Part shown: one piece after another, positions 1 through 64,000 of the stretch | Layout of the letters: the number at the start of each line of letters is the position of its first letter | How positions within the stretch are numbered: position 1 is the first letter of the stretch | Virus record (IMG/VR): IMGVR_UViG_2933073624_000001 | Coordinates: 36,643-100,642 of that record | DNA length: 64,000 bases | Source of the DNA: a virus | Taxonomy: Duplodnaviria; Caudoviricetes | Direction: 5' to 3' (one strand) | Position numbers and translations under genes: made by a program | The notes under the pieces: generated by a model | The model's database searches: none | The model's input: only the letters and a program-made list of their open reading frames with translations | Told to the model about the DNA's origin: nothing

Positions 1-88
1 TCGCCGCCGGGCACGACCGCGCGCGGCTGAACCCGGACACGATCCGGCGGACCGCCCAGAAGATCGATCCGGGCCGGAAGAAGGCGTC

Positions 89-745
89 GTGACGCTCGTC
101 TTCGTCCTCGTCGTGGCTGCTGCCGTCGCCTGGTACCTCCAGGCGCGGCAGCGGCCCGGCGCGGGCTCCTCCGCCGCCGCGAAGGCCCGTCGCCTCCGCA
201 GCCCCCTCGTACGCCTCGCCGACCTGCTCGGCGTCGAGACCGCGCGCGGTCGCCGGGCGGACCAGTGGGCTGCCGGGGCTGCGGGCGAGCGAGCCACCGC
301 TGCCCGCCTCGCCCCTCTGGCCCGCTCGGGCTGGACCGTCTTGCACGACCGCGCCCTGCCGACAGGCCGGGCCAACGTCGATCACCTGCTCGTCTCGCCG
401 TCCGGCGTCGTCATCGTCGTCGACTCCAAGCGCTGGTCGGCCCGTTACCCGCTGAGCGTCACCGGCGGCCGGCTCATGCACGGCGACCGCGACGTCACCG
501 CCCGGCTGAACGGCGTGCGGCACGAGGCCGCGACCGTCGCCCGGGTCCTGGGCTGCCGCGTCATCCCGCTCGTCTCCATGGACGGCCCGGCGATGCCCCC
601 CGAGCTCGTGCTCGACGGCGTCCGGATCGTCCCCGCGGACCAGGCCGTGCCCGTCCTGCGCGTCCTCGGCCGCCGCTACCGCGCGACCGGCCCGCACCCC
701 GGCGCCCGCGCCACCCAACTCTTCGCCCCGTACCGGAAGAAGTAA
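89..745 (+). CDS. NERD (nuclease-related domain) protein with N-terminal TM segment
   Basis: GAAGE..TA..L, W.VLHD, ANVDHLLVSPSGV.VVDSK motifs typical of NERD PD-(D/E)xK fold. Confidence 0.85.
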   Translation: MTLVFVLVVAAAVAWYLQARQRPGAGSSAAAKARRLRSPLVRLADLLGVETARGRRADQWAAGAAGERATAARLAPLARSGWTVLHDRALPTGRANVDHLLVSPSGVVIVVDSKRWSARYPLSVTGGRLMHGDRDVTARLNGVRHEAATVARVLGCRVIPLVSMDGPAMPPELVLDGVRIVPADQAVPVLRVLGRRYRATGPHPGARATQLFAPYRKK

Positions 746-751
746 CCCCCG

Positions 752-892
752 ATGATCTACGGATACCTGGCCCTGGGCCTGTTTGGCATGCTGATCGACC
801 TGTTCGGGCGCGGGGACAACCTCCGCGAGTTCGGCCGCCTGTGCGCTGCCGGAGCCTTCGTCCTCATCGCCTTGAACTGGGACGTGCAGTGA
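752..892 (+). CDS. small hydrophobic protein (46 aa)
   Basis: ATG 752 to TGA 892, hydrophobic; stop overlaps next start (GTGA). Confidence 0.5.
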   Translation: MIYGYLALGLFGMLIDLFGRGDNLREFGRLCAAGAFVLIALNWDVQ

Positions 893-1071
893 GCGCCGCC
901 CCCGGGGCCGACGAGCTCCAGATCCGCACCCTCCTCCTCGACCTCGGCCTGGACTGGAACCCGCTGGGCGCCCCGGCCGCCGAGGACGACCAGGCCGACG
1001 ACGAGACCGGCCAGACCCGCGGCCGCCTGGCCGCCCGCCTCTCCCGCCTGCTGCACCGGAGCACCCGATGA
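889..1071 (+). CDS. hypothetical protein
   Basis: GTG 889 coupled to upstream stop; stop overlaps ATG 1068. Confidence 0.5.
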   Translation: MSAAPGADELQIRTLLLDLGLDWNPLGAPAAEDDQADDETGQTRGRLAARLSRLLHRSTR

Positions 1072-2114
1072 GCGACACCACCCGAGAGAACGAAGAGACC
1101 GAGGACACGCCGGCGTTCCGCTTCCGGGACGTCCTCCAGTTCCTGCGTCCCGTTCAGGACGACCAGGACGAGGACGCCGACGGCGGAGACGGACTCGAGG
1201 ACGCGGGGGAGGAGCGGCCGGTGTTCCGGGTCCGCGACGTCTTCCAGTTCCGCCGCCCCGCCGCCGAGGACGACACCGACGACGACCAGGAGGAAACCGT
1301 CCCCGAGGCGCCCGTGGCCGCTCCTGCCTCCGTGAGGGTGCCGCAGGCGCGGCCGGTCGACGCGAGCGGCCACCGGATGCCGAACTGGTGGGAGACGGAC
1401 AAGAGTGACCTGGCCCCGCGGACTCCTCCGGCGCCGAAGGTGACCGACGGGGTGAACTGGGTCGGGCGCGTCCCGCACCACGTCCCTGCCGCGACGCTGT
1501 GCTCCCACCCCGCCCCGCACGCCGTCCGCGCGCAGCCGACGAACAAGCTGGTGGCGTTCTGGTGCGAGGACTGTGCGACACAGCTCGAAGTGCCCCCGGG
1601 CTACGACGAGCTGGAAGAGGTGACCGCCGGTCCGGAGAAGGCCGCAGACGGCGAGGAAGAGGCCGAGGAGGACGACAGGGGAGAGCAGGGCGGCAAGGGC
1701 ATCGCGAAGGTCCCGGCCGCCATCCGCGCCCGCTGGAACGGCAGCTTCGGCGGGAGGGTCTACAGCCGCCCCGCCTACCGCTCGGGCCCGGCGCCCAAGC
1801 TGTCGCTCATCCAGATCTGGGGCCGGACGTCCCCGAAGACCCGGCACCTGCTCTACAACGGCACCGCCCTCGGCGTCGGTTTCTGGTTCGGCGTCCCGCA
1901 GTGGTTCACCGCAGAAGTTGCCTACCTGGACGCCACGTACGACTCGTGGACCGAGCCGTACGTGTGCCTCTGGTACGGCATCGCCGTCGGCATCTGGGCC
2001 ATCGACCACCGCACCGGCCGCTGGCTCCCGCCCTTCGCCCTGATCGGCCGCATCCCCCTCATCTCGATGATCTTCGGCGTCCTGCTGTACGGCACGCCGG
2101 CGCTCGTCTCCTAG
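1068..2114 (+). CDS. membrane protein with acidic N-terminus (plasmid transfer/spread region-like)
   Basis: acidic N-terminus with duplicated FR.RDV.QF motif, C-terminal TM helices, high GC3. Confidence 0.65.
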   Translation: MSDTTRENEETEDTPAFRFRDVLQFLRPVQDDQDEDADGGDGLEDAGEERPVFRVRDVFQFRRPAAEDDTDDDQEETVPEAPVAAPASVRVPQARPVDASGHRMPNWWETDKSDLAPRTPPAPKVTDGVNWVGRVPHHVPAATLCSHPAPHAVRAQPTNKLVAFWCEDCATQLEVPPGYDELEEVTAGPEKAADGEEEAEEDDRGEQGGKGIAKVPAAIRARWNGSFGGRVYSRPAYRSGPAPKLSLIQIWGRTSPKTRHLLYNGTALGVGFWFGVPQWFTAEVAYLDATYDSWTEPYVCLWYGIAVGIWAIDHRTGRWLPPFALIGRIPLISMIFGVLLYGTPALVS

Positions 2115-2134
2115 CCAGAACGGAACACCCGCAC

Positions 2135-2557
2135 ATGTCTGTCATCAGCGGCCTCGGCACCCTCGGCGTCAGCCTCGCCCTCGTCCTGGTCCTCTGGTTC
2201 GGTACCGGCAAGAACGCCGGTAGCGGGAAGATGCCCGCGCTCGGCTGGGGCGCGACGTTCTTCCTCGCCCTCCTCGCCGGAAGCGGCCTCGCGGTCTCCG
2301 GCGACCCCCTCAAGTTCCGGGGCGCGGTCCAGGACCTCCTGAGCTTCCTCAACAAGATCGGCTCGAGCCTCCAGGCCGGCGGGGTCACCATGGCCGGTCT
2401 CGCGGTCCTGATCCTGGTGATCGTCCTGTACAAGAAGATGACCACCCGGATCCTGGCCGTCCTCGGCATCCTGCTCTTCTTCGCGGCCGGGTCCGCCGGG
2501 GGCACGATGGGCACCCTGTCCGGCGCACTGACCTCGATCGTCAACGAGTTCGCGTGA
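2135..2557 (+). CDS. multi-TM membrane protein (Spd-like)
   Basis: MSVISGLG start, about four hydrophobic segments. Confidence 0.65.
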   Translation: MSVISGLGTLGVSLALVLVLWFGTGKNAGSGKMPALGWGATFFLALLAGSGLAVSGDPLKFRGAVQDLLSFLNKIGSSLQAGGVTMAGLAVLILVIVLYKKMTTRILAVLGILLFFAAGSAGGTMGTLSGALTSIVNEFA

Positions 2558-3855
2558 TGAGCGCCGCCCACCTGCACGCCGTCCCCGACCCCGACCCCGA
2601 GACCGACCAGGCTCCGGGCCCGGGGGAGGGGCTGGCCCTTGCCCCGACCGTCGTCGCCCCGCGGCCCCCGCTCGACGACGAGCTGCCGGACGACGACCAG
2701 GACGACGCCGACGAGGACCTGGCCGACGAGGACGACGCCGACGACATCGAGAAGCGGCCCGGCCTGTTGCGCGAGCTCCAGCCGTACTACGACCCGCGGC
2801 CCCTGGCCGAACTCGGCCCGCTCGCCGTCGAAGTCGGCAAGGCGGCCGGCCCCCCGCTGCTGCGGGGCATTGCCCGGCTCCTGCGCGGCCTGGTCCGTGC
2901 CGCCGTCTGGTACGGCCGGGGGATCGGCGTACTCCTGGCCGCACTGACCGGCTGGCTCGGCAAGAGCGGCGAGGCGCGCGCCCGGCTCGGCGGCGCCGTC
3001 GCCGTCCTGTACGGGCTCGTGCACCTGTCGGGGGAGTACCCCTACGTCTGGCCGCTCGCCGCCGCCGCTCTGGCCCTTGCCGTCCTCCTCGCGGCTGCCG
3101 GGCTCATCAAGGTCCCCAAGGCCAAGCCGGAGAAGAAGGACGCCAAGAAGACCAGCGACGCTAAGAAGGGCGCCCCCGAAAGCGAGACGGAAGCCCCTTC
3201 GGAGAAGGGCTCTGGAAAGCCGGAGGAAGAGCCCTCCGAGGCCCCCCGTAAAGGCCTGTTCGCCCGCCTCCTTAAGGAGCAGAAAGAGACGGAAGAAGCC
3301 CCCGAGGAAGACGACGAGAAAACCCCGGAAGAGGCCCCGGAAGGAGGCTCCGAGAACGCCCCCGAAGAGGCGCCGGAGACGGCCGGAAAAGAGACTCCCG
3401 AGCGCCCTGTGGAAGACCCCCTGACGGCCCTCATCCGGAAGGAGATCGGCACCGAGAATGGGGTCCATTTGCGGGACCTCCGCCCGGCCATGCGCAGGGC
3501 CCTCCCCGGCCTGGCCGAGGCCGGTGACAAGGAGTTGCGGGCCCTCCTGGTGAAGGCCGGCTGGGACCCCACCCGTACCTTCCGCGCCCGGGGGGTCGCT
3601 GGAAGGGCTGGAGTCCACCGGAATCAGCTTCCACCACGGCACTCCCCCGAGAGTGGCCCCGCCCCCTCTCCGCGCCTCTCTCCGGCACCTGGAGAGGGGC
3701 CCCGACCTGTGAACTCTCCGGTCCTCTCCGCTCCTCTCCAGGGCGGCGGAGAGTGGAGCGAAGAGGAGAAGGCCCGCGGCTTCCGGTCCGCCCCTGACCC
3801 CGAAAACGGCCCGTCGGCCTCGCGGATCGAGCACTATGGGGGTGATCGGAAGTGA
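2554..3855 (+). CDS. membrane protein with Glu/Pro/Lys-rich linker and C-terminal domain (Streptomyces plasmid transfer region-like)
   Basis: TM segments, low-complexity linker, translational coupling on both sides. Confidence 0.65.
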   Translation: MMSAAHLHAVPDPDPETDQAPGPGEGLALAPTVVAPRPPLDDELPDDDQDDADEDLADEDDADDIEKRPGLLRELQPYYDPRPLAELGPLAVEVGKAAGPPLLRGIARLLRGLVRAAVWYGRGIGVLLAALTGWLGKSGEARARLGGAVAVLYGLVHLSGEYPYVWPLAAAALALAVLLAAAGLIKVPKAKPEKKDAKKTSDAKKGAPESETEAPSEKGSGKPEEEPSEAPRKGLFARLLKEQKETEEAPEEDDEKTPEEAPEGGSENAPEEAPETAGKETPERPVEDPLTALIRKEIGTENGVHLRDLRPAMRRALPGLAEAGDKELRALLVKAGWDPTRTFRARGVAGRAGVHRNQLPPRHSPESGPAPSPRLSPAPGEGPRPVNSPVLSAPLQGGGEWSEEEKARGFRSAPDPENGPSASRIEHYGGDRK

Positions 3856-4112
3856 CGAAGGGGCGCCCGATGAGCTACCAGTACCGGTGTGAGCAGTGCC
3901 GCACGACGTCACCGCCCGTCCTGACGCGCTCGGGGCTGGTCGAGGAGCAGGACAAGCACCGGCGGCTGTTCCACGGCGGGCACATTCCCGATGGGGAAAT
4001 GGTCATCCAGCCCGAGCCGTTCCACTACACCGACATTCCCCGGGGGCAGTGGATCATCGGCTCGTTGATGGTCCTCACCCTCATCGTCGCCGCCCTGTAC
4101 CGGATTTCTTAG
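3852..4112 (+). CDS. small Zn-finger-like protein with C-terminal TM
   Basis: CEQC...H...H plus hydrophobic C-terminus. Confidence 0.6.
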   Translation: MTKGRPMSYQYRCEQCRTTSPPVLTRSGLVEEQDKHRRLFHGGHIPDGEMVIQPEPFHYTDIPRGQWIIGSLMVLTLIVAALYRIS

Positions 4113-4123
4113 AGGCTCAAACA

Positions 4124-4160
4124 CGAAGGGGCCCCGTACGCTTCGTGCAGGGCCCTTCGC
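4124..4160. terminator. hairpin between convergent genes
   Basis: CGAAGGGGCCC...GGGCCCTTCG inverted repeat. Confidence 0.55.
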
Positions 4161-4191
4161 ATTTCCGGCGGTGGAATGCGACCGTCCTGCC

Positions 4192-4707
4192 TCAGTCCTT
4201 GATGGATCGGACGGTCGGCGCCCGCAGACCGGGCACGTCGTACTCCTTGGCAATGTTGGTGATCGTGCCTTCGGTCCATGGGGTGTGCGGGACGATCTTT
4301 GCCCGGGACACCTGGGATGTGCGCAGCTCCTCGGCGACAGTGGCACGGGCCGCCGTCCACGCCTCCTTGGTCCGGGCTTCTGCCTGGCGCAGCGCCTCGA
4401 AGGCGTCGGCGAGGGTCTTGAGGACAGCCGGGCTGGGGTCATACGGGGGAGGGGAGCCGCCCGGCGACTTGGGCGGGATGCCGAACTCGTTGGCGATGGT
4501 CCGCACGGTCTCCTCGGTCCACGGCGTGTGCTCGGCGACGCGAGCGTTGGACTGCTGGGAGGAGCGCAGCTCGTCCGCGACGACCCGGCGGGCTTCCTGC
4601 CGCGCGTCCGCCTCTGCCTGCTCGGCCTGCTCCAGGGCGGCGAATGCGTCCTTGAACGGCTGGCTCGGCTCGTAGGGGGCGCGGGATCGCTTCTTCGGGG
4701 TGGTCAT
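4192..4707 (-). CDS. tandem-duplicated HTH-like regulator
   Basis: two ~70-aa repeats (VADELRSSQQS..VAEHTPWTEETVRTIA / VAEELRTSQVS..IVPHTPWTEGTITNIA); divergent from promoter at 4787. Confidence 0.7.
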   Translation of the reverse strand: MTTPKKRSRAPYEPSQPFKDAFAALEQAEQAEADARQEARRVVADELRSSQQSNARVAEHTPWTEETVRTIANEFGIPPKSPGGSPPPYDPSPAVLKTLADAFEALRQAEARTKEAWTAARATVAEELRTSQVSRAKIVPHTPWTEGTITNIAKEYDVPGLRAPTVRSIKD

Positions 4708-4786
4708 GCGGAGGAGTCTTCCACAAGCCGGTTGCGGCAAACGGCCTGCCCATGAGGGGTGTGCGATTCACCTGCGAAAACTTAAA

Positions 4787-4823
4787 CCCAACTTGGTTAT
4801 CCATAAGTCACTTGGGTATGGTG
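4787..4823 (+). promoter_or_regulatory. class-B promoter/operator repeat, copy 1
   Basis: 29 bp GGTTATCCATAAGTCACTTGGGTATGGTG identical to copy at 6576-6612; TTGGTT-N18-TATGGT; CCCAA..TTGGG dyad. Confidence 0.7.
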
Positions 4824-4860
4824 GATGTTGTACCACCCACCACCACCCGAAAGGCCCGAG

Positions 4861-5919
4861 ATGACCGACAAGCGCGCGCTTCACCAGCTGGCCGGAGTCA
4901 CCCCGGTCAACGGCGCCACCGGCAAGCTCCCCCACTACCTCGCCGAAGGCGCCCCCCTGGCACTGTGCAAGCGCCGCACCGGCTCCCCCCTCACCACCGA
5001 GGAACTGGAAGCGGCCGACCGGTTCTGCTCCCACTGCGTGAAGGCCGCCGAGAAACTGGCCGCCGACCGCCCCGCGGCCGACAAGCCGGAGACCGTCCAG
5101 GGCGCCGCCGCCCGCGACTTCGCCGACAGCATCGCTTCCCGCGAGGACCGCAACACCGAGATCCGCGCGCTCGCCGACGCGGCCGGCCTCGCCCTGGCCC
5201 ACGGATGGGACGACCTCGACCCGCACTTCGCCCACCCGGACGCCGGGGAGACCATGTGCGACCGGGCGGTCACCCGCTGGCTGTCCGAGGAACTGGCCGC
5301 CCGGGTCTCCATCCTGTGCCCGAAGTGCGAACGGGCCGCCCGGCTGCGCAGGGACCGCCGGATCTCCGAGGCCCGCCAGGCGTGCCAGGAGGCCGGTCCC
5401 CGGGTCCGGACCAACCCGGACCCGAAGGACCCCGAGTGGATCGAGGCCCTGGACCGGCTCGGTAGCGCCCTGGACTACCTGGAGAAGCACGACTCCGTGA
5501 CGGCCGAGGGCATCCGCAAGGGCGCTGCCGAAGCCGGGGCCGCCCTGGAGCTGATCGGTCTGGACGAGGGCGTCACCGAGGGAGACCTGCTGATTGCCGA
5601 ACTGGCCAAGCTCGGCCGCGAGGCCGGCCTGACCCGTGAGGGCGGGGTCTCGTGCGTGGTCATGGCCGCCGCCTCCGACGCTCCGCCGTTCCCGTACGAC
5701 CGGCCGCACGTCCTGATGTACGCGGGCGAGCGCGCCGACCGGCCCGCGACCGACCGTGAAGAGCCGTGGTCCGCTCACCTGTACGGCGCGGACGGCGAGT
5801 ACATCACCGACATCGGCTCGACCTCCCCGACCCCGCTCGGGCCCCTGTCCGACGCCGCCCGCTGCGCCCGTGAGGTCGTCGAGTGGCTGGACGCCTTCTG
5901 GGGCGCCCCTCAGGCCTGA
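4861..5919 (+). CDS. hypothetical protein with CxxC motifs
   Basis: RBS-like AAAGG, ATG 4861, high GC3. Confidence 0.7.
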   Translation: MTDKRALHQLAGVTPVNGATGKLPHYLAEGAPLALCKRRTGSPLTTEELEAADRFCSHCVKAAEKLAADRPAADKPETVQGAAARDFADSIASREDRNTEIRALADAAGLALAHGWDDLDPHFAHPDAGETMCDRAVTRWLSEELAARVSILCPKCERAARLRRDRRISEARQACQEAGPRVRTNPDPKDPEWIEALDRLGSALDYLEKHDSVTAEGIRKGAAEAGAALELIGLDEGVTEGDLLIAELAKLGREAGLTREGGVSCVVMAAASDAPPFPYDRPHVLMYAGERADRPATDREEPWSAHLYGADGEYITDIGSTSPTPLGPLSDAARCAREVVEWLDAFWGAPQA

Positions 5920-5986
5920 CCCGCACCACCCCTGGGGCGGGCCGACCGGCCCGCCCCGACCACCCGCACACCCAGGAGAGACGCCC

Positions 5987-6478
5987 ATGTACGAGGTCAC
6001 CATCCAGCACCCCTCCATCGAGGAGAAGACCTTCACGGCCAAGGACGGCGGCGAGCTGCGCACCCTGGTCTACAGGGTCGCCCGAGCCCAGGGCAACGAG
6101 ATCAGCGTCGGCGACCTGATCGCCGAGGCCGGGGCGGTCCGCTCGCGCGCCGACATCGAGGGCGTCGGGCTGATCGAGGTCCACGACCTGACCGTGGAGG
6201 TCAGGCCGGCGGAGAACGAGAGCGACTACGCCTGCGAGGGTCACGAGAGCCTCTACACCGGCTTCGGGGAAACGGCTTACTGCGACGGGTCGTGCGTGAA
6301 GCGCGCGACGTTCGACCGCGTGGCCTTGCTGGAACTGTCGGCGGCGCTCGACGACGAGGACCTGGAGGAGTCCGGCGGCTGCCCCGACTGCGGCCTGGAG
6401 GCCGACGACAAGTGCGCGGCCTGCGGGCTGTGCAACTGCGACCGGCACGACAACTGCAAGCGGCCGCAGGGTCAGTAG
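5987..6478 (+). CDS. Cys-rich hypothetical protein
   Basis: AGGAG RBS, ATG 5987, C-terminal Cys cluster. Confidence 0.75.
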   Translation: MYEVTIQHPSIEEKTFTAKDGGELRTLVYRVARAQGNEISVGDLIAEAGAVRSRADIEGVGLIEVHDLTVEVRPAENESDYACEGHESLYTGFGETAYCDGSCVKRATFDRVALLELSAALDDEDLEESGGCPDCGLEADDKCAACGLCNCDRHDNCKRPQGQ

Positions 6479-6575
6479 CGAGCGGCACGGCGCCCCGTCC
6501 CCGGCCTCGGGGACGGGGCGCCGTGGTACCCCCCCGGGGTCCGCCCCTTTGCCAACCCTTTGCCATACCCGGAAC

Positions 6576-6612
6576 CCCAAGTCGGTTATCCATAAGTCAC
6601 TTGGGTATGGTG
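6576..6612 (+). promoter_or_regulatory. class-B promoter/operator repeat, copy 2
   Basis: CCCAAGT-N16-ACTTGGG perfect dyad followed by TATGGT. Confidence 0.7.
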
Positions 6613-6658
6613 AAGGTGTCACCACAAACCACCACCCACCGGGCGAAAGAGGGCCACC

Positions 6659-7018
6659 ATGCGCGCCAAGACCGCACAGAACCAGGTCCGTTGCCTCAAG
6701 TGCGGCCGCACCCTGCGGTCCCCCTCGCCCGACGGCTACGGCCCCAAGTGCAGGCGCAAGGTCCGCCGCGCCACCAAGACCGCCGAACTGGCCCAGCACA
6801 AGCCGCACCTGGTCGAGAAGGCCGTGGAGCTCCTGGAGCAGGGCGGCGTCATCCCTCTGCGCGACACCCGGAAGAACCAGGTCTTCCTGGTCGTCAGCAG
6901 CGACGGGAGCGAGACCTACCGCACCGCCCGCGCCGCCTGCACCTGCCCGGCCGGCCTGCGCGCCCTGCACATGTGCGCCCACCGCATCGCCGTCCACGCG
7001 CTCGACCTGGCGAGCTGA
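6659..7018 (+). CDS. SWIM-type zinc-finger protein
   Basis: N-terminal C..CGR.L...GYGPKC and C-terminal CTCPAG...CAH. Confidence 0.7.
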   Translation: MRAKTAQNQVRCLKCGRTLRSPSPDGYGPKCRRKVRRATKTAELAQHKPHLVEKAVELLEQGGVIPLRDTRKNQVFLVVSSDGSETYRTARAACTCPAGLRALHMCAHRIAVHALDLAS

Positions 7019-7050
7019 CCCCCCTTCACCACCGAGAGAGGACCGACGAC

Positions 7051-7698
7051 ATGACCGAGTACGACCACGACAAGGCCGCCACCCGGGCCCGCCTCCTCGC
7101 GCGCCTCATCCGCAGCCGTGCCAAGGGCCACCCCGACGCCGCCGCCCTGCGGTCCGTCGCCCGCGGCCTGGTCCGCGTCGCCCGCCACCTCGCCGACGAC
7201 GGCCACGACACGGCCGACCGCGTAACCCGCGCTCTCTGGCACATCCGCCGGTCCGCACCCCACTCCTTCCCAGTCGACGTCATCGCCTACGTCTCCGCAC
7301 CCCTCAGCGGCGGCCGCGCCCCGGGCCTGCACGACCTGATGCCCGCCAACCCCGAGCACGCCCACCGTGAGGCCCAGCTGCGGGCCCGGCTCCTCGAACT
7401 CACCGAGGCCGGACACCTCGACAGCACCGAGGAGGACATCGTCGCCGCCACCCTGGCCGCCCTCCTCGACCTGCACACCGGGCACGCCGCCCTCGCCGAG
7501 GACGTCGCCGCCCACGGCCGGGCCGACGCCCAGCCCACCCTCTTCCACCCGCACCGCAGCGAGCTGACCGGCACGCACCTGCCCGGCCGCCTGACGGTCT
7601 CCCACCACGGCCGGCTCATCGCCGAACTCCAGGTCCCCTACGGGATCACCCCCGACGGGATCTGGCAGATCCTCCGCACCTTCCAGCTCGCCGCCTGA
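7051..7698 (+). CDS. hypothetical protein
   Basis: GAGAGG RBS, ATG 7051. Confidence 0.7.
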   Translation: MTEYDHDKAATRARLLARLIRSRAKGHPDAAALRSVARGLVRVARHLADDGHDTADRVTRALWHIRRSAPHSFPVDVIAYVSAPLSGGRAPGLHDLMPANPEHAHREAQLRARLLELTEAGHLDSTEEDIVAATLAALLDLHTGHAALAEDVAAHGRADAQPTLFHPHRSELTGTHLPGRLTVSHHGRLIAELQVPYGITPDGIWQILRTFQLAA

Positions 7699-7730
7699 TC
7701 CGACCATCCCGAGGAACGGAGCCACCCGCC

Positions 7731-8480
7731 ATGGCCAACTACGCCACCGCCCACCGCATCGGCACCGAGGACGCCCAGTACGACGCGGTCGCCGTGCACA
7801 CCGCCCCCGACGGCGCCCGCGCCTACGCCCTCCTGGACGGGTACGTCCACCGGCCCGCCACCGCCCAGTGGGTCGCCCGCGAGGTCCGCCGCGTCGCCCG
7901 CGCCGCCTCCCGCCGGGCCGACGCCGCGGCCGGGCTGCGCCACATCTACCAGCAGCACGCCACCGACCCCGCCCGGCAGATGCTCGACGACCGGCTGCGC
8001 ATGCCCAAGGCCGCCGCGACGGTCGCCGTCTCCGTCCCCGGCGGCCCGCTGACCATCGCCTGGTGCGGCGACGTCCGCGCCTACCTCCTCCAGGACGGCA
8101 CGGTCCGGCGCCTGACCGAGGACCACAACATGCGCCGCGCCCAGCCCGCGAACCCGCGCTTCCCCAAGGGCGGCAGCCGGGACTTCCTCACCAGCTACCT
8201 CGGCAACGTCCACAGCGGCGAGGAGATGCTGCGCAGCTTCATGCGCCACCGCGCGGTCGACTCCGTGACCGTCACCCCCGACGGGCCCTGCCGCCTCCTC
8301 CTGGCCACCGACGGCGCCTACGAGCCCCACGAGGAAGCCGGACACGACCTGTACGAGCAGCTCGGCCACGGCTCGCTCATCCCGGCCGTCCGCGACTTCG
8401 TCATCGGCGCGTACGAGACGTCCATGACCGCCACCTGCACCGCCGGGAACGGGACCGCCCTCCTGGCCGAACTCGGCTGA
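7731..8480 (+). CDS. PP2C/SpoIIE-like protein phosphatase (divergent)
   Basis: LLDG, AWCGDVRAY, RLTEDHN, LLLATDG motifs. Confidence 0.75.
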   Translation: MANYATAHRIGTEDAQYDAVAVHTAPDGARAYALLDGYVHRPATAQWVAREVRRVARAASRRADAAAGLRHIYQQHATDPARQMLDDRLRMPKAAATVAVSVPGGPLTIAWCGDVRAYLLQDGTVRRLTEDHNMRRAQPANPRFPKGGSRDFLTSYLGNVHSGEEMLRSFMRHRAVDSVTVTPDGPCRLLLATDGAYEPHEEAGHDLYEQLGHGSLIPAVRDFVIGAYETSMTATCTAGNGTALLAELG

Positions 8481-8488
8481 CCACCGGC

Positions 8489-8586
8489 CCCGGACCGCGT
8501 CCGGACCGTGCCCGGACCACGTCCGGACACGGTCCGGGCGACCGGCCCGCACCCCCCGCCACCTGCCCGGACTGCGTCCGGACACC
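8489..8586. repeat. cluster of (GT)CCGGAC repeats
   Basis: about seven CCGGAC/GTCCGG units with ~11-bp spacing. Confidence 0.65.
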
Positions 8587-8610
8587 CCGCCCCACGAGAG
8601 GACCAGCGAC

Positions 8611-9309
8611 ATGAGCACCACCGCCAGCCCCAGCGGCCCCCGACGCCTCGTCCACGTCCGCACCGGCACCTTCCGCAAGGCCTACCACCCGAACCCCGCC
8701 TGCCCGTCCCTGAACGGCAAGCCGGAGACCTACAGCGGCCAGGAGGCCATCACCGAGGCCCAGGCGCAGCGGCTCGGGCTGACCGAGTGCGGCAACTGCC
8801 CGCCCGCCCCGGCGCAGCCCGCCGAGACCGAGTTCGCCACCGCCCCCCTGTACGAGATCGCCTACGACTACCGGGCGAACGCGCGCCCCTTCACCGTGTC
8901 CGTCGCCGGCCCCGGCCGCCACGACGGCGAGCCGCCCGCCCTGTTCGTCGTCGAGGCCCACAAGACCGAGGAGGCCTGGGCCAAGGTCCTCGCCTGGTAC
9001 ATGGTCGAGCACGAGACGGTCGACGCGATCGTGGTCGCCGGCGAGTCCTTCCAGGGCGTCCCCGCCGGACGCGCCTGGTTCTGGCTCGACCTGCGCCCCG
9101 AGTACGTGCGACGGGAAGCCCTCGACGACCTCGCCGACCAGGCCGCCGAACTGATCGGGGCGTTCGAGGAGGAAACCGGCCCGCTCCTCGGCGAGGAGGG
9201 CGAGCCGCTGCCCCAGGAGCAGAGCACCTACGAGACCGCCCTCGGTGACGCGGCTTTCTCCGCCTGGCCGCTCGTCCTGGAGCTCGCGGGCAACGACGGC
9301 CGGGACTGA
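8611..9309 (+). CDS. hypothetical protein
   Basis: GAGG RBS, H...C...CxxC N-terminus. Confidence 0.7.
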   Translation: MSTTASPSGPRRLVHVRTGTFRKAYHPNPACPSLNGKPETYSGQEAITEAQAQRLGLTECGNCPPAPAQPAETEFATAPLYEIAYDYRANARPFTVSVAGPGRHDGEPPALFVVEAHKTEEAWAKVLAWYMVEHETVDAIVVAGESFQGVPAGRAWFWLDLRPEYVRREALDDLADQAAELIGAFEEETGPLLGEEGEPLPQEQSTYETALGDAAFSAWPLVLELAGNDGRD

Positions 9310-9389
9310 CCGGCACACGCAAGCAGCCCCGACCCACCCGGGCCCGGCGGAGATCCACCGGGCCCGGCACCCGCACCCGAAGGAGAGCC

Positions 9390-10088
9390 ATGTTCCGCGA
9401 GACCGTCACCCACGCCGGCGGCGACACCGAAGGCACCGCCAGCGAGGCCCACGCCCTCATGCTGCTCCGCAGGGCCGCCCGACGCGGCTACGCCATCGAG
9501 GCCACCGCCCCCGGAGGCGCCCTCATCACCTGGACCTGCCACCAGCTCGGCGGCGTCGAGCACCGCTCCATCAGTCTCGTCCCCCAGATGCCCGTCGGCA
9601 CGCTCACCGACGCCGTCACCCGCGACCTCGGGCTGATCGCCGACCTGCGCCCCGTCGAGTACGTCTTCAACGACCACGGGCGCCGGATCATCCTCGCCGG
9701 GCTCACCGAGATCAGCGCCATGATGACCGCGACCCTCCGCGCCCGCCAGCTCGTCACCGAGCACCGCGGTACGGTCCGCCTCACCCTGACCGCCCGCCTC
9801 GGGCTGCTCGCCGCCGCGCACCGCACGACGACCACCGAGCCCGACAGCTGGTCCCGCCCCGCCGACGCCGGAATGGCCGCCCTCACGGCAGGGCTGAACC
9901 GGCCCGGCCGCCGCGCCGGGATGATCAACCGCACCGCCAGTGCCGCCACGTGCTCCTGCGGCCGACTCCGCGCCTTCGGCGGCGACCGCGCCGACGCCCG
10001 ACGCCTCGCCCGCGCCCACCGCCGCGACGCGGCCGCCTCGTTCGTCGAGGCCCTGCCCGTCAGCTTCACCACCGCCGTCACCGCCTGA
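9390..10088 (+). CDS. hypothetical protein (C-terminal CSCG...H)
   Basis: AAGGAG RBS. Confidence 0.7.
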   Translation: MFRETVTHAGGDTEGTASEAHALMLLRRAARRGYAIEATAPGGALITWTCHQLGGVEHRSISLVPQMPVGTLTDAVTRDLGLIADLRPVEYVFNDHGRRIILAGLTEISAMMTATLRARQLVTEHRGTVRLTLTARLGLLAAAHRTTTTEPDSWSRPADAGMAALTAGLNRPGRRAGMINRTASAATCSCGRLRAFGGDRADARRLARAHRRDAAASFVEALPVSFTTAVTA

Positions 10089-10108
10089 CCGAGTGAAAGG
10101 ACCGACCC

Positions 10109-10243
10109 GTGATCGACGAGCGCAAGCGTCCCAGCAGGCCCGCCGGCGAGTGGAGCACCAAGCGGTGCGAGAAGTGCGGCGAACAGGTCGAGGTCAGCCG
10201 CCACGGACTGCGCACGCTCTGCTCCTGCGACGCGGCCAAGTGA
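10109..10243 (+). CDS. small Zn-ribbon peptide (44 aa)
   Basis: GAAAGG RBS, GTG start, CEKC...CSC. Confidence 0.5.
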   Translation: MIDERKRPSRPAGEWSTKRCEKCGEQVEVSRHGLRTLCSCDAAK

Positions 10244-10300
10244 CCCCCGGGCAGCGTCCGGACGACCTCCGTCCGGACGCTGCTCGACCGTCCGGACAAG

Positions 10301-10380
10301 CCCTGACCTGCGGCTTTTCAGTCCGGACACCCGAAACCTCAGCGGGTCACACGCGTTGGACATAGTGACTACCCACTAAT
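10301..10380 (+). promoter_or_regulatory. class-A cassette copy 1 (TGACCTGC box, ECF-like promoter, operator)
   Basis: CTGACCTGC...GAAAC-N16-CGTTG-GACATAGTGACTACCCACTAA. Confidence 0.8.
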
Positions 10381-10422
10381 CACCCCGGACGGTGTCCGGA
10401 CAGCCCACAGGAGCTACCAGGG

Positions 10423-11601
10423 ATGACGACCCTCCCCCCTCCCAAGACCCCGACCGTGGCCATCGCGCGCGTCCTGCGCGGCCTCGGCCTCACCCAAGGA
10501 CGCGGCTGCGACTTCCGCGTCGAAGGCGACTACCGCAACGGCGAGCGGATCGGCACCTACGTCCTGGTCCTCACCCGCCACGCCGACGAGACGATCGCGG
10601 CCCACGCCGACGACATCGAGCGCCTGACCGGTGAGTCCGGCTGGGCGTTCCGCGTCTCCATCCGCTACCTGAGCGACACCGGCCGCCCGACGACCAGCGT
10701 CGCCAACTACGGCGACCGCGTCCGCCAAGAGCCCCCGGCCGCGGCACCCGAGCCCGAGCCGGTCGCGGCGGCCGACCCCGAGCCCACCCCGGACACCGCC
10801 GACGAGCCCCCGGCCCCCGAAGTCCCCGAGCCCGGCTCCCCCTCGGCCGGCTACTTCGCGGGCGCCCGCGTGCGGGCCTGGGGGCGCCAGCGCGCGAACG
10901 CGCTTCACTGGTCCGGCTCCCAGGCGTACCTGGTCGCCGCAGCGGCCACCGCCGGACTCAGCTACGACAAGAACGGAGTGCTCCGCGACCGGCCCCGGCC
11001 CGGCTGGACCGGAACCCCCGTCGACGAGACACGCCTCGCCCCGCTCGTGAAGGCCGGGTTCATCGCCGTCACCGAGCCCTACGGCCCCGGCTCCAAGCAG
11101 GTCGGCATCACCCGGGACGGCGCCGAGGCCCTGCACCTGTGGAGGATCTACCGGCCCACCCCCGTGGACAAGGACCGCAAGCAGGAACGCGAACCGCTCC
11201 GCCCGCTCCTCGGCGGCGAGTACGCCGCTCGCCGCGACCAGGCCGCCGCCGAGGACCAGCGGCGCCGCGAAGCCGAACGCGAAGCCCTGTACGCCGCCCT
11301 GGAGGAGCTGCACGCCTGGGAGGCCTGGGAGGACGCACGCTGGAAGGTGTGGGCCACCGTCAACGGCATCACCCACCGCCTCGGCCGCCGCGCCCCGTCC
11401 GGCTGGATGCCCACCGCCGAGGAGATCGAACTCCACCGCCTGGCCCCCGACGTCGTCGCCGGCCTCCACGCGGACGCCCTACGGCCCCGGCGCAAGCCCG
11501 AACTGCCCAAGACCACCCCGGCCCGGCCGCTCGACGTGACCCCGCTCCCAGCGATCCCCGCCGAGGCCGAGCAGCTCGACCTCTTCGGCGCCACCGCGTG
11601 A
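10423..11601 (+). CDS. hypothetical protein with C-terminal QLDLF motif
   Basis: AGGAG RBS; ends AEQLDLFGATA. Confidence 0.75.
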   Translation: MTTLPPPKTPTVAIARVLRGLGLTQGRGCDFRVEGDYRNGERIGTYVLVLTRHADETIAAHADDIERLTGESGWAFRVSIRYLSDTGRPTTSVANYGDRVRQEPPAAAPEPEPVAAADPEPTPDTADEPPAPEVPEPGSPSAGYFAGARVRAWGRQRANALHWSGSQAYLVAAAATAGLSYDKNGVLRDRPRPGWTGTPVDETRLAPLVKAGFIAVTEPYGPGSKQVGITRDGAEALHLWRIYRPTPVDKDRKQEREPLRPLLGGEYAARRDQAAAEDQRRREAEREALYAALEELHAWEAWEDARWKVWATVNGITHRLGRRAPSGWMPTAEEIELHRLAPDVVAGLHADALRPRRKPELPKTTPARPLDVTPLPAIPAEAEQLDLFGATA

Positions 11602-11669
11602 GCCCCGACACGCGCAAGCGCCCGTCGGCCTCCACTGCGGAGGCGGGCGGGCGCTCGTCGTCGCGTCCG

Positions 11670-12272
11670 TCAGCTGGCGTCCGTCGCCCTGGCCTTCCGT
11701 GCCAGGTCCTTTGCACTCTGGTGGCCGCCGGCGATGTCGTAGACACGCTGGCGCCCGACCCCCAGGTGGGGCGCCAGCTCCTCCGCTGTGTGCCCGGCGT
11801 CGAGGAGCGCTCGGGTCACGCGCTCCCGGGACTCGCGCAGCCACTTCTGGGCGGCGGGCGCATCCTTGAGTGTTCGGGTGAGCTTCTTCACCTGTGGGAT
11901 CGAAGGCAGGCCTTCGTCGAGTTCGGCGAGAGAGGCGAGGGGGCCGAACGACTCGGGGAGCTGGGTGGGGGCCTGCGCTCCGGCTCCTGCCTTCTTCGCG
12001 CGGGCCAGGGCCGCCGAGGTCAGGTGGCCGCTGGCGATGTCGGATACCCGCTGGACGCTGACCTCCATGTGGGGGGCCAGCTCCTTCCTGGTGACGGTTC
12101 CGGAGTCGAGCAGTGCCCGGGTGGTGTCCCTCCGTGTGTCGCGCAGCCATTTCATGAGGGTCGGCACGTCCTTGAGCGCGCGGGTCAGATCCTTCGCTTG
12201 CGAGACGGTGGGCTCGCCGGTCCCGAGAGGGGCGAGCCAGTCGAACGTGTCGGGGAGGGGTGTGCGGTCCAT
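11670..12272 (-). CDS. tandem-duplicated HTH transcriptional regulator (candidate repressor)
   Basis: two repeats each ending in HTH-like ELAPHMEVSVQRVSDIA / ELAPHLGVGRQRVYDIA; leaderless TAGGCT-N6-ATG. Confidence 0.8.
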   Translation of the reverse strand: MDRTPLPDTFDWLAPLGTGEPTVSQAKDLTRALKDVPTLMKWLRDTRRDTTRALLDSGTVTRKELAPHMEVSVQRVSDIASGHLTSAALARAKKAGAGAQAPTQLPESFGPLASLAELDEGLPSIPQVKKLTRTLKDAPAAQKWLRESRERVTRALLDAGHTAEELAPHLGVGRQRVYDIAGGHQSAKDLARKARATDAS

Positions 12273-12282
12273 ACCCGAAGCC

Positions 12283-12300
12283 TAGTGGGTGGACACTATG
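12283..12300 (-). promoter_or_regulatory. class-A operator copy overlapping the regulator's own -10
   Basis: reverse strand reads CATAGTGTCCACCCACTA-GGCT. Confidence 0.75.
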
Positions 12301-12340
12301 CCTTCGGGGGTCGCCCTGGCGATGGAGTGTGATAGTGGGG

Positions 12341-12437
12341 CCCTGACCTGCGGCTTTCTCGAAAAACTCCGATCTCTGGGCGTCAACCCGGAACCACATG
12401 GCCCGTACATGCGTTGTATATAGTGACTACCCAATAA
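12341..12437 (+). promoter_or_regulatory. class-A cassette copy 2
   Basis: CTGACCTGC...GGAAC-N17-CGTTG-TATATAGTGACTACCCAATAA. Confidence 0.8.
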
Positions 12438-12459
12438 CCTCCCATTCAAGGAGAACGCA

Positions 12460-13092
12460 ATGACCGCCACCGAGACCATCGCCATGTACACCGCCCGGGC
12501 CCTCAGCAAGGCCGCCACTGCCCGCGAGCGGCTGACCGAAGGCCTCGCCAACCGCAGCGTCCACCTGACCACCCTCATGGAGGCCGTCCTGATCGGCGAG
12601 GCCGAGGCCGCCCCCTGGGAGAAGCTCGCGAAGCGCATCGAGCGCCACGGCGTCCGCGAAGGCCTCGCCCAGCAGCGCGAAGAGGCCCTGGCGATCCTGC
12701 TCCAGTACGGCGGCCTCGGCGCGAGCACCAGCCTGGTCGTCAACGCGGCCCGCAACGCCGAGCACGACGGCCTGCGGCGCTTCCTCGCCCACACCGAGGG
12801 CCTCGAAGCCCAGGGCGAGCCCACCCCGGAGCCCGCGCCCGCCACCCCGGAGGCGACCGAGCTGGAGAAGTGCGGGCTGAGGGTCATCCGGGACACCTTC
12901 GTGGACCGCGTCGGCTACAAGAGCCGGGACGGCTGGCGCTACGCCACCAGCGTCCAGGGCATCAGGCTCGACACGAGCCTCGGCGACCTCCTGATCGGCC
13001 GCGGCTGGGCCGAGGTCGACGAGGGCAAGCCGCTCGCCCAGGGCCAGCGAGTCACTCTCACGGCCATCGGCCGCCACATCCTCGCCGACTGA
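12460..13092 (+). CDS. hypothetical protein, possible C-terminal winged helix
   Basis: AAGGAG RBS; LIGRGWAE...VTLTAIG. Confidence 0.7.
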   Translation: MTATETIAMYTARALSKAATARERLTEGLANRSVHLTTLMEAVLIGEAEAAPWEKLAKRIERHGVREGLAQQREEALAILLQYGGLGASTSLVVNAARNAEHDGLRRFLAHTEGLEAQGEPTPEPAPATPEATELEKCGLRVIRDTFVDRVGYKSRDGWRYATSVQGIRLDTSLGDLLIGRGWAEVDEGKPLAQGQRVTLTAIGRHILAD

Positions 13093-13153
13093 CCACCCCC
13101 GCCCCGGGCGGGACCAACCGGCCCCGCCCCGCCCCTCTGTCGAGGAGAACCCC

Positions 13154-13423
13154 GTGGACCCCATCACCACCCCCGCCCCGGAGCGCCCCGCCTGGCAGGT
13201 CGGCGACTACATCACCTGGCCCGGAAACCCGGACTGCTACCGGCTCGTCCACGTCGGCCGGTTCGCCATCACCTACGAGGCCCGCGACGGCGTACGCCAG
13301 GAGGCGGAGGAGACGGCCCTCCGGACCCTGGCCCAGGACACGGCCGACTGGCGGCCCGCCACCCCTGAGCAGATCGCCCGGCACCAGCGGCTCTACCGGC
13401 CCGCCCCGAGTAACTGGGAGTAG
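13154..13423 (+). CDS. hypothetical protein
   Basis: GAGGAG RBS, GTG start. Confidence 0.65.
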   Translation: MDPITTPAPERPAWQVGDYITWPGNPDCYRLVHVGRFAITYEARDGVRQEAEETALRTLAQDTADWRPATPEQIARHQRLYRPAPSNWE

Positions 13424-13432
13424 GCGCACCGC

Positions 13433-13520
13433 CTCTGACCTGCAACTTTCTCCGATCCCCCGGGATCCTCCCGGAACCACAAGGCCCCCACACGCGTTGT
13501 ACATAGTGACTACCCACTAA
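13433..13520 (+). promoter_or_regulatory. class-A cassette copy 3
   Basis: GGAAC-N17-CGTTG + ACATAGTGACTACCCACTAA. Confidence 0.8.
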
Positions 13521-13546
13521 CTCCACTCCTCACGGAAGGCCCACCC

Positions 13547-14128
13547 ATGTCCGTCCCCACCCGCTACGTCATCCCCGCCCGCGACATCCGCGAAGGCGAC
13601 GTCCTGCGCGGCTACTACCGGCCGGGCATCACCCTCGCCACCGCCGCCCGCCCCGGCGCCTACGCCGAGGACTGGTCGGACCTCGACCGGCGCCCCGACC
13701 TCCTCCCCATCCCCGACCGCGCGGCCCGCCCCGGCCCGGCCGCCTTCGACGAGTACGCCGTCACGCACATCACCGACGACAGCCCGGTGGTCGTCACCCG
13801 CGAGCCGATCTCGTACGTCCGCCGCGGCCACCTGCCCACCCCCGAGCAGAAGGAGGAGTTCACCGACGCCATCGGCAGGATCGCCGGATACGCGGCGGGC
13901 TCCCTCCACAAGACCTTCCCGGACCTCGACCTGGACGAGCTGATCCAGCGGTTCACCGGACCGGCCGCCTTCAACATGATCGGCACCCGCTACCTCAACG
14001 GCCTCCGCCGCGGCCTGACCCCCGCCGAGGCCGCCAGCGAGGCCGGGACCGCCCTGATCGACGGCTGGGCCGACGCCCGCCTGGAAGCGCGCGCCCTGCT
14101 CAACAGCCAGACGGCCGCCACCGCCTGA
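13547..14128 (+). CDS. hypothetical protein
   Basis: GGAAGG RBS, high GC3. Confidence 0.7.
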   Translation: MSVPTRYVIPARDIREGDVLRGYYRPGITLATAARPGAYAEDWSDLDRRPDLLPIPDRAARPGPAAFDEYAVTHITDDSPVVVTREPISYVRRGHLPTPEQKEEFTDAIGRIAGYAAGSLHKTFPDLDLDELIQRFTGPAAFNMIGTRYLNGLRRGLTPAEAASEAGTALIDGWADARLEARALLNSQTAATA

Positions 14129-14181
14129 CCCTCACCCCGGGCGGGGCCACCCGGCCCCGCCCCTCCAAGGAAGGAACCCGC

Positions 14182-14481
14182 GTGACCACCACCGACACCC
14201 TGCCCCTGGCCCTCGCGGCCGTCACCCACACCCTCAGGACCGTCACCCCGGACGCCCCGCTCACCGCCGGCGACCTGGAGGAGATCGCCTTCACCGAGGC
14301 CTGGAAGCTCGATGACCCCGAGGCCGGGATCTACGGCCACGACCTCGCGCGCGCCGTCCTTGAGGCCCTGCCCCCTCTGGCGGCCGGTATCTCCCGGCAC
14401 CGGTACGCGGTGATGGCGGCCGGTGTCCCCGACTGCCTGATCGCTTCCCCGCCCCTGCACCTCGACTGGTCCGCCGCCTGA
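14182..14481 (+). CDS. hypothetical protein
   Basis: AAGGAAGG RBS, GTG start. Confidence 0.6.
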   Translation: MTTTDTLPLALAAVTHTLRTVTPDAPLTAGDLEEIAFTEAWKLDDPEAGIYGHDLARAVLEALPPLAAGISRHRYAVMAAGVPDCLIASPPLHLDWSAA

Positions 14482-14516
14482 CCCGCCCACCCACCACCCG
14501 GAAGGAAGGCCACAGC

Positions 14517-17500
14517 ATGGCCGACATCACGATCACCCACACACGGCCCGACGGCACGACCCTGGGCGGCTCCAGCAAGGGAGACGGCGTCTACGAGATC
14601 GTCCGGCAGCACGGCTTCAAGTACTCCAGGAATGTCGGCATCTACATCCGAGGCTCCCGCGACAAGGAGGCGCAGCACTGGAGGATCAACGGCGCGGCCG
14701 AAGCCCTGCGCGCGGCCGGCCACACGGTCGAGGTCGAGATCAACGAGGAGGACGAGCGCTCGTTCGCCGAGATCGAGGCCGCCCGCGAGGAACGCGCCGA
14801 GGACCGCGCCGAGCGGTTCGCCGACCGCGCGGACCGGGCCTCCGCCGAGTCCAACGCCCGATACGAGCGGGCAAAGGACATCGGCCGCCGCTTCGAGTTC
14901 GGGCAGCCGATCCTCGTCGGCCACCACTCGGAGCGCCGCGCCCGCCGGGACCAGGAGCGTATGCACGACAACATGCGCAAGTCGATCGAAGAGCAGGACA
15001 AGGCCGGGTACTGGTCCGACCGGGCCGAGGCCGCCGGCTCGTACAAGGAGCGCCGGAACGACACGTACGTCACCCTGCGGCGCCTGGAGAAGCTGGGCGC
15101 CGACCTCCGCAGGCAGCAGCGGTACCACGCGGAAGCTGTCGCGAAAGGCTGCGACTCCGCCGACCGGCACGCGCGCGAGATCCGGGACCTGGAGAAGGAG
15201 ATCGCGCACTGGGAGGAGGTCGTCGAGAAGGCGAAGGGGGATGGCGTGAAGGTCTGGGGCCCGGAGGACTTCGCCCCGGGCGACTACGTCATGTACTACG
15301 GCACGTCCTGGTATCAGGTGTCACGGGTCAACCCGAAGACGCTGAGCGTCGCGTGGAACCTGCGGCTTGAGCCCAAGGCGGTGATGAGCCTGGAGGACGC
15401 CACCGACGGTGGCCGGACCTGGACGCACTCGGCCAGCTACACCAACGTTCATGCCCGCTGCCCCGAGGAAGCGATGAACGCCTTCCTGGCCGACGGGAAG
15501 GTCCCCGGCCGCAAGGCGGCCCACGCCGCCTCGGAGAAGCAGCCAGCGGCAGCGGTACGCGAGGCCCAGGCCGCGAAGCCGAAGCCGAAGAAGCCGACCA
15601 GCGACCCGAAGGTGCCGAAGAAGCTGCTGGTGGCGTTCCAGCAGCTGGGCACCGTGGCCGAGGTGACGTGGCTCAACGGCGGCAGCCGCCCGCACAAGGA
15701 CTTCCAGCAGGTGACGATCGCGCCGCCCGACGGAAAGCAGTTCCCCCGCTCGGTCTGGTCCCCGGCCCTCCAGGAGGAGTTGGCCCGCATCCTCGGGGAG
15801 CAGGGCTACGAGCTGCACGGCAGCGACTGGGAGTGGAACCGCAGCCGACAGGGCTACATCCGAGCGCTGAGGCCCAAGCCGCAGAAGACGCCCGAGCCGG
15901 AGCAGCCGACCACACCGACCGAGGAGCAGCCGGCTCCGCCCGCCAGCGAAGAGCCCCCGGCCACCGGCCCGGAGGGGAAGCCGGAGCCGGAGGAGTCGAC
16001 CGCCCCGGCCGAGGAGCCCCCGGCCGACGAGCCGGGGGAGACCCCGGAAGGGGGCGGAGAGCCCCAGCAAGGGGGCGAAAACACCGCCCTGACCTGCGAT
16101 TCTTCCGGATCCACCCGGAACCACAAGATCGCCTCACGCGTTGGTAATAGTGACTACCCACTAACACCATCCACCCAGGAGGCCCCGGTGACCGAGACCG
16201 AAAAGTACGGACGCCCCCTCACCCCTCGCGAGCGCAAGGCCGCCCAAGCGGCCGAGCTGCGTGAGCGCGCCGCCCAGCGAGAGGAGGTCGAGCGCACGGC
16301 CGAACTGGACACGGCCTACCGGGCGTACGTGGACGAGGGCATCGCCATGACCGACGGTGTTTACGTCCCGCTCGACTTCCAGGCCTGGGCCGCCACCCTG
16401 GGCGCCCCCCTGGTTGCAGCCGCGGCCGCCGAAGAGCCGACCGCCGACCAGGAGCAGGAGACGACCGCGCCCCCCGAGGTCGCCGAGGTCGCCGCCGAGC
16501 CCCAGCCGGAGGAGAAGGCCCCGGCCCAGGAGGCGCCCGCCAAGAAGGCTCCGGCCGAGAAGAGGCCCGCCCGGAAGGCCCCGGCGAAGAAGGCGCCGGC
16601 GAAGAAGACCCCGGCCCCGAAGGAGACGGCCGCCCCGCAGAAGGCCGCCGGGCTCAAGACCGTCCACAAGCGGGTGCCGGTCGACCGGATCGACCGCGAC
16701 CCCTCCCAGCCGCGCCAGGTCTTCGACCAGGAGAAGCTGGAGGAACTGGCCGGTTCGATGAAGCGGCTCGGCCAGCTCCAGCCGGTCAGCGTCCGCTACG
16801 TCCCCTCGACCAAGCGCTACGTGCTCGTCATGGGCGAGCGCCGGTGGCGGGCCGCCCAGCTCGCCGAGATCGTCGAACTCGACGCGGTCGTTACCCACGG
16901 CTTCGAGGAAGGGGACCGCGAGATCCTGGCCCGTCAGGTCGCCGAGAACGTCGGCCGGGCGGACATGACCCCGATGGAGGAGGCCGAGTCGTTCAAGCGG
17001 CTGGTCGACGCCGAGTACACCATCGACCAGGTCTCCGAGATGGTCGGCAAGTCGGCGAGCTACATCGGCTGGCGCATCGATCTCCTGCGACTGTGCGACT
17101 CCGCCCGCGAGGCCGTGAGCAAGGGGCACCTGACCGTCGGCCTCGCCTGGTACGTGTCCCTGCTCAACACCGACAACCAGATGCGGTTCCTCGTCCGGCA
17201 CACCCGGGGCGAGTTCAAGAGCGTCCGGGACGCCGAGGCCTTCGCCCAGGCCGCTCGCGCGGAGGAGAAGCGAGTGGAGGAGCAGGGCTCCTTCTTCGTC
17301 CTCTCCGAGGAGGCCGCCACCGACAGGGGCGGGCAGGACGCGCTGCCCGGCTCCCTGGACATCCCGGAGTCGGAGCGCGAGAAGATCATGGGCGATCGCG
17401 CCAAGCTCGTCGGCCGGATCGACAAGCTGAGCATCGCCGGCGAGATCCTGTCCGAGCTGGCGAACGCCGACCCGGAGACCCTGGCGCTCCTGCTCGCCGG

Positions 17501-17660
17501 TACCCCCGGCGGAGTCCCCGGGCACGCGCAGCGGATCGAGCACCTGCGGGAGCTGACCCTGCGGGCCACGAAGAACCTCCGCCAGGCCCAGGCCATCGCG
17601 GCCGTACGGGCCTCGGGCATTCAGATCGACCCGGAGGCCGTCGCCATGCCCGCCGCATAG
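14517..17660 (+). CDS. DUF3560 protein read through in frame into ParB
   Basis: GQPILVGHHSERRARR DUF3560 signature; no stop before ParB. Confidence 0.7.
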   Translation: MADITITHTRPDGTTLGGSSKGDGVYEIVRQHGFKYSRNVGIYIRGSRDKEAQHWRINGAAEALRAAGHTVEVEINEEDERSFAEIEAAREERAEDRAERFADRADRASAESNARYERAKDIGRRFEFGQPILVGHHSERRARRDQERMHDNMRKSIEEQDKAGYWSDRAEAAGSYKERRNDTYVTLRRLEKLGADLRRQQRYHAEAVAKGCDSADRHAREIRDLEKEIAHWEEVVEKAKGDGVKVWGPEDFAPGDYVMYYGTSWYQVSRVNPKTLSVAWNLRLEPKAVMSLEDATDGGRTWTHSASYTNVHARCPEEAMNAFLADGKVPGRKAAHAASEKQPAAAVREAQAAKPKPKKPTSDPKVPKKLLVAFQQLGTVAEVTWLNGGSRPHKDFQQVTIAPPDGKQFPRSVWSPALQEELARILGEQGYELHGSDWEWNRSRQGYIRALRPKPQKTPEPEQPTTPTEEQPAPPASEEPPATGPEGKPEPEESTAPAEEPPADEPGETPEGGGEPQQGGENTALTCDSSGSTRNHKIASRVGNSDYPLTPSTQEAPVTETEKYGRPLTPRERKAAQAAELRERAAQREEVERTAELDTAYRAYVDEGIAMTDGVYVPLDFQAWAATLGAPLVAAAAAEEPTADQEQETTAPPEVAEVAAEPQPEEKAPAQEAPAKKAPAEKRPARKAPAKKAPAKKTPAPKETAAPQKAAGLKTVHKRVPVDRIDRDPSQPRQVFDQEKLEELAGSMKRLGQLQPVSVRYVPSTKRYVLVMGERRWRAAQLAEIVELDAVVTHGFEEGDREILARQVAENVGRADMTPMEEAESFKRLVDAEYTIDQVSEMVGKSASYIGWRIDLLRLCDSAREAVSKGHLTVGLAWYVSLLNTDNQMRFLVRHTRGEFKSVRDAEAFAQAARAEEKRVEEQGSFFVLSEEAATDRGGQDALPGSLDIPESEREKIMGDRAKLVGRIDKLSIAGEILSELANADPETLALLLAGTPGGVPGHAQRIEHLRELTLRATKNLRQAQAIAAVRASGIQIDPEAVAMPAA
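16087..16164 (+). promoter_or_regulatory. class-A cassette copy 4 (inside the ORF)
   Basis: GGAAC-N17-CGTTG-GTAATAGTGACTACCCACTAA then AGGAGG and GTG 16188. Confidence 0.8.
16188..17660 (+). CDS. parB: ParB/RepB/Spo0J-family protein with histone-like PAKK region
   Basis: QPR..F...L.ELA.S...GQLQPV, GERRWRAA, EN..R.DMTPMEEA, HTH. Confidence 0.85.
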   Translation: MTETEKYGRPLTPRERKAAQAAELRERAAQREEVERTAELDTAYRAYVDEGIAMTDGVYVPLDFQAWAATLGAPLVAAAAAEEPTADQEQETTAPPEVAEVAAEPQPEEKAPAQEAPAKKAPAEKRPARKAPAKKAPAKKTPAPKETAAPQKAAGLKTVHKRVPVDRIDRDPSQPRQVFDQEKLEELAGSMKRLGQLQPVSVRYVPSTKRYVLVMGERRWRAAQLAEIVELDAVVTHGFEEGDREILARQVAENVGRADMTPMEEAESFKRLVDAEYTIDQVSEMVGKSASYIGWRIDLLRLCDSAREAVSKGHLTVGLAWYVSLLNTDNQMRFLVRHTRGEFKSVRDAEAFAQAARAEEKRVEEQGSFFVLSEEAATDRGGQDALPGSLDIPESEREKIMGDRAKLVGRIDKLSIAGEILSELANADPETLALLLAGTPGGVPGHAQRIEHLRELTLRATKNLRQAQAIAAVRASGIQIDPEAVAMPAA

Positions 17661-17674
17661 TGACTACCCACCAA
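17656..17674 (+). promoter_or_regulatory. isolated class-A operator overlapping parB stop
   Basis: CATAGTGACTACCCACCAA; its TAG is the parB stop. Confidence 0.65.
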
Positions 17675-17819
17675 GGGGTCGCTCCCGGGAGATGAGCGGC
17701 CCCGACCCCCTACCACCCCCCGGGGCCCCGCGGCCGCCACAGCGCCCCTCACGGCCACCGCGACAGCCGCCAGGGCCCCGGGCCCCATCCCACCCGTCAC
17801 GCAACCCCAGGAGGAACCC

Positions 17820-18644
17820 GTGCGCTTCCACCCGACCGTCCTCGCCACCCTCGCCGACCCCCGCACCGAGATCCGCGGCGACCTCGTGCGCGTCCCCTTC
17901 GAGCTCGACCGCGACGTCTACGAGCGGATGAACCAGACCCTCAAGGACATGGGCGGCCACTGGGACGGCCGCAAGGCTGTCCGCGCGCACGTCTTCCCGC
18001 ACCGGATCGAAGAGCACCTGCGCCAGTGCCTCGCCGCCGGCGAGTACCCCTCCCGCTACGACACCGGCTGGTTCCCCACCCCGCCCGCCCTCGCCGTCCA
18101 GGTCTGCGACCTGGCGGGCATCCGGACCGGGGACACCGTCCTGGAGCCCTCGGCCGGCTCCGGCGCCCTCACCGCCGAGATCGCCCGCCGCGGCGGCGTC
18201 ATCGACGCCGTCGAGTCCGACGAGTTCCGCGCGGACATGCTCCGCCAGCAGGGCGACTGCCGCCGCGTCTATGCCGCCGACTTCCTCACGCTGGACCCGC
18301 TGGAGTACGAGGAGGGCTTCGACCGGGTCGTCATGAACCCGCCCTTCACCGGCGGCCTGGACCACATCCTTCACGCGCTCCAGTTCATGAAGGACGACGG
18401 CGTCCTGGTCTCCATCATGACCGCGGGGCTCATGTGGTGGAGCGACAGGAAGAGCGAGGACTTCCGCAGCGCGGTCGAGGAGGTCGGCGGCGAGATCGAG
18501 GCCCTGCCCGACGACTCGTTCGCCGTCTGCGGCACGAACGTCCGGACCTGCCTGCTGTTCCTCCCGGGCTACGCCGGGGGGCCGCTCCGGACTCACGACT
18601 GGCTGATGCGGCAGCCCCGGCAGCTCGACCTGTTCGCCGCGTAG
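17820..18644 (+). CDS. amino (N6-adenine-type) DNA methyltransferase
   Basis: FPTP, VLEPSAGSG (motif I), VVMNPPF (motif IV); ends QLDLFAA. Confidence 0.85.
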   Translation: MRFHPTVLATLADPRTEIRGDLVRVPFELDRDVYERMNQTLKDMGGHWDGRKAVRAHVFPHRIEEHLRQCLAAGEYPSRYDTGWFPTPPALAVQVCDLAGIRTGDTVLEPSAGSGALTAEIARRGGVIDAVESDEFRADMLRQQGDCRRVYAADFLTLDPLEYEEGFDRVVMNPPFTGGLDHILHALQFMKDDGVLVSIMTAGLMWWSDRKSEDFRSAVEEVGGEIEALPDDSFAVCGTNVRTCLLFLPGYAGGPLRTHDWLMRQPRQLDLFAA

Positions 18645-18646
18645 GC

Positions 18647-18734
18647 CTCTGACCTGCAACTTTCTCCGATTCCCCGGGATCAACCCGGAACCACACGGGT
18701 CTCACCAGCGTTGGACATAGTGACTACCCACTAA
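18647..18734 (+). promoter_or_regulatory. class-A cassette copy 5
   Basis: same architecture, N17 spacer. Confidence 0.8.
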
Positions 18735-18763
18735 CTCAACACCTCACCAGAGAGGCCCACACC

Positions 18764-19051
18764 ATGACCAACCAGACCACCCCCACCCCCCTCAACCCCT
18801 CCACCCCCACCACCGAAGAGGAGTACGTCTACAACCCCTTCCCCCCGGCCTTCATCTCCGACGAGCCCATGGAGATCTCCGGCCGGGACATGGGCTACCT
18901 CATCCCCTGGATGCAGGCCCAGCTCAAGGCCCAGACCAGGGACCACGACAACTCCGACCTGTGCCAGGCCCTCAGCTCGATCCTGCGCCAGGCCAACAAG
19001 GTCTACGGCACCGAGTCCGAGACCCGGGAGACCTGCATCTGCTACGGCTGA
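18764..19051 (+). CDS. hypothetical protein
   Basis: AGAGG RBS after cassette. Confidence 0.65.
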   Translation: MTNQTTPTPLNPSTPTTEEEYVYNPFPPAFISDEPMEISGRDMGYLIPWMQAQLKAQTRDHDNSDLCQALSSILRQANKVYGTESETRETCICYG

Positions 19052-19112
19052 CCGACTCCGGCCGGGCCACCAGGCCCGGCCGGTACCCCAACCCTGAAAG
19101 GAACCGACCCCG

Positions 19113-19550
19113 ATGAGCGAACTCCCCAAGCTCGCCACCTGCACCTACCAGGAGTTCAAGCCGGACATGGGCACCCCCGTGCGCACCACGGTCGGCCACC
19201 CCCGGTTCGCCCTCTCCTACCAGCTCGCCGGCCACGCCCGGCTCGTCACGCCGACCCGGCCCCTCCTCAAGATCGAGGCCCGCGACGCCTACGAGTTCAG
19301 CTACCGGCGCATGCTCGAAGGCCACGTCTTCGGCAACATCCAGCGCGAACTCCTCCGCATCGCCGGCGCCTACGACCTGGACAGCCCCGTCGTCCTGCTC
19401 TGCTTCGACCGCCTGAACGTCCCGGGCAACTGGTGCCACCGCACCATGTTCGCCGCCTGGTGGACCGAGCAGACCGGCGACGAGGTCCCCGAACTCGGCG
19501 CCCAGCTCAAGGCGGCCCCGACGCCGCCCCCCACCCTGTTCGACTTCTGA
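19113..19550 (+). CDS. DUF488-like protein
   Basis: VVLLCFD...WCHR motif. Confidence 0.6.
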   Translation: MSELPKLATCTYQEFKPDMGTPVRTTVGHPRFALSYQLAGHARLVTPTRPLLKIEARDAYEFSYRRMLEGHVFGNIQRELLRIAGAYDLDSPVVLLCFDRLNVPGNWCHRTMFAAWWTEQTGDEVPELGAQLKAAPTPPPTLFDF

Positions 19551-19557
19551 CCCCACC

Positions 19558-19599
19558 GGCCCGGGTGGGCGGGGGCGGGAATCCCCGCCCACCCGGGCC
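19558..19599 (+). repeat. hairpin with GCGGGAAT loop, copy 1
   Basis: long GC stem closing GCGGGAAT; followed by CCTCGCAA and RBS. Confidence 0.7.
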
Positions 19600-19636
19600 C
19601 CAACCGAAACCACCTCGCAACCACAGGAGCACGACC

Positions 19637-20572
19637 ATGCGCGACGAGATGACCGAAACCCGAGTGAGCCTGGACGGCATCCTCGGCCCGTACGACTGCA
19701 AGCTCGACCTCCACCACCGGTGGAACGGCTGGATGAGCCCCCACTTCACCCTGGACACCGTCCGCGAACTGTCCGCCGAGACCATCGCCACCGCCAACGA
19801 CTACGGCTGGCGCGAGACCGACACGATCCACGTGATCGAGGGCCGGGCCGACAGTCCGGACACCGTCCACGTCATCGACACCGGCCTGACCTACGAGATC
19901 AACGAGGACGGTGACACCGCCCCCCTGGCGATCACCGTACGGATCCCCTGGCGGAAGCTGGACCGCGGCGGCAAGGCCACGATCGGAAAGCTCACCCCGG
20001 ACGCCCGCAAGGCCGCCCGTCGATCCAAGCCCGGCGGCCGGGGCGCGGCCCGCGCGGTCGTCGTCCATGCCCGCTGGATGTACTTCGAGGAGACCGGCCA
20101 GGGCGCGGACATCGTCGAGCCCGACACCGAAGGCCTCTTCCCGGTCGGTGGTTTCGAGTGGTGCTGGTCGATCCACCACTGGTGGTGCGTCTGCGGGGCT
20201 GACCGCCGGTGGCACGAGACCGAGTGCCTGTGCGGCCAGACCCGAGACAACCAGCCGCCCCTCGCGGAGGGAGCCGTCCAGGAAGTCGCCCGCCTCCTGC
20301 GCACCCTGGTCCCCAAAGCCACCTCCGCCCTGGTCGACTTCGGCTCGGGCCTCGCCCGGGTCACCGACGTGTTCGCCGGCGACACCGAAGTGGACATGGC
20401 CGACGACACCGGCCCGTTCGACACCGAGACCCTCGGCGAGGCCGACGAGGTCCTGCGCAAGGCCGTGGACCGGGCCGACTGCCTGAACGACCTGGTCGCC
20501 GACTGGGAGCGCATCCCCCACAAGCGGACCCCCCACCTCTACCGGATCGCCTTCCCGGCCGTCGGCCAGTAG
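19637..20572 (+). CDS. hypothetical protein (paralog of 21181..21630)
   Basis: AGGAG RBS; WNGWMSPHF, DTVHVI, GLFPVGGFEWCW. Confidence 0.7.
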   Translation: MRDEMTETRVSLDGILGPYDCKLDLHHRWNGWMSPHFTLDTVRELSAETIATANDYGWRETDTIHVIEGRADSPDTVHVIDTGLTYEINEDGDTAPLAITVRIPWRKLDRGGKATIGKLTPDARKAARRSKPGGRGAARAVVVHARWMYFEETGQGADIVEPDTEGLFPVGGFEWCWSIHHWWCVCGADRRWHETECLCGQTRDNQPPLAEGAVQEVARLLRTLVPKATSALVDFGSGLARVTDVFAGDTEVDMADDTGPFDTETLGEADEVLRKAVDRADCLNDLVADWERIPHKRTPHLYRIAFPAVGQ

Positions 20573-20643
20573 CCACCACAGCGGATCTCCCGGGCGATCA
20601 CCCGGGCCCGAACCCTTCCCGCTCAACGAAACGAGGACGTCTC

Positions 20644-21081
20644 ATGACCGCTCAGCCCCGCCAGACCTACCCCGTGCCCGACCTTGGCGGCCAGGCACAC
20701 GAAGCCCTTGAGGCCCTGCGCCTCGCTCAGGAGCGGATCGGCCGTGTGATGGCCGCCGTCACCGCCGTCGCCGTCGTCGACGTCCTCACCGACCACCACC
20801 GGGAAGCCGAGTTCGACGCCGCGCACGCTGAGCTGATCGAGGCGGCCGACGGCTCCCTGCACGCCACCGGCCGGTACTGGACGGCCGCCGGCGAGGAGAA
20901 GGCCCTCGCCGAGGCCCACGGCGACCGCTGGGTGGTGCACGAGATGAACGAGTGGGTGCCCTACATGGACTACGACAACGAGCACGTCTGGAAGCCCCTC
21001 GTGGAGCCCCTGGAGGACCGGAACGGCCAGCGGGTCTACCGCCTCGACCTGCGCAAGGCCGCAGCCCTGCCCCTCGACTGA
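20644..21081 (+). CDS. hypothetical protein
   Basis: GAGGA RBS, ATG 20644. Confidence 0.7.
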   Translation: MTAQPRQTYPVPDLGGQAHEALEALRLAQERIGRVMAAVTAVAVVDVLTDHHREAEFDAAHAELIEAADGSLHATGRYWTAAGEEKALAEAHGDRWVVHEMNEWVPYMDYDNEHVWKPLVEPLEDRNGQRVYRLDLRKAAALPLD

Positions 21082-21096
21082 CCCCCTGACACACCT

Positions 21097-21142
21097 GGCC
21101 CCGGGACGGGCGAGGGCGGGAATCCCCGCCCGCCCCGGGGCC
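21097..21142 (+). repeat. hairpin with GCGGGAAT loop, copy 2
   Basis: same loop, divergent stem. Confidence 0.7.
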
Positions 21143-21180
21143 GACCCCTGCCCAGCCGGAACCCTCGCAAGGAGAAACCG

Positions 21181-21630
21181 ATGATCGAAGTCATGGTGTG
21201 CTGCAACGACCGCGACCGCTACCCGGCCTGGATCGACCCCACCGACCACCGCGACGGATTCGTGAAGCCCTGGTTCGATCTGGAGACCGTCCAGCGCATC
21301 GCAGAGGACAGCCAGGCGGAAGCCGCCGAGTTCGGACACGGCGGCGTCGACACCGTCCACGTCATCACCGGCCAGATCGACGGCCAGGACCGGCCGCTGG
21401 TCCTGAACATCTGCTGGATGTACCTGGACGGCGAGAAGCACCAGAAGGCTGTTGAGAACGTCGAGCGCAACGCGGACGGCCTGTACGCGGTCGGCGGCTA
21501 CGACTGGAACTGGTACATGCTCGACGACCTGTTGAACCCGGTGATCCCGCCTCGGGTCGACCCGGCGATCCCGACGCAGGTGAAGCGGGAGATCCTGCCG
21601 CCCTTCCCCGGCCAGCGCACCAACGGATGA
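21181..21630 (+). CDS. hypothetical protein (paralog of 19637..20572)
   Basis: DGFVKPWF, DTVHVI, GLYAVGGYDWNW. Confidence 0.7.
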   Translation: MIEVMVCCNDRDRYPAWIDPTDHRDGFVKPWFDLETVQRIAEDSQAEAAEFGHGGVDTVHVITGQIDGQDRPLVLNICWMYLDGEKHQKAVENVERNADGLYAVGGYDWNWYMLDDLLNPVIPPRVDPAIPTQVKREILPPFPGQRTNG

Positions 21631-21677
21631 CCCCCACACCCCTCCATCACCCCGACCCGACCGTACGAGGACGTCAC

Positions 21678-22610
21678 ATGACCATTCAGCCCGTCCAGGC
21701 CCCGCCCCTCCTGACCTCCGGTGGCCCACAGGGCCTGTGCGAGGGAGCGCTGATCCTCACCCGCCGCGGCATCGTCCCCATCGAGGACATCGCCGCCGGC
21801 GAGGAGGTGTTCACCCACCGGCGCCGCTGGCGGCCGGTCGTGGCCGTCACCTCGCAGACCGCCCCGACGGTGAAGGTCCACTGCGTCACCCTGCCCGGCG
21901 GCCTGCCGGTCACCGCCGACCAGTGGCTGCTCACCCGGAACGCCCGCGTCCTGCTCGAAAGCGACGCCACCGCAGGGATGTCGAGCGCCCGGTGGACCAA
22001 GGCCCGGGATCTGGTCGAAGGCGACCGGGTCGCCTCGCCGCTCGACTTCGGGCAGCCGCTCCCGCTGCCCGAACTGCCCGCCGCCCTCGCCGGGACCGAC
22101 CCGGCCGACATCATTCGCATCGCGGCGCAGATGATCGGCCTCAAGGGCAAGGCGGGCACGGCCCTGTGCCCGGAGCTGGCCGGCTGGCTGGAAACGCACT
22201 TCGGACCGTACGGCGCCGGGCGCCACTTCCCGGCCTGGGCGGTCACGATGCCCGAGGAGCTTCGCCGAGCCTTCCTCGGCGGCCTGGTCGACCTCTCCCC
22301 GGAACGCCAGAAGTGCGCGGTGGCCATGCACTCCAAGAGGTTCATGACCGGCCTGCGGCTGCTGGTCTGCTCCCTCGGCTACGCCGCCGGGCTCGCCTCC
22401 GCCAAGGGGAAGGGAGGAAGCCGGGCGTGGCCGCTGAGCTGGGCGCCGACCGGCGGCCGGCGCCCCGACTATAACGGGTCGCGGTGGCACTCGGTGGCCC
22501 GGGTCGAACGGGGCCCGGTGTCCACGGTGTTCCAGCTGCACGTCATTGAGGACGAGTCCTGCGTCGCCGACGGCCTCACGGTCGCGGCCCCTCTCCCGCC
22601 GGGCAGGTAG
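21678..22610 (+). CDS. free-standing intein-like (Hint + degenerate LAGLIDADG) protein
   Basis: GALILTRRGIVPIEDI..GEEVFTH...WRPV, W.KARDL.EGD, RAFLGGLVD, VFQLHV.EDES.VADG. Confidence 0.75.
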   Translation: MTIQPVQAPPLLTSGGPQGLCEGALILTRRGIVPIEDIAAGEEVFTHRRRWRPVVAVTSQTAPTVKVHCVTLPGGLPVTADQWLLTRNARVLLESDATAGMSSARWTKARDLVEGDRVASPLDFGQPLPLPELPAALAGTDPADIIRIAAQMIGLKGKAGTALCPELAGWLETHFGPYGAGRHFPAWAVTMPEELRRAFLGGLVDLSPERQKCAVAMHSKRFMTGLRLLVCSLGYAAGLASAKGKGGSRAWPLSWAPTGGRRPDYNGSRWHSVARVERGPVSTVFQLHVIEDESCVADGLTVAAPLPPGR

Positions 22611-22615
22611 CAGGG

Positions 22616-22703
22616 CTCTGACCTGCAACTTTCTCGAAAACCTCGGGGGTGCCCCGGAACCACCAAGATCGTTCACGCGTTGTACATAGTGACTACCCAC
22701 TAA
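22616..22703 (+). promoter_or_regulatory. class-A cassette copy 6
   Basis: same architecture, N17 spacer. Confidence 0.8.
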
Positions 22704-22713
22704 GTCACTGTCC

Positions 22714-22753
22714 GGCCCGGTGGGCGGAGGCGGGAATCTCCGCCCACCGGGCC
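22714..22753 (+). repeat. hairpin with GCGGGAAT loop, copy 3
   Basis: perfect 16-bp stem, same loop. Confidence 0.7.
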
Positions 22754-22784
22754 AGCACCGACCGACCTCGCGAGGAGATCCGGC

Positions 22785-24671
22785 ATGGCCGCCATCGACC
22801 CCACATCCCGAGCCTGGGAGGCCTCCTCCCGGGCCGCCAACGCCCCCAGGCGGATCCGCGCCTACAAGCACGACGGTGGCGACTTGTCCGTCATGGACTG
22901 GTTCTGCGGGGCAGGCGGCAGCGGCCAGGGCGCCGAGGCGGTCCCCGGCCTGCGCGTCTACCTCGCCGCGAACCACTGGAAGCAGGCGATCAAGACCCAC
23001 CAGATGAACTTCCCCGGAGTGGCCCACTACATGGGCGACATCCGCAAGGCCCCCGTCTGGGCCTGGCCCACCAGCGACGTGTTCTGGTCCTCGCCGGAAT
23101 GCACCAACTGGAGTATCGCCAAGGGCAGGAAGCGCTCGTTCGCGAAGGCCGTGCAGGGCGACCTCATGAGCCTGTACGCGGACGCGGAGGAAGCGAAGTT
23201 CAAGACGGGCGCCGACCCCGACAACGAGCCCACGGCCGAAGAGGAGGCCTCGCGCGCCCTGATGGAGGAGATCCCGCTCTACCTGCGCGGTGTGATCGAG
23301 CGCGGCGGCCTGATCAAGGCCGGGGTGGTCGAGAACGTGATCGACGTCCGCGCGTGGGCCGAGTGGGACGCCTGGCGCGGTGAGTTCCACAAGCTCGGGT
23401 ACTTCACGAAGCTCGTGGCGCTGAACTCGATGCACGCCGACCCGCGCAGCGTGCACAAGGCCCCGCAGTCCCGTGACCGGCTCTACCTCGTCTACTGGCA
23501 CAAGAGCCTGGGGCGCACGCCGGACTGGGACAAGTGGATCCGGCCCCGCGCGTACTGCCACGGCTGCGACGAGGTCGTGGCCGCCCGCCAGGTCTTCCGC
23601 AAGCCCGGCCAGGACATGGGCCGGTACAAGAGCAGCTACGACTACCGGTGCCCCCGGAAGTCCTGCCGGGCGCTCGTCGAGCCCGACACCCTGCCCGCCG
23701 CCGCGGCGATCGACTTCTCGATCAAGGGCACGCCGATCGGCAGCCGGCCCAAGAGCGAGGAAGCCCCCGAGGGCCTGGCCCCGAACACGATGGCCCGCAT
23801 CCGCGCGGGCGTCGCCAAGTACTGGCCCAAGCCCGGCGGCCCGGCCGACGAGGACGACACGCTGTTCGGCGACACCGGCCAGAGCGCGGCCAGGACGGCG
23901 CCGCTCCTCGTCCCGACCGGCGGGACCTGGCGGAACACCGCCAGCAGCACCGAGGTTCCGATGCCCACCCGCACGACCGTCGAGAGCGACGGGCTCGTGA
24001 TCCCCCCGATCCTGATCCCCTGCGAGGGCCGCGAGGGCAAGCAGCCGATGCCGGTCGACCAGCCCCTGCGGACCCAGACGACCCGCCTGGAAACGGCCGT
24101 CGCCTACGCCCCGTTCGTGGTCCCCATGCGAGGAGGTGGCGACAAGGAGAAGGCCCGGCACATCAGCCAGCCGCTCCACACCGTCTCGGCCGGCGGCAAC
24201 CACCACGGCCTGGTCACCGGGCCCGTCCCGCTGGTCATGCGGAACAACACCCCCAAGGGCGACCCGGCCCAGATGTGCACGACCGCCGGCGAACCGCTGC
24301 GGACGATGACGGCGGCCGGGCACCAGTCGCTCATCACCCCCGGGGACGGGCTCCTCGTCCCGTACTACGGCACCGGCCAGGCCCGGCCGGTCTCCGAGCC
24401 GGTCGGCACCCTGCCCACCCGGGACCGGTACGCGCTCCTCGACGCGAACGGCGAGTACGACCTGTCCAAGGTGCTTTTCAGGATGCTCCAGCCCAAGGAG
24501 ATCGGCAGGGCGATGGCCTTCGGTGACGACTACAGGGTCCTCGGGTCGAAGCGCGACCGGATCAGGCAGTACGGCAACGCGGTCACCCCGAACGTCGCCG
24601 AGGTCTTGCTGTGCGCGCTCGTCGAGTGCATCACCGGGGAGCCGATCAGCCGCTACGCGCTGGCCGCCTGA
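22785..24671 (+). CDS. DNA (cytosine-5)-methyltransferase
   Basis: DWFCGAGG (I), SPEC (IV), ENV (VI), QSRDR (VIII), QYGNAV (X). Confidence 0.92.
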   Translation: MAAIDPTSRAWEASSRAANAPRRIRAYKHDGGDLSVMDWFCGAGGSGQGAEAVPGLRVYLAANHWKQAIKTHQMNFPGVAHYMGDIRKAPVWAWPTSDVFWSSPECTNWSIAKGRKRSFAKAVQGDLMSLYADAEEAKFKTGADPDNEPTAEEEASRALMEEIPLYLRGVIERGGLIKAGVVENVIDVRAWAEWDAWRGEFHKLGYFTKLVALNSMHADPRSVHKAPQSRDRLYLVYWHKSLGRTPDWDKWIRPRAYCHGCDEVVAARQVFRKPGQDMGRYKSSYDYRCPRKSCRALVEPDTLPAAAAIDFSIKGTPIGSRPKSEEAPEGLAPNTMARIRAGVAKYWPKPGGPADEDDTLFGDTGQSAARTAPLLVPTGGTWRNTASSTEVPMPTRTTVESDGLVIPPILIPCEGREGKQPMPVDQPLRTQTTRLETAVAYAPFVVPMRGGGDKEKARHISQPLHTVSAGGNHHGLVTGPVPLVMRNNTPKGDPAQMCTTAGEPLRTMTAAGHQSLITPGDGLLVPYYGTGQARPVSEPVGTLPTRDRYALLDANGEYDLSKVLFRMLQPKEIGRAMAFGDDYRVLGSKRDRIRQYGNAVTPNVAEVLLCALVECITGEPISRYALAA

Positions 24672-24709
24672 CCCGAGACCCCGGGGCGGTTCCCAGCGGG
24701 CCGCCCCGG

Positions 24710-24797
24710 CTCTGACCTGCAACTTCCCTCGATCTCCCGGGATTCACCCGGAACCACAAGACCCCCACAAGCGTTGTACATAGTGACTACCCACTAA
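24710..24797 (+). promoter_or_regulatory. class-A cassette copy 7
   Basis: same architecture, N17 spacer. Confidence 0.8.
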
Positions 24798-24820
24798 CTC
24801 CTACCCCTCCGGAGGAAGCC

Positions 24821-25339
24821 ATGGCCGACACCGCCACCGCCCGCGCGCACACCACCTCCGCCCGCGGCCCCATCGTCGTCACCGCCACCATCACCCCCGG
24901 CCCGGACTCGTTCACGATCACCGGCGCCCACGCCTACGACACGAGCAGGCACGGCCGCATCCAGGGCGGCCTGACCCGGGGCGGGTTCTCCTTCCCGGCC
25001 GGCGAGGTCGACGTCCGCATCGACAAGCACTGGAACCTGACCGACACCCTCGACCTCGCGGTCGCCTGCGCCATCCTCGCCGCCGGCGGCCAGATCGACC
25101 CCGGCATCCTGGACCGCGTCGTCCTCCTCGGCGGCATGGGCTGGACTGGCCACCTCGACCCCGTCATGGGCGTCGCTGACTGCGCCCACATGGCCCGGCA
25201 GGGCGACCGGCGCACCATCCTGGTCCCCGCCGAGCAGTCCATGCGCGTCCACCGGCTCGACTTCGGCCTCGACGTCGTCGGCGTCCGCAGCGTCCGCGAG
25301 GCCGCCGACTTCCTCAACCGCCAGGCCGACCGGGCCTGA
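24821..25339 (+). CDS. YifB/ComM (Mg-chelatase-like) N-terminal domain only
   Basis: GFSFP, DLAVACAILAA, LLG.MG..G.L.PV.GV, ILVP; no Walker A. Confidence 0.7.
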   Translation: MADTATARAHTTSARGPIVVTATITPGPDSFTITGAHAYDTSRHGRIQGGLTRGGFSFPAGEVDVRIDKHWNLTDTLDLAVACAILAAGGQIDPGILDRVVLLGGMGWTGHLDPVMGVADCAHMARQGDRRTILVPAEQSMRVHRLDFGLDVVGVRSVREAADFLNRQADRA

Positions 25340-25421
25340 CCTGCGGCTTTCCTCGAAACCCCCGGAGTCAACCCGGAACCCCGCGGGTAGTCACGCGTTG
25401 GACATAGTGACTACCCACTAA
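25335..25421 (+). promoter_or_regulatory. class-A cassette copy 8
   Basis: TGA stop of upstream gene lies inside CTGACCTGC; GGAAC-N16-CGTTG. Confidence 0.8.
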
Positions 25422-25442
25422 GTCCCCTTCCTGGAGGAACCC

Positions 25443-25835
25443 ATGATCGGCAAGCTCATCCCCGAAGCCCTCGCCCAGGCCATCACCGCCGAGGCCATGC
25501 GCCACGAGGCCGACCCCGTCCGCCAAGCCCAGGTCCTCAACGTCCTGGCCGCCGCGAACTACACGGTCAACGAGATCGCCGAACTCGCCGGCACGACCTG
25601 GCACGAGATCGAGACGACCATCGGCCTGCTCGCCCTGGTCGACCTCGGCAAGGACGCCCTCGACCAGGGCCTCCTCTACGTCAGCCTCGCCCGGCACATC
25701 GCCCAGCTCAGCGAGGCCAACCAGAACGTCGTCCTCATTCGCTGGATTCGCGGCGACTTCAAGAACGAGGCGCACGCCACCCGCTACGTCCAGGCCCTCA
25801 TCGAGGACGAGGGAACCGTCCTCGGCCTGAACTAG
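25443..25835 (+). CDS. ParB HTH-region paralog lacking the ParB-N domain
   Basis: aligns by eye with parB segment P.EEA...YTIDQVSE.VG...LL.L...NQ..FL.R.TRGEFK. Confidence 0.7.
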   Translation: MIGKLIPEALAQAITAEAMRHEADPVRQAQVLNVLAAANYTVNEIAELAGTTWHEIETTIGLLALVDLGKDALDQGLLYVSLARHIAQLSEANQNVVLIRWIRGDFKNEAHATRYVQALIEDEGTVLGLN

Positions 25836-25967
25836 CGCAGCGCGGCCGGTGGGGCGCGAAAGCACTGGGAATCCCACCGGCCGCCACGCCCAGCACCGAT
25901 GGGCCTCGCAACCCGACCAGGCGCGTGAGGCCCACCGTACCCCCCTTCCAGATCACAGGAGGAACGC

Positions 25968-26915
25968 GTGAGCACCAACACCACCACCCCCGCCGGGCTC
26001 GCCCCCGAGGCCCGCGAGTTCATCATCGTCGGCCAGGACCAGGGCACCGGCTACACCTTGTGGGACATCGCCCCCGCCCCCACCGACCCCACCCGCCGGT
26101 CGGTCGTCCTCGAGGAGCTCGGCGTCGAGGCCATGGACGCCTTCGGGTCGGTCACCCTTGAGTGGGCCACCACCCCCCGCGCGGCCGTGAACCAGCTCCT
26201 CACCGCCCGGCGCGACTCCTCCGGCCTGGATGACTACGGCCTCACCCCGGACAGCCGCACCGAGAACCTCGGCGCCGAGGAGCCCCTGCCCGCCACCGCC
26301 AGCGAGACCCTGCGCCGCGCCCTCGCGGCAGCCGGCCTCGACAGCGAGACCGACGGCGACCTCCACGGCACGTGGGTGATCGTCGACCTGCCCTGCGGCG
26401 CGGAGATCTGGATCACCGGCACCCGCACCCACCGCGTCGGCCACCCTGCCACCCGCCACCACGGCTGGACCGCGCACTTCTACTCCACCGGCGGTGACAG
26501 CAGCGTCCGCCGCGAGCTGTACTCCTCGGACGCCACCGACCTCGACGCCGACACCACGGCCCTGGTCGCCCTGGTCGCCGCCGAGGCCCGCGCCGACCAC
26601 CACGGGACCCCGCTGCCCCTGGCGCCCCACGTCCTCGCGGACATCGCCGGAAAGGTCCGCCCGCACCTGCCCGGCGCGCAATTCCTCACGATCGACGCCA
26701 CCGACGGCACCCTCCGCGCCGTCCTGGACGCCGACCACCGAACCCTCTGGTACGCGCCCGCCAGCCCCACCGGCCTGCCCGACACCGTCGCCGACGAGGT
26801 CGCCCGCCTGGCCGACCTCCTGCTCTACCCGACGGTGAACGGCGACAAGCCCGGCGACCGCACCCCCCTCGCCGGCCACGACGACACGTGCCTGATCACC
26901 CTGCCCCGCCCCTGA
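25968..26915 (+). CDS. hypothetical protein
   Basis: AGGAGG RBS, GTG start. Confidence 0.7.
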   Translation: MSTNTTTPAGLAPEAREFIIVGQDQGTGYTLWDIAPAPTDPTRRSVVLEELGVEAMDAFGSVTLEWATTPRAAVNQLLTARRDSSGLDDYGLTPDSRTENLGAEEPLPATASETLRRALAAAGLDSETDGDLHGTWVIVDLPCGAEIWITGTRTHRVGHPATRHHGWTAHFYSTGGDSSVRRELYSSDATDLDADTTALVALVAAEARADHHGTPLPLAPHVLADIAGKVRPHLPGAQFLTIDATDGTLRAVLDADHRTLWYAPASPTGLPDTVADEVARLADLLLYPTVNGDKPGDRTPLAGHDDTCLITLPRP

Positions 26916-27005
26916 CCCGACCCCGGACATGAAGGTGCCGGGTGGGCCCCGCACGAACCCACCCGGCACCTGACCACCACCCGAACTGCGATGGAAGGCC
27001 CCACA

Positions 27006-27659
27006 ATGAGCGACACCACTCCGAATGTCCAGTACACCCCGTACGCGGAAGGGCGCTTCGCCCCGGTCCTGCCCTACGCCCCGACCGGCTACCTGTTCAC
27101 CGTCCCCGGCAGCTTCCCCGACGACACTCCCTCCCACCTGAACCTGACCGACCGGGACATGGCGGTCTACTGGACGTACGGACAGTGGGAGGTCCGCGAC
27201 CTCACCGCCGAACGCCGAGTCTGGGGCATCGGCCGAAGCCGCAGGACCGCCGTCGGCCTCGCCTTCCTGGAGATCGCCCGCAAGCGCCGCCAGGAAGCCC
27301 GGGAGGCCGCCGAACGGCGCCTGGCCGTCGGCCTGGAGGCCGTCCCCCCGTACGCGGTGGAGATCACCGGAGACGTCACCCTCATCTGCACCCCCGAGGC
27401 GACCGGCGTCTTGAAGTCCCTGGAGCTCGACGACAACGGCCCGACCCTCTACCACGTCCACGACACCGACGGCGGAGACCCGTACACGATCCGCCACGCC
27501 CCCCGGCTGTCCCTCCGGCAGACCCTGACCGGCGTCCTGCACGTCCGGTGCGGCTGCGACCCCGAGGACGCCACCCGGTTCGAGAACGAGACCGACGCCC
27601 TCAAGTGGGCCACCCGGGGCCTGACCTTCTTCTGGCCCTGCGCGAACAACCCCGCCTGA
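27006..27659 (+). CDS. hypothetical protein
   Basis: GGAAGG RBS, ATG 27006. Confidence 0.7.
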   Translation: MSDTTPNVQYTPYAEGRFAPVLPYAPTGYLFTVPGSFPDDTPSHLNLTDRDMAVYWTYGQWEVRDLTAERRVWGIGRSRRTAVGLAFLEIARKRRQEAREAAERRLAVGLEAVPPYAVEITGDVTLICTPEATGVLKSLELDDNGPTLYHVHDTDGGDPYTIRHAPRLSLRQTLTGVLHVRCGCDPEDATRFENETDALKWATRGLTFFWPCANNPA

Positions 27660-27876
27660 CCGCTCGTCCCCTCGGGGCCGCGACCGCCCACCGGTCGCGG
27701 CCCCTCCGGCGTTCTCAGGCCTTCAACGGCCCCAGCTCACTACCCTCCGCGCGGGCCGAACGAGGCGGCCACAGGCCCGTCCAGGGCCGCCGCCCGCCCG
27801 CCCCCACACTGATCACACAGAGTGGTGTATCATCACGACACGTGAGTGGCTGCCGGTAACGGCGTGGCCGGTCCCG

Positions 27877-27950
27877 GCGCTGGTGGTGCAATTGCAGCAC
27901 GCCCGACTTCCGGTCGGGAGGTCCAGGTGCAAGTCCTGGCCGGCGCTCCA
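27877..27950 (+). tRNA. tRNA-Gly(TCC), non-canonical D/T loops, encoded CCA
   Basis: acceptor GCGCTGG/CCGGCGC + T73 + CCA; D-stem GTGC/GCAC; anticodon arm CCCGA-CTTCCGG-TCGGG; T-arm CCAGG-TGCAAGT-CCTGG. Confidence 0.88.
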
Positions 27951-27953
27951 TGC

Positions 27954-27989
27954 AGAGCCCCCGGGGTGGTGAGCCCCCCGGGGGCTTTC
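27954..27989 (+). terminator. hairpin after tRNA
   Basis: AGAGCCCCCGGGG...CCCCGGGGGCTTT. Confidence 0.65.
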
Positions 27990-28119
27990 GTGTACCCCCG
28001 CCCCGTCACGCCTGACGGTAGTGATCCGAACACGCTGTGTGCCTGTTCGGCTACCATCCCCGCCGGTCAGCACCACGACCGCCCGTCCCGCCGTGACGAC
28101 CCCTTCAAGGAGCACGCCG

Positions 28120-29532
28120 ATGTTCCACGGCTCCATCCCATCCGATATGTGCCGCATCGTCCGCGAACACGTCTCCCTGTGGAACGACGTGACCGACGTC
28201 TACAACGTGTGCTGCGGGAACTTCACCGTCGAGAAGACCATCGCGTCCCTCGGGAAGAACCTGCACTCCTGCGACGTGCTGATGTACTCGACCGCCATCG
28301 GCCGGTACCTCGCCGGCGACCCGATGCCCCTGGTGTTCACCCCGACCGCCGAAGCCGAGTTCCCCTGGGCGATGGAGTACCACGAGACGCCCGCCCAGCA
28401 GCTCGCCACCATGCTCCTGTGCACCCGCCTCGCCCCGCTCATGGGCAAGAAGGAGACGCACGTCTACTGGTCGAAGATGCGCAAGGCGTACGAGCAGCAG
28501 TGGCCCGACCTCCACGCCAAGACCGTCGCCAAGGTCGAGGCGGCCGCCGAAGTCCTCAAGCTCGCCTCGTACTCCGCCGAGGACGCCCTGACGTGGGTCG
28601 ACAAGATCCCGCCCGGCGCCGGCGTCGTGTCGTACCCGCCGTTCCACGGCGCCGGGGCCGCGTTCGTCCGCGACTTCGCGAAGCTGGAGGAGATGTTCGA
28701 GTGGACTCCCCCCGAGTTCACGATCATGCAGGACCCCGAGCTGGAGTACCTGATCCAGCGGATCACCGACCGCGACCACTGGCTCCTGGGCACCAACGAG
28801 GAAGTCCCGGAGATGGCCGAGTTCCTGCGCGGCCGGACCCGCACCACGAACCGCGGCATCCCGATCTACGTCTACGCGAACTCCGGCCCCATGCGTCTGG
28901 TCGAGCCCCACCAGCGCACCGAAGCATGGCCCGGCCCCCACCTGGGCGACGAGGAGATCGGCGACAGCATCAGCCTCGCCGTCCTGTCCGGCGGCCAGTT
29001 CGCCGCCCTGCGCTCCGCCTACATGAACGCCAACATCCGGCCCGGCTCCGAATCCCTCGGCGTCGCCGTCCTGGTCGACAAGAAGCTCGTCGGCGTCTTC
29101 GCCTACTCGTGGGCCCCGACCCTGGGGAACTGGGGCGCGCACCTGCCGCAGCAGCCCACGGTCTACATGCTGTCCGACTTCCCGGTCTCCACCAGCCGCT
29201 ACGCCAAGCTGTCGAAGCTGATCGTCATGGCCGCCATCAGCCGCGAAGCCCAGCTCCTCACCTGGCGCCACGGCCACCGCCGATACCAGTCCCTGGCCAC
29301 CACGGCGTTCACGAAGCGCCCGGTGTCGATGAAGTACCGCGGCGTCCTCCGCCTCCTCAAGCGCGATCAGAAGGACGTGCTCAAGGAGGACTGGGCCAAG
29401 GGCATCGACCCGAACGACTCGTACTACGCCCAGCAGTACCAGCTCCAGTACGGAGCGCCCTTCTCCGGCAAGCCGCTCGCCGACGTGCTCCGCGAGTGGA
29501 AGAAGCGATACGGCAAGGACGTGAAGAAGTGA
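28120..29532 (+). CDS. putative DNA-modification protein: adenine-MTase-like N-terminus + GNAT/Mom-like C-terminus
   Basis: AAGGAG RBS; VYNVCCGNFT (motif I-like), SYPPF (motif IV-like); C-terminal VLVDKKLVGVFAY..YMLSDF..KLSKL..T.AFT..PVSMKYRG. Confidence 0.6.
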   Translation: MFHGSIPSDMCRIVREHVSLWNDVTDVYNVCCGNFTVEKTIASLGKNLHSCDVLMYSTAIGRYLAGDPMPLVFTPTAEAEFPWAMEYHETPAQQLATMLLCTRLAPLMGKKETHVYWSKMRKAYEQQWPDLHAKTVAKVEAAAEVLKLASYSAEDALTWVDKIPPGAGVVSYPPFHGAGAAFVRDFAKLEEMFEWTPPEFTIMQDPELEYLIQRITDRDHWLLGTNEEVPEMAEFLRGRTRTTNRGIPIYVYANSGPMRLVEPHQRTEAWPGPHLGDEEIGDSISLAVLSGGQFAALRSAYMNANIRPGSESLGVAVLVDKKLVGVFAYSWAPTLGNWGAHLPQQPTVYMLSDFPVSTSRYAKLSKLIVMAAISREAQLLTWRHGHRRYQSLATTAFTKRPVSMKYRGVLRLLKRDQKDVLKEDWAKGIDPNDSYYAQQYQLQYGAPFSGKPLADVLREWKKRYGKDVKK

Positions 29533-30425
29533 AGACCGACATCCGCACCGGCGACCCCCGCGGCCTCAAGCTCCTCGACCTCAACGCCCGGTTCATGCGA
29601 CACGAGCAGTTCCAGCAGCTCGTCGCGAACGTCCGCCGCGACCAGGCCCTCACCTCCACCCCGTTCGTCTGGCACGACACCGAGACCGGCGACCGCATCG
29701 TCCTGTCCGGGAACCACCGCACCAAGGCCGCCATCGAAGCCGGAATCGAAGAGATCACCTGGCTGGAGACCAGCGAACGACTCACCGAGTCCCAGCGCCT
29801 CGCCATCCAGCTCTCGCACAACTCCATCGCCGGCGAGGACGACGTCGCGATCCTCAAGACCCTGTACGAGAAGATTGACGACCTCGACCTGCGCCAGTAC
29901 GCCGGCCTCGACGACGCCACCCTGGAACTCCTCGCCGACCTCGACAGCCCCTCACTCGGCGAAGCCAACCTCAGCTTCCAGACCCTCGCGATCGTCTTCC
30001 TCCCCGACGACCTCAAGGAAGCCCAGGACGTCATCCGCGACGCCCTCGGCCTCGCCGCCTCCTCCGACGCCGTCTGGGTCGCCTCCCTCCGCCAGTACGA
30101 CCAGGCCATGGCCGCCCTCGACCTCGCCTCCAAGAGCGCCGACGTCACCAACGTCGCCACCGCCTTCGGCCTCATCCTGGAGTCCTTCAAAGACCACGCC
30201 GACGAGCTCGTCGACTCCTGGTTCGACCGCGACACCGGCGAACCCAAGCACCACGGCATGGCCCCCCTCCTCACCCTCTTCCACACCGACGCCATGCCCA
30301 CCAAGGGCGCCGCCATCGTCGAGAAGGCACTACAGCAGGCCGTAGCCCGAGGCGACGTCCCCGCCGAGCACCGCCACCGCGCCCTCGAACTGTGGGCACG
30401 CCAGTACCTCGACACCCCCGCCTGA
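29529..30425 (+). CDS. ParB/Srx N-terminal domain protein
   Basis: GTGA coupling; NARFM, VLSGNHRTKAA, QLSHNSIAG.DD. Confidence 0.8.
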   Translation: MKTDIRTGDPRGLKLLDLNARFMRHEQFQQLVANVRRDQALTSTPFVWHDTETGDRIVLSGNHRTKAAIEAGIEEITWLETSERLTESQRLAIQLSHNSIAGEDDVAILKTLYEKIDDLDLRQYAGLDDATLELLADLDSPSLGEANLSFQTLAIVFLPDDLKEAQDVIRDALGLAASSDAVWVASLRQYDQAMAALDLASKSADVTNVATAFGLILESFKDHADELVDSWFDRDTGEPKHHGMAPLLTLFHTDAMPTKGAAIVEKALQQAVARGDVPAEHRHRALELWARQYLDTPA

Positions 30426-30430
30426 CCGCC

Positions 30431-31069
30431 ATGAGCACCAACAAGCCCCCGATCACGCTCAGTCCAACACTCGACCCATGGGAGCCACAGGACGGCGAGA
30501 GCGCCCGAAGGCACGGCCAGTTCATCACCTACCGCGACATCGGCCGGACCCGGACGCTACAGAAGGCCGCCGAAGCGCTACAGATCCACCCGGTCAACGT
30601 CAGGAAGGCGGCGGCCCAGTTCCGGTGGCGGGAGCGCGCCGAGGCCTGGGACCGGCACCTGGACCGGCTGTACGAGGCGGCATGGGTCGAGGAGCGGCGG
30701 AAGGCGGCCGAGAGCGACGCCCGGATCCTGGGCGCGGTCGTCGGCAAGCTCGCCCAGCGGCTGGGCACGCTGAACGCCGCCGAGATGACGATCGGGGACT
30801 TCACCCGCATGCTCGACGTCGCCATGCGGCACCGCCGTGTCCTGTTCGGTGACCCCGAGGCGACGATCGCGGTCACCGGGCCCGGCGGGAACCCGCTCGC
30901 GGTCCAGCTGGCGGAGTTCGCGCAGATGCCGGCGGAGCAGCGGCGCGCGCGGATCGAGGACCTGGCGGCCGCCGTGCAACGCCGCACCCAGGCGCTGCAC
31001 GGCGGTGACGACGACGACGGTGAGGGCCCGGCCGACGGCCCGAACCGGGATGAGGACGACGTGCCGTAA
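30431..31069 (+). CDS. terminase small subunit-like HTH protein
   Basis: GES...F..YRD.G..R.L..AA, W.ERA.AWD; immediately upstream of terL. Confidence 0.65.
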   Translation: MSTNKPPITLSPTLDPWEPQDGESARRHGQFITYRDIGRTRTLQKAAEALQIHPVNVRKAAAQFRWRERAEAWDRHLDRLYEAAWVEERRKAAESDARILGAVVGKLAQRLGTLNAAEMTIGDFTRMLDVAMRHRRVLFGDPEATIAVTGPGGNPLAVQLAEFAQMPAEQRRARIEDLAAAVQRRTQALHGGDDDDGEGPADGPNRDEDDVP

Positions 31070-32652
31070 TGAGCGCAGTGCTGACCGCCGAGGACCTGGC
31101 GCACTACGACGACGCCGAGGTGTACCAGCGGCTCGCCGCCGCGAAGGCGGCGCTGGCCCGCGACCTGCTGTGTGATCCGCTCACCCTGGCTCTGGGCCTG
31201 GACCGGACCTATCGGCTGCGCCCGCACCTGCGGGTGATCGGCAATGCCCTGGTGGGCCTGTCGAACGGCGAGTACGACCGGCTGATGGTGTGGACGCCGT
31301 CGCAGGTCGGGAAGTCGTCCCTGGCGGCCGAGTGGTTCCCGTTCTGGTGGCTGTGCCTGCACGGCGATGACCGGGTCGCGGTGACGTCGTACAGCGACGA
31401 CCTGGCCATGCGGCGCGGTAAGACGATCCGCCGGTACATCAACGAGTACGGCGCGGAGTACGACCTGGAGCTCCTCGCCGGCTCGGCGGCCGCGCAGGAC
31501 TACGACACCACCGCGGGCGGCGGCGTGCGGTCGGTGTCGATCGGGTCCGGCCTGACCGGCTTCGACGTGAACGTTCTGGTGGTGGACGACCCGCACAAGG
31601 ACCGTGGCGAGGCGGAGAGTCCCCGGCTGCGCGAGCACGTCCATGACTGGTGGTCGTCGGCCGCCCTCAAGCGGTTGCAGCCCGACCGGAACGCGGTGGT
31701 CGCGATGCAGACGCGCTGGCACCCGGACGACTTCTGCGGCCGGCGCCTGGCGGAGGAGGGACGCCTGGAGGAAGGCGGCCGGTGGAAGGTGGTCCACCTG
31801 CCTGCCATCGCGAACCCGTCGAAGTTCGGGCCCGACCCGATGGGCCGCCAGGACGGCGACCCGCTGACGCACCCGAAGATCCCCACGAGGCAGCGCAAGA
31901 AGCTCCTGGGGTGGTGGGCGGACGTGAAGAAGACGTCCACCGTCCGGGACTGGCACGCCATGGCCCAGGGCGACCCGCAGCCGTCCGAAGGCGCCCTGGT
32001 ATCCCGGGACCTGCTGCGCCTGATCCGGGACGGGGCGACGAAGGTCGAGCCGCAGAAGATCGCGGTCGCGATCGACCCGTCCGGCGGCGGCCGGGACACC
32101 GCGGGCGTTATCGGCGGCTTCCTCGGCGCCGACAAGCGGGTGTGGATCACGCACGACCGGTCTGCGGCGATGTCGTCGGCCGACTGGTCCCGGGCGGCCT
32201 GCATGCTGGCGTACGAGACGGACGCGGCGATCATCTACGTCGAGTGGAACTTCGGCCGGGACATGGCCGTCCTCGCCCTGGAAACGTCGTGGGAGACGCT
32301 CCAGCGCGAGGGCGCGATCCCCCCGGGGCACCTGATGCCGATGATCGACCCCGTACGGGCCAAGCAGGGCAAACTGCTGCGGGCGGAACCCGTCGCCCAG
32401 CAGATGGTCCAGGACCGGGTCCGGCTGCGCGGCGCGTTCCCGGACCTGGAGAACGAGTGGGCGACGTGGCAGCCGACCGACCCCGACAGCCCCGGCCGTA
32501 TCGACGCCTCCTGCATCCTCGTGTACGGCCTGATCCCCGAGGCCAACAAGGGCGCCATCGTCCACGCCCCGAAGCCGACCGCACCCCAGCCCGGCGGTAT
32601 GGCCCGGCCCGGTGGCGCGGCGGCGCTGTACGGCCGACGCATCGGGAAGTGA
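31069..32652 (+). CDS. terL: terminase large subunit
   Basis: PSQVGKS Walker A, VLVVDDPHKD Walker B, QTRWH.DD, AIDPS nuclease, SPGRIDA. Confidence 0.9.
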   Translation: MSAVLTAEDLAHYDDAEVYQRLAAAKAALARDLLCDPLTLALGLDRTYRLRPHLRVIGNALVGLSNGEYDRLMVWTPSQVGKSSLAAEWFPFWWLCLHGDDRVAVTSYSDDLAMRRGKTIRRYINEYGAEYDLELLAGSAAAQDYDTTAGGGVRSVSIGSGLTGFDVNVLVVDDPHKDRGEAESPRLREHVHDWWSSAALKRLQPDRNAVVAMQTRWHPDDFCGRRLAEEGRLEEGGRWKVVHLPAIANPSKFGPDPMGRQDGDPLTHPKIPTRQRKKLLGWWADVKKTSTVRDWHAMAQGDPQPSEGALVSRDLLRLIRDGATKVEPQKIAVAIDPSGGGRDTAGVIGGFLGADKRVWITHDRSAAMSSADWSRAACMLAYETDAAIIYVEWNFGRDMAVLALETSWETLQREGAIPPGHLMPMIDPVRAKQGKLLRAEPVAQQMVQDRVRLRGAFPDLENEWATWQPTDPDSPGRIDASCILVYGLIPEANKGAIVHAPKPTAPQPGGMARPGGAAALYGRRIGK

Positions 32653-33367
32653 GCTGCGCCACTCGCGAGGTACCCGAGAGGGCGGGGGATGGGCCAGATT
32701 CAGTCAACGTGTGATTGGTTGCCCCGGCCGATCTGCGCGGATCAAGCGGAAAGCCGCAGGTGAGAGGGGCTATAGGCCAGGTTGTAGAAAAGTTGGAGTG
32801 GGCCAACTTGCCTTGTCAGAGGCCCTGTTCATGGAATGGCGCAAGGAAACTCTGAACGGAGTTTAGGGAAGCCCCAAGCGCCTACTGTCGGCGAAGACGA
32901 CGAAGGCCGCCCCGGCAGGCGGCCTCCGGCTACGTCCGTTCCCGTACTCGCTCAAGCACCTTGGAAGGACATGCCCATGGAAGCACACAACCGCGGTGGC
33001 ATCCACGTCGGATGGACACGACCCACCGCGCGCGACTGCGTGGTGTCGCTGACCCTCGGATACCTGCTCTACCAGGAGCCGAGCGTCCCGTGGTGGGCCG
33101 CCGCCGGTGCGACGGTCGCCGCGATCGGGTGGATCCGCGTCACCCGAACTGTCTGAAACGGGCCCCCTGTCGCACCCAGCGGCAGGTGGTAACCGAGTTG
33201 TACGAGGCGGGCAGCCGGTACGCGGCACACTGGGCGCATGACTGACGCCTCCCACGACCCGATCGACGCGCACCTCGGCCAGAACCCCGAGGTGCGCCGC
33301 AAGGCCCTGCACGACCCACTAGGCCGTGTATCGAAAGTGGATCTTGGACTGTGAATGATCACGGTTC

Positions 33368-34243
33368 ATGGGTCGGGGAGATCTCACGGACGAGCAGTGG
33401 GCCGCGCTGGAACCGTTGTTGCCGAAGGGCACGAAGGCGGGCCGGCCGCCCGTCTGGTCTCGGCGGCGGTTGATCGACGGCATACGGTTTCGGGTCCGGA
33501 CCGGTGTTCCGTGGCGGGACGTGCCCGTCGAGTACGGGCCGTGGGGCCGGGTCTACGACTTGTTCCGCCGGTGGCAGCGGACCGGAACCTGGCACCGGAT
33601 CATGACCCGGCTGCAGTCCTTGGCCGACGCGAAGGGTGTGATCACGTGGGACCTGAGCGTCGACTCCACGGTCTGTCGTGCTCATCAGCACGCGGCTGGG
33701 GCCCGCAAGCAGGGGGGCCTGCAGAAGGAACCGCCGGGCGGTGTCTTCACCGAGCCCGATGATCACGGACTGGGTCGCTCGCGCGGCGGGTTCACCACCA
33801 AGTTGCACCTGGCTGTCGAGCAGGGTCAGAAGCCCATGTCGATCTTGATCACGGCCGGGCAGCGCGGGGACTCGCCGCAGTTCGAACCCGTGCTCAACAA
33901 GGTCCGAGTGCCCCGCATTGGGCCGGGTCGGCCGCGCGTCCGGCCCGATCGCGTGCGGGCTGACAAGGCGTACGCCTCCCGCAAGAACCGCGCCTACCTG
34001 CGGCGCCGCGGGATCCGCTGCACCATCCCGGACAAGGCCGACCAAGCACGCAACCGCCGAAAGCTCGGCTCCCAGGGCGGCCGGCCGCCGCACTTCGACC
34101 CGGTCGACTACCGCGAACGTCACGCGGTCGAGTGTGGGATCAACCGCCTCAAGAGGAACCGCGCCGTCGCCACGCGATACGACAAGCTCGCGGTCCGCTA
34201 CGAGGCGACCGTCCTCGTCGCGGCCATCAACGAGTGGCTGTGA
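33368..34243 (+). CDS. IS5-family (IS427-like) transposase
   Basis: DLTDEQW..LEPLLP, SVDST, GRSRGG.TTKLH, ADKAY, RYDKLA..Y. Confidence 0.95.
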
Positions 34244-34253
34244 CCGTTGGCCA

Positions 34254-34775
34254 TCACGCGGTGGGATCCACGTTCCACATCGCTGGCAGCTCGCTGCTGC
34301 AGAAGACGCAGACGAAGTCGTCCTCGCGCACGATGTTGTGCTCCTGGCAGTCGGGGCACCGCCGGAACACCACCTCGTGGGTGAAGGCGGAGGGCCGCCC
34401 AAGTTCTACGTCGTCCAAAGCGTGAGCGACTGCTGGCCAGGAGGTCACGTCCGGGCAGTATCCGGTGGACTGGTTGCTGACCTCGCCCACGGTCCACCGG
34501 TCTGCCTCACGCATGAAGCTGATTTCGCCGGCACTGAGAACCATGTCCCCACCAGCGCAGGCCACGTGCTCGCTTCGCCGCGGCGCCAGCCGAAGCACAC
34601 CATCCGTGCCGACCACGAAGGTGAACGGTTCGGTCAGCTCTGCTGCCGATCGCTCAGTGATCCAACCGTCGAAGTCAGCCGCCGAGCGGATCGGGCACCC
34701 GCCGCTGCCAGGCCGGACCACAGCCTTCAGCTCCACCGGCCCGACGTATCGGTAACTCCGCCCCCGCGCACTCAC
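34254..34775 (-). CDS. IS passenger hypothetical protein
   Basis: SEHVACAGG..VLSAGE...SNQSTGYCP plus C-terminal CxxC...CxxC. Confidence 0.75.
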   Translation of the reverse strand: MSARGRSYRYVGPVELKAVVRPGSGGCPIRSAADFDGWITERSAAELTEPFTFVVGTDGVLRLAPRRSEHVACAGGDMVLSAGEISFMREADRWTVGEVSNQSTGYCPDVTSWPAVAHALDDVELGRPSAFTHEVVFRRCPDCQEHNIVREDDFVCVFCSSELPAMWNVDPTA

Positions 34776-35093
34776 AGCAGCCAACCTAAAGCACTTCCGA
34801 CACACGCCCTAGTCGCTGCCGGCGTCCACCAGCTCCGGACCGTCCTGGAACAGCTCGACAGGCTGCTCGTTGCCGAGGGCCTGGACGAGGAGGCGCGGCA
34901 GCGGGTCAAGACCGGTCTCGCGGCCGACTCTCTCGGTACGGACGCGGACCTGGCCCGGCAGCGCGAGCAGGAAACCCTCGCCGCCGGCCTCGCCCAGCCG
35001 GTGACGTGGGAAGGGCTGGACCAACGGCCGTAACGTCAACGACGCGGCCCGGAAGGTTGACCGGACCGCGCCCGCGCCCGGCACACTGACCGC

Positions 35094-35348
35094 ATGAAGC
35101 TGCCACGCGTCCACTGCGAGAAGTGCGACCGGCCGATCGCCGCCGGACCGGTCGCCGGGCGCCTGAGCAAAGGCCGGCTCTGGCGCCACGACCCGCCGAA
35201 CATGCGCGAGCTCCACCCGGGCGAGCTGGTCTCCTGCGCCGGGTCCCTGGCGATCGTGGACCTGCCCGTCGGGCAGATGGAACTCGTCAGCGACGACGAC
35301 CTCGAGCGCGCCAGCGAACCAGACGACGAGCAGCCGGGTCTGTTCTAA
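35094..35348 (+). CDS. small Zn-binding protein
   Basis: leaderless CACACT-N6-ATG; CEKC...H...C. Confidence 0.7.
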   Translation: MKLPRVHCEKCDRPIAAGPVAGRLSKGRLWRHDPPNMRELHPGELVSCAGSLAIVDLPVGQMELVSDDDLERASEPDDEQPGLF

Positions 35349-35370
35349 CCTTGTCCTCCGGGTTGTCGCC

Positions 35371-36474
35371 TTACCCGCTGTACTTCTGCCGGACTTCCAA
35401 GACAGAGCGTTCTGCGGGGGACAGGTTGAGCAGCAACAGAAGCCCTTGCTGCATGGCTACTTCGACGTCGGCAGGTTCGATTCTGCTCGCGGACTCCACC
35501 CGTAGTGCTACTGGAAGCCGATCATTCTGCATACCGATCAGGATCGGCACTCGCAGCCAGCAAGAGACGAACCCCGGGCTCAAGGAGGAGTCGGAAGGCA
35601 CACCAGTCGCAAGGATTCGTGCCGTTGCGGTACACCAGGTGTCGCCGTTGATCGTGAACGCCTTCACGTCAGCGATGGCCGTCACCTCCACAACGGGCGG
35701 GATGAGCCACGTTCGCAGCCACGTCCAGTCGAGAGCATCGCCGTAGAGCCCGTGAACGCGGGAAACCTCGACTCCCTTGCTGGCGCCGTCGCCCATGAGC
35801 AGTGCGATCTGCTGGCCCAGTTCGCTTTCAGGCTCCCGCTCTCGGATGACGCGCATCACCTCATCCGGGTCCACCTCGACTTCGCGCGTGAAGCGCTCGA
35901 CGACCTGATCGAGCGAGGTGAGGTGCACGAAGCGGCCGTCGAGGTCTTCGATGTCCTCGGCCATCGGGTACTCGTACACGCTGCCGTCGCCGAAGTCCTT
36001 GGTATTAGAGCTGACGAAGTAGACCGTCTCGTCCGGGTTGGCCGCCGCGTACTCCACGGCCGACAGCCAGATCGCCGCGTCCCGGCCGCCGGTCTTGCCC
36101 TGCTTCTCGCTCCGGGCCGGCGGCAGGTTGCTCACCTCGCGGATCATCGCCTGTCGAAGCGCCTCTTCGCTGGTCGGGATCGTCCCGACGAAGTCCGTGT
36201 ACTTCTTGCGCCAGTAGTCCCGGACCTCTTCCGGCGCGCACGCCTCCAGCATCACGTTTGTCTGCCAGGGGGTGACGTTGTTCAGGGAGTCGAGGGCTTG
36301 AGCTGCGGCAGCGTGCTGCTTGAGGTACTTCTCCACCTGCTGTCCTGCGAGCTCCTCGACCACCATCCAGGGGGCGGCGACTCCCACGCCGGATTCCCTG
36401 ATGGCCCGAAGGAGATCGGCGCTGCTGCTCTCCAGGCCGCAGCCGCGCAGGATGCACGAATCGAAGATGATCAA
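35371..36474 (-). CDS. PIN-domain protein (DUF4935-like), moron
   Basis: IIFDSCIL, VVEEL, RDAAIWLS, FVSSNTKDF. Confidence 0.8.
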   Translation of the reverse strand: MIIFDSCILRGCGLESSSADLLRAIRESGVGVAAPWMVVEELAGQQVEKYLKQHAAAAQALDSLNNVTPWQTNVMLEACAPEEVRDYWRKKYTDFVGTIPTSEEALRQAMIREVSNLPPARSEKQGKTGGRDAAIWLSAVEYAAANPDETVYFVSSNTKDFGDGSVYEYPMAEDIEDLDGRFVHLTSLDQVVERFTREVEVDPDEVMRVIREREPESELGQQIALLMGDGASKGVEVSRVHGLYGDALDWTWLRTWLIPPVVEVTAIADVKAFTINGDTWCTATARILATGVPSDSSLSPGFVSCWLRVPILIGMQNDRLPVALRVESASRIEPADVEVAMQQGLLLLLNLSPAERSVLEVRQKYSG

Positions 36475-36825
36475 CTGTAGGACCTCGCCCCCCCTGGTTC
36501 CGCCTTGGACGAGATCAGCTTCTCAGGAACTGATCACTGGACGCACAAGGATTCCGTGCGAGCAGTCCCGAACCTCGTGAAGTGCGTTCCGGGGGAGCGG
36601 CGGCCGCGAGGTGCGTACTCCCGCGCCGTCCGGACGCTGCATCGGCATGACCGCCGCGCCCCGGCCCGGCGCCCTCCCCGGCCTGCCGCCAGCAGGAGGG
36701 CACCGTCACGGCCTCTGAGGTGACCGCCCGCCCACGATAGCCGGGGCGGTCAGTGGATTTCCAAGGGGCGATCTGAGGTGCCTTGGAGAGGAAGATCTCT
36801 GAGCTCGATTAGGGGTTAGCGCAAT

Positions 36826-37479
36826 TCAGGGTGTTGAAGAGGGGTTGGGCTGCGTAGTGCTGCCTGTCCTTCTGAGTGTATCCAGTAGCTGAATTTCCTG
36901 CGGACTGTATCGGCTGCGTTGGGCGGTAAAATATTCGGTAATGGATCGCGCCCCTCGAAATGCTGCGGCGAAATACCCCTCGATCACAAGCAGGATCATT
37001 GAGGTGGTTGTGATTAGGAAGCTTACTTTGGCGAGCTTGGGCTGAGGGCCGGGGGAGTCGGTTCCGATCCATCTCAGCATGGCTACTTGTGATGTGAGTA
37101 CGGCTGCGCAGATGAGTAGCCAGACGACGCCGACGATGAAGGTGCCAGATTTCTTGAGCAGGGATTCAAATGTCCCTTTTAGGTAATCCCAAGGGGTGGG
37201 GAGCTTTTGTAGGGCCCGGATCTCTTCAGATGTGGGATTAATTCCCTGGCGCAACTTTTCTAGGATGCGCCGCTCTTGCTCGATTCGCTTGACGAAGAAG
37301 GCGTTGGGATGCTGAAGCGCCCTGCTGAGCAACCTAGAGTACTGAACTGTTCCGACCAGTAGAACAGCAGCATTTAGGGTCGTCAGTACCGCCACATTGT
37401 CATTGCTCATTGCCCAAGCCACGGGCCCCCCAGTGTATTTGTTGAAGAGTGTCGCGCGCGGAAGTGCCGGAGCGGTCAC
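36826..37479 (-). CDS. low-GC membrane protein, moron
   Basis: three hydrophobic segments, markedly lower GC than flanks. Confidence 0.6.
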   Translation of the reverse strand: MTAPALPRATLFNKYTGGPVAWAMSNDNVAVLTTLNAAVLLVGTVQYSRLLSRALQHPNAFFVKRIEQERRILEKLRQGINPTSEEIRALQKLPTPWDYLKGTFESLLKKSGTFIVGVVWLLICAAVLTSQVAMLRWIGTDSPGPQPKLAKVSFLITTTSMILLVIEGYFAAAFRGARSITEYFTAQRSRYSPQEIQLLDTLRRTGSTTQPNPSSTP

Positions 37480-37697
37480 GCTCTAGCGACGGGTCGTCTG
37501 AACGCGGTCTCGAGCCGACGAGGGTCCATACTGCCGCGTCACGAGACTTGTGAGGGGGTTGTTGCTGGATGCCGGAACTTCCTGTGATCTGAAATGCCGT
37601 CCTGACCTGCGCAGTTGCCCCCGAGAACTGATCACAAGGGTTGGCCTATCATGCCCCGCTGACCAAGGTCGGACGATCATCGCAGTAGGGGACGAAC

Positions 37698-38033
37698 ATG
37701 ATCAGCCCCGTAGAACTCGCCCTTCTCGCCCTCGCCGGGTACCGGGGGACTCAACTTGTCGTGCACGACTCGATCCTCGACGCCCCCCGCGAGGCCCTCG
37801 ACCGGTGGCAGCAGAAGAAGCCCCACGCAGCCGGACGCGCCGCCCTGGTGACGCTGATCTCGTGCATCTACTGCACCGGCTGGTGGGTGGCCGGCGCGCT
37901 CCTGGCCGTCTGGCTCCTCGTCACCGACACCTGGAGCGGCGTCCCGGTCCTCGTGCACGGCTTCGAGTGGCTGGCCGTCGCCGGCGCCGCCGCGCTCCTG
38001 AACCGGTGGGACGACTCCCGCAAGGACGCCTGA
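37698..38033 (+). CDS. DUF1360-family membrane protein
   Basis: YR.TQLVV.DSI...PR, LISCIYCTGWW. Confidence 0.8.
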   Translation: MISPVELALLALAGYRGTQLVVHDSILDAPREALDRWQQKKPHAAGRAALVTLISCIYCTGWWVAGALLAVWLLVTDTWSGVPVLVHGFEWLAVAGAAALLNRWDDSRKDA

Positions 38034-39796
38034 TGGCCGCGACGCTCACCGCGGCGGCGTCCCGCTACACGTCCCGGAAGATCACCGGCAAAGGCCCCGG
38101 GGACCAGTCGCGGCAGCTCCGCGCCTACGACATGTACCACCGGGTGCCCGAGGTCCGTTTCGCCGCCTCGTGGATCGCCAACGCCATGTCCGGCGCCCGC
38201 CTGTTCGCAGGCCGCTACGACGACGAAGGCCGGATCGTGCCCGCCCCCGCCGGGCATCGGGCCGCCGAGATCGTGTCCCAGATCGCCGGAGGCCCCGACG
38301 GGCAGGCCAAGATGCTCGGCGCGTTCGGCCGGCACCTGACCGTCCCCGGCGAGGGCTGGATCGTCGTCCGCCCCAACTCCGAAGTGCAGTCGCCGTACTC
38401 CCCGGAAGACGGCCACGACTGGCGCGTGCTGTCCGTACGGGAGGTACGCCGCCAGTCCGGGAAGATGACCGCCGAGATCGACGGTGACGAGATCGTCATC
38501 CCCGAGGGCGACCCCGACAAGATGGACCCGGACGGGCCCGTTGCCCTGCGGGTGTGGGAACCCGACCCCGAGCGGGCGATCGAGGCCGACAGCCCGGTCC
38601 TGACGAGCCTGGAGCTCCTGGAAGAGCTGATCCTGCTGAATGCAGCGGTCAAGGCCATCGCCAGGTCCAGGATCACCGGGCGCGGCATTCTGTTCGTCCC
38701 CAAGGGCACCCGGTTCCCGACCGCGCCCGGCCAGGACAGTGCGCAGGACGACCTGATCGAGATCCTGATGACGGTCTCGGAGACCGCCATCCGTGACCCG
38801 GAGTCGGCGGCCGCGACCGTCCCGATCGTCCTGGAAGTCCCCGCCGACACGATCGAGGCCTTCAAGCACCTCACGTTCGAGAGCGAATTCGACGACCTCG
38901 CGATCAAGTTGCGCGAAGAGGCCGTCCGCCGTTTCGCCACCGGCCTGGAGATCCCCGCCGAGATCCTCCTCGGCCTCGGCGACGTGAACCACTGGGGAGC
39001 CTGGGCGCTCACCAGCGAGGCGATCCGCCTGGGCATCGAACCCAAGCTCGCGACCGTCGCCCATTGCCTCACCCAGCAGTGGCTGCGCCCCATCCTCGAA
39101 GACGACGGCGACCCCGAGTGGCACCGCTGGCTCGTCTGGTACGACACCGCCCCCCTGCGCGTGCGCACCAACCGGTCCGAGACCGCGCTCCAGGCCCATG
39201 ACCGGGGCGTCATCTCCGACGCCGCCCTCCGGCGCGAGACCGGGTTCGAGGAGAGCGACGCCCCCACAGCGGACGAGATCGCGCGCCGCACCCCGCAGGA
39301 GAACACCGAGAACCCCGAGGATGCCGAGGAGAACCCCGTGCCCCAGACGCCGACTCGCCCCACCCTGCCCGTCGACGAGTCCGAGGCGACCCCGCGGACC
39401 CTCGACGGCCTCGAAGCCTCCGCCACCGCAGCCGGCCTGCCGGAGCCGCTGATCGCGACCGCCGACATCCTTGTGTGGGCCGCCCTGTCGGCCGCCGGAC
39501 GACGCGTCAAGAACAGCTCCGCCTGCCCCCGCTCCGACCGCGGCAGGGTCAGCGGCGCGGCCCTCGACACGATCCACACGCTCGTCACGGTCACCCCCGA
39601 CCAGGTCGACAAGCTGTGCCTCCTCGAAGGCGCCTGGGCCCGCGTCCCCGAGGTCGCCCAGCGCTACGGCGCCAACCCCGACTGCATGGCCGCCTCCCTC
39701 GACGAGTACGTGCGCGACCTGATCGCCGCCGGCGTCGGCCACGAGTACCGGCACGTGCCCGCCGTCCTGGCGTCCTGCTTCGAGACGGCCGCATGA
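38033..39796 (+). CDS. portal protein
   Basis: position, size, VPEVRFA..W, L.VPGEGW, NHW.AW. Confidence 0.8.
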   Translation: MAATLTAAASRYTSRKITGKGPGDQSRQLRAYDMYHRVPEVRFAASWIANAMSGARLFAGRYDDEGRIVPAPAGHRAAEIVSQIAGGPDGQAKMLGAFGRHLTVPGEGWIVVRPNSEVQSPYSPEDGHDWRVLSVREVRRQSGKMTAEIDGDEIVIPEGDPDKMDPDGPVALRVWEPDPERAIEADSPVLTSLELLEELILLNAAVKAIARSRITGRGILFVPKGTRFPTAPGQDSAQDDLIEILMTVSETAIRDPESAAATVPIVLEVPADTIEAFKHLTFESEFDDLAIKLREEAVRRFATGLEIPAEILLGLGDVNHWGAWALTSEAIRLGIEPKLATVAHCLTQQWLRPILEDDGDPEWHRWLVWYDTAPLRVRTNRSETALQAHDRGVISDAALRRETGFEESDAPTADEIARRTPQENTENPEDAEENPVPQTPTRPTLPVDESEATPRTLDGLEASATAAGLPEPLIATADILVWAALSAAGRRVKNSSACPRSDRGRVSGAALDTIHTLVTVTPDQVDKLCLLEGAWARVPEVAQRYGANPDCMAASLDEYVRDLIAAGVGHEYRHVPAVLASCFETAA

Positions 39797-40020
39797 ACAC
39801 CCCCCGGCCCGCGAGACCGCAGGCACCCCCGGGCGTCGCTCTCCAGCCGGGCACGGCCGTCACCGACTGGTGCGCCCTGTGCAAGGCCTGGACGAGGCAG
39901 ACCGTCGCCCTGCTCCTGCTCACCGTCGACGGCGTGGCACCGGCCGGCTCCTGGTCGTGGTGCGAAATCCACGACGACCCCGACAGCCCACTCCCGCCCC
40001 GGAGGATCGACCGTGCTTGA
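39793..40020 (+). CDS. small Cys-containing hypothetical protein
   Basis: ATGA coupling; WCALCKA...WCEIH. Confidence 0.6.
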   Translation: MNTPRPARPQAPPGVALQPGTAVTDWCALCKAWTRQTVALLLLTVDGVAPAGSWSWCEIHDDPDSPLPPRRIDRA

Positions 40021-40198
40021 CCTTGCCGACCTCGTGGCCGACAGCGCGCGCCGCATCCACGAGAGCGCCGCTCGGGCCCTCGCCGACGACCCGGACACCC
40101 CGGGCGTGATCGTCTGCCTGACGATCGACACCCCGGCCGGGCCGATCGAGCTGGAGCCCTGGGCGTTCGCCCGCGCCACGGAGGCGTCCTGTGGCTGA
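40013..40198 (+). CDS. hypothetical protein
   Basis: GGAGG RBS, overlaps neighbours. Confidence 0.5.
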   Translation: MLDLADLVADSARRIHESAARALADDPDTPGVIVCLTIDTPAGPIELEPWAFARATEASCG

Positions 40199-40406
40199 CG
40201 ACACCCGCCTCCACCTCGACCTGTGCGCCCGCTGCGAAGCACCGGTGCCCACCATCCTGCGGCGTGTCCAGGGGATCACCAGCATCACGATCGACCCCGG
40301 CGACCCGAGCGCCGTCAGCCTGACTCCCCGCGGCCCCGTGGCGCTCTACATCGGCCCCGCGCCCGGCCCGTGCCCCAACGAACCCGAGGAGGCCGGCCGT
40401 GGCTGA
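40191..40406 (+). CDS. hypothetical protein
   Basis: GGAGG RBS, CARC. Confidence 0.5.
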   Translation: MADDTRLHLDLCARCEAPVPTILRRVQGITSITIDPGDPSAVSLTPRGPVALYIGPAPGPCPNEPEEAGRG

Positions 40407-40617
40407 CCTGACCGACGACACCGAAGAGCCGTACATCCATCTCACGTCCGAGACGGAGCAGCCGTGTCCCGAGTGCGGGAAGCAGGCCTTCGGGATCGTG
40501 ACGGTGTACCTCGACCCCGGCGACGGCACCAAGGGGAAGGTGATCGGCGGGTGGGCGCTGTGCGGGAACTGCCACCACGCCCCGCACCCGGTGATGGACA
40601 GGGGTAGCGATGGCTGA
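40399..40617 (+). CDS. small Zn-ribbon protein
   Basis: CPECG...CGNC. Confidence 0.55.
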   Translation: MADLTDDTEEPYIHLTSETEQPCPECGKQAFGIVTVYLDPGDGTKGKVIGGWALCGNCHHAPHPVMDRGSDG

Positions 40618-42082
40618 CCGTGACGGGCAGCTCGACCAGGGCGAGGAGGAGTTCGCCCGGGTCGTTGCCGCCATGCTCGACGAGACCGCCGACGAGTTCG
40701 CGGCCGCCGTCGCCGACGCCACCGAACTGGTCGCCGCCCGTTTCTCGGTGAGCCGGATCGCCCGCATGTGGGGCAACCGCACCCGCCGCCTCGTCCGTCA
40801 GCTCCTGGGGACCGCCGACACCGCGGCGGCGGCCGCTGCCGAGGACATCGGCGCCGACCTGCCCGACGGCTGGGACGACCTGCCTGCCCGCTACGACGAC
40901 AACACGCTGCCCGAGCCGATGCGGCAGTACGTGGAGGTCACCGAGCACCTGCTGCGCGCGGTCGGCGACCGCCTGGCGGACGTCGCCCGTGCTGAGCTGG
41001 CGGAGGGCATCGCGGCCGGTGAGGACGTCGACCAGCTACAAGGCCGGCTGCGGGCGGCGTTCGCCCGCGACGGCGCCCACCTCGGGCCCGTCCGGGAGCA
41101 GCGCATCGCCCGCACCGAGGCGACGAGGGCGTGGAACACCGCGACGCTGGAAGCCGCCCGTGCCGCGACCGGCCCCGACCGGCCGATCGTGAAGCAGTGG
41201 GTCACCCGGCACGACAACCGGGTGCGGACCGAGCACAGCCGGGTGGACGGCCAGCTCCGGCCGCTGGGTGAGCCGTTCACCGTCGCCGGTGTCGCGATGC
41301 AGACCCCCGGCGACCCGACGGCTCCGGCCGGCCTCGTCATCAACTGCCGCTGTCGCCTGGCAGTGGCCCCTGAACTTCGCGCCGCTGCCTCGGAATCTCA
41401 GGCGAGCCTCGGGGCGAGATTTTCGGAACAGAGGTGGAGCGGTATGCACACCGTGAACGTCGGCCTTCGGCAGTTCCACGGGACCCGGGGCCGGCCCAGC
41501 TACAAGAAGTACCACCCCAGCGGACGCAACAGCGTGGGCAACGGCCGCACCCGCCACGAGAACGGCGGGCTCCTCGGGAGCAACCGCTACTCCGAAGAAG
41601 AGCACTCGGCAGTGCTGGAGAGCTACACGATCGACGGCTACGACGACATGAACCGGTGGCTCCGCCACCGCGGCGAGCCGGACTACGTCACCGAGGAAGA
41701 GGTCCAGCGGCAGATCTCGGTGCTCTCCGACCTCATCAACGCCCAAGAGCCGACCACGACCGAGCTGACCCTGTACCGGGGCATGCGCGGCCAGTTCCTC
41801 GAACTGAACGAGGGCGACACGTTCCACGACAAAGGCTTCGTCTCCACCAGCTCCTCGGAGAGCGTCCCCCGCAGGCGCGTGACGAAGAAGGGCGGCATGT
41901 ATTTCACGATCACCGTGCCCAAGGGTGCCCAGGTCCTCGACGTGGCATCGGTCGGAGCGCGGGCCGCCGAAGACGAAGTGATTCTGCCCCCGGGCACGCA
42001 GTACCGGGTGAGGAGCGTCGCGCCCCACGACGACCCCGACAGGCCGGGCGTGCACTACCAGCTGGAGGTCATCAATGTCTGA
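40610..42082 (+). CDS. MuF-like minor head protein fused to VIP2-like ADP-ribosyltransferase
   Basis: RIARTE, KQWVT..D.RVR.EH...DGQ, INCRC; then YT..GY..MN.WLR, LYRG, GFVSTS, EDEVILPPG. Confidence 0.85.
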   Translation: MADRDGQLDQGEEEFARVVAAMLDETADEFAAAVADATELVAARFSVSRIARMWGNRTRRLVRQLLGTADTAAAAAAEDIGADLPDGWDDLPARYDDNTLPEPMRQYVEVTEHLLRAVGDRLADVARAELAEGIAAGEDVDQLQGRLRAAFARDGAHLGPVREQRIARTEATRAWNTATLEAARAATGPDRPIVKQWVTRHDNRVRTEHSRVDGQLRPLGEPFTVAGVAMQTPGDPTAPAGLVINCRCRLAVAPELRAAASESQASLGARFSEQRWSGMHTVNVGLRQFHGTRGRPSYKKYHPSGRNSVGNGRTRHENGGLLGSNRYSEEEHSAVLESYTIDGYDDMNRWLRHRGEPDYVTEEEVQRQISVLSDLINAQEPTTTELTLYRGMRGQFLELNEGDTFHDKGFVSTSSSESVPRRRVTKKGGMYFTITVPKGAQVLDVASVGARAAEDEVILPPGTQYRVRSVAPHDDPDRPGVHYQLEVINV

Positions 42083-45000
42083 TAGCCCCGAGGAGCGCTT
42101 TATGAAGCGGATGGAGTGGGCGCCGGGAGATGTCGTTGTGGACACCCGCGCCAAGGCATCGGCAGGCATCGCGCGGATCACCGCGGCGACCGGCGGCCAC
42201 ACGGGCGCGATGATCGCCCTGGTGCCGTCCGAGGAGGACATCGAGCGCCTGGCGCTCGACGCCGACGGCGCCGAAGTCGCCGAGGAGCTGCACCTGACGC
42301 TGTTCTACCTCGGCGAGGGCGCCGACTGGAGCCCGGAGGCTCGTGACGAGCTGTGCAAGCTGGTCCGTGACTCCCTCCATGACCTGATCGCCACCGGCGT
42401 CTACGCCAAGGCCTTCGGCGCGAACCAGTGGAACGCCGACGGTGAGGACCCCTGTTGGGTGTGGGCCATCGGCGACGACCCCGACCGGCCTGACGGATCC
42501 GACCAGCTGGAGGCCGTCCGGTACGCGGTCGTGTCCGCCCTGGAGAACATGCACCAGCAGCCCGAGCTGCCTCGCCAGCACTCCCCGTGGCAGCCCCACG
42601 TCTGCGCGGCGTACACCCGGGCGAGCCTCCTGGAGGAGATGAACGCCCGTCTCGGGCCGATCCACTTCGACCGGGTCAGGGTCGCGTTCGCCGGGTCGTA
42701 CACCGACTTCCTGCTCGAACCCGCCAAGGAGAAGGCCATGGTCACCACCAGCGACCCGCTCGCCCCCCGTCCCTGGTCCAACCCGGGCGACACCGCCCTG
42801 GTCTACGAGGACGAGGAGACCGGCGACGGAAGGGTGTTCCGGCCCGGGTCGGTGTACTGGTCCGGTGCCGGCCCGTGGCCGCTCCAGTACGCCGACGAGA
42901 TGCTGATGGGTCACCAGGGCGCCGAGCTCGCCGGTGCGATCCAGACCGTCAGCCGCGACGGCGCCCGCATCCCCGGCAGCGGCGTGCTCTACCCCGGTCT
43001 CGGGGCCGGCGCCGAAGCCCTGATGATCCTGGAGCAGCAGGGGCCCCTCGGCGTGAGCGTCGACCTGGACGACGTCGCCGTGGAGTTCGTCGACCGGCGC
43101 CCCGCCGAGGAGGACGAGGACGAGGGCGCGGTGGTGCTGCTGGCGTCGCTGCCGTCGGCGTCGATGATGCGCCTGGCCGACGGCTCGTGGTCGCTGAGCA
43201 TGTCCCGCACGGACGAGTGGACCGCGTCGGGCGCGTCCCTGGCCCGCACCGGCGCTGTCGCCCAGCTCCTCACCGGTCCCGGCGGGGTCGTGTCGGCAGC
43301 CGCCGTGCACCGGGCGCTCGGGACGACCGGCACCCTCACCGCGGCGGCCGGGGACCGCGCCGACCAGGGCGAGGGCACCGTCGTGCACCGCGAGTCGTCC
43401 GGCGACCTCCTCATGCGCGTGACCCGGGCCCGCCTGCGCGGCGCAACGCTGGTGGCGATGCCCGCCTACGACCGCGCCCGGATCGTCCTCGACGACGTCA
43501 CCGCCTCCGCTACCGGCGACGAGGACGACGAGGTGCAGGCCGACGCCGGCCCGAGCCCCGCGCAGAAGCGAGTGATCAGCTTCGTGAAGACCTCCCCGCA
43601 GCCGGTCGGCGCCAAGGACGTTGCCCGCGCGCTGGACATGCGGATCGAGACCGCCCGAGGCCACCTGGGACGCGCGGCCAAGGCCGGTCTGATCGTGCGG
43701 CTCTCGCGCGGCCTGTACGTCGGCCCGGCCACCGACATGTCCGTCACCGCGTCCGCGTCCGGCGACACCGACCTGCCGGTCCACGACGACCCCGAGCGGC
43801 CGTGGGACGGCGGCGAGGTACAGAAGCGGGTCCTGGCGTGGGCGACCGGCGACGACGGCGCGGTGGACACGGTCCGGCTCGGCGCCGCGTACCTGTGGCG
43901 TGACGACGACGCCGACCCGGCCACCGCGTCCGCCTACAAGCTGCCGTTCGCCGACGTCATCAGCGGCGAGCTCCGCATCGTCGCCGAAGGCGTGTACGCG
44001 GCCGGGAGCGTCCTCCAGGACGGCATGGGCGGCGTCGACCTCCCAGAGGACGACATCGACGCGGTGAAGGGCCGTGCGGCCGCCCTGTACGCGCGGCTCG
44101 CCGAAGCGTACGACGACGACACGATCCGCCCGCCCTGGACCGACGGCCAGGACGACGAGGACGACGTGACGGCGTCGGAGCTGGTGGCGTCGGCGTGGGA
44201 CGCGATGCAGGACCTGGAGCCCATGCCCGCCGCCTGGTTCAAGGAGCCGACCCCGGAGGAGCTGCCGCCCGGGTCCGGCGGCGTGCACCTGGCCAAGGGC
44301 AGGGTGTACGGCTGGGTCGCCCAGGCCGGAGTACCGCACGCCGGCTACCCGGGCAAGAATCTGACGATCGAGTCGCTCGGGACGCTGGACCTGTCGCACT
44401 TCCTACGGGCGCGGATGCCGCTGGACGACGGCACGATGATGCGGGTCGGCGCGATGACCATGGACGTGGGCCATCACCGCGACGGCGCCGAATGCGAGAC
44501 GGCCGTCTGCCAGTTCGACGACACAAGGACCGTCGGGGCGATCGTCACCGTCGGGCAGAACGAGGGCGGCCTCTGGTTCTCCGGCGCTGCGGGGCCGTGG
44601 TTGGCGGACTGGGACCGCAAGGTGTTCGCCGGGTGCCAGCCGAGCTACCACCTCAAGCAGGGCCCCGGCGGGCGCTGGCAGCTTCGCGCGGTGCTGACCG
44701 TGCCCGTCCCCGGGCACTCCTCGCAGCTCCTGGCCGCCACGGTCGCCGAGCGGTCCAACCTCGCCCTGGCGGCCTCCGCCGCCGGCCGCGCCGACCTCGC
44801 GGACACGTCCGGACACGGTCCGGACCTCCCCGCGGACTCGTCCGGACAACTGCCGGACAATCCCGCAACAGTCCCCGGCAGCACCGGCCCTGACCTGCCC
44901 GGACATCGTCCGGACATTGTTCAGCACAATCCGGCGGACTCGTCCGGACACAGTCCGGACTCGGGCGGCGACCTCGACGCCCTCGCAGCCGCGCTCCTCG

Positions 45001-45164
45001 CGGACGACTCGGCCCTCGACGTCCTCCTGGACGCCATGAACCGGCGCAAGCAGCAGCGCGAGGAAGCTGCACGGGACGAGGCCGCCCGCCTAGCCGCGTC
45101 CGTCATCGACCCGGCCCGCGTGCTCCTCGCCGCCGGCCACACCACCACGGAAGGAGCGTCCTGA
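42075..45164 (+). CDS. 2H-phosphoesterase fused to prohead protease/scaffold-like protein
   Basis: LHLTLFYLG and WQPHVCAAY; ETGDGR.F, GH.GA, GVSVDLD, ATLVAMPAY; internal RBS+ATG at 42738. Confidence 0.75.
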   Translation: MSDSPEERFMKRMEWAPGDVVVDTRAKASAGIARITAATGGHTGAMIALVPSEEDIERLALDADGAEVAEELHLTLFYLGEGADWSPEARDELCKLVRDSLHDLIATGVYAKAFGANQWNADGEDPCWVWAIGDDPDRPDGSDQLEAVRYAVVSALENMHQQPELPRQHSPWQPHVCAAYTRASLLEEMNARLGPIHFDRVRVAFAGSYTDFLLEPAKEKAMVTTSDPLAPRPWSNPGDTALVYEDEETGDGRVFRPGSVYWSGAGPWPLQYADEMLMGHQGAELAGAIQTVSRDGARIPGSGVLYPGLGAGAEALMILEQQGPLGVSVDLDDVAVEFVDRRPAEEDEDEGAVVLLASLPSASMMRLADGSWSLSMSRTDEWTASGASLARTGAVAQLLTGPGGVVSAAAVHRALGTTGTLTAAAGDRADQGEGTVVHRESSGDLLMRVTRARLRGATLVAMPAYDRARIVLDDVTASATGDEDDEVQADAGPSPAQKRVISFVKTSPQPVGAKDVARALDMRIETARGHLGRAAKAGLIVRLSRGLYVGPATDMSVTASASGDTDLPVHDDPERPWDGGEVQKRVLAWATGDDGAVDTVRLGAAYLWRDDDADPATASAYKLPFADVISGELRIVAEGVYAAGSVLQDGMGGVDLPEDDIDAVKGRAAALYARLAEAYDDDTIRPPWTDGQDDEDDVTASELVASAWDAMQDLEPMPAAWFKEPTPEELPPGSGGVHLAKGRVYGWVAQAGVPHAGYPGKNLTIESLGTLDLSHFLRARMPLDDGTMMRVGAMTMDVGHHRDGAECETAVCQFDDTRTVGAIVTVGQNEGGLWFSGAAGPWLADWDRKVFAGCQPSYHLKQGPGGRWQLRAVLTVPVPGHSSQLLAATVAERSNLALAASAAGRADLADTSGHGPDLPADSSGQLPDNPATVPGSTGPDLPGHRPDIVQHNPADSSGHSPDSGGDLDALAAALLADDSALDVLLDAMNRRKQQREEAARDEAARLAASVIDPARVLLAAGHTTTEGAS
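44801..44960. repeat. in-frame cluster of GTCCGGAC(A) repeats
   Basis: about ten CCGGAC units encoding SGH/PD repeats. Confidence 0.65.
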
Positions 45165-45349
45165 TGGGATGCGGCTGCAACAAGAGCACGGGCGCGGGCA
45201 GCGCGCGCAAGAGCTACACGGTCGTCGCCATCAACGGACAGATCGTGTACGGGCCTACGTCGTCCGAGGACACCGCCAAGGCCGTCTCGAAGCGGTACCC
45301 GGACAGCGAGGTCAAGGAGATCGCCCCCCAGGCCCCTGCACGCCGGTAG
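45164..45349 (+). CDS. small MGCGC protein
   Basis: AAGGAG RBS, TGATG coupling. Confidence 0.65.
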   Translation: MGCGCNKSTGAGSARKSYTVVAINGQIVYGPTSSEDTAKAVSKRYPDSEVKEIAPQAPARR

Positions 45350-45476
45350 AACCGGCCTGACCGTCCTGGCGGGCCTCACGCGCATCGAGGCCCGCCAGGT
45401 ACCGCATCCGCCCAGCTCTGGGGCGGCGCGTCGCAAGGCGCGGCGGGCTAAGATGCGCTCCTAGTACGACGTTCGA

Positions 45477-45495
45477 CCGCTGGTTCTGGGCCGGG
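45477..45495 (+). promoter_or_regulatory. late-gene leader motif copy 1
   Basis: CCGCTGGTTCTGGGCCGGG upstream of capsid gene. Confidence 0.6.
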
Positions 45496-45523
45496 TCTCC
45501 GCAGATCATCCGCTGGAGATCCC

Positions 45524-47161
45524 GTGGCCGACTACGAACTTCCCGAGGACATCACCGCACTCGACGACGAAGCGCTCGCCAACGCCCTCGAAGGCGCGGT
45601 CAAGGCGTTCGACACCGTCTCGAACTCGACGACCATCACCCCCGACGACCTGACCCGGCTGCGGTCCCTGGCGTCCGCCGTGGACGGCATCCGCCAGGAG
45701 CAGGCCGCGCGCGTCGCTGCCGCCGAAGCCGCCGCTGCCGAGATCGACACCCTCGCCGCCCAGGTGCGCGGCATCACCGCCGATGCCGGCGACAGCGAGG
45801 ACGGAGACGGTGAGGGCGACGGCGGCGAGGACGGAGACGGCGAACCGGAGCAGCCCGCTGAGGAGCAGCCGGTCGTCACCGCGGCCGCGCCGCCGCGCCG
45901 GGCCCTGGACCTGTCGAGCGTCCGCCGCCGCCAGCCGAGCGTCCTGCCGCCGGAGACCAACCCCCGCCCGGAGATCACCGCGTCGGTCGACGTCCCCGGC
46001 TACCAGCCCGGACAGCCCCTCGACCTGGACGGCGTCACCGAGGGCATCATCCGCCGCGCGAACGCGCTCAAGACCGCCGGTGGCGGCGTGGGCCTGACCG
46101 CCTCGTACCGGCTGCCGTTCGACTCGAAGCTGATCGTCAACGACTCCTCCTCGGGCACCGAAGGCACCCGCGCGGTCGTCATGGCCGGCGACCAGTCCCG
46201 GCTCAACGGCGGCAACCTGGTGGCGTCCGGCGGCTGGTGCGCCCCGTCCGAGACGGTCTACGAGCTGACGGGCATGTCCTGCCCGGACATGCTGTGGAAC
46301 GTCCCGGAGATCCAGCTCGCGCGCGGTGGCCTGCGGTACTTCCCGATGCCGTCCCTCGACGTCGGCGCGATGACGTTCGTGCACACCGAGGCCGACGACA
46401 TCTCCGGCGCCGTCAAGCCCTGCTACCGGATCCCGTGCCCCGAGCCGGTCGAGGTCCGCTGCGACGCGGTCGGCGCGTGCCTGGAGTCCGGCATTCTGAC
46501 TCAGCGGCACTTCCCCGAGCTGGTGCTGCACTACCAGAACCTCGCGATGATCGCGCACGAGATCCGCATCAAGCAGCAGCTCTTCGCCGAGGCCGTCGCC
46601 GCCTCCAAGGCGGTCACGCTCGCCGCGACGTTCGGCGCCTTCTCCGCGATCTTCGCCGCCGCAGCCCTCGAAGCCGCCGACATGACGGAGCGACTCTCCC
46701 TCTGCGACGGCATCGACATCGAGATCGTCTTCCCCTGGTGGGCGCGGAACCTGTTCCTGGCGGACATCGCCCGCCGCAACGGCGTGTCCATCAACGAAAT
46801 CGACATCTCGCTCATCTCCGCCGCCTTCGCGCAGATCGGTGTCTCCGTGCAGTGGGCGCGCGGCCTCAAGCCGTCCGTCCCGACGGAGATCGGCGGAGCC
46901 ACCGCCGCCGTCGACTGGCCGGGCACGGTCCCGTTCCTGATCTACCCGACTGGCACGTTCGAGGCGGGTCGAGGAGGCGAGATCAGCCTCGGCGTCATCC
47001 ACGACAGCACGAAGTTCGCGACGAACGATTACACCGCCCTGTTCACCGAGGAGTGCGTCGCCCTGATCGCCCGGAACAAGGAAGCGCGCATCGTGACCGT
47101 CCCGGTCTGCCCCGACGGCCGCACCGGCGAGCAGCTCGGCGTCACCTGCCCGATCGCCTGA
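45524..47161 (+). CDS. major capsid protein with N-terminal scaffold-like region
   Basis: coiled N-terminus, LVASGGWCAPSET.Y, NDYTALFTEE. Confidence 0.85.
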   Translation: MADYELPEDITALDDEALANALEGAVKAFDTVSNSTTITPDDLTRLRSLASAVDGIRQEQAARVAAAEAAAAEIDTLAAQVRGITADAGDSEDGDGEGDGGEDGDGEPEQPAEEQPVVTAAAPPRRALDLSSVRRRQPSVLPPETNPRPEITASVDVPGYQPGQPLDLDGVTEGIIRRANALKTAGGGVGLTASYRLPFDSKLIVNDSSSGTEGTRAVVMAGDQSRLNGGNLVASGGWCAPSETVYELTGMSCPDMLWNVPEIQLARGGLRYFPMPSLDVGAMTFVHTEADDISGAVKPCYRIPCPEPVEVRCDAVGACLESGILTQRHFPELVLHYQNLAMIAHEIRIKQQLFAEAVAASKAVTLAATFGAFSAIFAAAALEAADMTERLSLCDGIDIEIVFPWWARNLFLADIARRNGVSINEIDISLISAAFAQIGVSVQWARGLKPSVPTEIGGATAAVDWPGTVPFLIYPTGTFEAGRGGEISLGVIHDSTKFATNDYTALFTEECVALIARNKEARIVTVPVCPDGRTGEQLGVTCPIA

Positions 47162-47177
47162 CCGGCACCTCCCGACA

Positions 47178-47217
47178 CCGTGCCGGGCCCGCGAACCGAC
47201 CCCCGGGCCCGGCACGG
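47178..47217 (+). terminator. hairpin after capsid gene
   Basis: CCGTGCCGGGCCCG...CGGGCCCGGCACGG. Confidence 0.55.
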
Positions 47218-47311
47218 CCCTATGACCCCCTGGAGGTGCGCATGCCCGCCCTGCCCGAGGTGCGCCCGCGTACGGCGCCCGCCCTGTTCGCCGTACGGGA
47301 GGTGAGCTGAC

Positions 47312-48160
47312 GTGGCCGTGATGCGCACCGTCGTCGACGCCATCCCCGGCACCCCGCTGCCGCACGGCATCCTGGGCGCCACGTGCACCACCGTGCAGGA
47401 CATCACCGACGACCGGATCCACGAGCTGAACGGCGTCGAGTGGATGGCGTTGGGCTGCTGCCCGGTTCGAGACTGGCCCGACCAGTGCGATGACGAATCA
47501 CCGGGCGCGGAGTCCCTGGGAGCCCCGCGGCGCAAGGAGTTCTGCCGCCCCCAGGTCGAGCACGCCACCCCGATCACCGTGTACGCCGGCGCGGAGTGCT
47601 CGGCCCCCGGCTGGTCCTACCCGGAAGCCCGCCAGCACGCGGAGGCCGCTCTCGCCCTGGGGGAGCAGAAGGCGCTGGAAGAGGCCTTCTGGAGGACCAA
47701 GCTGGCGATGACGGCGGTCGACAAGACCCCGGCGTCCGGGCCGGTCGGCATCGCTCAGGGCGTCGCCGCCCTGGAAGGGTGCCTGGCGGGGGAGTACGGC
47801 GGCGTCGGTACCCTCCATATCCCCGTCGGTGTCGCCGCGCTCCTGGGCTGCTGCAACGTCCTGCGGGAAGACCCCGCGACGGGAAGCCTGCGCACGCTCG
47901 CGGGCAACTGCGCGATCCTCGGCGCCGGATACAGCGCGCTGAATACCGGCCCCGGCAACCTGCCCGCCGAGCCGGGCACGGCCTGGCTCTACATCACCGG
48001 CCCGCTCGCGATCCGCCGCGGCCCGGCCGACACCATCCCGACCCGGTCCGCGTCTTCCCTCAGCTACCGGACCAACGACCGGAAGGTGCTGGTCGAGCGG
48101 ACCTTCGTGGTCGGCACGACCTGCACCGTGTGCGCGATCAACGTAGAGGTGACCCCGTGA
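47312..48160 (+). CDS. virion structural protein (capsid-associated)
   Basis: GGAGG RBS; position after capsid gene. Confidence 0.65.
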   Translation: MAVMRTVVDAIPGTPLPHGILGATCTTVQDITDDRIHELNGVEWMALGCCPVRDWPDQCDDESPGAESLGAPRRKEFCRPQVEHATPITVYAGAECSAPGWSYPEARQHAEAALALGEQKALEEAFWRTKLAMTAVDKTPASGPVGIAQGVAALEGCLAGEYGGVGTLHIPVGVAALLGCCNVLREDPATGSLRTLAGNCAILGAGYSALNTGPGNLPAEPGTAWLYITGPLAIRRGPADTIPTRSASSLSYRTNDRKVLVERTFVVGTTCTVCAINVEVTP

Positions 48161-48726
48161 CCAGCGACAAGATCCATGTGCAGCCCGCCGTACAGCACCG
48201 CCAGGCGTTCGCGCGCTGGGCGGTCTCCCAGAACCCGAAGCTCCGCACCGTCGGGCCGTCCACGTTCGCCGTGCCCGAGGACCTGTTCACCGGCATGCCC
48301 GAGGACATCCTGATCGGCGCCCTGGTCGACGGGCAGCGCTACGTCTCCCCGGAGGAGGACGCCGCCGAAGGGCGGCCCGCCCCCGGCAGCACCGCCTTGG
48401 TGGGCGAGGCCGGACCCGAGACGGTCGTGCCGCTCCCGGCTCCGGGAGGGGAGCTGTTGGGAGTGGCCACCGTCGAAGGGTTCACCGAAGGCGAGCGCAA
48501 GGCGACGCCCGACGAGCCCCTGCCCGAGCTCCAGGAGCAGACGGACGCCCCGGACACCACCGGCCCGGAGACGGCCGGTGAAGACGCCGGCGACGAGGAC
48601 AGCGACTCAAGCGACTCGGCCTCGGACATCACTGACGGGCCGTTCGTCTGCTCCTCGTGCGAGAAGGAGTTCAGCACCGAGCGGGGCCGGGAGGCCCACC
48701 AGCGCATCAAGCACCCCGACGCCTGA
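48157..48726 (+). CDS. hypothetical protein with C-terminal C2H2 finger
   Basis: GTGA coupling; FVCSSCEKEF...AHQRIKH. Confidence 0.65.
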   Translation: MTSDKIHVQPAVQHRQAFARWAVSQNPKLRTVGPSTFAVPEDLFTGMPEDILIGALVDGQRYVSPEEDAAEGRPAPGSTALVGEAGPETVVPLPAPGGELLGVATVEGFTEGERKATPDEPLPELQEQTDAPDTTGPETAGEDAGDEDSDSSDSASDITDGPFVCSSCEKEFSTERGREAHQRIKHPDA

Positions 48727-48861
48727 ACACCCCCCGGCCCGAGCCGGGAGGGCTCCAGGCGCGACCTCGCCGCCGTGCCGTCGGCAGGGAGGGGAGCAGA
48801 CCGACGGGGGCTTCGCTTTCCCCGTCCACCGCAGACGTGAAGACCTAGACTTTCCATGGCG

Positions 48862-48880
48862 CCGCTGGTTTTGGGCCGGG
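48862..48880 (+). promoter_or_regulatory. late-gene leader motif copy 2
   Basis: TAGACT then CCGCTGGTTTTGGGCCGGG. Confidence 0.6.
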
Positions 48881-48905
48881 CCGACCAGCACTCGTTGGAG
48901 GCCCG

Positions 48906-49610
48906 ATGCCCTGCCCGCTGATCGCGAACGCCGACACGATCCGAGTCACCCGCGTCGACGGCTGCGGCCGCCCCGTCTGCGGGGCTGATGGCGCGTTCGT
49001 GTTCGACTGCTTCGCCTCGCTCGAAATGGAGCCCAACGTCGAGGAAGGCGAGGACATCGAGTACAAGGCCGCCAACGGCCGCGTCTGCGGCTTCAAGCGC
49101 GGCTGCCCCTCCTTCAAGGGGTTCGACCTCACGCTCACGTTCCACATGATCAGCCCCGAGTTCATCGAGCTGGTCACCGGCGCCCCGCCGGTGTACGGCT
49201 ACGACGGCAAGGTGATCGGCTGGGACGACTGCTCGATCAAGTGCACCTCGGGCTTCGCCATCGAGCTGTGGGCCGAGACCCTCGGCGAAGACGTTTGCGA
49301 AACCGACGGCGCCGGCGACGGGCAGTGGATCTACGCGCTGCTGCCCTGGGTCACCGGCGGCATGATGGGCAACCTGAACTTCGGTTCGGAGGCGACGAGC
49401 CCGACGCTCACGGGCGCGACCCGCGCCGGGGGCGCCTGGGGCGTCGGACCGTGGGACGTGATGCCGACGAACGCGGCCGGCACGCCGGGGCCGCTCCTGA
49501 CCCCGCTCGGGAGCAACTGCCACCGCCGGATCATCACCACGAGCGTGGCGCCGCCGGCCCCGATCTGCGACTACGTGCCGGTCAACAGCGCCCTGTGCCT
49601 GGCCTCCTGA
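48906..49610 (+). CDS. major tail protein
   Basis: IRVTRVDGCGRP, KAANG.VC, FAIELW; position. Confidence 0.75.
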   Translation: MPCPLIANADTIRVTRVDGCGRPVCGADGAFVFDCFASLEMEPNVEEGEDIEYKAANGRVCGFKRGCPSFKGFDLTLTFHMISPEFIELVTGAPPVYGYDGKVIGWDDCSIKCTSGFAIELWAETLGEDVCETDGAGDGQWIYALLPWVTGGMMGNLNFGSEATSPTLTGATRAGGAWGVGPWDVMPTNAAGTPGPLLTPLGSNCHRRIITTSVAPPAPICDYVPVNSALCLAS

Positions 49611-50317
49611 TGGAGCTGCCCGACCTGGTGGTACCGGTGCGGGAGGTCCCCGTCAACGAGCAACTGCGGTATGCGGTCCGCTCGTGGGCGCAGAACCTCC
49701 CGCACCGGCGGCTGTGGGTGGTGGGGTACCGGCCGTGGTGGCTGGACGGCGCCGAGCACATCCCCACCCGGCAGGCCGGCACGAAGTACGCCAACACCAC
49801 GGCGGCAGTCCGCGCGGCGTGCGAACACCCCGAGGTGTCCGAGAACTTCCTGCTCCTGAACGACGACTTCTTCGTCATGGACTCGCACCCGGACGGGATG
49901 CCGGTCCTGCACCGCGGCCCGGTCCGCCAGGTCGAGGCGTACTACGCGAACCGGGCCTCGGGCGACTACCTGCGCGGGATGCGGCAGACGCGGGCGCTGC
50001 TCGCCGACCTCGGCCACGACGACCCGCTGTCGTACGAGCTGCACGTGCCGCTGCCCGTCGACAAGGCGGGCATGCTCGACGTCCTGAACCTCGGCGAAGA
50101 CGTGCCCGTGCTGCACAAGCGGACGGCGTACGGGACGCTCGCCGACCTGGGCGGCGAGCAGATCGAGGACGTGAAGATCATGCACCGCGACGGGCGGTTC
50201 CCGAAGGCCTCGCCGTATCTGTCGACGATGCCCGACTCCTTCACGCACGGCCAGGTCGGCGCGCACATCCGCCAGGCGTTCCCGGAGCCCTGCGCGTACG
50301 AGACGGGGAGCCCCTGA
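49610..50317 (+). CDS. Stealth-like (CR2) sugar-phosphotransferase/glycosyltransferase
   Basis: EQLRYAVRSW..N, VVG..PWWL, SENFLLLNDDFF. Confidence 0.65.
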   Translation: MELPDLVVPVREVPVNEQLRYAVRSWAQNLPHRRLWVVGYRPWWLDGAEHIPTRQAGTKYANTTAAVRAACEHPEVSENFLLLNDDFFVMDSHPDGMPVLHRGPVRQVEAYYANRASGDYLRGMRQTRALLADLGHDDPLSYELHVPLPVDKAGMLDVLNLGEDVPVLHKRTAYGTLADLGGEQIEDVKIMHRDGRFPKASPYLSTMPDSFTHGQVGAHIRQAFPEPCAYETGSP

Positions 50318-51144
50318 TGCCGTTGCAGACCGGACCCTGCTCGCCGTGGCCGACCGACCTGTGCTGCGAGATCCCCGAGGGCGTCACCGAGGAACAGGTC
50401 GAGCACTGGACGGCGGTCGCCTCCCAAATCCTGTGGGCGCTGTCCGGGCGCCGCTTCGGCCCATGCCCCGTGACCATACGGCCGTGCCGCCGCTCCTGCG
50501 CGGACACTCAGTCCGTCAGCTTCCAGGCCGGTACCGGCGTGGGCCCGTGGATCCCGTACATCGGTCCGGACGGGCAGTGGCGCAACGCCTCGGCGTGCGG
50601 CTGCACGTCCGACTGCTCGTGCACGGAGCTGTGCGAGGTGTACCTCCCAGGCCCGGTGTACGACGTCGTCAGCGTCACCGTGGACGGCCAGGAGCTGCCG
50701 AAGCCCGACCCGGGCAACGGCGTCCTCGGCGCCTACCGGGTCGACGCCCCGGGACGCCTCGTCCGTACGGACGGGGAGTGCTGGCCAGCCTGCCAGGACA
50801 TGGCCGCTCCGCCCGGCGCCCCGGGAACGTTCGCGGTCACCTACCGGTGGGGGTTGCCGCTCGACGACGCGGCCATCGCCGCGGTGTCGGAGCTGACGTG
50901 CCACCTCTTCAAGGGCTGCTCCCCGGGAGCATGCGGCTGCCGGACGAACCGGAACCTGACCCGCATCTCGCGGCAGGGCGTCGACATGGAGATGCCGGAC
51001 CCGACGCTGATCTACTCCGAGGGCCGGACCGGCCTGCCGCTGTGCGACCTGTGGCTCGCAGCGGTCAACCCCTACCGGCTGACCGGCCCGTCCCGGGTCT
51101 ACTCGCCGGACTTCAAGCGCCCAAGGACGACGACATGGCCCTGA
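50317..51144 (+). CDS. head-to-tail adaptor, Cys-rich
   Basis: ILWALSGRRFG, ISRQGV, TGLP.CD.WL..VNP. Confidence 0.7.
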   Translation: MPLQTGPCSPWPTDLCCEIPEGVTEEQVEHWTAVASQILWALSGRRFGPCPVTIRPCRRSCADTQSVSFQAGTGVGPWIPYIGPDGQWRNASACGCTSDCSCTELCEVYLPGPVYDVVSVTVDGQELPKPDPGNGVLGAYRVDAPGRLVRTDGECWPACQDMAAPPGAPGTFAVTYRWGLPLDDAAIAAVSELTCHLFKGCSPGACGCRTNRNLTRISRQGVDMEMPDPTLIYSEGRTGLPLCDLWLAAVNPYRLTGPSRVYSPDFKRPRTTTWP

Positions 51145-51728
51145 GCACCACTGCGATCGCAGAACTGACGGAGAGCGTCCTCGGCTGCGTGTGCGCCGCC
51201 CTGGCGAAGACCGCAGTCGAGGTACCGGGGCAGCCCGGGTGCCCGGACCGGGCCTGCATCGTCCCGGGCACGGTCGCCTGGGACTCGTGCGACGACCCGT
51301 GCGGCGAGGAGACCGGCGGGCAGCTGTCGGTGTCCGTCGCCCGGATCTACGGCTCCACGAACGACGGCTTCCCCGTCGAGGCCCGCACCGTCCAGGGCGT
51401 ACGCGGCTGCACCCCGCCGCCGGTCACGGCCGTCGAACTGCTCGTCACGCTGCTGCGGTGCGCGCCGACCTTCACCGAGCAGGGCTGCCCGCCGGCGTGC
51501 GACGAACTCACCACGGCGGCCCGGATCCTGCACACCGACATGGTGACCGTCTCCAACGCGCTGCTGTGCTGCCTGCCCGCGACCGCACCCCAGCTCAGGC
51601 GAGGCCGCCGGTTCGTCATGGGCGTGCAGAAGACGATCGGGCCCGAGGGCGGCTGCGTCGGCCTGGAGCAGCGCGTCACCGTGGCTCTGCCGGGCTGCGC
51701 CTGCCCGAGCGAGGAGATGTCCCCGTGA
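51135..51728 (+). CDS. tail completion/terminator-like protein
   Basis: position, GPEGGCVG. Confidence 0.55.
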   Translation: MALSTTAIAELTESVLGCVCAALAKTAVEVPGQPGCPDRACIVPGTVAWDSCDDPCGEETGGQLSVSVARIYGSTNDGFPVEARTVQGVRGCTPPPVTAVELLVTLLRCAPTFTEQGCPPACDELTTAARILHTDMVTVSNALLCCLPATAPQLRRGRRFVMGVQKTIGPEGGCVGLEQRVTVALPGCACPSEEMSP

Positions 51729-52102
51729 GCGTCGAGGTACGGATCGACCTGGGCGTCATCGCCCGAACCCTGCGGCTGCGGAACGGGACCGTCGCCCGTC
51801 GGCTCGCCCAGCGCACGGAGCGGACGGCGGACATCGCCCAGCGCGAGGCGCCCGGCCGCATGGGCCGCTACATCACCTGGAAGGTCGAGGAAGGCCCCCG
51901 CGGCCTCCAGGGCGTCATCGTCTGCGACCACCCCGCGACCCGCTACGTCCTCGACGGGACGCGGCCGCACATCATCCGCCCGCGCCGGAAGAAGGCCTTG
52001 CGGTTCGAGGTCCGGGGCCGCGAGGTCTTCGCCGCGTACGTCCGGCACCCCGGGACGAAGCCGAACGACTTCCTCGGTCGGGCTCTCCGCCAAGGCCGTT
52101 GA
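51725..52102 (+). CDS. HK97 gp10-like neck protein
   Basis: YV.DGTRPH.IRP, V.HPGT.PN.FL.RAL. Confidence 0.7.
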   Translation: MSVEVRIDLGVIARTLRLRNGTVARRLAQRTERTADIAQREAPGRMGRYITWKVEEGPRGLQGVIVCDHPATRYVLDGTRPHIIRPRRKKALRFEVRGREVFAAYVRHPGTKPNDFLGRALRQGR

Positions 52103-52657
52103 CGGGGCCCGTACTTGTCGTACGGACCCCGTCGGGGAGGATCAGCTACAGGGCGATCATCCAGTCCCAGGCCCACTTCCCGGCCTGGTAGGCCATCCCG
52201 CCGGCCACGCAGACCGCCAGGTAGAGCGCCACCTGCACGGCGGTCTTCCTCTTGCCCTCCGCCGCAGCGGGCGACATCATCAAGGGGTTCCTCATCGTTC
52301 TCCTCATCGAGTGGATGACGAGCAGCACAAAGAGCTCCCGGCAGCGGGCTACCAACCAACATGCCGATACGGGGCTCTTTTTGCATGCCGCCGGACAGCG
52401 GAGGAGGGTACATCGACTACCGCGAGGCTGCAGGCAGTCGGTGCCCCGTCGCTCGTTGGGAGTCCCGGGCCGCCGTCTTGACCTACTGTTCCCGATCACT
52501 CAGACCGTGCGCCACCCCTTCCGGGGCGGCTGAACGACATAGGAACCTGACAGACAGAATCGAATCCTGCCGGATGAAATCGAATCCCGCCGGATGGAAT
52601 CGGACGGTGACCTACGATGCCTTCGTACGCGGACGAACGTGCAACGAGGGGGCGGCT

Positions 52658-53239
52658 ATGGCGCCGGGGCAGTTCAAGAGGCCGAGTCCGAGTCTTGACC
52701 GTGGACCACACAGAGACCTGAATGAGCGGCTACACCAGCTGCACGATGAAGCGGGCTCACCAAGACTCTCGCAAATCGCCAATGCCTGGCAAAAGGGACA
52801 ACAGGCCGGCAAGTACAAAGCCGCCCGAGGGACTTCCACCATCCACGGGATGTTCAGCGGGCAGAAGTTGCCCCATGCCGTGGCTCTGCTGGAACTCGTC
52901 GAGGTCCTCATGACCGAGTTCTCTCCCAAGCAGACGGACGAGGATGTGGAGATCGTGAAGTCGGTGATGCTGAACTTGAACAGGCAGGCCCGGCGTCCGA
53001 AGGACAGCGCAGACGAGGTCATCGACGATCTGCGAGTGACGGGTAACGCGTACTTGAAGCTCGCGGATGAGCTTGAAGAAGCTCGGCTTGCTCAGGAGGA
53101 AGGGAAGTATACGGACCGATGCCAGGCAGCCTTCAAGCGCGCCCTCCGGCTTGCGAAGTTTCTTGACCAGCCGAGCGATACCAGCCGAAATCTTTCGCTG
53201 ATCGTCACGGAGCGAGAGCTGGACTACGTCTTCGGCTAA
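52658..53239 (+). CDS. XRE-like HTH protein, lower-GC moron
   Basis: LHQLHDEAGSP.LSQIA...STIHGMFSG.KLP. Confidence 0.6.
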   Translation: MAPGQFKRPSPSLDRGPHRDLNERLHQLHDEAGSPRLSQIANAWQKGQQAGKYKAARGTSTIHGMFSGQKLPHAVALLELVEVLMTEFSPKQTDEDVEIVKSVMLNLNRQARRPKDSADEVIDDLRVTGNAYLKLADELEEARLAQEEGKYTDRCQAAFKRALRLAKFLDQPSDTSRNLSLIVTERELDYVFG

Positions 53240-53324
53240 ACGAGAAGCGCGCGGGAGGCCTGCCAGTGTCAACGTGGTAGTTCAAGGGTCTCCGAGCGGT
53301 GCTCTACCCTTCCCTCCGTACGCT

Positions 53325-53341
53325 GCTGGTTGTGGGCCGGG
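53325..53341 (+). promoter_or_regulatory. late-gene leader motif copy 3
   Basis: TACCCT then GCTGGTTGTGGGCCGGG. Confidence 0.6.
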
Positions 53342-53364
53342 CGACGCGGGCACTGGAGCCACCC

Positions 53365-53883
53365 GTGAAGAAGTCCTTCAAGCTGAACACCGAGCCCCAC
53401 GAGGCCGAGATCGGTGACGTCACCCTCCTGTTCACGCCCGAGGTCATGGGCGACGACTTCCTGGAGCACTACCAGGAGCTTCGGGGGATGCAGAGCATGG
53501 TCGGCGTCGACCTGACCGACATGTCGCAGCTCGACCCGGACAAGCTGCGGGCGGTCGTCGCCTCGATCCGCGTGTTCCTGGCCCGGCTGATGCTGCCGGA
53601 GTCCGCCGAGGTCTTCGCGTGCTGGGACGTCGTCAGGGACGGCGAGACGATCGGGTCGTTCCGCGACCCGCAGGAAGCGGCCGACGCCGCGTCCGGCGAG
53701 GACGGCGCCACGGTGGAGAACCGCTCGATGAAGCTGCCCGACCGGGTGCTGATCGAGCTGATGGAGTGGGCCGTGGAACTGTATGGGGGTGGGAACCGCC
53801 CTACTGGGTCGTCCAGCGGCTCTGCGCAAGCATCGCCGACGGCTGGGAGGCCTGGGAGGGGTCCCTCGCGCTCCAGGGGGTGA
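53365..53883 (+). CDS. tail assembly chaperone
   Basis: GGAG RBS, GTG start; upstream of tape measure. Confidence 0.7.
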   Translation: MKKSFKLNTEPHEAEIGDVTLLFTPEVMGDDFLEHYQELRGMQSMVGVDLTDMSQLDPDKLRAVVASIRVFLARLMLPESAEVFACWDVVRDGETIGSFRDPQEAADAASGEDGATVENRSMKLPDRVLIELMEWAVELYGGGNRPTGSSSGSAQASPTAGRPGRGPSRSRG

Positions 53884-54119
53884 ACGTCCATGCCTGGCCG
53901 CTGAGGACGATGCTCAACGCGGCCGAGGTCGCGCTGGACCGGGCCGCCGAGGACGACGCGGAGCGCACCCGGAACGAGATGAAGCTGTGGGAGCCCCCGG
54001 CCGGCCACGCCTCTTCGGGCCGCCGCGTGCCGCCCCGGGGCGCGCGGATGGGGCAGGGCGAGGCCCAGGCGCTCGCTGCTCGTCTCGCGGCCGAAGACGC
54101 CCGCTTCGGAGCCGTGTGA
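53783..54119 (+). CDS. tail assembly chaperone -1 frame extension
   Basis: overlapping -1 frame ORF (PPYWVVQRLC...) ending before tape measure; start approximate. Confidence 0.55.
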
Positions 54120-54164
54120 TCTACCAGGAGTGACAGGGGGCCGCCCGGCTATGCTGGGCGGCAC

Positions 54165-54182
54165 CGCTGTTGGTTCTGGGCC
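54165..54182 (+). promoter_or_regulatory. late-gene leader motif copy 4
   Basis: TATGCT then CGCTGTTGGTTCTGGGCC. Confidence 0.55.
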
Positions 54183-54215
54183 AAGCGAATCTACGCATAT
54201 ACGCGAGGGTTCGCC

Positions 54216-57200
54216 TTGGCCGAGGACGAGGATTATGGCGTCGGCCGGATCCGGATCGTCCTCGACGAGGACGACGCGGTCGCCGACGCACGGGACATGG
54301 GCATCCGCATTCAGCGGGCCCTGGAACGCAGCACCCGCACCGCCGGCGACGCGATCCGCCGCAACGTTCAGCAGGGCCTGAGCCGGGCGTCTGTCAGCGT
54401 CACCGTCCTGCCGGACCTGCGCCGGTTCGACTCCGCCCTCCTGGCCGGGCTGCGCTCCTACGACAGCATCAACCTGCCGGTCGCCCCCGACCTGACGGGG
54501 TTCCTCGAGCGGCTGCGCGCGCACCTGGCGGGCGAGGAACTGTCGGTCCGGGTCGTCCCGGACTTCGACGGCTTCGACGAGCGGATCCGGGCGCACGACC
54601 CGCCCGACATCAACGTTGATGTCGACGCCAACACCAACCGGCTCTCCCAGGCTCTGTCCGGCCTGGGCAACATCGCCGGCCAGGTCACCGGGGCGCTCCG
54701 GGGGCTTCTCACCGTCGGCGCGGTCGGCATCGCCGCTTCCGGTGCGGCAACCGCGGTCGGCGGCCTGGTCGCCGCGCTCGCCCCGGCCGTCGGCATCATC
54801 GCCGCCGGCCCCGCGGTCATCCTCGGGTTCCAGGCAGCCCTCGGAGGCCTGCGCTTGGCCCTGATGGGGGTCAGCGAGGCGTTCAGCGCGGCGCTGACCG
54901 GCGATGCGAAGGAGTTCGAGAAGGCCCTCAAGGGCCTCTCACCTGCGGCGCGGGCCGCCGCGCTGGAAGTCCGCGCGCTCAAGCCGGCGTTCGAAGGACT
55001 CCGGAACAGCGTCCAGGACGCTTTCTTCTCCCGGCTCAAGGGAGAGATCACCGGCGTTGCGCAAGCTCTCGGCGGGCCGCTCAAGCAGGGGCTGACGAAC
55101 ATCGCCGACGGCTGGGGCCGGGCGGCGCTCGGCGTCACCGGATACCTCAGAGGCGCGAAGGGCGTCTCGAACATCAGGAGCATCCTCGGCGCGGCGGGCC
55201 AGGCTGTCGGCGGGCTGGCGCTCACCACGAACAAGCTCACGGGCGGCTTCCTCCAGCTGGCCGCCACCATCTCCGACAAGTTCGGCGCCGAACTGGGCTC
55301 GGGGATCGCCGGCCTGGGGGAGCGGTTCGGCGAGTTCCTTCAGCGGATCGCCAACGATGGGCGGGCCGTGGCGTGGGTCGACCAGGCCCTCAACACGTTT
55401 GCCCAGCTCGGCGACCTGCTCGGAAACATCGGCAGCATCATCTCCGGTGTCTTCGGCGCCGCGAACGCCTCGGGCGCCGGGTTCTTGGCGAACCTCCAGA
55501 ACATCACCCGGTCGTTCGCGGCGTTCGTCAACTCGGCCCGCGGCCAGACGGCGATCGCCAACATCTTCCGCACGGTCGGCACCATCGCCGCCCAACTCGG
55601 CCCGATTCTCGGCGCGTTGGTCACGCAGGTCGGTGCCATCGCGCCCGCACTTGCCCCGATTTTTACCGCTTTGGGGCCCGCTCTCGTTGGGCTGATCAAC
55701 TCCCTCGGTCCGGCGCTCGCCGCGATCGGCCCCGGGCTCCAGGTCGTCTCGAGCGGCCTCGCGCAGGCCTTCGGGATCCTCGCCGACTCGGGCGCGCTGG
55801 GCTCCCTCGGTACGGCGATCGGATCCGTCCTCACCGCGCTGTCGCCGCTGCTGCCGCTGGTTGGTCAACTCGCCGCCGCCGTAGGCTCGATCCTCGGTCC
55901 TGCGCTCCAGAACGCGGCGCTCGTCGTCCAGCCCTTGATCCAGGCGCTGGTCGGCGTCCTGCTGCCAGTCCTGCCGGTCCTGGCGGGCGCGTTCGTTCAG
56001 ATCCAGGCGGCCGTCGCCCCGGCGGCGGCCGCCCTCGGTCAGCTCCTCGGTTCCGCCGTCGCGGCCACGGCCCCACTGCTGATGGCCCTCGCGACGACGG
56101 TCGCGCAGGTCGCGTCGTCGTTCGCGCCGCTGATTACGCAACTGACTGGCGTGCTCATGCCAGTTCTGCCGCCGCTGGTCGACGCGTTCTCGCAGGTCAC
56201 GAACGCTCTGCTGCCGCTGTTCCCTGCGGTCGCGGACCTGGCGGCTGCGCTCGCGCCCCTGGCGAGCAAGGCGATCGAGCTGCTCGCCCCGGTCGTTCAG
56301 ATCGCCGCGGCATTCGCGACGTGGGTGGTCCTCAACGGTGTCGTCCCACTGGTCCAGGGCGTCGTCCAGGTCTTGGTCGACCTCGTCTCCGGGCTGACCT
56401 CGGCGGTCGAGTGGGTGGGGGCCCTGCCGGAGATGATCTCCTCGGGGTTGTCGTCGGCTTCGTCGGCGGTGTCCGACTTCGCGTCGTCGGTCGGCACGTA
56501 CTTCTCCGACCTTTGGGCCTCAGCAACAACCTCTGTTTCAGAGGGAGTTGACCAGATCGTCGGCTTCTTCTCCGACTTGGGTACGTCGGCGACGACTGCC
56601 GTATCGGACGGTTTCAGTCAACTCGGCTCATTTTTCACCGGTTTGGGCACGTCGGCGGCGGCGTCGGTGTCCAGCGGGTTCACCCAGGTCGTCGACTTCT
56701 TCGTGGCGCTGCCGGGCCAGATCGGCGCCGCCCTTGCCGCGCTCCCCGGCGTCCTGATCGATCTGTTCACCTCTGCCGTCTCCACCTCTGTCCTGACCCT
56801 GATCGCGGTCAGCGCCAACGTCATCACCTTCTTCCGGGAGTTGCCGAGCCGGATCGGTGACGCTCTGTCATCTTTGAGCTCGATGATCGCCAACGCCTTC
56901 ACGTCGGCGTTCACGGTGACGGTGACCGGGGCGCAGGCCTTCGGCACGAGCGTTGTCGAGTTCTTCACCAACCTGCCGTCGCGGATCAGCGCCGGCCTGT
57001 CGTCCCTCGGAGCGACGATCGCCGCCGCCTTCACCGCGGCGGCGTCGGCTGCGATCGCCCGCGCGCAGGCCTTCGGGACGGCGGCCGTCAGCTTCTTCAC
57101 CGGCCTGCCGGGCCGGATCAGCGCCGGCCTCTCGTCCCTCGGCTCGCAGATCGCCTCCCGCTTCACCGCGGCGGCGTCGGCTGCGATCGCCCGCGCGCAG

Positions 57201-57890
57201 GCCTTCGGGACGGCGGCCGTCAGCTTCTTCACCGGCCTGCCGGGCCGGATCGGCGCCGGGCTGTCGTCGCTCGGTGCACAGATCTCGGCACGCTTCTCCT
57301 CGGCGTCAACCGCGGCGCTGGCTCGTGCGCGGTCGTTCGGGTCGTCTGCCATCAGCTTCTTCACCGGCTTGCCGGGCCGGATCGGAAGCGCGCTGTCGTC
57401 TCTGGGCGGGACGATCGCAGGCGTTTTCTCCCGCGCCACCGGCTCGGCCCTCAGCGCTGTGCGAGGACTGATCAGCTCGATCGTCGGAGCCTTCCGCGGC
57501 CTGGGCGCAGCGATCCTCAACAGCATCGGGGACATCGGCTCGCAGATCGTCGGCAAGATCAAGCGAGGATTGCCGTCCGCGTTGCAGGGCGCGCTGCCAT
57601 TCGCGAACGGCGGGATCGTTCGGAGCCCCGTGGTGGGCCTTGTCGGCGAAGCCGGACCCGAGGTGATCATCCCGCTCACCCGGCCGCAGCGGGCCGTCGA
57701 ACTGGCCGAGCAATCCGGGCTGCTGCGGCTGCTTGCGAAGCGCGGCGTCCTGGGGCCCCCCGCCGCGCCGGCCCGCGCAGGTGGAGAGCGGCACGTTACC
57801 CACAACTGGCACATCCAGACGCCGGCGCAGGACTCGAGAGTTCTGGCCGAGCACTTGTACGGGCAGCTTGCCCTAGCGGCGGGAGTCTGA
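54216..57890 (+). CDS. tail tape measure protein
   Basis: 1224 aa Ala/Gly/Leu-rich, 44-aa repeats, FANGGIV...VGEAGPEVIIPL. Confidence 0.9.
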   Translation: MAEDEDYGVGRIRIVLDEDDAVADARDMGIRIQRALERSTRTAGDAIRRNVQQGLSRASVSVTVLPDLRRFDSALLAGLRSYDSINLPVAPDLTGFLERLRAHLAGEELSVRVVPDFDGFDERIRAHDPPDINVDVDANTNRLSQALSGLGNIAGQVTGALRGLLTVGAVGIAASGAATAVGGLVAALAPAVGIIAAGPAVILGFQAALGGLRLALMGVSEAFSAALTGDAKEFEKALKGLSPAARAAALEVRALKPAFEGLRNSVQDAFFSRLKGEITGVAQALGGPLKQGLTNIADGWGRAALGVTGYLRGAKGVSNIRSILGAAGQAVGGLALTTNKLTGGFLQLAATISDKFGAELGSGIAGLGERFGEFLQRIANDGRAVAWVDQALNTFAQLGDLLGNIGSIISGVFGAANASGAGFLANLQNITRSFAAFVNSARGQTAIANIFRTVGTIAAQLGPILGALVTQVGAIAPALAPIFTALGPALVGLINSLGPALAAIGPGLQVVSSGLAQAFGILADSGALGSLGTAIGSVLTALSPLLPLVGQLAAAVGSILGPALQNAALVVQPLIQALVGVLLPVLPVLAGAFVQIQAAVAPAAAALGQLLGSAVAATAPLLMALATTVAQVASSFAPLITQLTGVLMPVLPPLVDAFSQVTNALLPLFPAVADLAAALAPLASKAIELLAPVVQIAAAFATWVVLNGVVPLVQGVVQVLVDLVSGLTSAVEWVGALPEMISSGLSSASSAVSDFASSVGTYFSDLWASATTSVSEGVDQIVGFFSDLGTSATTAVSDGFSQLGSFFTGLGTSAAASVSSGFTQVVDFFVALPGQIGAALAALPGVLIDLFTSAVSTSVLTLIAVSANVITFFRELPSRIGDALSSLSSMIANAFTSAFTVTVTGAQAFGTSVVEFFTNLPSRISAGLSSLGATIAAAFTAAASAAIARAQAFGTAAVSFFTGLPGRISAGLSSLGSQIASRFTAAASAAIARAQAFGTAAVSFFTGLPGRIGAGLSSLGAQISARFSSASTAALARARSFGSSAISFFTGLPGRIGSALSSLGGTIAGVFSRATGSALSAVRGLISSIVGAFRGLGAAILNSIGDIGSQIVGKIKRGLPSALQGALPFANGGIVRSPVVGLVGEAGPEVIIPLTRPQRAVELAEQSGLLRLLAKRGVLGPPAAPARAGGERHVTHNWHIQTPAQDSRVLAEHLYGQLALAAGV

Positions 57891-57892
57891 TC

Positions 57893-59134
57893 ATGATCCC
57901 TGACTATCTCGACTACGGCTGTACGGAGATCATCAACTCCGCTCGGGCGTCGGCCTACTCACAGCGGTACTGCCTGCTGACCGATTGCGATCCGTGCGCC
58001 GGGCTCGCGGAGGCGATCAACGATCCGCCGTACGTCGACCCTGTGACCGATGCTGCGCCGTGGTACGACAGCGCGGTTCCGGAGTCCGCGTCGTTCCTCG
58101 GCGTCATGGGCCTGAGCGTCGCGGGTTTCTCGCGCTCGACGGTCAGCCGGAACCCGGTTCAGCTCGTCGGCGACGGCGCGGCCCTCGGGGTTGCCCGCCG
58201 GGCGCACCGCGAGATCACGTACACGGTGCTGCTCCTGGTCCTCGAGGAGTGCGCCCTTGAGTACGCGCTTACCTGGCTCTCCTCGGCGCTCCAGGGCGCT
58301 CCGTGCGAAGGAGCCTGCGAGGGTAACGAGATCGGTGTCTTCGCCTGCTGCCCGGAAGGAGACGGGACGCGGGAGCTCCGGCATCTCTACGGAGTCGGGC
58401 TGCTGGCGGGCCCGCAGGTGACGACGGTCCGGTCTCTCGATGACGGCTTCGTCGCCGAGGCGACTTTCACGCTGGCGGCCGAGATCCCGTACGTCTACCG
58501 AGAGCCGCTGGAGACGCTGACGAGCTGGGTGAACTTGGCCGACGGCTTCCCGCTCTCGGTCGACCCGGACGAGGTCTACGGGGACTGCGTGGAGCCCGAG
58601 CCGTGCCTTGCCGACCCGCTGTGCCCGCCACCACCGCTGCCGGTACGGGCCCCGGTGCCGGTCGACGCCTGCTATCCAACCGGGTCCGCGTCCTTCTACC
58701 GCAACGTGGTCGCCCTGGACCCGCTGGACCAGCCTGAGTGGCTGGAGGCTGTGCCGGTCCTGGAGCTGGAGACTGGTGCGAGCGCGCTCCGCCGCCTGGT
58801 GGTGAGGTTCTGGGCCAATCCCCTCGGTGGCAACTGCCAGGAGGTAGCGGACCCCTGCGCGGCCTGTACGGACATCCAAATCCCTTACCTGCCGGCCGGG
58901 TCGAAACTGGTCGTTGACGGCCGGACGCAGACGGCGGAGGTGGAGTGTCCGCGCGGCATCGCGGGGACGGCCACGAGCACGCCGACACTGTACGGGCCGC
59001 TGGGCCGGGCCTTCGAGTGGCCCATTTTCTCGTGTGCGACAGGCCTGTGCATCGAGATCCTTTCTACGACGGTGACCACCGCGCCGGACGCGCGGGCCCG
59101 GGTCCTCCTCGTCCCGCGATCGGACGTGGGCTGA
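57893..59134 (+). CDS. distal tail/minor tail protein
   Basis: follows tape measure; EIINSAR..AY, APWYD. Confidence 0.7.
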   Translation: MIPDYLDYGCTEIINSARASAYSQRYCLLTDCDPCAGLAEAINDPPYVDPVTDAAPWYDSAVPESASFLGVMGLSVAGFSRSTVSRNPVQLVGDGAALGVARRAHREITYTVLLLVLEECALEYALTWLSSALQGAPCEGACEGNEIGVFACCPEGDGTRELRHLYGVGLLAGPQVTTVRSLDDGFVAEATFTLAAEIPYVYREPLETLTSWVNLADGFPLSVDPDEVYGDCVEPEPCLADPLCPPPPLPVRAPVPVDACYPTGSASFYRNVVALDPLDQPEWLEAVPVLELETGASALRRLVVRFWANPLGGNCQEVADPCAACTDIQIPYLPAGSKLVVDGRTQTAEVECPRGIAGTATSTPTLYGPLGRAFEWPIFSCATGLCIEILSTTVTTAPDARARVLLVPRSDVG

Positions 59135-60288
59135 TGCCGGAGCTGGGGTGTGCACAGGAGTACACGGCCGTCATCCACTGGCTGGGCGGCGCGCGGCCGT
59201 TCACGTCGCCTGGGGTGTCGGCGCTGACGTCCGTGGTGTGGAACCGGACGGCCAACGACACTGGCGAGGCCACCATCCTCATCAGCAAGTCGATGGCCGG
59301 CGCCTCGTGCTGCGGGGACCTGGGCCGGATCGAGCCATGGGTCCACGAGCTGAGTCTCTACCGGGACGGCGAACTCGTCTGGCAGGGGCCGATTATCCGT
59401 GTGACGGAGAACCGAACCCGTTTCCGGGTCGAGGCGCTCGACGTGACGGCCTGGCTCGCCCGCTGCGTGAACACCACAGTCCTGCGCTACCTGGCGACCG
59501 ACCCCGCGGACCCCCATCACGTCGGCCCGGTGCAGGAGATCGCGCACAGGATCATCACGGAGAACCTGGCGGGCGGCTTGTACGCGCCGACGCCGGACTG
59601 GCCCCGGATGCTGCCGTACATCGTCCGCGACGACGACTCGATCGTCACGCGTTTCGAGAAGGACGGCACCGACGACAACTCGGTCTGGCAGGTGCCGATC
59701 CTCCAGATCATCAACGACGAGCTGGTACCCCGCGGCCTGGAGTACACGACCGTCGGCCGGGCGCTCCTGCTCGGCCGCCCGCAGACAACGAGCGACCCCG
59801 CACAGGCCCGCCTCGACCTCGACTCCATCGAGGGCGACGTCGAGATCGTCCGGGACGGCACGGCCGGTGCCACCCTCGTGTGGGTCACCAACCAGAACGA
59901 CGAGGACATCAGCGGCGCCCAGTACGGCGTCTCCGGAGTCGTCAGCGGCGTGTACGGACGCCTGGACACCCTCATCCGCAGCACGGCCGAGGGCCTGAGC
60001 GCGTACGACTTGTGGCAGCTCGCCCGCGCCTCCTACAACGGCCGCAATCCGATGCCGACGAGCCTGCGCATCCCGGTCGGCTCCAGCCTCTCCCCGCGTG
60101 CCCCGGTCACCATCCGCCAGCTGGTCCCCGGCGTCCGCATCGACGTCGCCGCAGTCGGCATGTGCATGGGCCTGACCCAGCCCTACCGGCTCTCCGACCT
60201 GGAGGTCGAGTGGGGCGACTCCGGCGAGAACGTCGGGATCTCCCTGGTCCCGATCGGCGACCCCCTGACAGGAGCACCCCCGACATGA
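59134..60288 (+). CDS. minor tail (hub-like) protein
   Basis: PWVHEL..YRDGE.VWQGP, LVPGV. Confidence 0.7.
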   Translation: MPELGCAQEYTAVIHWLGGARPFTSPGVSALTSVVWNRTANDTGEATILISKSMAGASCCGDLGRIEPWVHELSLYRDGELVWQGPIIRVTENRTRFRVEALDVTAWLARCVNTTVLRYLATDPADPHHVGPVQEIAHRIITENLAGGLYAPTPDWPRMLPYIVRDDDSIVTRFEKDGTDDNSVWQVPILQIINDELVPRGLEYTTVGRALLLGRPQTTSDPAQARLDLDSIEGDVEIVRDGTAGATLVWVTNQNDEDISGAQYGVSGVVSGVYGRLDTLIRSTAEGLSAYDLWQLARASYNGRNPMPTSLRIPVGSSLSPRAPVTIRQLVPGVRIDVAAVGMCMGLTQPYRLSDLEVEWGDSGENVGISLVPIGDPLTGAPPT

Positions 60289-60578
60289 CCATCCCCGGAC
60301 AGCGATCCGTACAACGGCCGTTTCGCGCGATGACGGCTAGCCAGCGGGCCCTCGGCCGCGCTGCCCAGGGCGGCGGCGGACTCGTCGGCGCTACCGGCAT
60401 CGCGTGGATCAACGGCGAACAGCACGAAGTGGACCTCCTGGCCCCGCCGGGCGAGCAGTCCCGGCCGGTAGGCCCGGTCCGGTCGGCGGAGCAACCGTGC
60501 CTGTGCACGGTGCGCTGCGATGGCGACTGCGCCCTGGACAGCCCGGAGGCCGAGAACCCCAGCGAGAGGACGGAGTAG
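60285..60578 (+). CDS. hypothetical protein
   Basis: AGGAG RBS, ATGA coupling. Confidence 0.55.
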   Translation: MTIPGQRSVQRPFRAMTASQRALGRAAQGGGGLVGATGIAWINGEQHEVDLLAPPGEQSRPVGPVRSAEQPCLCTVRCDGDCALDSPEAENPSERTE

Positions 60579-60580
60579 AT

Positions 60581-61558
60581 ATGGCCAGGTGTGGATGTCA
60601 GGGCGGATGTGCCTGCGCGGTCGAGGGCGTCGGCGCCGTCAACGTGACGGGCAACGGGTCGTCTATCAACCCGTTCCAGGTGAGCATCGACAGGGCGGAA
60701 CTTCTCACGGGCGGGCCCGGGATCACGTACGACCCGGACACCGGCACGATCAGCATCGACGTCTCGTCCGACTCGGGCAACGCGGCGCACTTCGGGTCCG
60801 ACAACGGCCTCTTCGTGTTCTCCGGAGGGGGCGGTGCGCTCGCCCTGTGCAGCCGCTACTTCCAGACCGACAGCGAGGGGAAGGTCTGTCTCAAGCCCGG
60901 CATGCAAGGCCTCATCGGTGTCCAGACCTACGACATCCCGGGCAACACCTTCACCTTCGGGAAGGGGGATTATCCGTGGCTGGCCCGGGTGCGGGTGCTG
61001 GTACAGGCCGGTGGCGGCGGGGCGGCGGGCGCCGCCGCCGCGGCGGGTGAGTCGATCTGGCGAGCCGGTGGCGCGGGCGGCGGCTACTCAGAAATGACCA
61101 TGGACGTCGCCGGGCTGCCCGCCGTCGTGCCCATCACTGTTGGCGCGGGCGGCACCGCGGGCGCCGCGAGCAACGGCAATGGCGGCAACGGCGGCAACTC
61201 CTCCTTCGGCACCATTGCCACCGCCGTCGGCGGCCCCGGGGGTCAGGCACAGATGCCGACAGGTAGCACGATCAGCTCCGCCAGCGGCACCGCCGGCCCG
61301 ACCACCGGCGTCGGGATGATCGCCATGGGAGGCGGAGCAGGCGAGGGCGCCGTTCGGATCGGTGCAACCGCCGGTCTCGGAGGAGCCGGTGGCAACTCGC
61401 ACCTGGGCTTCGGCGGGGCCTCTCGGGCCACCACCGGTGTCGGCAACGCGCCGAGCGGCTACGGCGGAGGCGCGGGCGGATCAGTCTCCGCGAACGGCGC
61501 CTCCCAGGCCGGCCGCGCGGGAGGCCCCGGAATCGTGATCGTGGAGCTGTACGGATGA
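60581..61558 (+). CDS. glycine-rich tail fibre-like protein
   Basis: AGGGG, GGAGGGY, ITVGAGG, GG.GIVIVE. Confidence 0.75.
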   Translation: MARCGCQGGCACAVEGVGAVNVTGNGSSINPFQVSIDRAELLTGGPGITYDPDTGTISIDVSSDSGNAAHFGSDNGLFVFSGGGGALALCSRYFQTDSEGKVCLKPGMQGLIGVQTYDIPGNTFTFGKGDYPWLARVRVLVQAGGGGAAGAAAAAGESIWRAGGAGGGYSEMTMDVAGLPAVVPITVGAGGTAGAASNGNGGNGGNSSFGTIATAVGGPGGQAQMPTGSTISSASGTAGPTTGVGMIAMGGGAGEGAVRIGATAGLGGAGGNSHLGFGGASRATTGVGNAPSGYGGGAGGSVSANGASQAGRAGGPGIVIVELYG

Positions 61559-61592
61559 CCGCGCCGAGCATCGGCCGCCCGCCCCGAGACCT

Positions 61593-61713
61593 TCCGGACA
61601 CGTCTTATCCGGACACGTTGCGGACAGTGTCCGCGCAGTTCACGGCCCCTCTCGGCTTCGCATCCGGACATCCAACCGGACACACCTCTCCCTTGTCCGG
61701 GCAGCGTCCGAAC
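61593..61713. repeat. cluster of TCCGGACA repeats
   Basis: multiple CGGACA/TGTCCG units upstream of lysis genes. Confidence 0.6.
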
Positions 61714-61743
61714 AAGGCTGTCCCCCGTTCTCTGGAGGTCCTC

Positions 61744-62007
61744 ATGACTGAACGCGCGACGGTCGGTCGAGCCGTCCACTACGTCTCGCACGGCACTCCG
61801 GTACGGACCGACGGCACCCAGGCGTTCCCGCCGGCCTGCCGTGCCGCGACCGTCACGGAAGTCGACGCGGACGACCCCGGTCGCGTTGGTCTGGCCGTCA
61901 CCAACCCGACCGGCATGCATTTCCACTCCCTCGCCGAAGGCGGCAGCGTCCACGCGGAAGCGGACGCGCGACTCGGCGGGTCCTGGCACTGGCCGGAGCG
62001 CGCCTGA
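61744..62007 (+). CDS. small conserved phage protein
   Basis: GGAGG RBS; TVGRAVHYV, RAA.VT.V, WHWPER. Confidence 0.7.
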   Translation: MTERATVGRAVHYVSHGTPVRTDGTQAFPPACRAATVTEVDADDPGRVGLAVTNPTGMHFHSLAEGGSVHAEADARLGGSWHWPERA

Positions 62008-62936
62008 TGGCCGCCCCGCTGAGCGCCGACGGCTTCGCGTCCTGCCTACGCCGCGAGGGCCTGGTCGTCGTCGAGCACGACGGATGGCGAACGAACAACC
62101 GCAACCACAAAGGGCCCTGGGGCGCGGTCCACGGCGTCATGCTGCACCACACCGTGACCTTCGGGACCCGGGCCACCGTCGAGATGTGCCGGTCCGGGCA
62201 CAGCGCCCTCCCGGGGCCGCTGTGTCACGGGGTGATCGCGAAGGACGGCGCGGTGCACCTGGTCGGCTACGGCCGCGCGAACCACGCCGGGCTCGGGGAC
62301 CCGGACGTGCTGAGCGCGGTCATCGCCGAGCGGCGCCTGCCGGCCGACAACCAGGCGACCGTCGACGGCAACCGGCACTTCTACGGCTTCGAGTGCGAGA
62401 ACCTCGGCGACGGCGAGGACCCCTGGCCGTCGGTGCAGGTCGAGGCCATGGAGAAGGCATCGGCCGCCGTCTGCCGGGCACACGGATGGGGAGCGGGGAG
62501 CATCCTCGCCCACCGCGAGTGGCAGCCCGGCAAGCCAGACCCGGCCGGCCCCGGCATGCCGACCATGGACGTCCTCCGGTCGCGCGCGGCCCGACGTCTG
62601 GAACAGCTGCCCCCGACTCCACCTCCCGCGCCGGTCAAGCCCGTGGTGAGCCTGTCCCGGCTCGTCAAGGCTGCGGAAGCCGACCGGTTCCGCGCCGGGA
62701 CCCCCGTCAGCTACGCCGGCACCGCGATCGTGGAGGCCGCGCTGGTCGACGAAGGGCTCCTGGCCAAGCGGTACCTGGACGGCCACTACGGCTGGACCAC
62801 CCTCGAAGCGATGAGCGCATGGCAGGAGCGGTGCGGGTACCGCGGCCGCCAGCTCGGGCAGCCGGCCGACGGCATCCCGGGTCGCACGTCCCTGACCCGC
62901 CTGTCCCTCAAGCACGCATTCACCATCGCCGCCTGA
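62007..62936 (+). CDS. endolysin, N-acetylmuramoyl-L-alanine amidase with PG-binding domain
   Basis: VMLHHT, GRANHAG, YGFECEN, AHREW..K.DP, DG.YG..T, ADGIPG. Confidence 0.9.
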   Translation: MAAPLSADGFASCLRREGLVVVEHDGWRTNNRNHKGPWGAVHGVMLHHTVTFGTRATVEMCRSGHSALPGPLCHGVIAKDGAVHLVGYGRANHAGLGDPDVLSAVIAERRLPADNQATVDGNRHFYGFECENLGDGEDPWPSVQVEAMEKASAAVCRAHGWGAGSILAHREWQPGKPDPAGPGMPTMDVLRSRAARRLEQLPPTPPPAPVKPVVSLSRLVKAAEADRFRAGTPVSYAGTAIVEAALVDEGLLAKRYLDGHYGWTTLEAMSAWQERCGYRGRQLGQPADGIPGRTSLTRLSLKHAFTIAA

Positions 62937-62948
62937 AAGGGGCAGCTC

Positions 62949-63257
62949 ATGGACACCATCACTCTGGACGCGGCGTACTGGTACGGCCTCGTCATCGCCT
63001 TCGTACTGCCGGTGCTCGTCGGCCTGGTGACCACGAGGGTCACCTCGCCGGGCACGAAGGCCGTGCTGCTCCTCGCGCTGTCGGCCGTGGAGTCGTTCTT
63101 CGTGGAGCTCGCGGCCGCCGAGCCGGGCTGGGACGCGAGCCCGGCGCTCGTGCTGACCTTCGTGTCGTTCGTAATGGGCACGGCCGCGCACTTCGGGTTG
63201 TGGAAGCCGGTCGGCGTCGCGCAGCGGGCACAGGACGCCTTCGTGAAGGCCGCATAG
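62949..63257 (+). CDS. holin
   Basis: LPVLVGLVT, TM segments, HFGLWKP; follows endolysin. Confidence 0.8.
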   Translation: MDTITLDAAYWYGLVIAFVLPVLVGLVTTRVTSPGTKAVLLLALSAVESFFVELAAAEPGWDASPALVLTFVSFVMGTAAHFGLWKPVGVAQRAQDAFVKAA

Positions 63258-63289
63258 CCACCCTCAGGCAAGAGAGCGAGAGAACCACG

Positions 63290-63697
63290 ATGGCTTGGTT
63301 CGACATACCGTCTCTGGACAGCTTCCTCGCGTGGGGCGGGGCGATCACGATGCTGACCGCCCTGGCCGGCGCGGCCTGGCGGCTGATCCGGTCCGCCGCC
63401 AGCACGGGGAAGCGGATGAACGAGTTCATGGACGACTGGTACGGCGAGCAGAGCCGTCCCGGGGTGGCGGAGAGACCCGGCATGATGGAGCGGGTCTCGG
63501 AGATCGAAGGCCGGCTCAAGCGGGTCGAGCACGAGCTGTACCCGAACTCCGGCAGCTCGCTCAGGGACGCGGTCGACCAGGCGAACCGGCGGCTGGAGCA
63601 ACTGTGCGGACCGTACTGCGAGGACCCGGAGCACCCGCCGCCACCCCCACCGCCTGGTGTGCCGCCCGAGGCCCTGCCCGACGGCACGCCGGAGTAG
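63290..63697 (+). CDS. membrane-anchored lysis-region protein
   Basis: TM segment, DWYGE..RPG, PNSGSSLRDAVD. Confidence 0.75.
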   Translation: MAWFDIPSLDSFLAWGGAITMLTALAGAAWRLIRSAASTGKRMNEFMDDWYGEQSRPGVAERPGMMERVSEIEGRLKRVEHELYPNSGSSLRDAVDQANRRLEQLCGPYCEDPEHPPPPPPPGVPPEALPDGTPE

Positions 63698-63701
63698 GAC
63701 C

Positions 63702-63740
63702 GGGACGTCCCGCCCCGCGGCTCCGAGGGCGGGACGTCTC
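63702..63740. terminator. hairpin ending the late operon
   Basis: GGGACGTCCCGCCC...GGGCGGGACGTCTC. Confidence 0.6.
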
Positions 63741-63790
63741 TTCTTGCGGAACCGCACAGGTGCTGCCCTGAGGAGAAGAGTCCGTGTGGG

Positions 63791-64000
63791 TCACCCCGTG
63801 GGCATCTTCTCCTTCTTCCATGATTCTCTGCTCTCTTCCAGAGAGCGCCGCAGGTGGTCCTCCGTATCCTCGTAGCGGGTTCCGCCATCCCATTCAACGA
63901 AGTACGTTCCGTGCCCGCCGGGAACGTTCTCGATGCGGGTGAGGATCATGCAGTGACCCGCCCAGTCTCCGAACTCCGGCCCGAGGACTTCGCCCTCCAT
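63791..64000 (-). CDS. hypothetical protein, possibly truncated by window edge
   Basis: ORF reaches window end. Confidence 0.4.
   Translation of the reverse strand: MEGEVLGPEFGDWAGHCMILTRIENVPGGHGTYFVEWDGGTRYEDTEDHLRRSLEESRESWKKEKMPTG

What the first reader, a model, noticed from the sequence alone, without database searches (positions are those of the whole stretch)
27877..30425. Candidate tRNA-dependent DNA hypermodification module: atypical tRNA-Gly + MTase-like/Mom-like enzyme + ParB-N, coupled to terminase
Seen: the only tRNA found in the window is a tRNA-Gly(UCC). It sits directly upstream of a 470-aa gene with adenine-MTase-like motifs (VYNVCCGNF, SYPPF) and a C-terminal GNAT-like segment, which is coupled (GTGA) to a ParB-N gene and then terS/terL. 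Established: Mu Mom is a GNAT-fold enzyme making N6-carbamoylmethyl-adenine, and as I recall recent biochemistry indicates Gly-tRNA-Gly is its donor. FemXAB GNAT enzymes also use Gly-tRNA. ParB-N plus DNA-modification genes often precede terminases. Inference: the element carries its own glycyl-donor tRNA to modify its DNA against restriction. The GNAT/Mom assignment is by eye only.
Basis: partly seen in the sequence, partly recalled or inferred. Interest (0 to 1): 0.93.

Follow-up and report, generated by a model that had tools for sequence, protein, structure and literature searches.

The report
Phage DNA-modifying enzyme with private tRNA-Gly
This Streptomyces phage carries an odd glycine tRNA gene directly in front of a two-domain enzyme (a Dam-methylase-like fold joined to an acyltransferase fold) and a ParB-like partner, a trio that recurs in many phages and probably puts tRNA-carried glycine onto the phage's own DNA, though no experiment has tested this.

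Summary
A tRNA-Gly(UCC) at 27877-27950 is the only tRNA in the 100.6-kb virus record. It lies 169 nt before a 470-aa gene (Pfam PF22555 Dam-like + PF22559 GNAT-like). That gene overlaps (GTGA) a ParB/Srx-like gene, followed by terS/terL.

Of 162 homologous loci, 162 keep the ParB-like gene. 77 have a tRNA-Gly-like gene just upstream on the same strand, and 9 more have one nearby. Of the 73 without one, 53 form a single Streptomyces clade. Apart from one locus with a truncated gene, no other amino-acid identity was seen.

These tRNAs keep the GlyRS identity set (G1-C72, C2-G71, G3-C70, U73, C35C36) but often lose features needed for decoding.

- The wobble base is free, including A34.
- U33 is missing in 25 of 67.
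- Position 37 is a pyrimidine in 19 of 67.
- The D-loop GG is missing in 33 of 67.
- The T-loop is not TTC in 18 of 67.
- Some are stripped-down mimics.

Folded alone, the GNAT domain's top solved match is Mu Mom (Z 10.8, tied with other GNATs). By sequence it is not a Mom-family member. Dam motif IV is [Y/F]PPF.

Best reading (about 0.6): Gly-tRNA-dependent adenine hypermodification with a private donor tRNA. The chemistry is untested. This scan has already noted the same module on other DNA.

The parts
27877..27950 (+). tRNA-Gly(UCC)-like gene, 74 nt with encoded CCA. It keeps G1-C72, C2-G71, G3-C70, U73, C35 and C36. Its D loop is AATTGCA (no GG), its T loop is TGCAAGT, and C32:G38 can pair.
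   Evidence: ARAGORN. Rfam 56.6 bits. Own covariance model R1 85.5 bits. Parse. RNAfold -37.6 kcal/mol, z -2.6, with a 7-bp anticodon stem and a triloop.
27956..27986 (+). GC-rich hairpin (11-bp stem, 9-nt loop) followed by TTTC, right after the tRNA. It may be the tRNA's terminator or a processing signal.
   Evidence: Read from the sequence. The simple terminator scan does not call it because the T run is too short.
28120..29532 (+). 470-aa fusion enzyme, with an AAGGAG-like ribosome-binding site at 28106-28111.
   Evidence: Translation. PF22555 + PF22559. phrog_7858. 354 homologues in the word-index search. 743 clusters at 50% identity with E<=1e-3.
28123..28944 (+). Dam-like domain (residues 2-275). 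It has the Dam fold. Motif IV reads [Y/F]PPF in place of D/N/S-PP-Y/F. The GxSGN loop and an invariant Asp (NDV) are kept.
   Evidence: Pfam. VIA-align: E. coli Dam 2g1p_B Z 14.1, 197 residues aligned; T4 Dam Z 13.2; DpnM Z 13.1. Alignment A1: P173, P174 and F175 are invariant and the residue before them is Y or F in 20 of 20.
28963..29511 (+). GNAT-like domain (residues 282-464). It lacks the Q/RxxGxG/A CoA loop (motif recalled from knowledge of GNATs).
   Evidence: Pfam. AF2 model of the domain alone: pLDDT 91.4, pTM 0.88. Search of 48,161 PDB chains: top hit Mu Mom 8bv8_B, Z 10.8, rmsd 3.6, 154 residues aligned. Consensus of A3.
29529..30425 (+). ParB/Srx-like partner, 298 aa, translationally coupled (GTGA). 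Invariant residues are SGNHR, Q..HN, G.DD and LDD.
   Evidence: Translation. PHROGs. Atlas. Alignment A4. A homologue lies directly downstream in 167 of 167 loci.
30392..31069 (+). Terminase small subunit (context).
   Evidence: phrog_6299, 3.4e-17.
31069..32652 (+). Terminase large subunit (context).
   Evidence: phrog_38, 2e-73.

Best explanation
This is a three-part phage DNA-hypermodification module that sits at the head of the packaging genes.

(1) The tRNA-Gly-like RNA is transcribed and charged with glycine by the host GlyRS, because it keeps the acceptor and anticodon identity nucleotides. Across the family it has lost features that EF-Tu and the ribosome need. It would therefore act as a private carrier of activated glycine (inferred).

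(2) The Dam-like domain of the fusion enzyme binds dsDNA and flips a target adenine into its altered [Y/F]PPF pocket (inferred from fold and motif).

(3) The fused GNAT domain takes glycine from the 3' end of the charged tRNA and acylates N6 of that adenine, as phage Mu Mom does. The product may then rearrange to N6-carbamoylmethyl-dA (inferred by analogy).

(4) The obligate ParB/Srx-like partner probably loads or moves the enzyme on DNA, or supplies a nucleotide-dependent step (weakly inferred).

(5) The modified genome resists host restriction (inferred).

Shown here: the anatomy, the folds, the conserved three-way linkage, and the selective retention of GlyRS identity.
For: Linkage
- ARAGORN and the covariance model R1 place a tRNA-Gly-like gene 1-400 nt upstream on the same strand in 77 of 162 loci (72 of 150 distinct proteins). 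Six more loci have one within 2.5 kb, and three have one upstream on the other strand.
- These loci span Actinomycetota, Bacillota and Chloroflexota, plus cultured cluster W mycobacteriophages and cluster CP Gordonia phages.
- On the enzyme tree the trait needs at least 10-13 changes. 53 of the 69 tRNA-less rows on the tree belong to one Streptomyces clade.
- No tRNA other than Gly or Gly-like was found, except in L159, which has a truncated gene.
- A more distant branch has 69-nt stripped-down Gly mimics at the same place.

tRNA structure
- The cloverleaf is real: 97.2% of cells pair against 68.3% in shuffles, and the covariation score is 0.734 against 0.18.

Selection pattern in 67 distinct upstream tRNAs
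- U73 in 67 of 67, and C35C36 in 65 of 67.
- In the 63-sequence alignment, G1-C72, C2-G71 and G3-C70 are invariant.
- N34 is U in 36, C in 20, A in 9 and G in 2.
- U33 is present in only 42.
- Position 37 is a pyrimidine in 19.
- The D loop has GG in only 34.
- The T loop starts TTC in only 49, and TGC in 9.
- Host tRNAGly genes from three genomes are canonical.
- TGC in place of TTC is also the mark of the staphylococcal non-proteogenic tRNAGly (PMC7826273, passages).

Enzyme
- Dam fold with Z 14.1.
- GNAT domain whose top match among 48,161 chains is Mom.
- Mom uses Gly-tRNAGly, is thought to read the acceptor end, and accepts all isoacceptors (PMC13219725, sections 10 and 14).
- The ParB-like partner is present in 167 of 167 loci.
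- terS follows in 78 of 162 loci.
Against: - Nothing here tests the chemistry, the charging of the tRNA, or expression.
- The GNAT domain shows no sequence relationship to the Mom family (hhalign 0.6% and 2%). Its structural lead over generic CoA-dependent GNATs is under 1 Z unit, so the matches are tied.
- 73 of 162 loci lack any tRNA-like gene. In three complete genomes of the tRNA-less clade, the nearest R1 hit lies 188-245 kb from the module.
- This window's own tRNA still has U33, a UCC anticodon and a purine at 37, so it could decode GGA/GGG.
- An extra 32:38 pair is also drawn for a proteogenic S. aureus tRNAGly (PMC7826273), so that feature alone proves nothing.
- The invariant Asp and the glycine-rich loop of the Dam-like domain suggest that it may still bind SAM.
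- NCBI and UniRef name the family 'putative antirestriction adenine methyltransferase'.
Confidence: 0.6

Rival explanations
1. Ordinary anti-restriction m6A methyltransferase plus an ordinary translation tRNA. The Dam-like domain methylates phage DNA with SAM, and the tRNA-Gly(UCC) only supplements decoding of GGA/GGG, which are rare in a high-GC host.
For: The fold is Dam. Databases name the family an adenine methyltransferase. An invariant Asp and a Gly-rich loop remain in the cofactor region. The window's tRNA has a formally usable anticodon loop.
Against: - Motif IV lacks the polar D/N/S in 20 of 20 sequences.
- The GNAT domain is fused throughout (top 120 hits).
- The tRNA is always Gly and always at this gene.
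- Its wobble base drifts to A34. U33, R37, the D-loop GG and the T-loop TTC are lost in many members. Some members are 69-nt mimics or have triloops that cannot decode.
Confidence: 0.08
2. The tRNA-like RNA is a target or a decoy, not a donor. In one version the GNAT acetylates or blocks Gly-tRNAGly, as the TacT/AtaT-type toxins do, or the enzyme modifies the tRNA. In another, the altered tRNA escapes or soaks up host defences that attack tRNA.
For: GNATs that act on Gly-tRNAGly exist; TacT is cited in PMC13219725 section 13. Altered anticodon loops fit the idea of nuclease evasion (recalled from the literature, not checked here).
Against: A Dam-fold DNA-binding domain and a ParB-like partner are universal. 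The position before the terminase genes fits DNA work. Evading a nuclease would not require conserving GlyRS identity while losing decoding features.
Confidence: 0.1
3. Aminoacyl-tRNA-dependent transfer occurs, but to something other than adenine N6 in DNA. The target could be another base, a nucleotide precursor or a protein such as the ParB-like partner. Alternatively there is a two-step chemistry in which the Dam-like domain also methylates.
For: The tRNA linkage is the same as for the main reading. The cofactor pocket of the Dam-like domain looks partly intact. The ParB-like protein has enzyme-like invariant His, Asn and Asp residues.
Against: The Dam fold with a PPF pocket is an adenine-flipping device (motif knowledge recalled). 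Mom gives a direct precedent for N6 of adenine (PMC13219725).
Confidence: 0.12
4. The tRNA-like element is a cis signal: an RNase P/Z processing site, an mRNA-stability element or a regulatory element for the downstream operon, or a leftover of an integration site.
For: It always lies in the 5' region of the operon. A hairpin follows it in the window.
Against: A processing signal needs no GlyRS identity set or C35C36, yet these are the most conserved positions. Full-length copies sit inside phage genomes, including cultured phages. Six loci carry the element downstream or further away.
Confidence: 0.05

Closest known systems
Mom of bacteriophage Mu (Pfam PF25680; PDB 8bv8; Silva et al., Nat Commun 2026, PMC13219725)
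   Same: A phage GNAT-fold enzyme. It is the top structural match of the GNAT domain (Z 10.8, 154 residues aligned). It has a published mechanism of glycyl transfer from Gly-tRNAGly to N6 of adenine in dsDNA, and it is thought to recognise the acceptor end.
   Different: - There is no detectable sequence relationship.
- Mom is a stand-alone 231-aa protein that binds DNA through an HTH-like insert and uses host tRNAs. This enzyme is fused to a Dam-like domain, always has a ParB-like partner, and often brings its own tRNA.
- Mom's essential residues could not be mapped onto this domain.
Staphylococcal non-proteogenic tRNAGly with FmhB/FemXAB (PMC7826273)
   Same: [quoted passage not shown]
   Different: The acceptor there is a cell-wall precursor and the enzyme is of the Fem family. 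That tRNA lineage is reported as confined to staphylococci. The likeness here is one of function and is probably convergent.
Dam-type N6-adenine DNA methyltransferases (E. coli Dam 2g1p, T4 Dam 1yf3, DpnM 2dpm)
   Same: The fold of residues 1-257 (Z 13.1-14.1, 197 residues aligned), a PPF aromatic pocket and an acidic residue after strand 2.
   Different: Motif IV reads [Y/F]PPF and lacks D/N/S. No hit to the Dam Pfam family at E<=0.1. No hit to solved Dam sequences with a profile.
Phage ParB-N/methyltransferase fusions and ParB-like nucleases (e.g. phrog_498, phrog_940)
   Same: The N-terminal ParB/Srx domain of the partner matches them (E 5.8e-11 and 5.2e-10).
   Different: Here the ParB-like protein is a separate gene. 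It has its own conserved C-terminal half and its own family, phrog_7405.

Membership tests
PF22555 + PF22559 two-domain phage family ('putative antirestriction adenine methyltransferase') | Both Pfam domains above the gathering score, in this order. | tested here: met
   332.8 and 185.3 bits against a cut-off of 27. The top 120 homologues have the same architecture.
Mom family (PF25680) | Sequence membership. | tested here: not met
   No PF25680 hit at E<=0.1. hhalign of A3 against Mu Mom gives 0.6%. hhalign against a 22-member Mom alignment gives 2%.
Mom family (PF25680) | GNAT fold closest to Mom. | tested here: inconclusive
   8bv8_B ranks first of 48,161 chains at Z 10.8, but SbzI and generic GNATs score 9.6-10.1, which counts as a tie.
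Mom family (PF25680) | Essential residues R111, S124, D149, R151 and the HTH-like insert at about 175-209 (PMC13219725, section 13). | tested here: inconclusive
   No reliable residue alignment could be made. The model has a helical insert between the last strands, but some family members lack it.
Mom family (PF25680) | Uses Gly-tRNAGly to modify N6 of adenine in dsDNA. | not testable with these tools
   Only the genomic linkage to a tRNA-Gly-like gene bears on this.
Dam-type N6-adenine methyltransferase | Dam fold. | tested here: met
   2g1p_B Z 14.1, rmsd 5.3, 197 residues aligned.
Dam-type N6-adenine methyltransferase | Catalytic motif IV, (D/N/S)PP(Y/F/W) (motif recalled). | tested here: not met
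   The residue before PP is Y or F in 20 of 20 aligned homologues.
Elongator (decoding) tRNA-Gly | Cloverleaf and GlyRS identity set (G1-C72, C2-G71, G3-C70, U73, C35, C36). | tested here: met
   The identity set is as listed in PMC7826273; G3-C70 is recalled.
Elongator (decoding) tRNA-Gly | G18G19 in the D loop and T54-psi55-C56 (TTC) in the T loop (recalled as near-universal). | tested here: not met
   The window has D loop AATTGCA and T loop TGCAAGT. In the family, GG is present in 34 of 67 and TTC in 49 of 67. Host tRNAGly genes have both.
Elongator (decoding) tRNA-Gly | Open 7-nt anticodon loop with U33 and a purine at 37. | tested here: inconclusive
   The window has U33 and G37, but C32:G38 pairs and the minimum-energy fold is a triloop. 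In the family, U33 is present in 42 of 67 and position 37 is a pyrimidine in 19 of 67.
ParB/Srx N-terminal domain | Domain match and a GxxR-type motif. | tested here: met
   PHROG ParB-like families. Atlas clusters carrying PF02195 on 29-74% of members. SGNHR is invariant. Pfam itself gives no hit at E<=0.1.

The most novel reading that the evidence does not exclude
A widespread phage system for aminoacylating DNA that supplies its own parts: a private, non-decoding tRNA-Gly mimic as glycine carrier; a Dam-fold domain that has given up methyl transfer and serves as adenine reader and flipper; a GNAT writer that evolved apart from Mom; and an obligate ParB/Srx partner. It would place a glycine-derived base (N6-glycyl- or N6-carbamoylmethyl-dA) in the genomes of phages of Actinomycetota, Bacillota and Chloroflexota. 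It would also show that phage tRNA genes can be cofactors for DNA chemistry rather than aids to translation.
Probability: 0.5. Interest if true: 0.9.

Novelty: new variant of a known kind. Interest (0 to 1): 0.8.

Why it matters
tRNA-dependent DNA modification is so far known from one enzyme, Mom, which uses host tRNAs. If this module works as proposed, it has several consequences.

- It extends that chemistry to a second, unrelated-by-sequence GNAT lineage with at least 743 clusters at 50% identity.
- It gives a function to a family now labelled as a methyltransferase.
- It explains why some phages carry a single odd tRNA-Gly, for example cluster W mycobacteriophages (PMC5356062).
- It gives a second natural case, after the staphylococcal cell-wall tRNAs, of a tRNA withdrawn from translation to feed another pathway.

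The idea can be tested directly, because carriers are in culture on Mycobacterium smegmatis and Gordonia rubripertincta.

I found no paper describing the linkage. The library does not cover most subscription journals. The supplements of PMC13219725, which may hold gene-neighbourhood data on Mom homologues, were not seen.

Tried and rejected
- **Sequence link of the enzyme to solved structures.** phmmer of P0001 and a profile of A1 against PDB sequences found nothing meaningful.
- **BLAST-level link of the GNAT domain to Mu Mom in cultured phages.** None was found. Only the same 15 phage records and a weak Faecalibacterium phage hit appeared.
- **NCBIfam.** No family matched P0001.
- **Whole-model Foldseek.** The results mixed both domains and ranked Mom only 20th. 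I therefore folded and searched the GNAT domain alone.
- **Integration-site remnant.** Rejected, because full-length tRNAs sit inside cultured phage genomes.
- **Hairpin upstream of the gene in the tRNA-less Streptomyces clade.** I considered it as an acceptor-stem mimic, since it starts GCG and ends CGC-T. I rejected this because its closing pair is G-U in many members, it has no CCA, and R1 does not match it.
Not seen in the 239 loci held here. ARAGORN scanned all 77 further loci and R1 scanned 50 of the 77. These gave only Gly-like RNAs and one odd 97-nt 'Ser(act)' call that R1 reads as a 69-nt Gly-like mimic. That branch may lie further out than my sampling reached.
- **Expression.** No RNA holder is listed for this stretch, and read laying was not used.
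- **DUF488.** The upstream genes in other loci match DUF488 models only below the cut-off. A literature search on DUF488 gave nothing useful.

**Sampling limits.** L003-L007 duplicate L008-L012 and were dropped from the counts. L157, L158, L159, L161 and L163 (truncated genes) were left out of the tree.


Full report
**What is there.** The window is part of a 100,642-nt virus record. It is a Streptomyces-type phage or prophage. Its genes include terminase, portal and head-morphogenesis genes, a major head protein and a tape measure, a further DNA methyltransferase and a large ParB-like protein upstream, and an IS-type transposase between terL and the portal region.

One tRNA gene exists in the window and in the whole record: tRNA-Gly(UCC) at 27877-27950. 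It is followed by a GC-rich hairpin at 27956-27986. After 169 nt comes a 470-aa gene at 28120-29532. Pfam splits this gene into PF22555, 'Phage DNA adenine methylase-like domain 1' (residues 2-275, E 1.9e-99), and PF22559, 'Phage GNAT-like domain' (residues 282-464, E 9.3e-55). Its stop codon overlaps the GTG start of a 298-aa ParB/Srx-like gene at 29529-30425. terS and terL follow.

**Folds.** An AlphaFold2 model of the whole enzyme reaches pLDDT 84.4. Residues 1-257 match Dam-type DNA adenine methyltransferases best: E. coli Dam at Z 14.1 with 197 residues aligned, T4 Dam at Z 13.2 and DpnM at Z 13.1. The family's motif IV, however, reads [Y/F]PPF. P173, P174 and F175 are invariant, and the preceding residue is Tyr or Phe in 20 of 20 diverse homologues. 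The polar D/N/S of the canonical motif (recalled) is therefore absent. A Gly-rich loop (GCSGN) and an invariant Asp (NDV) remain in the cofactor region.

The GNAT domain folded alone gives pLDDT 91.4 and pTM 0.88. An all-against-all structural search of 48,161 PDB chains ranks phage Mu Mom (8bv8_B) first, at Z 10.8, rmsd 3.6 and 154 residues aligned. SbzI (Z 10.1) and ordinary GNATs (Z 9-10) lie within one Z unit, so this is a tie.

At the sequence level there is no link to Mom. There is no PF25680 hit, and hhalign gives 0.6% against Mu Mom and 2% against a 22-member Mom alignment. The family consensus after strand 4 has no Q/RxxGxG/A loop (motif recalled). This fits a donor other than acyl-CoA but does not prove one.

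**The decisive comparison.** I collected related loci from viral contigs, species genomes and cultured phages. ARAGORN over 167 loci and a covariance model built from 63 of the tRNAs were run over all of them. After dropping five duplicate loci, the 162 loci sort as follows.

| Position of the tRNA-Gly-like gene | Loci (of 162) |
|---|---|
| 1-400 nt upstream, same strand | 77 |
| Elsewhere within 2.5 kb | 6 |
| Upstream, opposite strand (two of these look like canonical host tRNAs) | 3 |
| None found | 73 |
| No upstream sequence available | 3 |

The only other tRNAs seen anywhere were Asn, Asn and Met, far upstream of a truncated gene in L159.

On a tree of the enzymes, 53 of the 69 tRNA-less rows form one Streptomyces clade. 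The tRNA-bearing state is spread over both halves of the tree, and at least 10-13 changes are needed. Carriers include Streptomyces, Actinomadura, Nakamurella, Oscillospiraceae and other Bacillota, and Chloroflexota.

Among cultured phages, Mycobacterium phage Megabear has an annotated tRNA-Gly(tcc) 37 nt before its homologue at 37% identity. The cluster W genome announcement for Taptic reports a single tRNA, Gly(TCC), and a ParB homologue with no ParA (PMC5356062, passages). Gordonia phage Sting has no ARAGORN tRNA, but it has an R1 hit of 57.8 bits at the same place. That element has a Gly-type acceptor stem, an encoded CCA and an anticodon arm reduced to a 7-bp stem with a CCC triloop. In a more distant branch of the enzyme family, ARAGORN scanned all 77 further loci and R1 scanned 50 of them. 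There, 69-nt stripped-down RNAs with GCG...CGC-U-CCA ends and an NCC loop occupy the same position.

The ParB-like gene is directly downstream in 167 of 167 loci. A terS homologue lies within 2.5 kb in 78 of 162 loci and a terL homologue in 24 of 162.

**What selection keeps and what it lets go.** The cloverleaf is well supported. 97.2% of cells pair against 68.3% in shuffles and about 40% in slid controls, and 19 of 23 pairs show compensatory change. G1-C72, C2-G71, G3-C70 and U73 are invariant in the 63 aligned sequences. The 67 distinct upstream tRNAs show the following.

| Feature | Count (of 67) |
|---|---|
| U73 | 67 |
| C35C36 | 65 |
| N34 | U 36, C 20, A 9, G 2 |
| U33 present | 42 |
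| Pyrimidine at 37 | 19 |
| Watson-Crick 32:38 pair | 62 |
| GG in the D loop | 34 |
| TTC starting the T loop | 49 (TGC 9, TCC 4) |
| CCA encoded | 44 |

Canonical tRNAGly genes from three host genomes have open CTTCCAA, TTCCCAA or TTGCCAA loops, GG in the D loop and TTCGA in the T loop. The retained positions are the GlyRS identity set as listed in PMC7826273. The lost ones serve tertiary folding, EF-Tu and the ribosome (established knowledge, recalled). The same paper reports that staphylococcal non-proteogenic tRNAGly genes carry TGC or TGT instead of TTC, and the window's T loop is TGCAAGT.

There are two caveats. That paper also draws an extended anticodon stem for a proteogenic tRNAGly, so the 32:38 pair alone is not diagnostic. 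And this window's own tRNA (U33, UCC, G37) could still decode.

**Mechanism.** Silva et al. (PMC13219725: abstract and sections 10, 13 and 14 read; supplements not seen) show that Mom transfers glycine from Gly-tRNAGly to N6 of adenine in dsDNA. All isoacceptors serve, mischarged Gly-tRNAAla does not, and recognition probably rests on the acceptor end. The glycyl adduct then rearranges to N6-carbamoylmethyl-dA.

A GNAT fused to an adenine-flipping Dam fold that lacks its catalytic polar residue, and that travels with an RNA conserved only for being glycylated, is most simply read as the same chemistry with divided labour. The Dam-like domain finds and flips the adenine. The GNAT domain transfers glycine. 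The private tRNA supplies glycine without competing with translation. Phages of the tRNA-less clade would draw on host tRNAGly. In three complete genomes of that clade, no R1 hit lies within 188 kb of the module.

The role of the ParB-like partner is open. It is universally present and has invariant SGNHR, Q..HN, G.DD and LDD motifs, which point to an enzymatic or nucleotide-dependent function. I could not test binding. All biochemical steps are inference.

**Rivals.** These are listed with odds in their own section. The main one is a plain methylase with a codon-supplement tRNA. It does not explain the exclusive Gly identity, the fixed position, A34, the missing U33 and R37, or the mimics that cannot decode.

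**Novelty.** The two Pfam domains and the database name show that the protein family is catalogued. Mom's tRNA dependence is published. I found no paper linking this family to a tRNA. The searches were made, and the library omits most subscription journals. This scan itself has noted the same module repeatedly on other DNA: 54 findings in at least 41 genomes, several with follow-up reports that reach the same reading. Those notes are not independent evidence.

One note claims a second branch with Lys, Arg or Pro tRNAs. I did not see it in the 239 loci held here. I class the finding as a new variant of a known kind.

Noticed in passing
L176:1501-1572, L177:1501-1571, L178:1501-1571, L184, L185, L202 (Streptomyces genomes G001, G002, G006): Three of the six genomes examined (five Streptomyces, one Actinomadura), all three Streptomyces, carry one to three chromosomal copies of a non-canonical tRNA-Gly(UCC). 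It has a TGC T loop and a C32:G38 pair, and its acceptor stem resembles that of the module tRNA. The copies sit in ordinary contexts, e.g. just after tsaD. They could be a host non-proteogenic tRNAGly, since Streptomyces peptidoglycan has a glycine bridge (recalled). They could also be the ancestor of the phage tRNA, or the donor used by the tRNA-less phage clade.
   Followed up: partly
Proteins P0275, P0299, P0312, P0316, P0323, P0347, P0373, P0374, P0384 (alignment A7): Homologues of about 600-770 aa carry an insert of about 270 aa exactly after the FPPF motif of the Dam-like domain. It starts with Cys, ends with HN followed by Ser, and has a LAGLIDADG-like block, so it looks like an intein. 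P0373 also has an HNH insert. Pfam splits the Dam-like domain around the insert but matches no intein model at E<=0.001. An intein at this spot would mark the PPF pocket as functionally critical.
   Followed up: partly
e.g. L014:1802-2323, L031:1842-2306, L051:1514-1981, L089:1657-2334: Many loci have a small gene with an LLC.E....WCHRR.FA.WW motif just upstream of the tRNA or enzyme. It matches DUF488 and DUF488-N3a only below the cut-off (E about 2e-4 to 4e-3) in three of the four loci tested; the fourth (L089) gave no Pfam hit. A crude motif count found it in 77 of 159 loci. The window itself has no such gene at that place.
   Followed up: partly
L062-L078, L113-L154 (about 120 nt upstream of the gene): The tRNA-less Streptomyces clade has a conserved upstream block in place of the tRNA: GATAGGTGACAT..., followed by a long GC hairpin before the ribosome-binding site. 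Its function is unknown and R1 does not match it.
   Followed up: no
L027:2271-2422, L040:1478-1626, L042:2261-2424, L092:2272-2423: Some loci carry two tandem tRNA-Gly-like genes with different wobble bases (e.g. CCC and ACC) in front of the enzyme.
   Followed up: no
window 32653-40609: An IS4/IS5-type DDE transposase (33368-34243) and other non-phage-like genes lie between terL and the portal/head genes, so the prophage may be disrupted at this point.
   Followed up: partly
window 14517-17660, 22785-24671, 24821-25339, 25443-25835: Upstream of the module the phage also encodes a 1047-aa protein with a ParB-like domain, a 628-aa DNA methyltransferase (phrog_116), a ChlI-like domain protein and a small ParB-HTH protein. 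Several DNA-modification or partition-type genes are therefore clustered here.
   Followed up: no
window 40610-42082: The head-morphogenesis/portal-associated protein has a C-terminal stretch that matches Alt-like ADP-ribosyltransferase PHROGs (E 1.3e-8 and 1.1e-7).
   Followed up: no

Follow-up and report, generated by a model that had tools for sequence, protein, structure and literature searches.

Two described systems come closest to the locus analyzed here. The NP1-NP3 tRNA-Gly species of Staphylococcus aureus and S. epidermidis are glycine donors for the transferases FmhB, FemA and FemB, and extra non-proteogenic tRNAs of this kind are described there as detected only in staphylococci (PMC7826273). 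The same source gives as their features a T loop that reads TGC or TGT instead of TTC and a low affinity EF-Tu combination of A-U, U-A and A-U at pairs 49-65, 50-64 and 51-63. The other system is Mom of phage Mu, a GNAT that takes glycine from Gly-tRNAGly, attaches it to adenine N6 in double-stranded DNA and uses all host tRNA-Gly isoacceptors; tRNA-dependent DNA modification is presented as so far known only for Mom, with host tRNAs (PMC13219725). Supplements aside, that paper does not mention tRNAs encoded by phages, fusions with methyltransferases or phages of Streptomyces. A literature search for the tRNA/enzyme module described below surfaced only Mom papers and no prior description, supplements and possible homologue lists aside.

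The source element is a Streptomyces prophage, and the window, by which we mean the whole 64-kb stretch of DNA analyzed, holds a single tRNA according to ARAGORN, which calls tRNA-Gly(tcc) exactly where the original prediction had placed it (Table 1). There is no second tRNA in the whole 100,642-nt virus record. The gene matches RF00005 at 27877-27947 with 56.6 bits (E 1.5e-09; gathering score 29) and scores 82.8 bits against R1, a covariance model built in this analysis. Its acceptor stem comprises G1-C72, C2-G71, G3-C70, C4-G69, U5-G68, G6-C67 and G7-C66, with U73 as the discriminator and a genomically encoded CCA end. The D stem (GUGC/GCAC) closes a loop AAUUGCA that has no GG, the anticodon stem (CCCGA/UCGGG) carries the loop C-U-UCC-G-G with GG at 37-38, and the T stem (CCAGG/CCUGG; C49-G65, C50-G64 and A51-U63) carries the loop UGCAAGU with G at 55. 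Aligned with the host-type sequence AAUGGUA, the D loop reads U18 G19, and the remaining G could pair with C56. The bacterial glycine identity set consists of U73, G1-C72, C2-G71, G3-C70, C35 and C36 (PMC9976931 Table 1), and 6 of 6 elements are present. The identity elements and encoded CCA end claimed for this gene are therefore in place, and each of the deviations named with them (loss of the D-loop GG, the TGCAAGT T loop, A51-U63 and GG at 37-38) was likewise seen in the sequence and its Rfam alignment. Pairing is standard at 21 of 21 cloverleaf pairs, the one G-U that had been noted being U5-G68. Across 53 related sequences the cloverleaf is 97.9% paired, with compensatory changes at 17 of the 21 pairs, a result matched by none of 500 shuffles. 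The feature is thus neither chance nor decay, in line with the original prediction, and the RNA is maintained.

Table 1. Features of the tRNA locus, in window coordinates
Feature	Position	Strand	Evidence
tRNA-Gly(UCC), encoded CCA	27877..27950	+	ARAGORN; Rfam RF00005; covariance model R1; sequence
G+C-rich hairpin then CUUUCGUGU	27953..27992	+	RNA fold
470-aa fusion enzyme, Dam-like methyltransferase fold (N) + GNAT fold (C)	28120..29532	+	Pfam, PHROG, AlphaFold2
ParB-like gene, start overlapping enzyme stop	29529..30425	+	phrog_7405 3.5e-62
Terminase small subunit (terS)	30392..31069	+	phrog_6299 3.4e-17
Terminase large subunit (terL)	31069..32652	+	phrog_38 2e-73

This tRNA had been likened to the staphylococcal species, and the likeness holds in part. 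A T loop with TGC instead of TTC, which leaves no pseudouridine-55 site, an altered D loop and A51-U63 are common to both, but the pairs at 49-65 and 50-64 are A-U and U-A in the staphylococcal tRNAs and C-G and C-G in the window tRNA, so that only 51-63 matches. Because C49-G65 and C50-G64 are strong, weak EF-Tu binding is not predictable from the sequence alone. Both are extra tRNA-Gly(UCC) species and substrates of GlyRS, the window tRNA putatively so from its identity set, and both would share a non-ribosomal service to a GNAT-fold aminoacyl-transferase, a role that the window tRNA may have by its context. The staphylococcal tRNAs, however, are cell-encoded and work with Fem transferases on lipid II as acceptor, whereas the window tRNA is virus-encoded, has a Dam-like/GNAT fusion as its neighbor and belongs to a system whose likely acceptor is DNA. 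The comparison is an analogy only, and the likely user of the window tRNA is an enzyme of the DNA-modifying type, not a cell-wall Fem transferase.

The pairing of tRNA and enzyme recurs among relatives. For 147 distinct enzymes, R1 finds a tRNA directly upstream of 73 and nearby for 7 more; 66 have no tRNA within 1.5 kb, 50 of them belonging to one Streptomycetaceae clade, and because of these 66 the enzyme evidently can do without a linked tRNA. ARAGORN, run on 160 related loci, places a same-strand tRNA ending no more than 400 nt upstream in 66 of the 155 with enough upstream sequence, with a median gap to the enzyme gene of 108 nt. Every tRNA found in the ∼680 kb of related loci is of Gly type or has an odd NCC-type loop, and three related proviruses that are 96-100% complete each hold a single tRNA, the same Gly-type cassette tRNA. 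The cassette is present in isolated phages besides proviruses: in Mycobacterium phage Megabear, a tRNA-Gly is annotated immediately 5′ of the enzyme homologue, and in Gordonia phage Soos ARAGORN misses a degenerate copy, with a T loop of 8 nt, that scores 48.9 bits with R1. The blank result of the general tRNA model for both phage records reflects its prefilter rather than absence: R1 finds both copies, and ARAGORN also finds that of Megabear. Members of the family occur in phages of Actinomycetota, Bacillota and other phyla.

In the tRNA-less Streptomycetaceae clade, R1 gave no match at E ≤ 0.1 in five provirus records of 17–21 kb, and a 10.8-bit match (E 0.69) in one member (G010) is not credible. 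In two genomes searched over ±20 kb without filters, the sole candidates were a tRNA-Thr(CGU) and a weak minihelix; this 38-nt acceptor/T-arm minihelix (L199:8106-8143, E 0.3) is unproven, and its exact pattern matches no other examined locus. Separately, one Streptomyces genome holds three extra np-like tRNA-Gly copies (L177, L186 and L195). No enzyme gene was found by tblastn within 1.5 kb of any of the three, and Pfam was uninformative on the ORFs adjoining the L195 copy.

To describe what the linked tRNAs keep and lose, we counted 72 distinct linked sequences against 15 distinct canonical host tRNA-Gly from five genomes with related loci, the window's own host not being among these sources. 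The GlyRS identity elements are the most conserved part of the linked tRNAs (GCG...CGC-U in 71 of 72, C35 in 71 and C36 in all 72) and are common to the 15 host tRNAs. Position 34 is U in 34, C in 23, A in 14 and G in 1. U33 is lost in 30 and kept in 42, the D-loop GG is absent from 37 and kept in 35, and position 55 is other than U in 18 and U in 54; at least one gross deviation is found in 64 of the 72 and none in 8. All 15 host tRNAs have the D-loop GG, TTCRA and A37A38. The elongation-factor-tuning pairs G49-U65 and G51-C63, present in 15 and 14 of the 15 host tRNAs, occur in only 3 and 2 of the 72, and the window tRNA has neither. The UGC T loop is found in 10 distinct linked tRNAs from several separate lineages of the enzyme tree, and all 10 are without the D-loop GG. 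C32/G38 occurs in 63 of 72 linked tRNAs versus 0 of 15 host tRNA-Gly; we did not rely on it as an anti-ribosome mark, since 32-38 pairing is treated as a normal trait of some tRNA-Gly in PMC7826273.

In the near clade of eight members, the aligned sequences retain the deviations of the window tRNA, with loss of the D-loop GG in 7 of 8, A51-U63 and G38 in 8 of 8 and G55 in 5 of 8. The original prediction was to be refuted if relatives failed to conserve its deviations, which is not the case here. The share of GGA among Gly codons is 5–9% in prophage bins (40–100 kb) versus 7–11% elsewhere; the prophage is without a GGA codon excess, and no translational need is visible. Taken together, the comparison of relatives supports the earlier suggestion that this tRNA is chargeable but diverted from translation. 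It is probably chargeable because the bacterial glycine identity set is intact, and its diversion is suggested by deviations that recur in relatives, the near absence of the elongation-factor-tuning pairs, a free wobble position, the frequent loss of U33, the lack of a GGA excess and a fixed place ahead of one enzyme gene.

The enzyme matches PF22555 (3.7e-100) followed by PF22559 (8.2e-56), as well as phrog_7858, and its AlphaFold2 model has a pLDDT of 87.9. The same domain order is found in 119 of the 120 homologues listed, the exception being a 300-aa protein (P0011) with PF22555 only, and NCBI and UniRef name such fusions “putative antirestriction adenine methyltransferase.” Searched whole against PDB sequences, the enzyme had no match at E ≤ 1, and NCBIfam has no model for it. 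In the predicted structure, 199 residues of the N domain align with E. coli Dam (2g1p_A, Z 13.4) and with T4 Dam (Z 12.8), showing a class I methyltransferase fold that includes the DNA-binding insert of Dam. The domain shares this fold with the Dam family (2g1p, T4 Dam 1yf3 and DpnM 2dpm) over ∼199 residues at Z 12.7–13.4, and a PPF motif follows strand 4. The Dam-type catalytic motif is (D/N/S)PP(Y/F/W). It is not matched here, as the window enzyme reads SYPPF and its family s-f/Y-PPF by consensus, so that an aromatic residue (Y or F) precedes PP instead of D, N or S. The domain is Dam-like by fold and, unlike Dam, fused to a GNAT, and methyl transfer by it is only putative. Because it aligns full-length with DNA adenine methyltransferases, DNA is suggested as the second substrate.

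With the isolated GNAT domain, the top VIA match is Mom (8bv8_A; Z 11.1, r.m.s.d. 3.6, 151 aligned residues), a lead of less than one Z unit over the ordinary acetyltransferases SbzI (10.7) and 1y9k (10.5); with the whole-protein model in Foldseek, Mom ranks only 25th. The Pfam model for Mom (PF25680) does not match the enzyme even at E ≤ 10, although it gives 2.4e-75 for Mu Mom itself. The GNAT domain aligns by hhalign with Mu Mom at a probability of 0.25% and with a 24-member Mom alignment at 0.9% (E 0.062). We therefore rejected the enzyme as a member of the Mom family, the Pfam and both hhalign comparisons being non-significant. Neither the consensus of the enzyme family nor that of Mom has the Gly-rich CoA motif Q/RxxGxG/A after strand 4. 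Like Mom, the C domain of the window enzyme is a phage GNAT fold. Glycine on tRNA-Gly as the donor and adenine of double-stranded DNA as the target are established for Mom and would apply to the window enzyme, the latter by virtue of its Dam-like domain, and its role may likewise be anti-restriction. Mom, however, is a single domain that uses host isoacceptors, whereas the window enzyme joins the GNAT to a Dam-like domain, is always accompanied by a ParB-like gene and belongs to a family that usually brings a deviant tRNA. True Mom-family genes have an upstream tRNA-Gly in 3 of 80 loci (69–74 bits); these 80 loci also hold one degenerate tRNA-Gly copy downstream and one partial copy.

The order of genes, 5′ to 3′, is tRNA, enzyme, ParB-like, terS and terL, which puts the tRNA in mid-prophage among plus-strand genes, ahead of the terminase genes and away from the element ends. 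The enzyme gene starts 170 nt 3′ of the tRNA and has a ribosome binding site, aaggag, at 28107-28112. The region 27877-27995 folds at −73.3 kcal/mol (z −4.95), with 0 of 200 shuffles equally low, and in this predicted fold the hairpin 3′ of the tRNA resembles a terminator or an element for processing. A simple terminator scan of 27500-28300 missed it, the T run being weak, and a simple scan of the same interval gave no sigma-70-like promoter. With the hairpin standing between the tRNA and the enzyme gene, co-transcription of the two is only putative. The ParB-like gene is matched strongly by phrog_7405 and more weakly by ParB-like/nuclease PHROGs, the ParB-like ones at 1.6e-09 to 7.5e-04; Pfam ParB (ParB_N) gave no match to it at E ≤ 10, and phage records annotate its homologues “ParB-like nuclease domain protein.” A relative of this gene is present in 162 of 162 loci, directly 3′ of the enzyme in 154.

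Several other explanations of the tRNA were weighed. It could be an ordinary phage tRNA that aids the decoding of GGA and GGG, its deviations being tolerated noise of a kind common in phage tRNAs. Like such tRNAs it belongs to a phage genome, folds into a complete cloverleaf and ends in CCA, and its good tRNA score, 7-nt anticodon loop, U33 and UCC anticodon would all suit translation, as would the many linked relatives that keep U33, U55 or the D-loop GG. Unlike ordinary phage tRNAs, however, it is the sole tRNA of the phage, always of Gly type and fixed beside one enzyme gene. Nor does this reading agree with a wobble position free enough to include A34, with the loss of U33 and other conserved loop bases, with the near absence of the host-type G49-U65 and G51-C63, with the lack of GGA enrichment in the prophage or with a minimum-energy fold that can narrow the anticodon loop to 3 nt, and we regard it as rather improbable. 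That the tRNA is a decaying pseudogene or the remnant of an attachment site is barely credible: the D and T loops are both off consensus, but the four stems all pair, with the compensatory changes described above, and the gene lies in mid-prophage before terS/terL rather than at an end of the element.

Conservation of the acceptor end and C35C36 is what a synthetase would read, but it is also what an enzyme attacking or modifying tRNA-Gly would read. The tRNA might therefore be a decoy or replacement against defenses that hit tRNA-Gly or Gly-tRNA-Gly (such as GNAT toxins and toxSAS), or might itself be the substrate of the GNAT instead of DNA. FaRel2 selects tRNAGly via the acceptor stem (PMC11559606), GNAT toxins acetylate aminoacyl-tRNAs (PMC9177977) and tRNA is a substrate of some GNATs according to the Discussion of PMC13219725. 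A decoy, however, need not keep a constant gene order with a Dam-like/GNAT fusion, the ParB-like gene and packaging genes, a replacement should remain translation-competent, and the full-length match of the Dam-like domain to DNA adenine methyltransferases points to DNA as the second substrate; we consider these explanations unlikely. The fixed place upstream of the operon, the strong hairpin directly 3′ of the window tRNA and the existence of relatives too degenerate for ARAGORN, such as that of Soos, would fit a cis-acting tRNA-like element, either a signal for RNase P processing or stabilization or a glycine-charging sensor of the late operon, that carries no amino acid. A processing signal, though, needs neither U73, C35 and C36, which are kept in 71–72 of 72, nor an encoded CCA, and in three loci (L044, L053 and L086) the tRNA is on the strand opposite to the enzyme, which makes a cis-acting role improbable.

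We favor as the probable explanation, on the sequence comparisons above, that the window tRNA is a virus-encoded non-proteinogenic tRNA-Gly that serves as a private glycyl donor for DNA modification by the downstream enzyme. The analysis establishes the layout of the locus, the linkage of tRNA and enzyme, the pattern of conservation and the folds; the charging of the tRNA, its use as a donor, the DNA target and the chemical product of the module are inferred. Host glycyl-tRNA synthetase would charge the tRNA because the glycine identity set is kept, and the product, presumably poorly accepted by EF-Tu and the ribosome, would be reserved as glycyl donor for the enzyme. The Dam-like domain would bind DNA and present an adenine, and the GNAT domain would take the glycyl group off the CCA end of the tRNA, much as Mu Mom does with host Gly-tRNA. 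The ParB-like partner may assist the loading of the enzyme onto phage DNA, or its spreading there, immediately before packaging, and the modified phage DNA could then escape host restriction. To a broader proposal we would give an even chance: that many phage lineages infecting several phyla carry a tRNA outside the genetic code, retaining only the features that GlyRS needs, as the cofactor of a DNA aminoacylation in which a disabled Dam-like domain flips the adenine (with the glycyl-adenosine end perhaps in the old SAM pocket), the GNAT moves the glycine and a ParB-like clamp targets phage DNA at packaging.

If this broader proposal is true, the tRNA would rank as the first non-proteinogenic tRNA encoded by a virus, and tRNA-dependent hypermodification of DNA would have arisen a second time, independently. 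A deviant tRNA-Gly kept for the sole use of a DNA-modifying-type enzyme would link the staphylococcal type of tRNA with modification of the Mom type, and some “phage tRNA genes” would have been misread as translational. The natural variation of the linked tRNAs offers a ready map of what a synthetase needs as opposed to what the translation machinery needs, and the tRNA-enzyme pair could serve as an orthogonal aminoacyl-carrier system. The relatives that we found, at least 540 viral and at least 284 genomic, would then point to widespread uncharacterized DNA modification.

A single tRNA was called in the window by ARAGORN, in agreement with the original prediction of a tRNA-Gly with intact glycyl-tRNA synthetase identity but altered ribosomal features, and the Rfam tRNA model scored 56.6 bits at 27877-27947 (gathering score 29). 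When the sequence was read against the Rfam alignment, all of the predicted features were found. The acceptor stem comprises G1-C72, C2-G71, G3-C70, C4-G69, U5-G68, G6-C67 and G7-C66, followed by U73 and an encoded CCA. The D arm has the stem GUGC/GCAC and the loop AAUUGCA, the anticodon arm CCCGA/UCGGG and CUUCCGG, and the T arm CCAGG/CCUGG (C49-G65, C50-G64, A51-U63) and UGCAAGU. Aligned with the host-type D loop AAUGGUA, AAUUGCA yields U18 and G19, and one G may therefore still meet C56. In the minimum-energy fold, C32-G38 and U33-G37 can shrink the anticodon loop to three bases, and a strong hairpin lies directly 3' of CCA.

The virus record (100,642 nt) starts with what by eye looks like a thiolase-type host gene, and contains no other tRNA. 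Third-position GC content places nearly all genes around the tRNA on the + strand. The adjacent enzyme combines Pfam PF22555 ("Phage DNA adenine methylase-like domain 1") with PF22559 ("Phage GNAT-like domain"); the region 5' of the tRNA encodes a giant DUF3560/ParB protein, methyltransferases and a C5 methylase. The transposase past the terminase genes means that the prophage may be interrupted there, and the gene for the Mu F-like protein is followed 3' by one whose 1029-aa product has a weak match, of 2'-5' RNA ligase-like type.

Coordinates of features in the window and in fetched loci (L handles)
Feature	Position	Strand	Remarks
tRNA-Gly(tcc)	27877-27950	+	ARAGORN
Enzyme gene, 470 aa	28120-29532	+	170 nt 3' of tRNA; RBS aaggag
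ParB-like gene	29529-30425	+	phrog_7405 and weaker ParB-like families; start overlaps enzyme stop
terS, then terL			3' of ParB-like gene
1047-aa protein	14517-17660		DUF3560 + ParB_N + HTH_ParB; second ParB-type gene of prophage
Free-standing Hint-domain gene	21627-22610		adjoins C5 methyltransferase gene
C5 cytosine methyltransferase, 628 aa	22785-24671		two widely separated Pfam matches, residues 35-122 and about 523-611
IS4/IS5-type transposase	33368-34243		DUF4096 + DDE_Tnp_1; directly past terminase genes
Mu F-like minor head protein + ADP-ribosyltransferase domain	40610-42082		one protein, PF04233 + PF03496
Tandem tRNA-Gly-like pairs	L025:1271-1419, L036:1282-1427, L037:1261-1421, L092:1272-1420		5' of enzyme gene
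Nearby tRNA-Gly, one enzyme clade	L044:1364-1434, L053:151-222, L086:1231-1301	opposite to enzyme	near-canonical: D-loop GG, UUCGA T loop, A37
Extra tRNA-Gly(UCC) copies, one Streptomyces genome	L177:1500-1570, L186:1500-1570, L195:1501-1572		UGCAAGG T loop
Minihelix candidate, 38 nt	L199:8106-8143		acceptor/T arm, GCGCCGG...CCGGCGC-U
tRNA-Gly or degenerate tRNA-Gly-like RNA adjoining Mom-family genes	L252:1300-1370, L255:1306-1376, L257:1224-1294, L278:2125-2191		viral contigs

Comparison of the enzyme with a phage collection by tblastn returned 15 records, from 10 Mycobacterium and 5 Gordonia phages. Mycobacterium phage Megabear has an annotated tRNA-Gly(tcc) immediately 5' of the enzyme homologue and a ParB-like gene 3' of it. 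For Gordonia phage Soos ARAGORN called no tRNA; inspection by eye revealed a tRNA-like sequence that shares the acceptor arm and has the anticodon loop CCCCCGG and an 8-nt T loop. The enzyme family comprises at least 354 clusters, named "putative antirestriction adenine methyltransferase" in the sources. A search with a 28-member alignment gave at least 540 viral and 284 genomic confirmed relatives, of which 80 each were taken as loci with 1.5-kb flanks. Of the 155 loci with sufficient upstream sequence, 66 have a same-strand tRNA that, according to ARAGORN, ends no more than 400 nt 5' of the enzyme gene; the anticodons in the loci were tcc (29), ccc (25), acc (10) and gcc (1), with odd loops in four, and no tRNA for another amino acid was called across the fetched loci. 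R1, our covariance model trained on 53 linked tRNAs (those near an enzyme gene), recovered extra copies that ARAGORN had overlooked, including that of Soos. Among 147 distinct enzymes in a FastTree phylogeny (six truncated loci excluded), the tRNA was directly upstream in 73, nearby in 7 and absent in 66, with one lacking the flank. A single well-supported Streptomycetaceae clade accounts for 50 of the 66 enzymes without a tRNA, and beyond this clade 80 of 96 have one. The ParB-like gene was present in 162/162 loci, immediately downstream of the enzyme in 154. Three related proviruses (96-100% complete) each carry one tRNA, the enzyme-linked one.

Tandem pairs 5' of the enzyme gene often have unlike anticodons, e.g. 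CCC then ACC. The three extra copies in one Streptomyces genome are near-identical, occupy separate chromosomal places with no enzyme gene within 1.5 kb, and may represent other elements or attachment sites. The minihelix candidate in the tRNA-less clade is weak (E 0.3) and some 11.7 kb away from the enzyme gene, on its 5' side, and no second occurrence was found.

The cloverleaf of the linked tRNAs is maintained: 97.9% of cells are paired, compensatory change is seen at 17 of the 21 pairs, and none of 500 shuffles reached this level; pairs 1-72, 2-71, 3-70 and 53-61 are invariant. In 72 distinct linked tRNAs, GCG...CGC-U and C35 were each kept in 71 and C36 in all, a conserved set that matches exactly the bacterial glycine identity set given in Table 1 of PMC9976931. 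Position 34 varies (U 34, C 23, A 14, G 1), U33 is lost in 30, the D-loop GG is absent in 37 and U55 in 18, G49-U65 occurs in 3 and G51-C63 in 2, and at least one gross deviation is present in 64. The control set, 15 distinct tRNA-Gly of canonical type drawn from five genomes with related loci, had the D-loop GG, TTCRA, A37A38 and G49-U65 in 15/15 and G51-C63 in 14/15. According to PMC7826273, EF-Tu affinity is set by the first three T-stem pairs, which are G49-U65, C50-G64 or U50-A64, and G51-C63 in proteogenic tRNA-Gly and A-U, U-A and A-U in the staphylococcal non-proteogenic species, with a TGC or TGT T loop. A UGC T loop was found in ten distinct linked tRNAs from several enzyme lineages, all ten without the D-loop GG. 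The expectation that the deviations would be kept among relatives was borne out by eye in the aligned sequences of the window's 8-member clade (GG absent in 7/8, A51-U63 in 8/8, G38 in 8/8, G55 in 5/8). GGA is not enriched among glycine codons of the prophage, at 5-9% in bins from 40 to 100 kb versus 7-11% in bins below 40 kb.

The AlphaFold2 model of the enzyme, built with an alignment, had a pLDDT of 87.9. Its N-terminal domain (residues 1-256) aligned over about 199 residues with Dam enzymes, with Z scores of 13.4 for E. coli Dam, 12.8 for T4 Dam and 12.7 for DpnM; the Dam-type motif after strand 4 is (Y/F)PPF in the enzyme family, as opposed to (D/N/S)PP(Y/F). For the GNAT domain modelled alone (pLDDT 89.1), the best VIA match was the phage Mu DNA-modifying enzyme Mom (8bv8_A; Z 11.1, rmsd 3.6, 151 aligned), with SbzI and IAA acetyltransferase tied within 1 Z unit; with the whole-enzyme model, Mom ranked only 25th in Foldseek. 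No Gly-rich CoA-phosphate motif follows strand 4 in the consensus of either the enzyme family or Mom. We rejected the enzyme as a sequence relative of Mom, as sequence comparison showed no relationship.

Silva et al. (PMC13219725) show that glycine from Gly-tRNAGly is attached by Mom to adenine N6 in dsDNA and that the resulting adduct subsequently rearranges to 6-NcmdA; the enzyme accepts all host isoacceptors, and the authors suggest that the acceptor end is the main part of the tRNA that is read. In the text of that paper, "encoded tRNA", "methyltransferase" and "fusion" do not occur. As an independent check, we scanned 80 Mom-family (PF25680) loci with a tRNA model. A tRNA-Gly(UCC) lay 125-280 nt upstream of mom in 3/80 (69-74 bits), and there were one degenerate ACC-loop tRNA-like RNA directly downstream and one partial copy; tRNA-Ala was the sole further tRNA found. 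Most Mom genes therefore manage without a linked tRNA. The pairing with tRNA-Gly is, however, seen again here, in a family whose enzyme genuinely depends on Gly-tRNA.

Several observations count against the best reading, given below: the lack of sequence homology to Mom and its tied structural rank, the large clade without a linked tRNA, the many family members that deviate just mildly, and the strong 49-65 and 50-64 pairs in the window tRNA. The anatomy, linkage, selection pattern and folds are shown here, and the best reading is that of a viral tRNA-Gly that is still chargeable, has been freed of translational constraints and would serve as glycyl donor for the adjacent enzyme. Its charging and poor use in translation, like the donor role, the DNA target and the product, are what we infer. 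Full-text literature searches returned no account of the enzyme family and none of a tRNA that a phage encodes for use by a DNA modifier. Phage T-dioxygenases dependent on a ParB-like regulator have been reported (PMC13229309) and offer an earlier example of a DNA-modifying enzyme with a ParB-type partner. With the window tRNA as putative glycyl donor, the Dam-like/GNAT enzyme and its ParB-like partner would modify phage DNA ahead of packaging.
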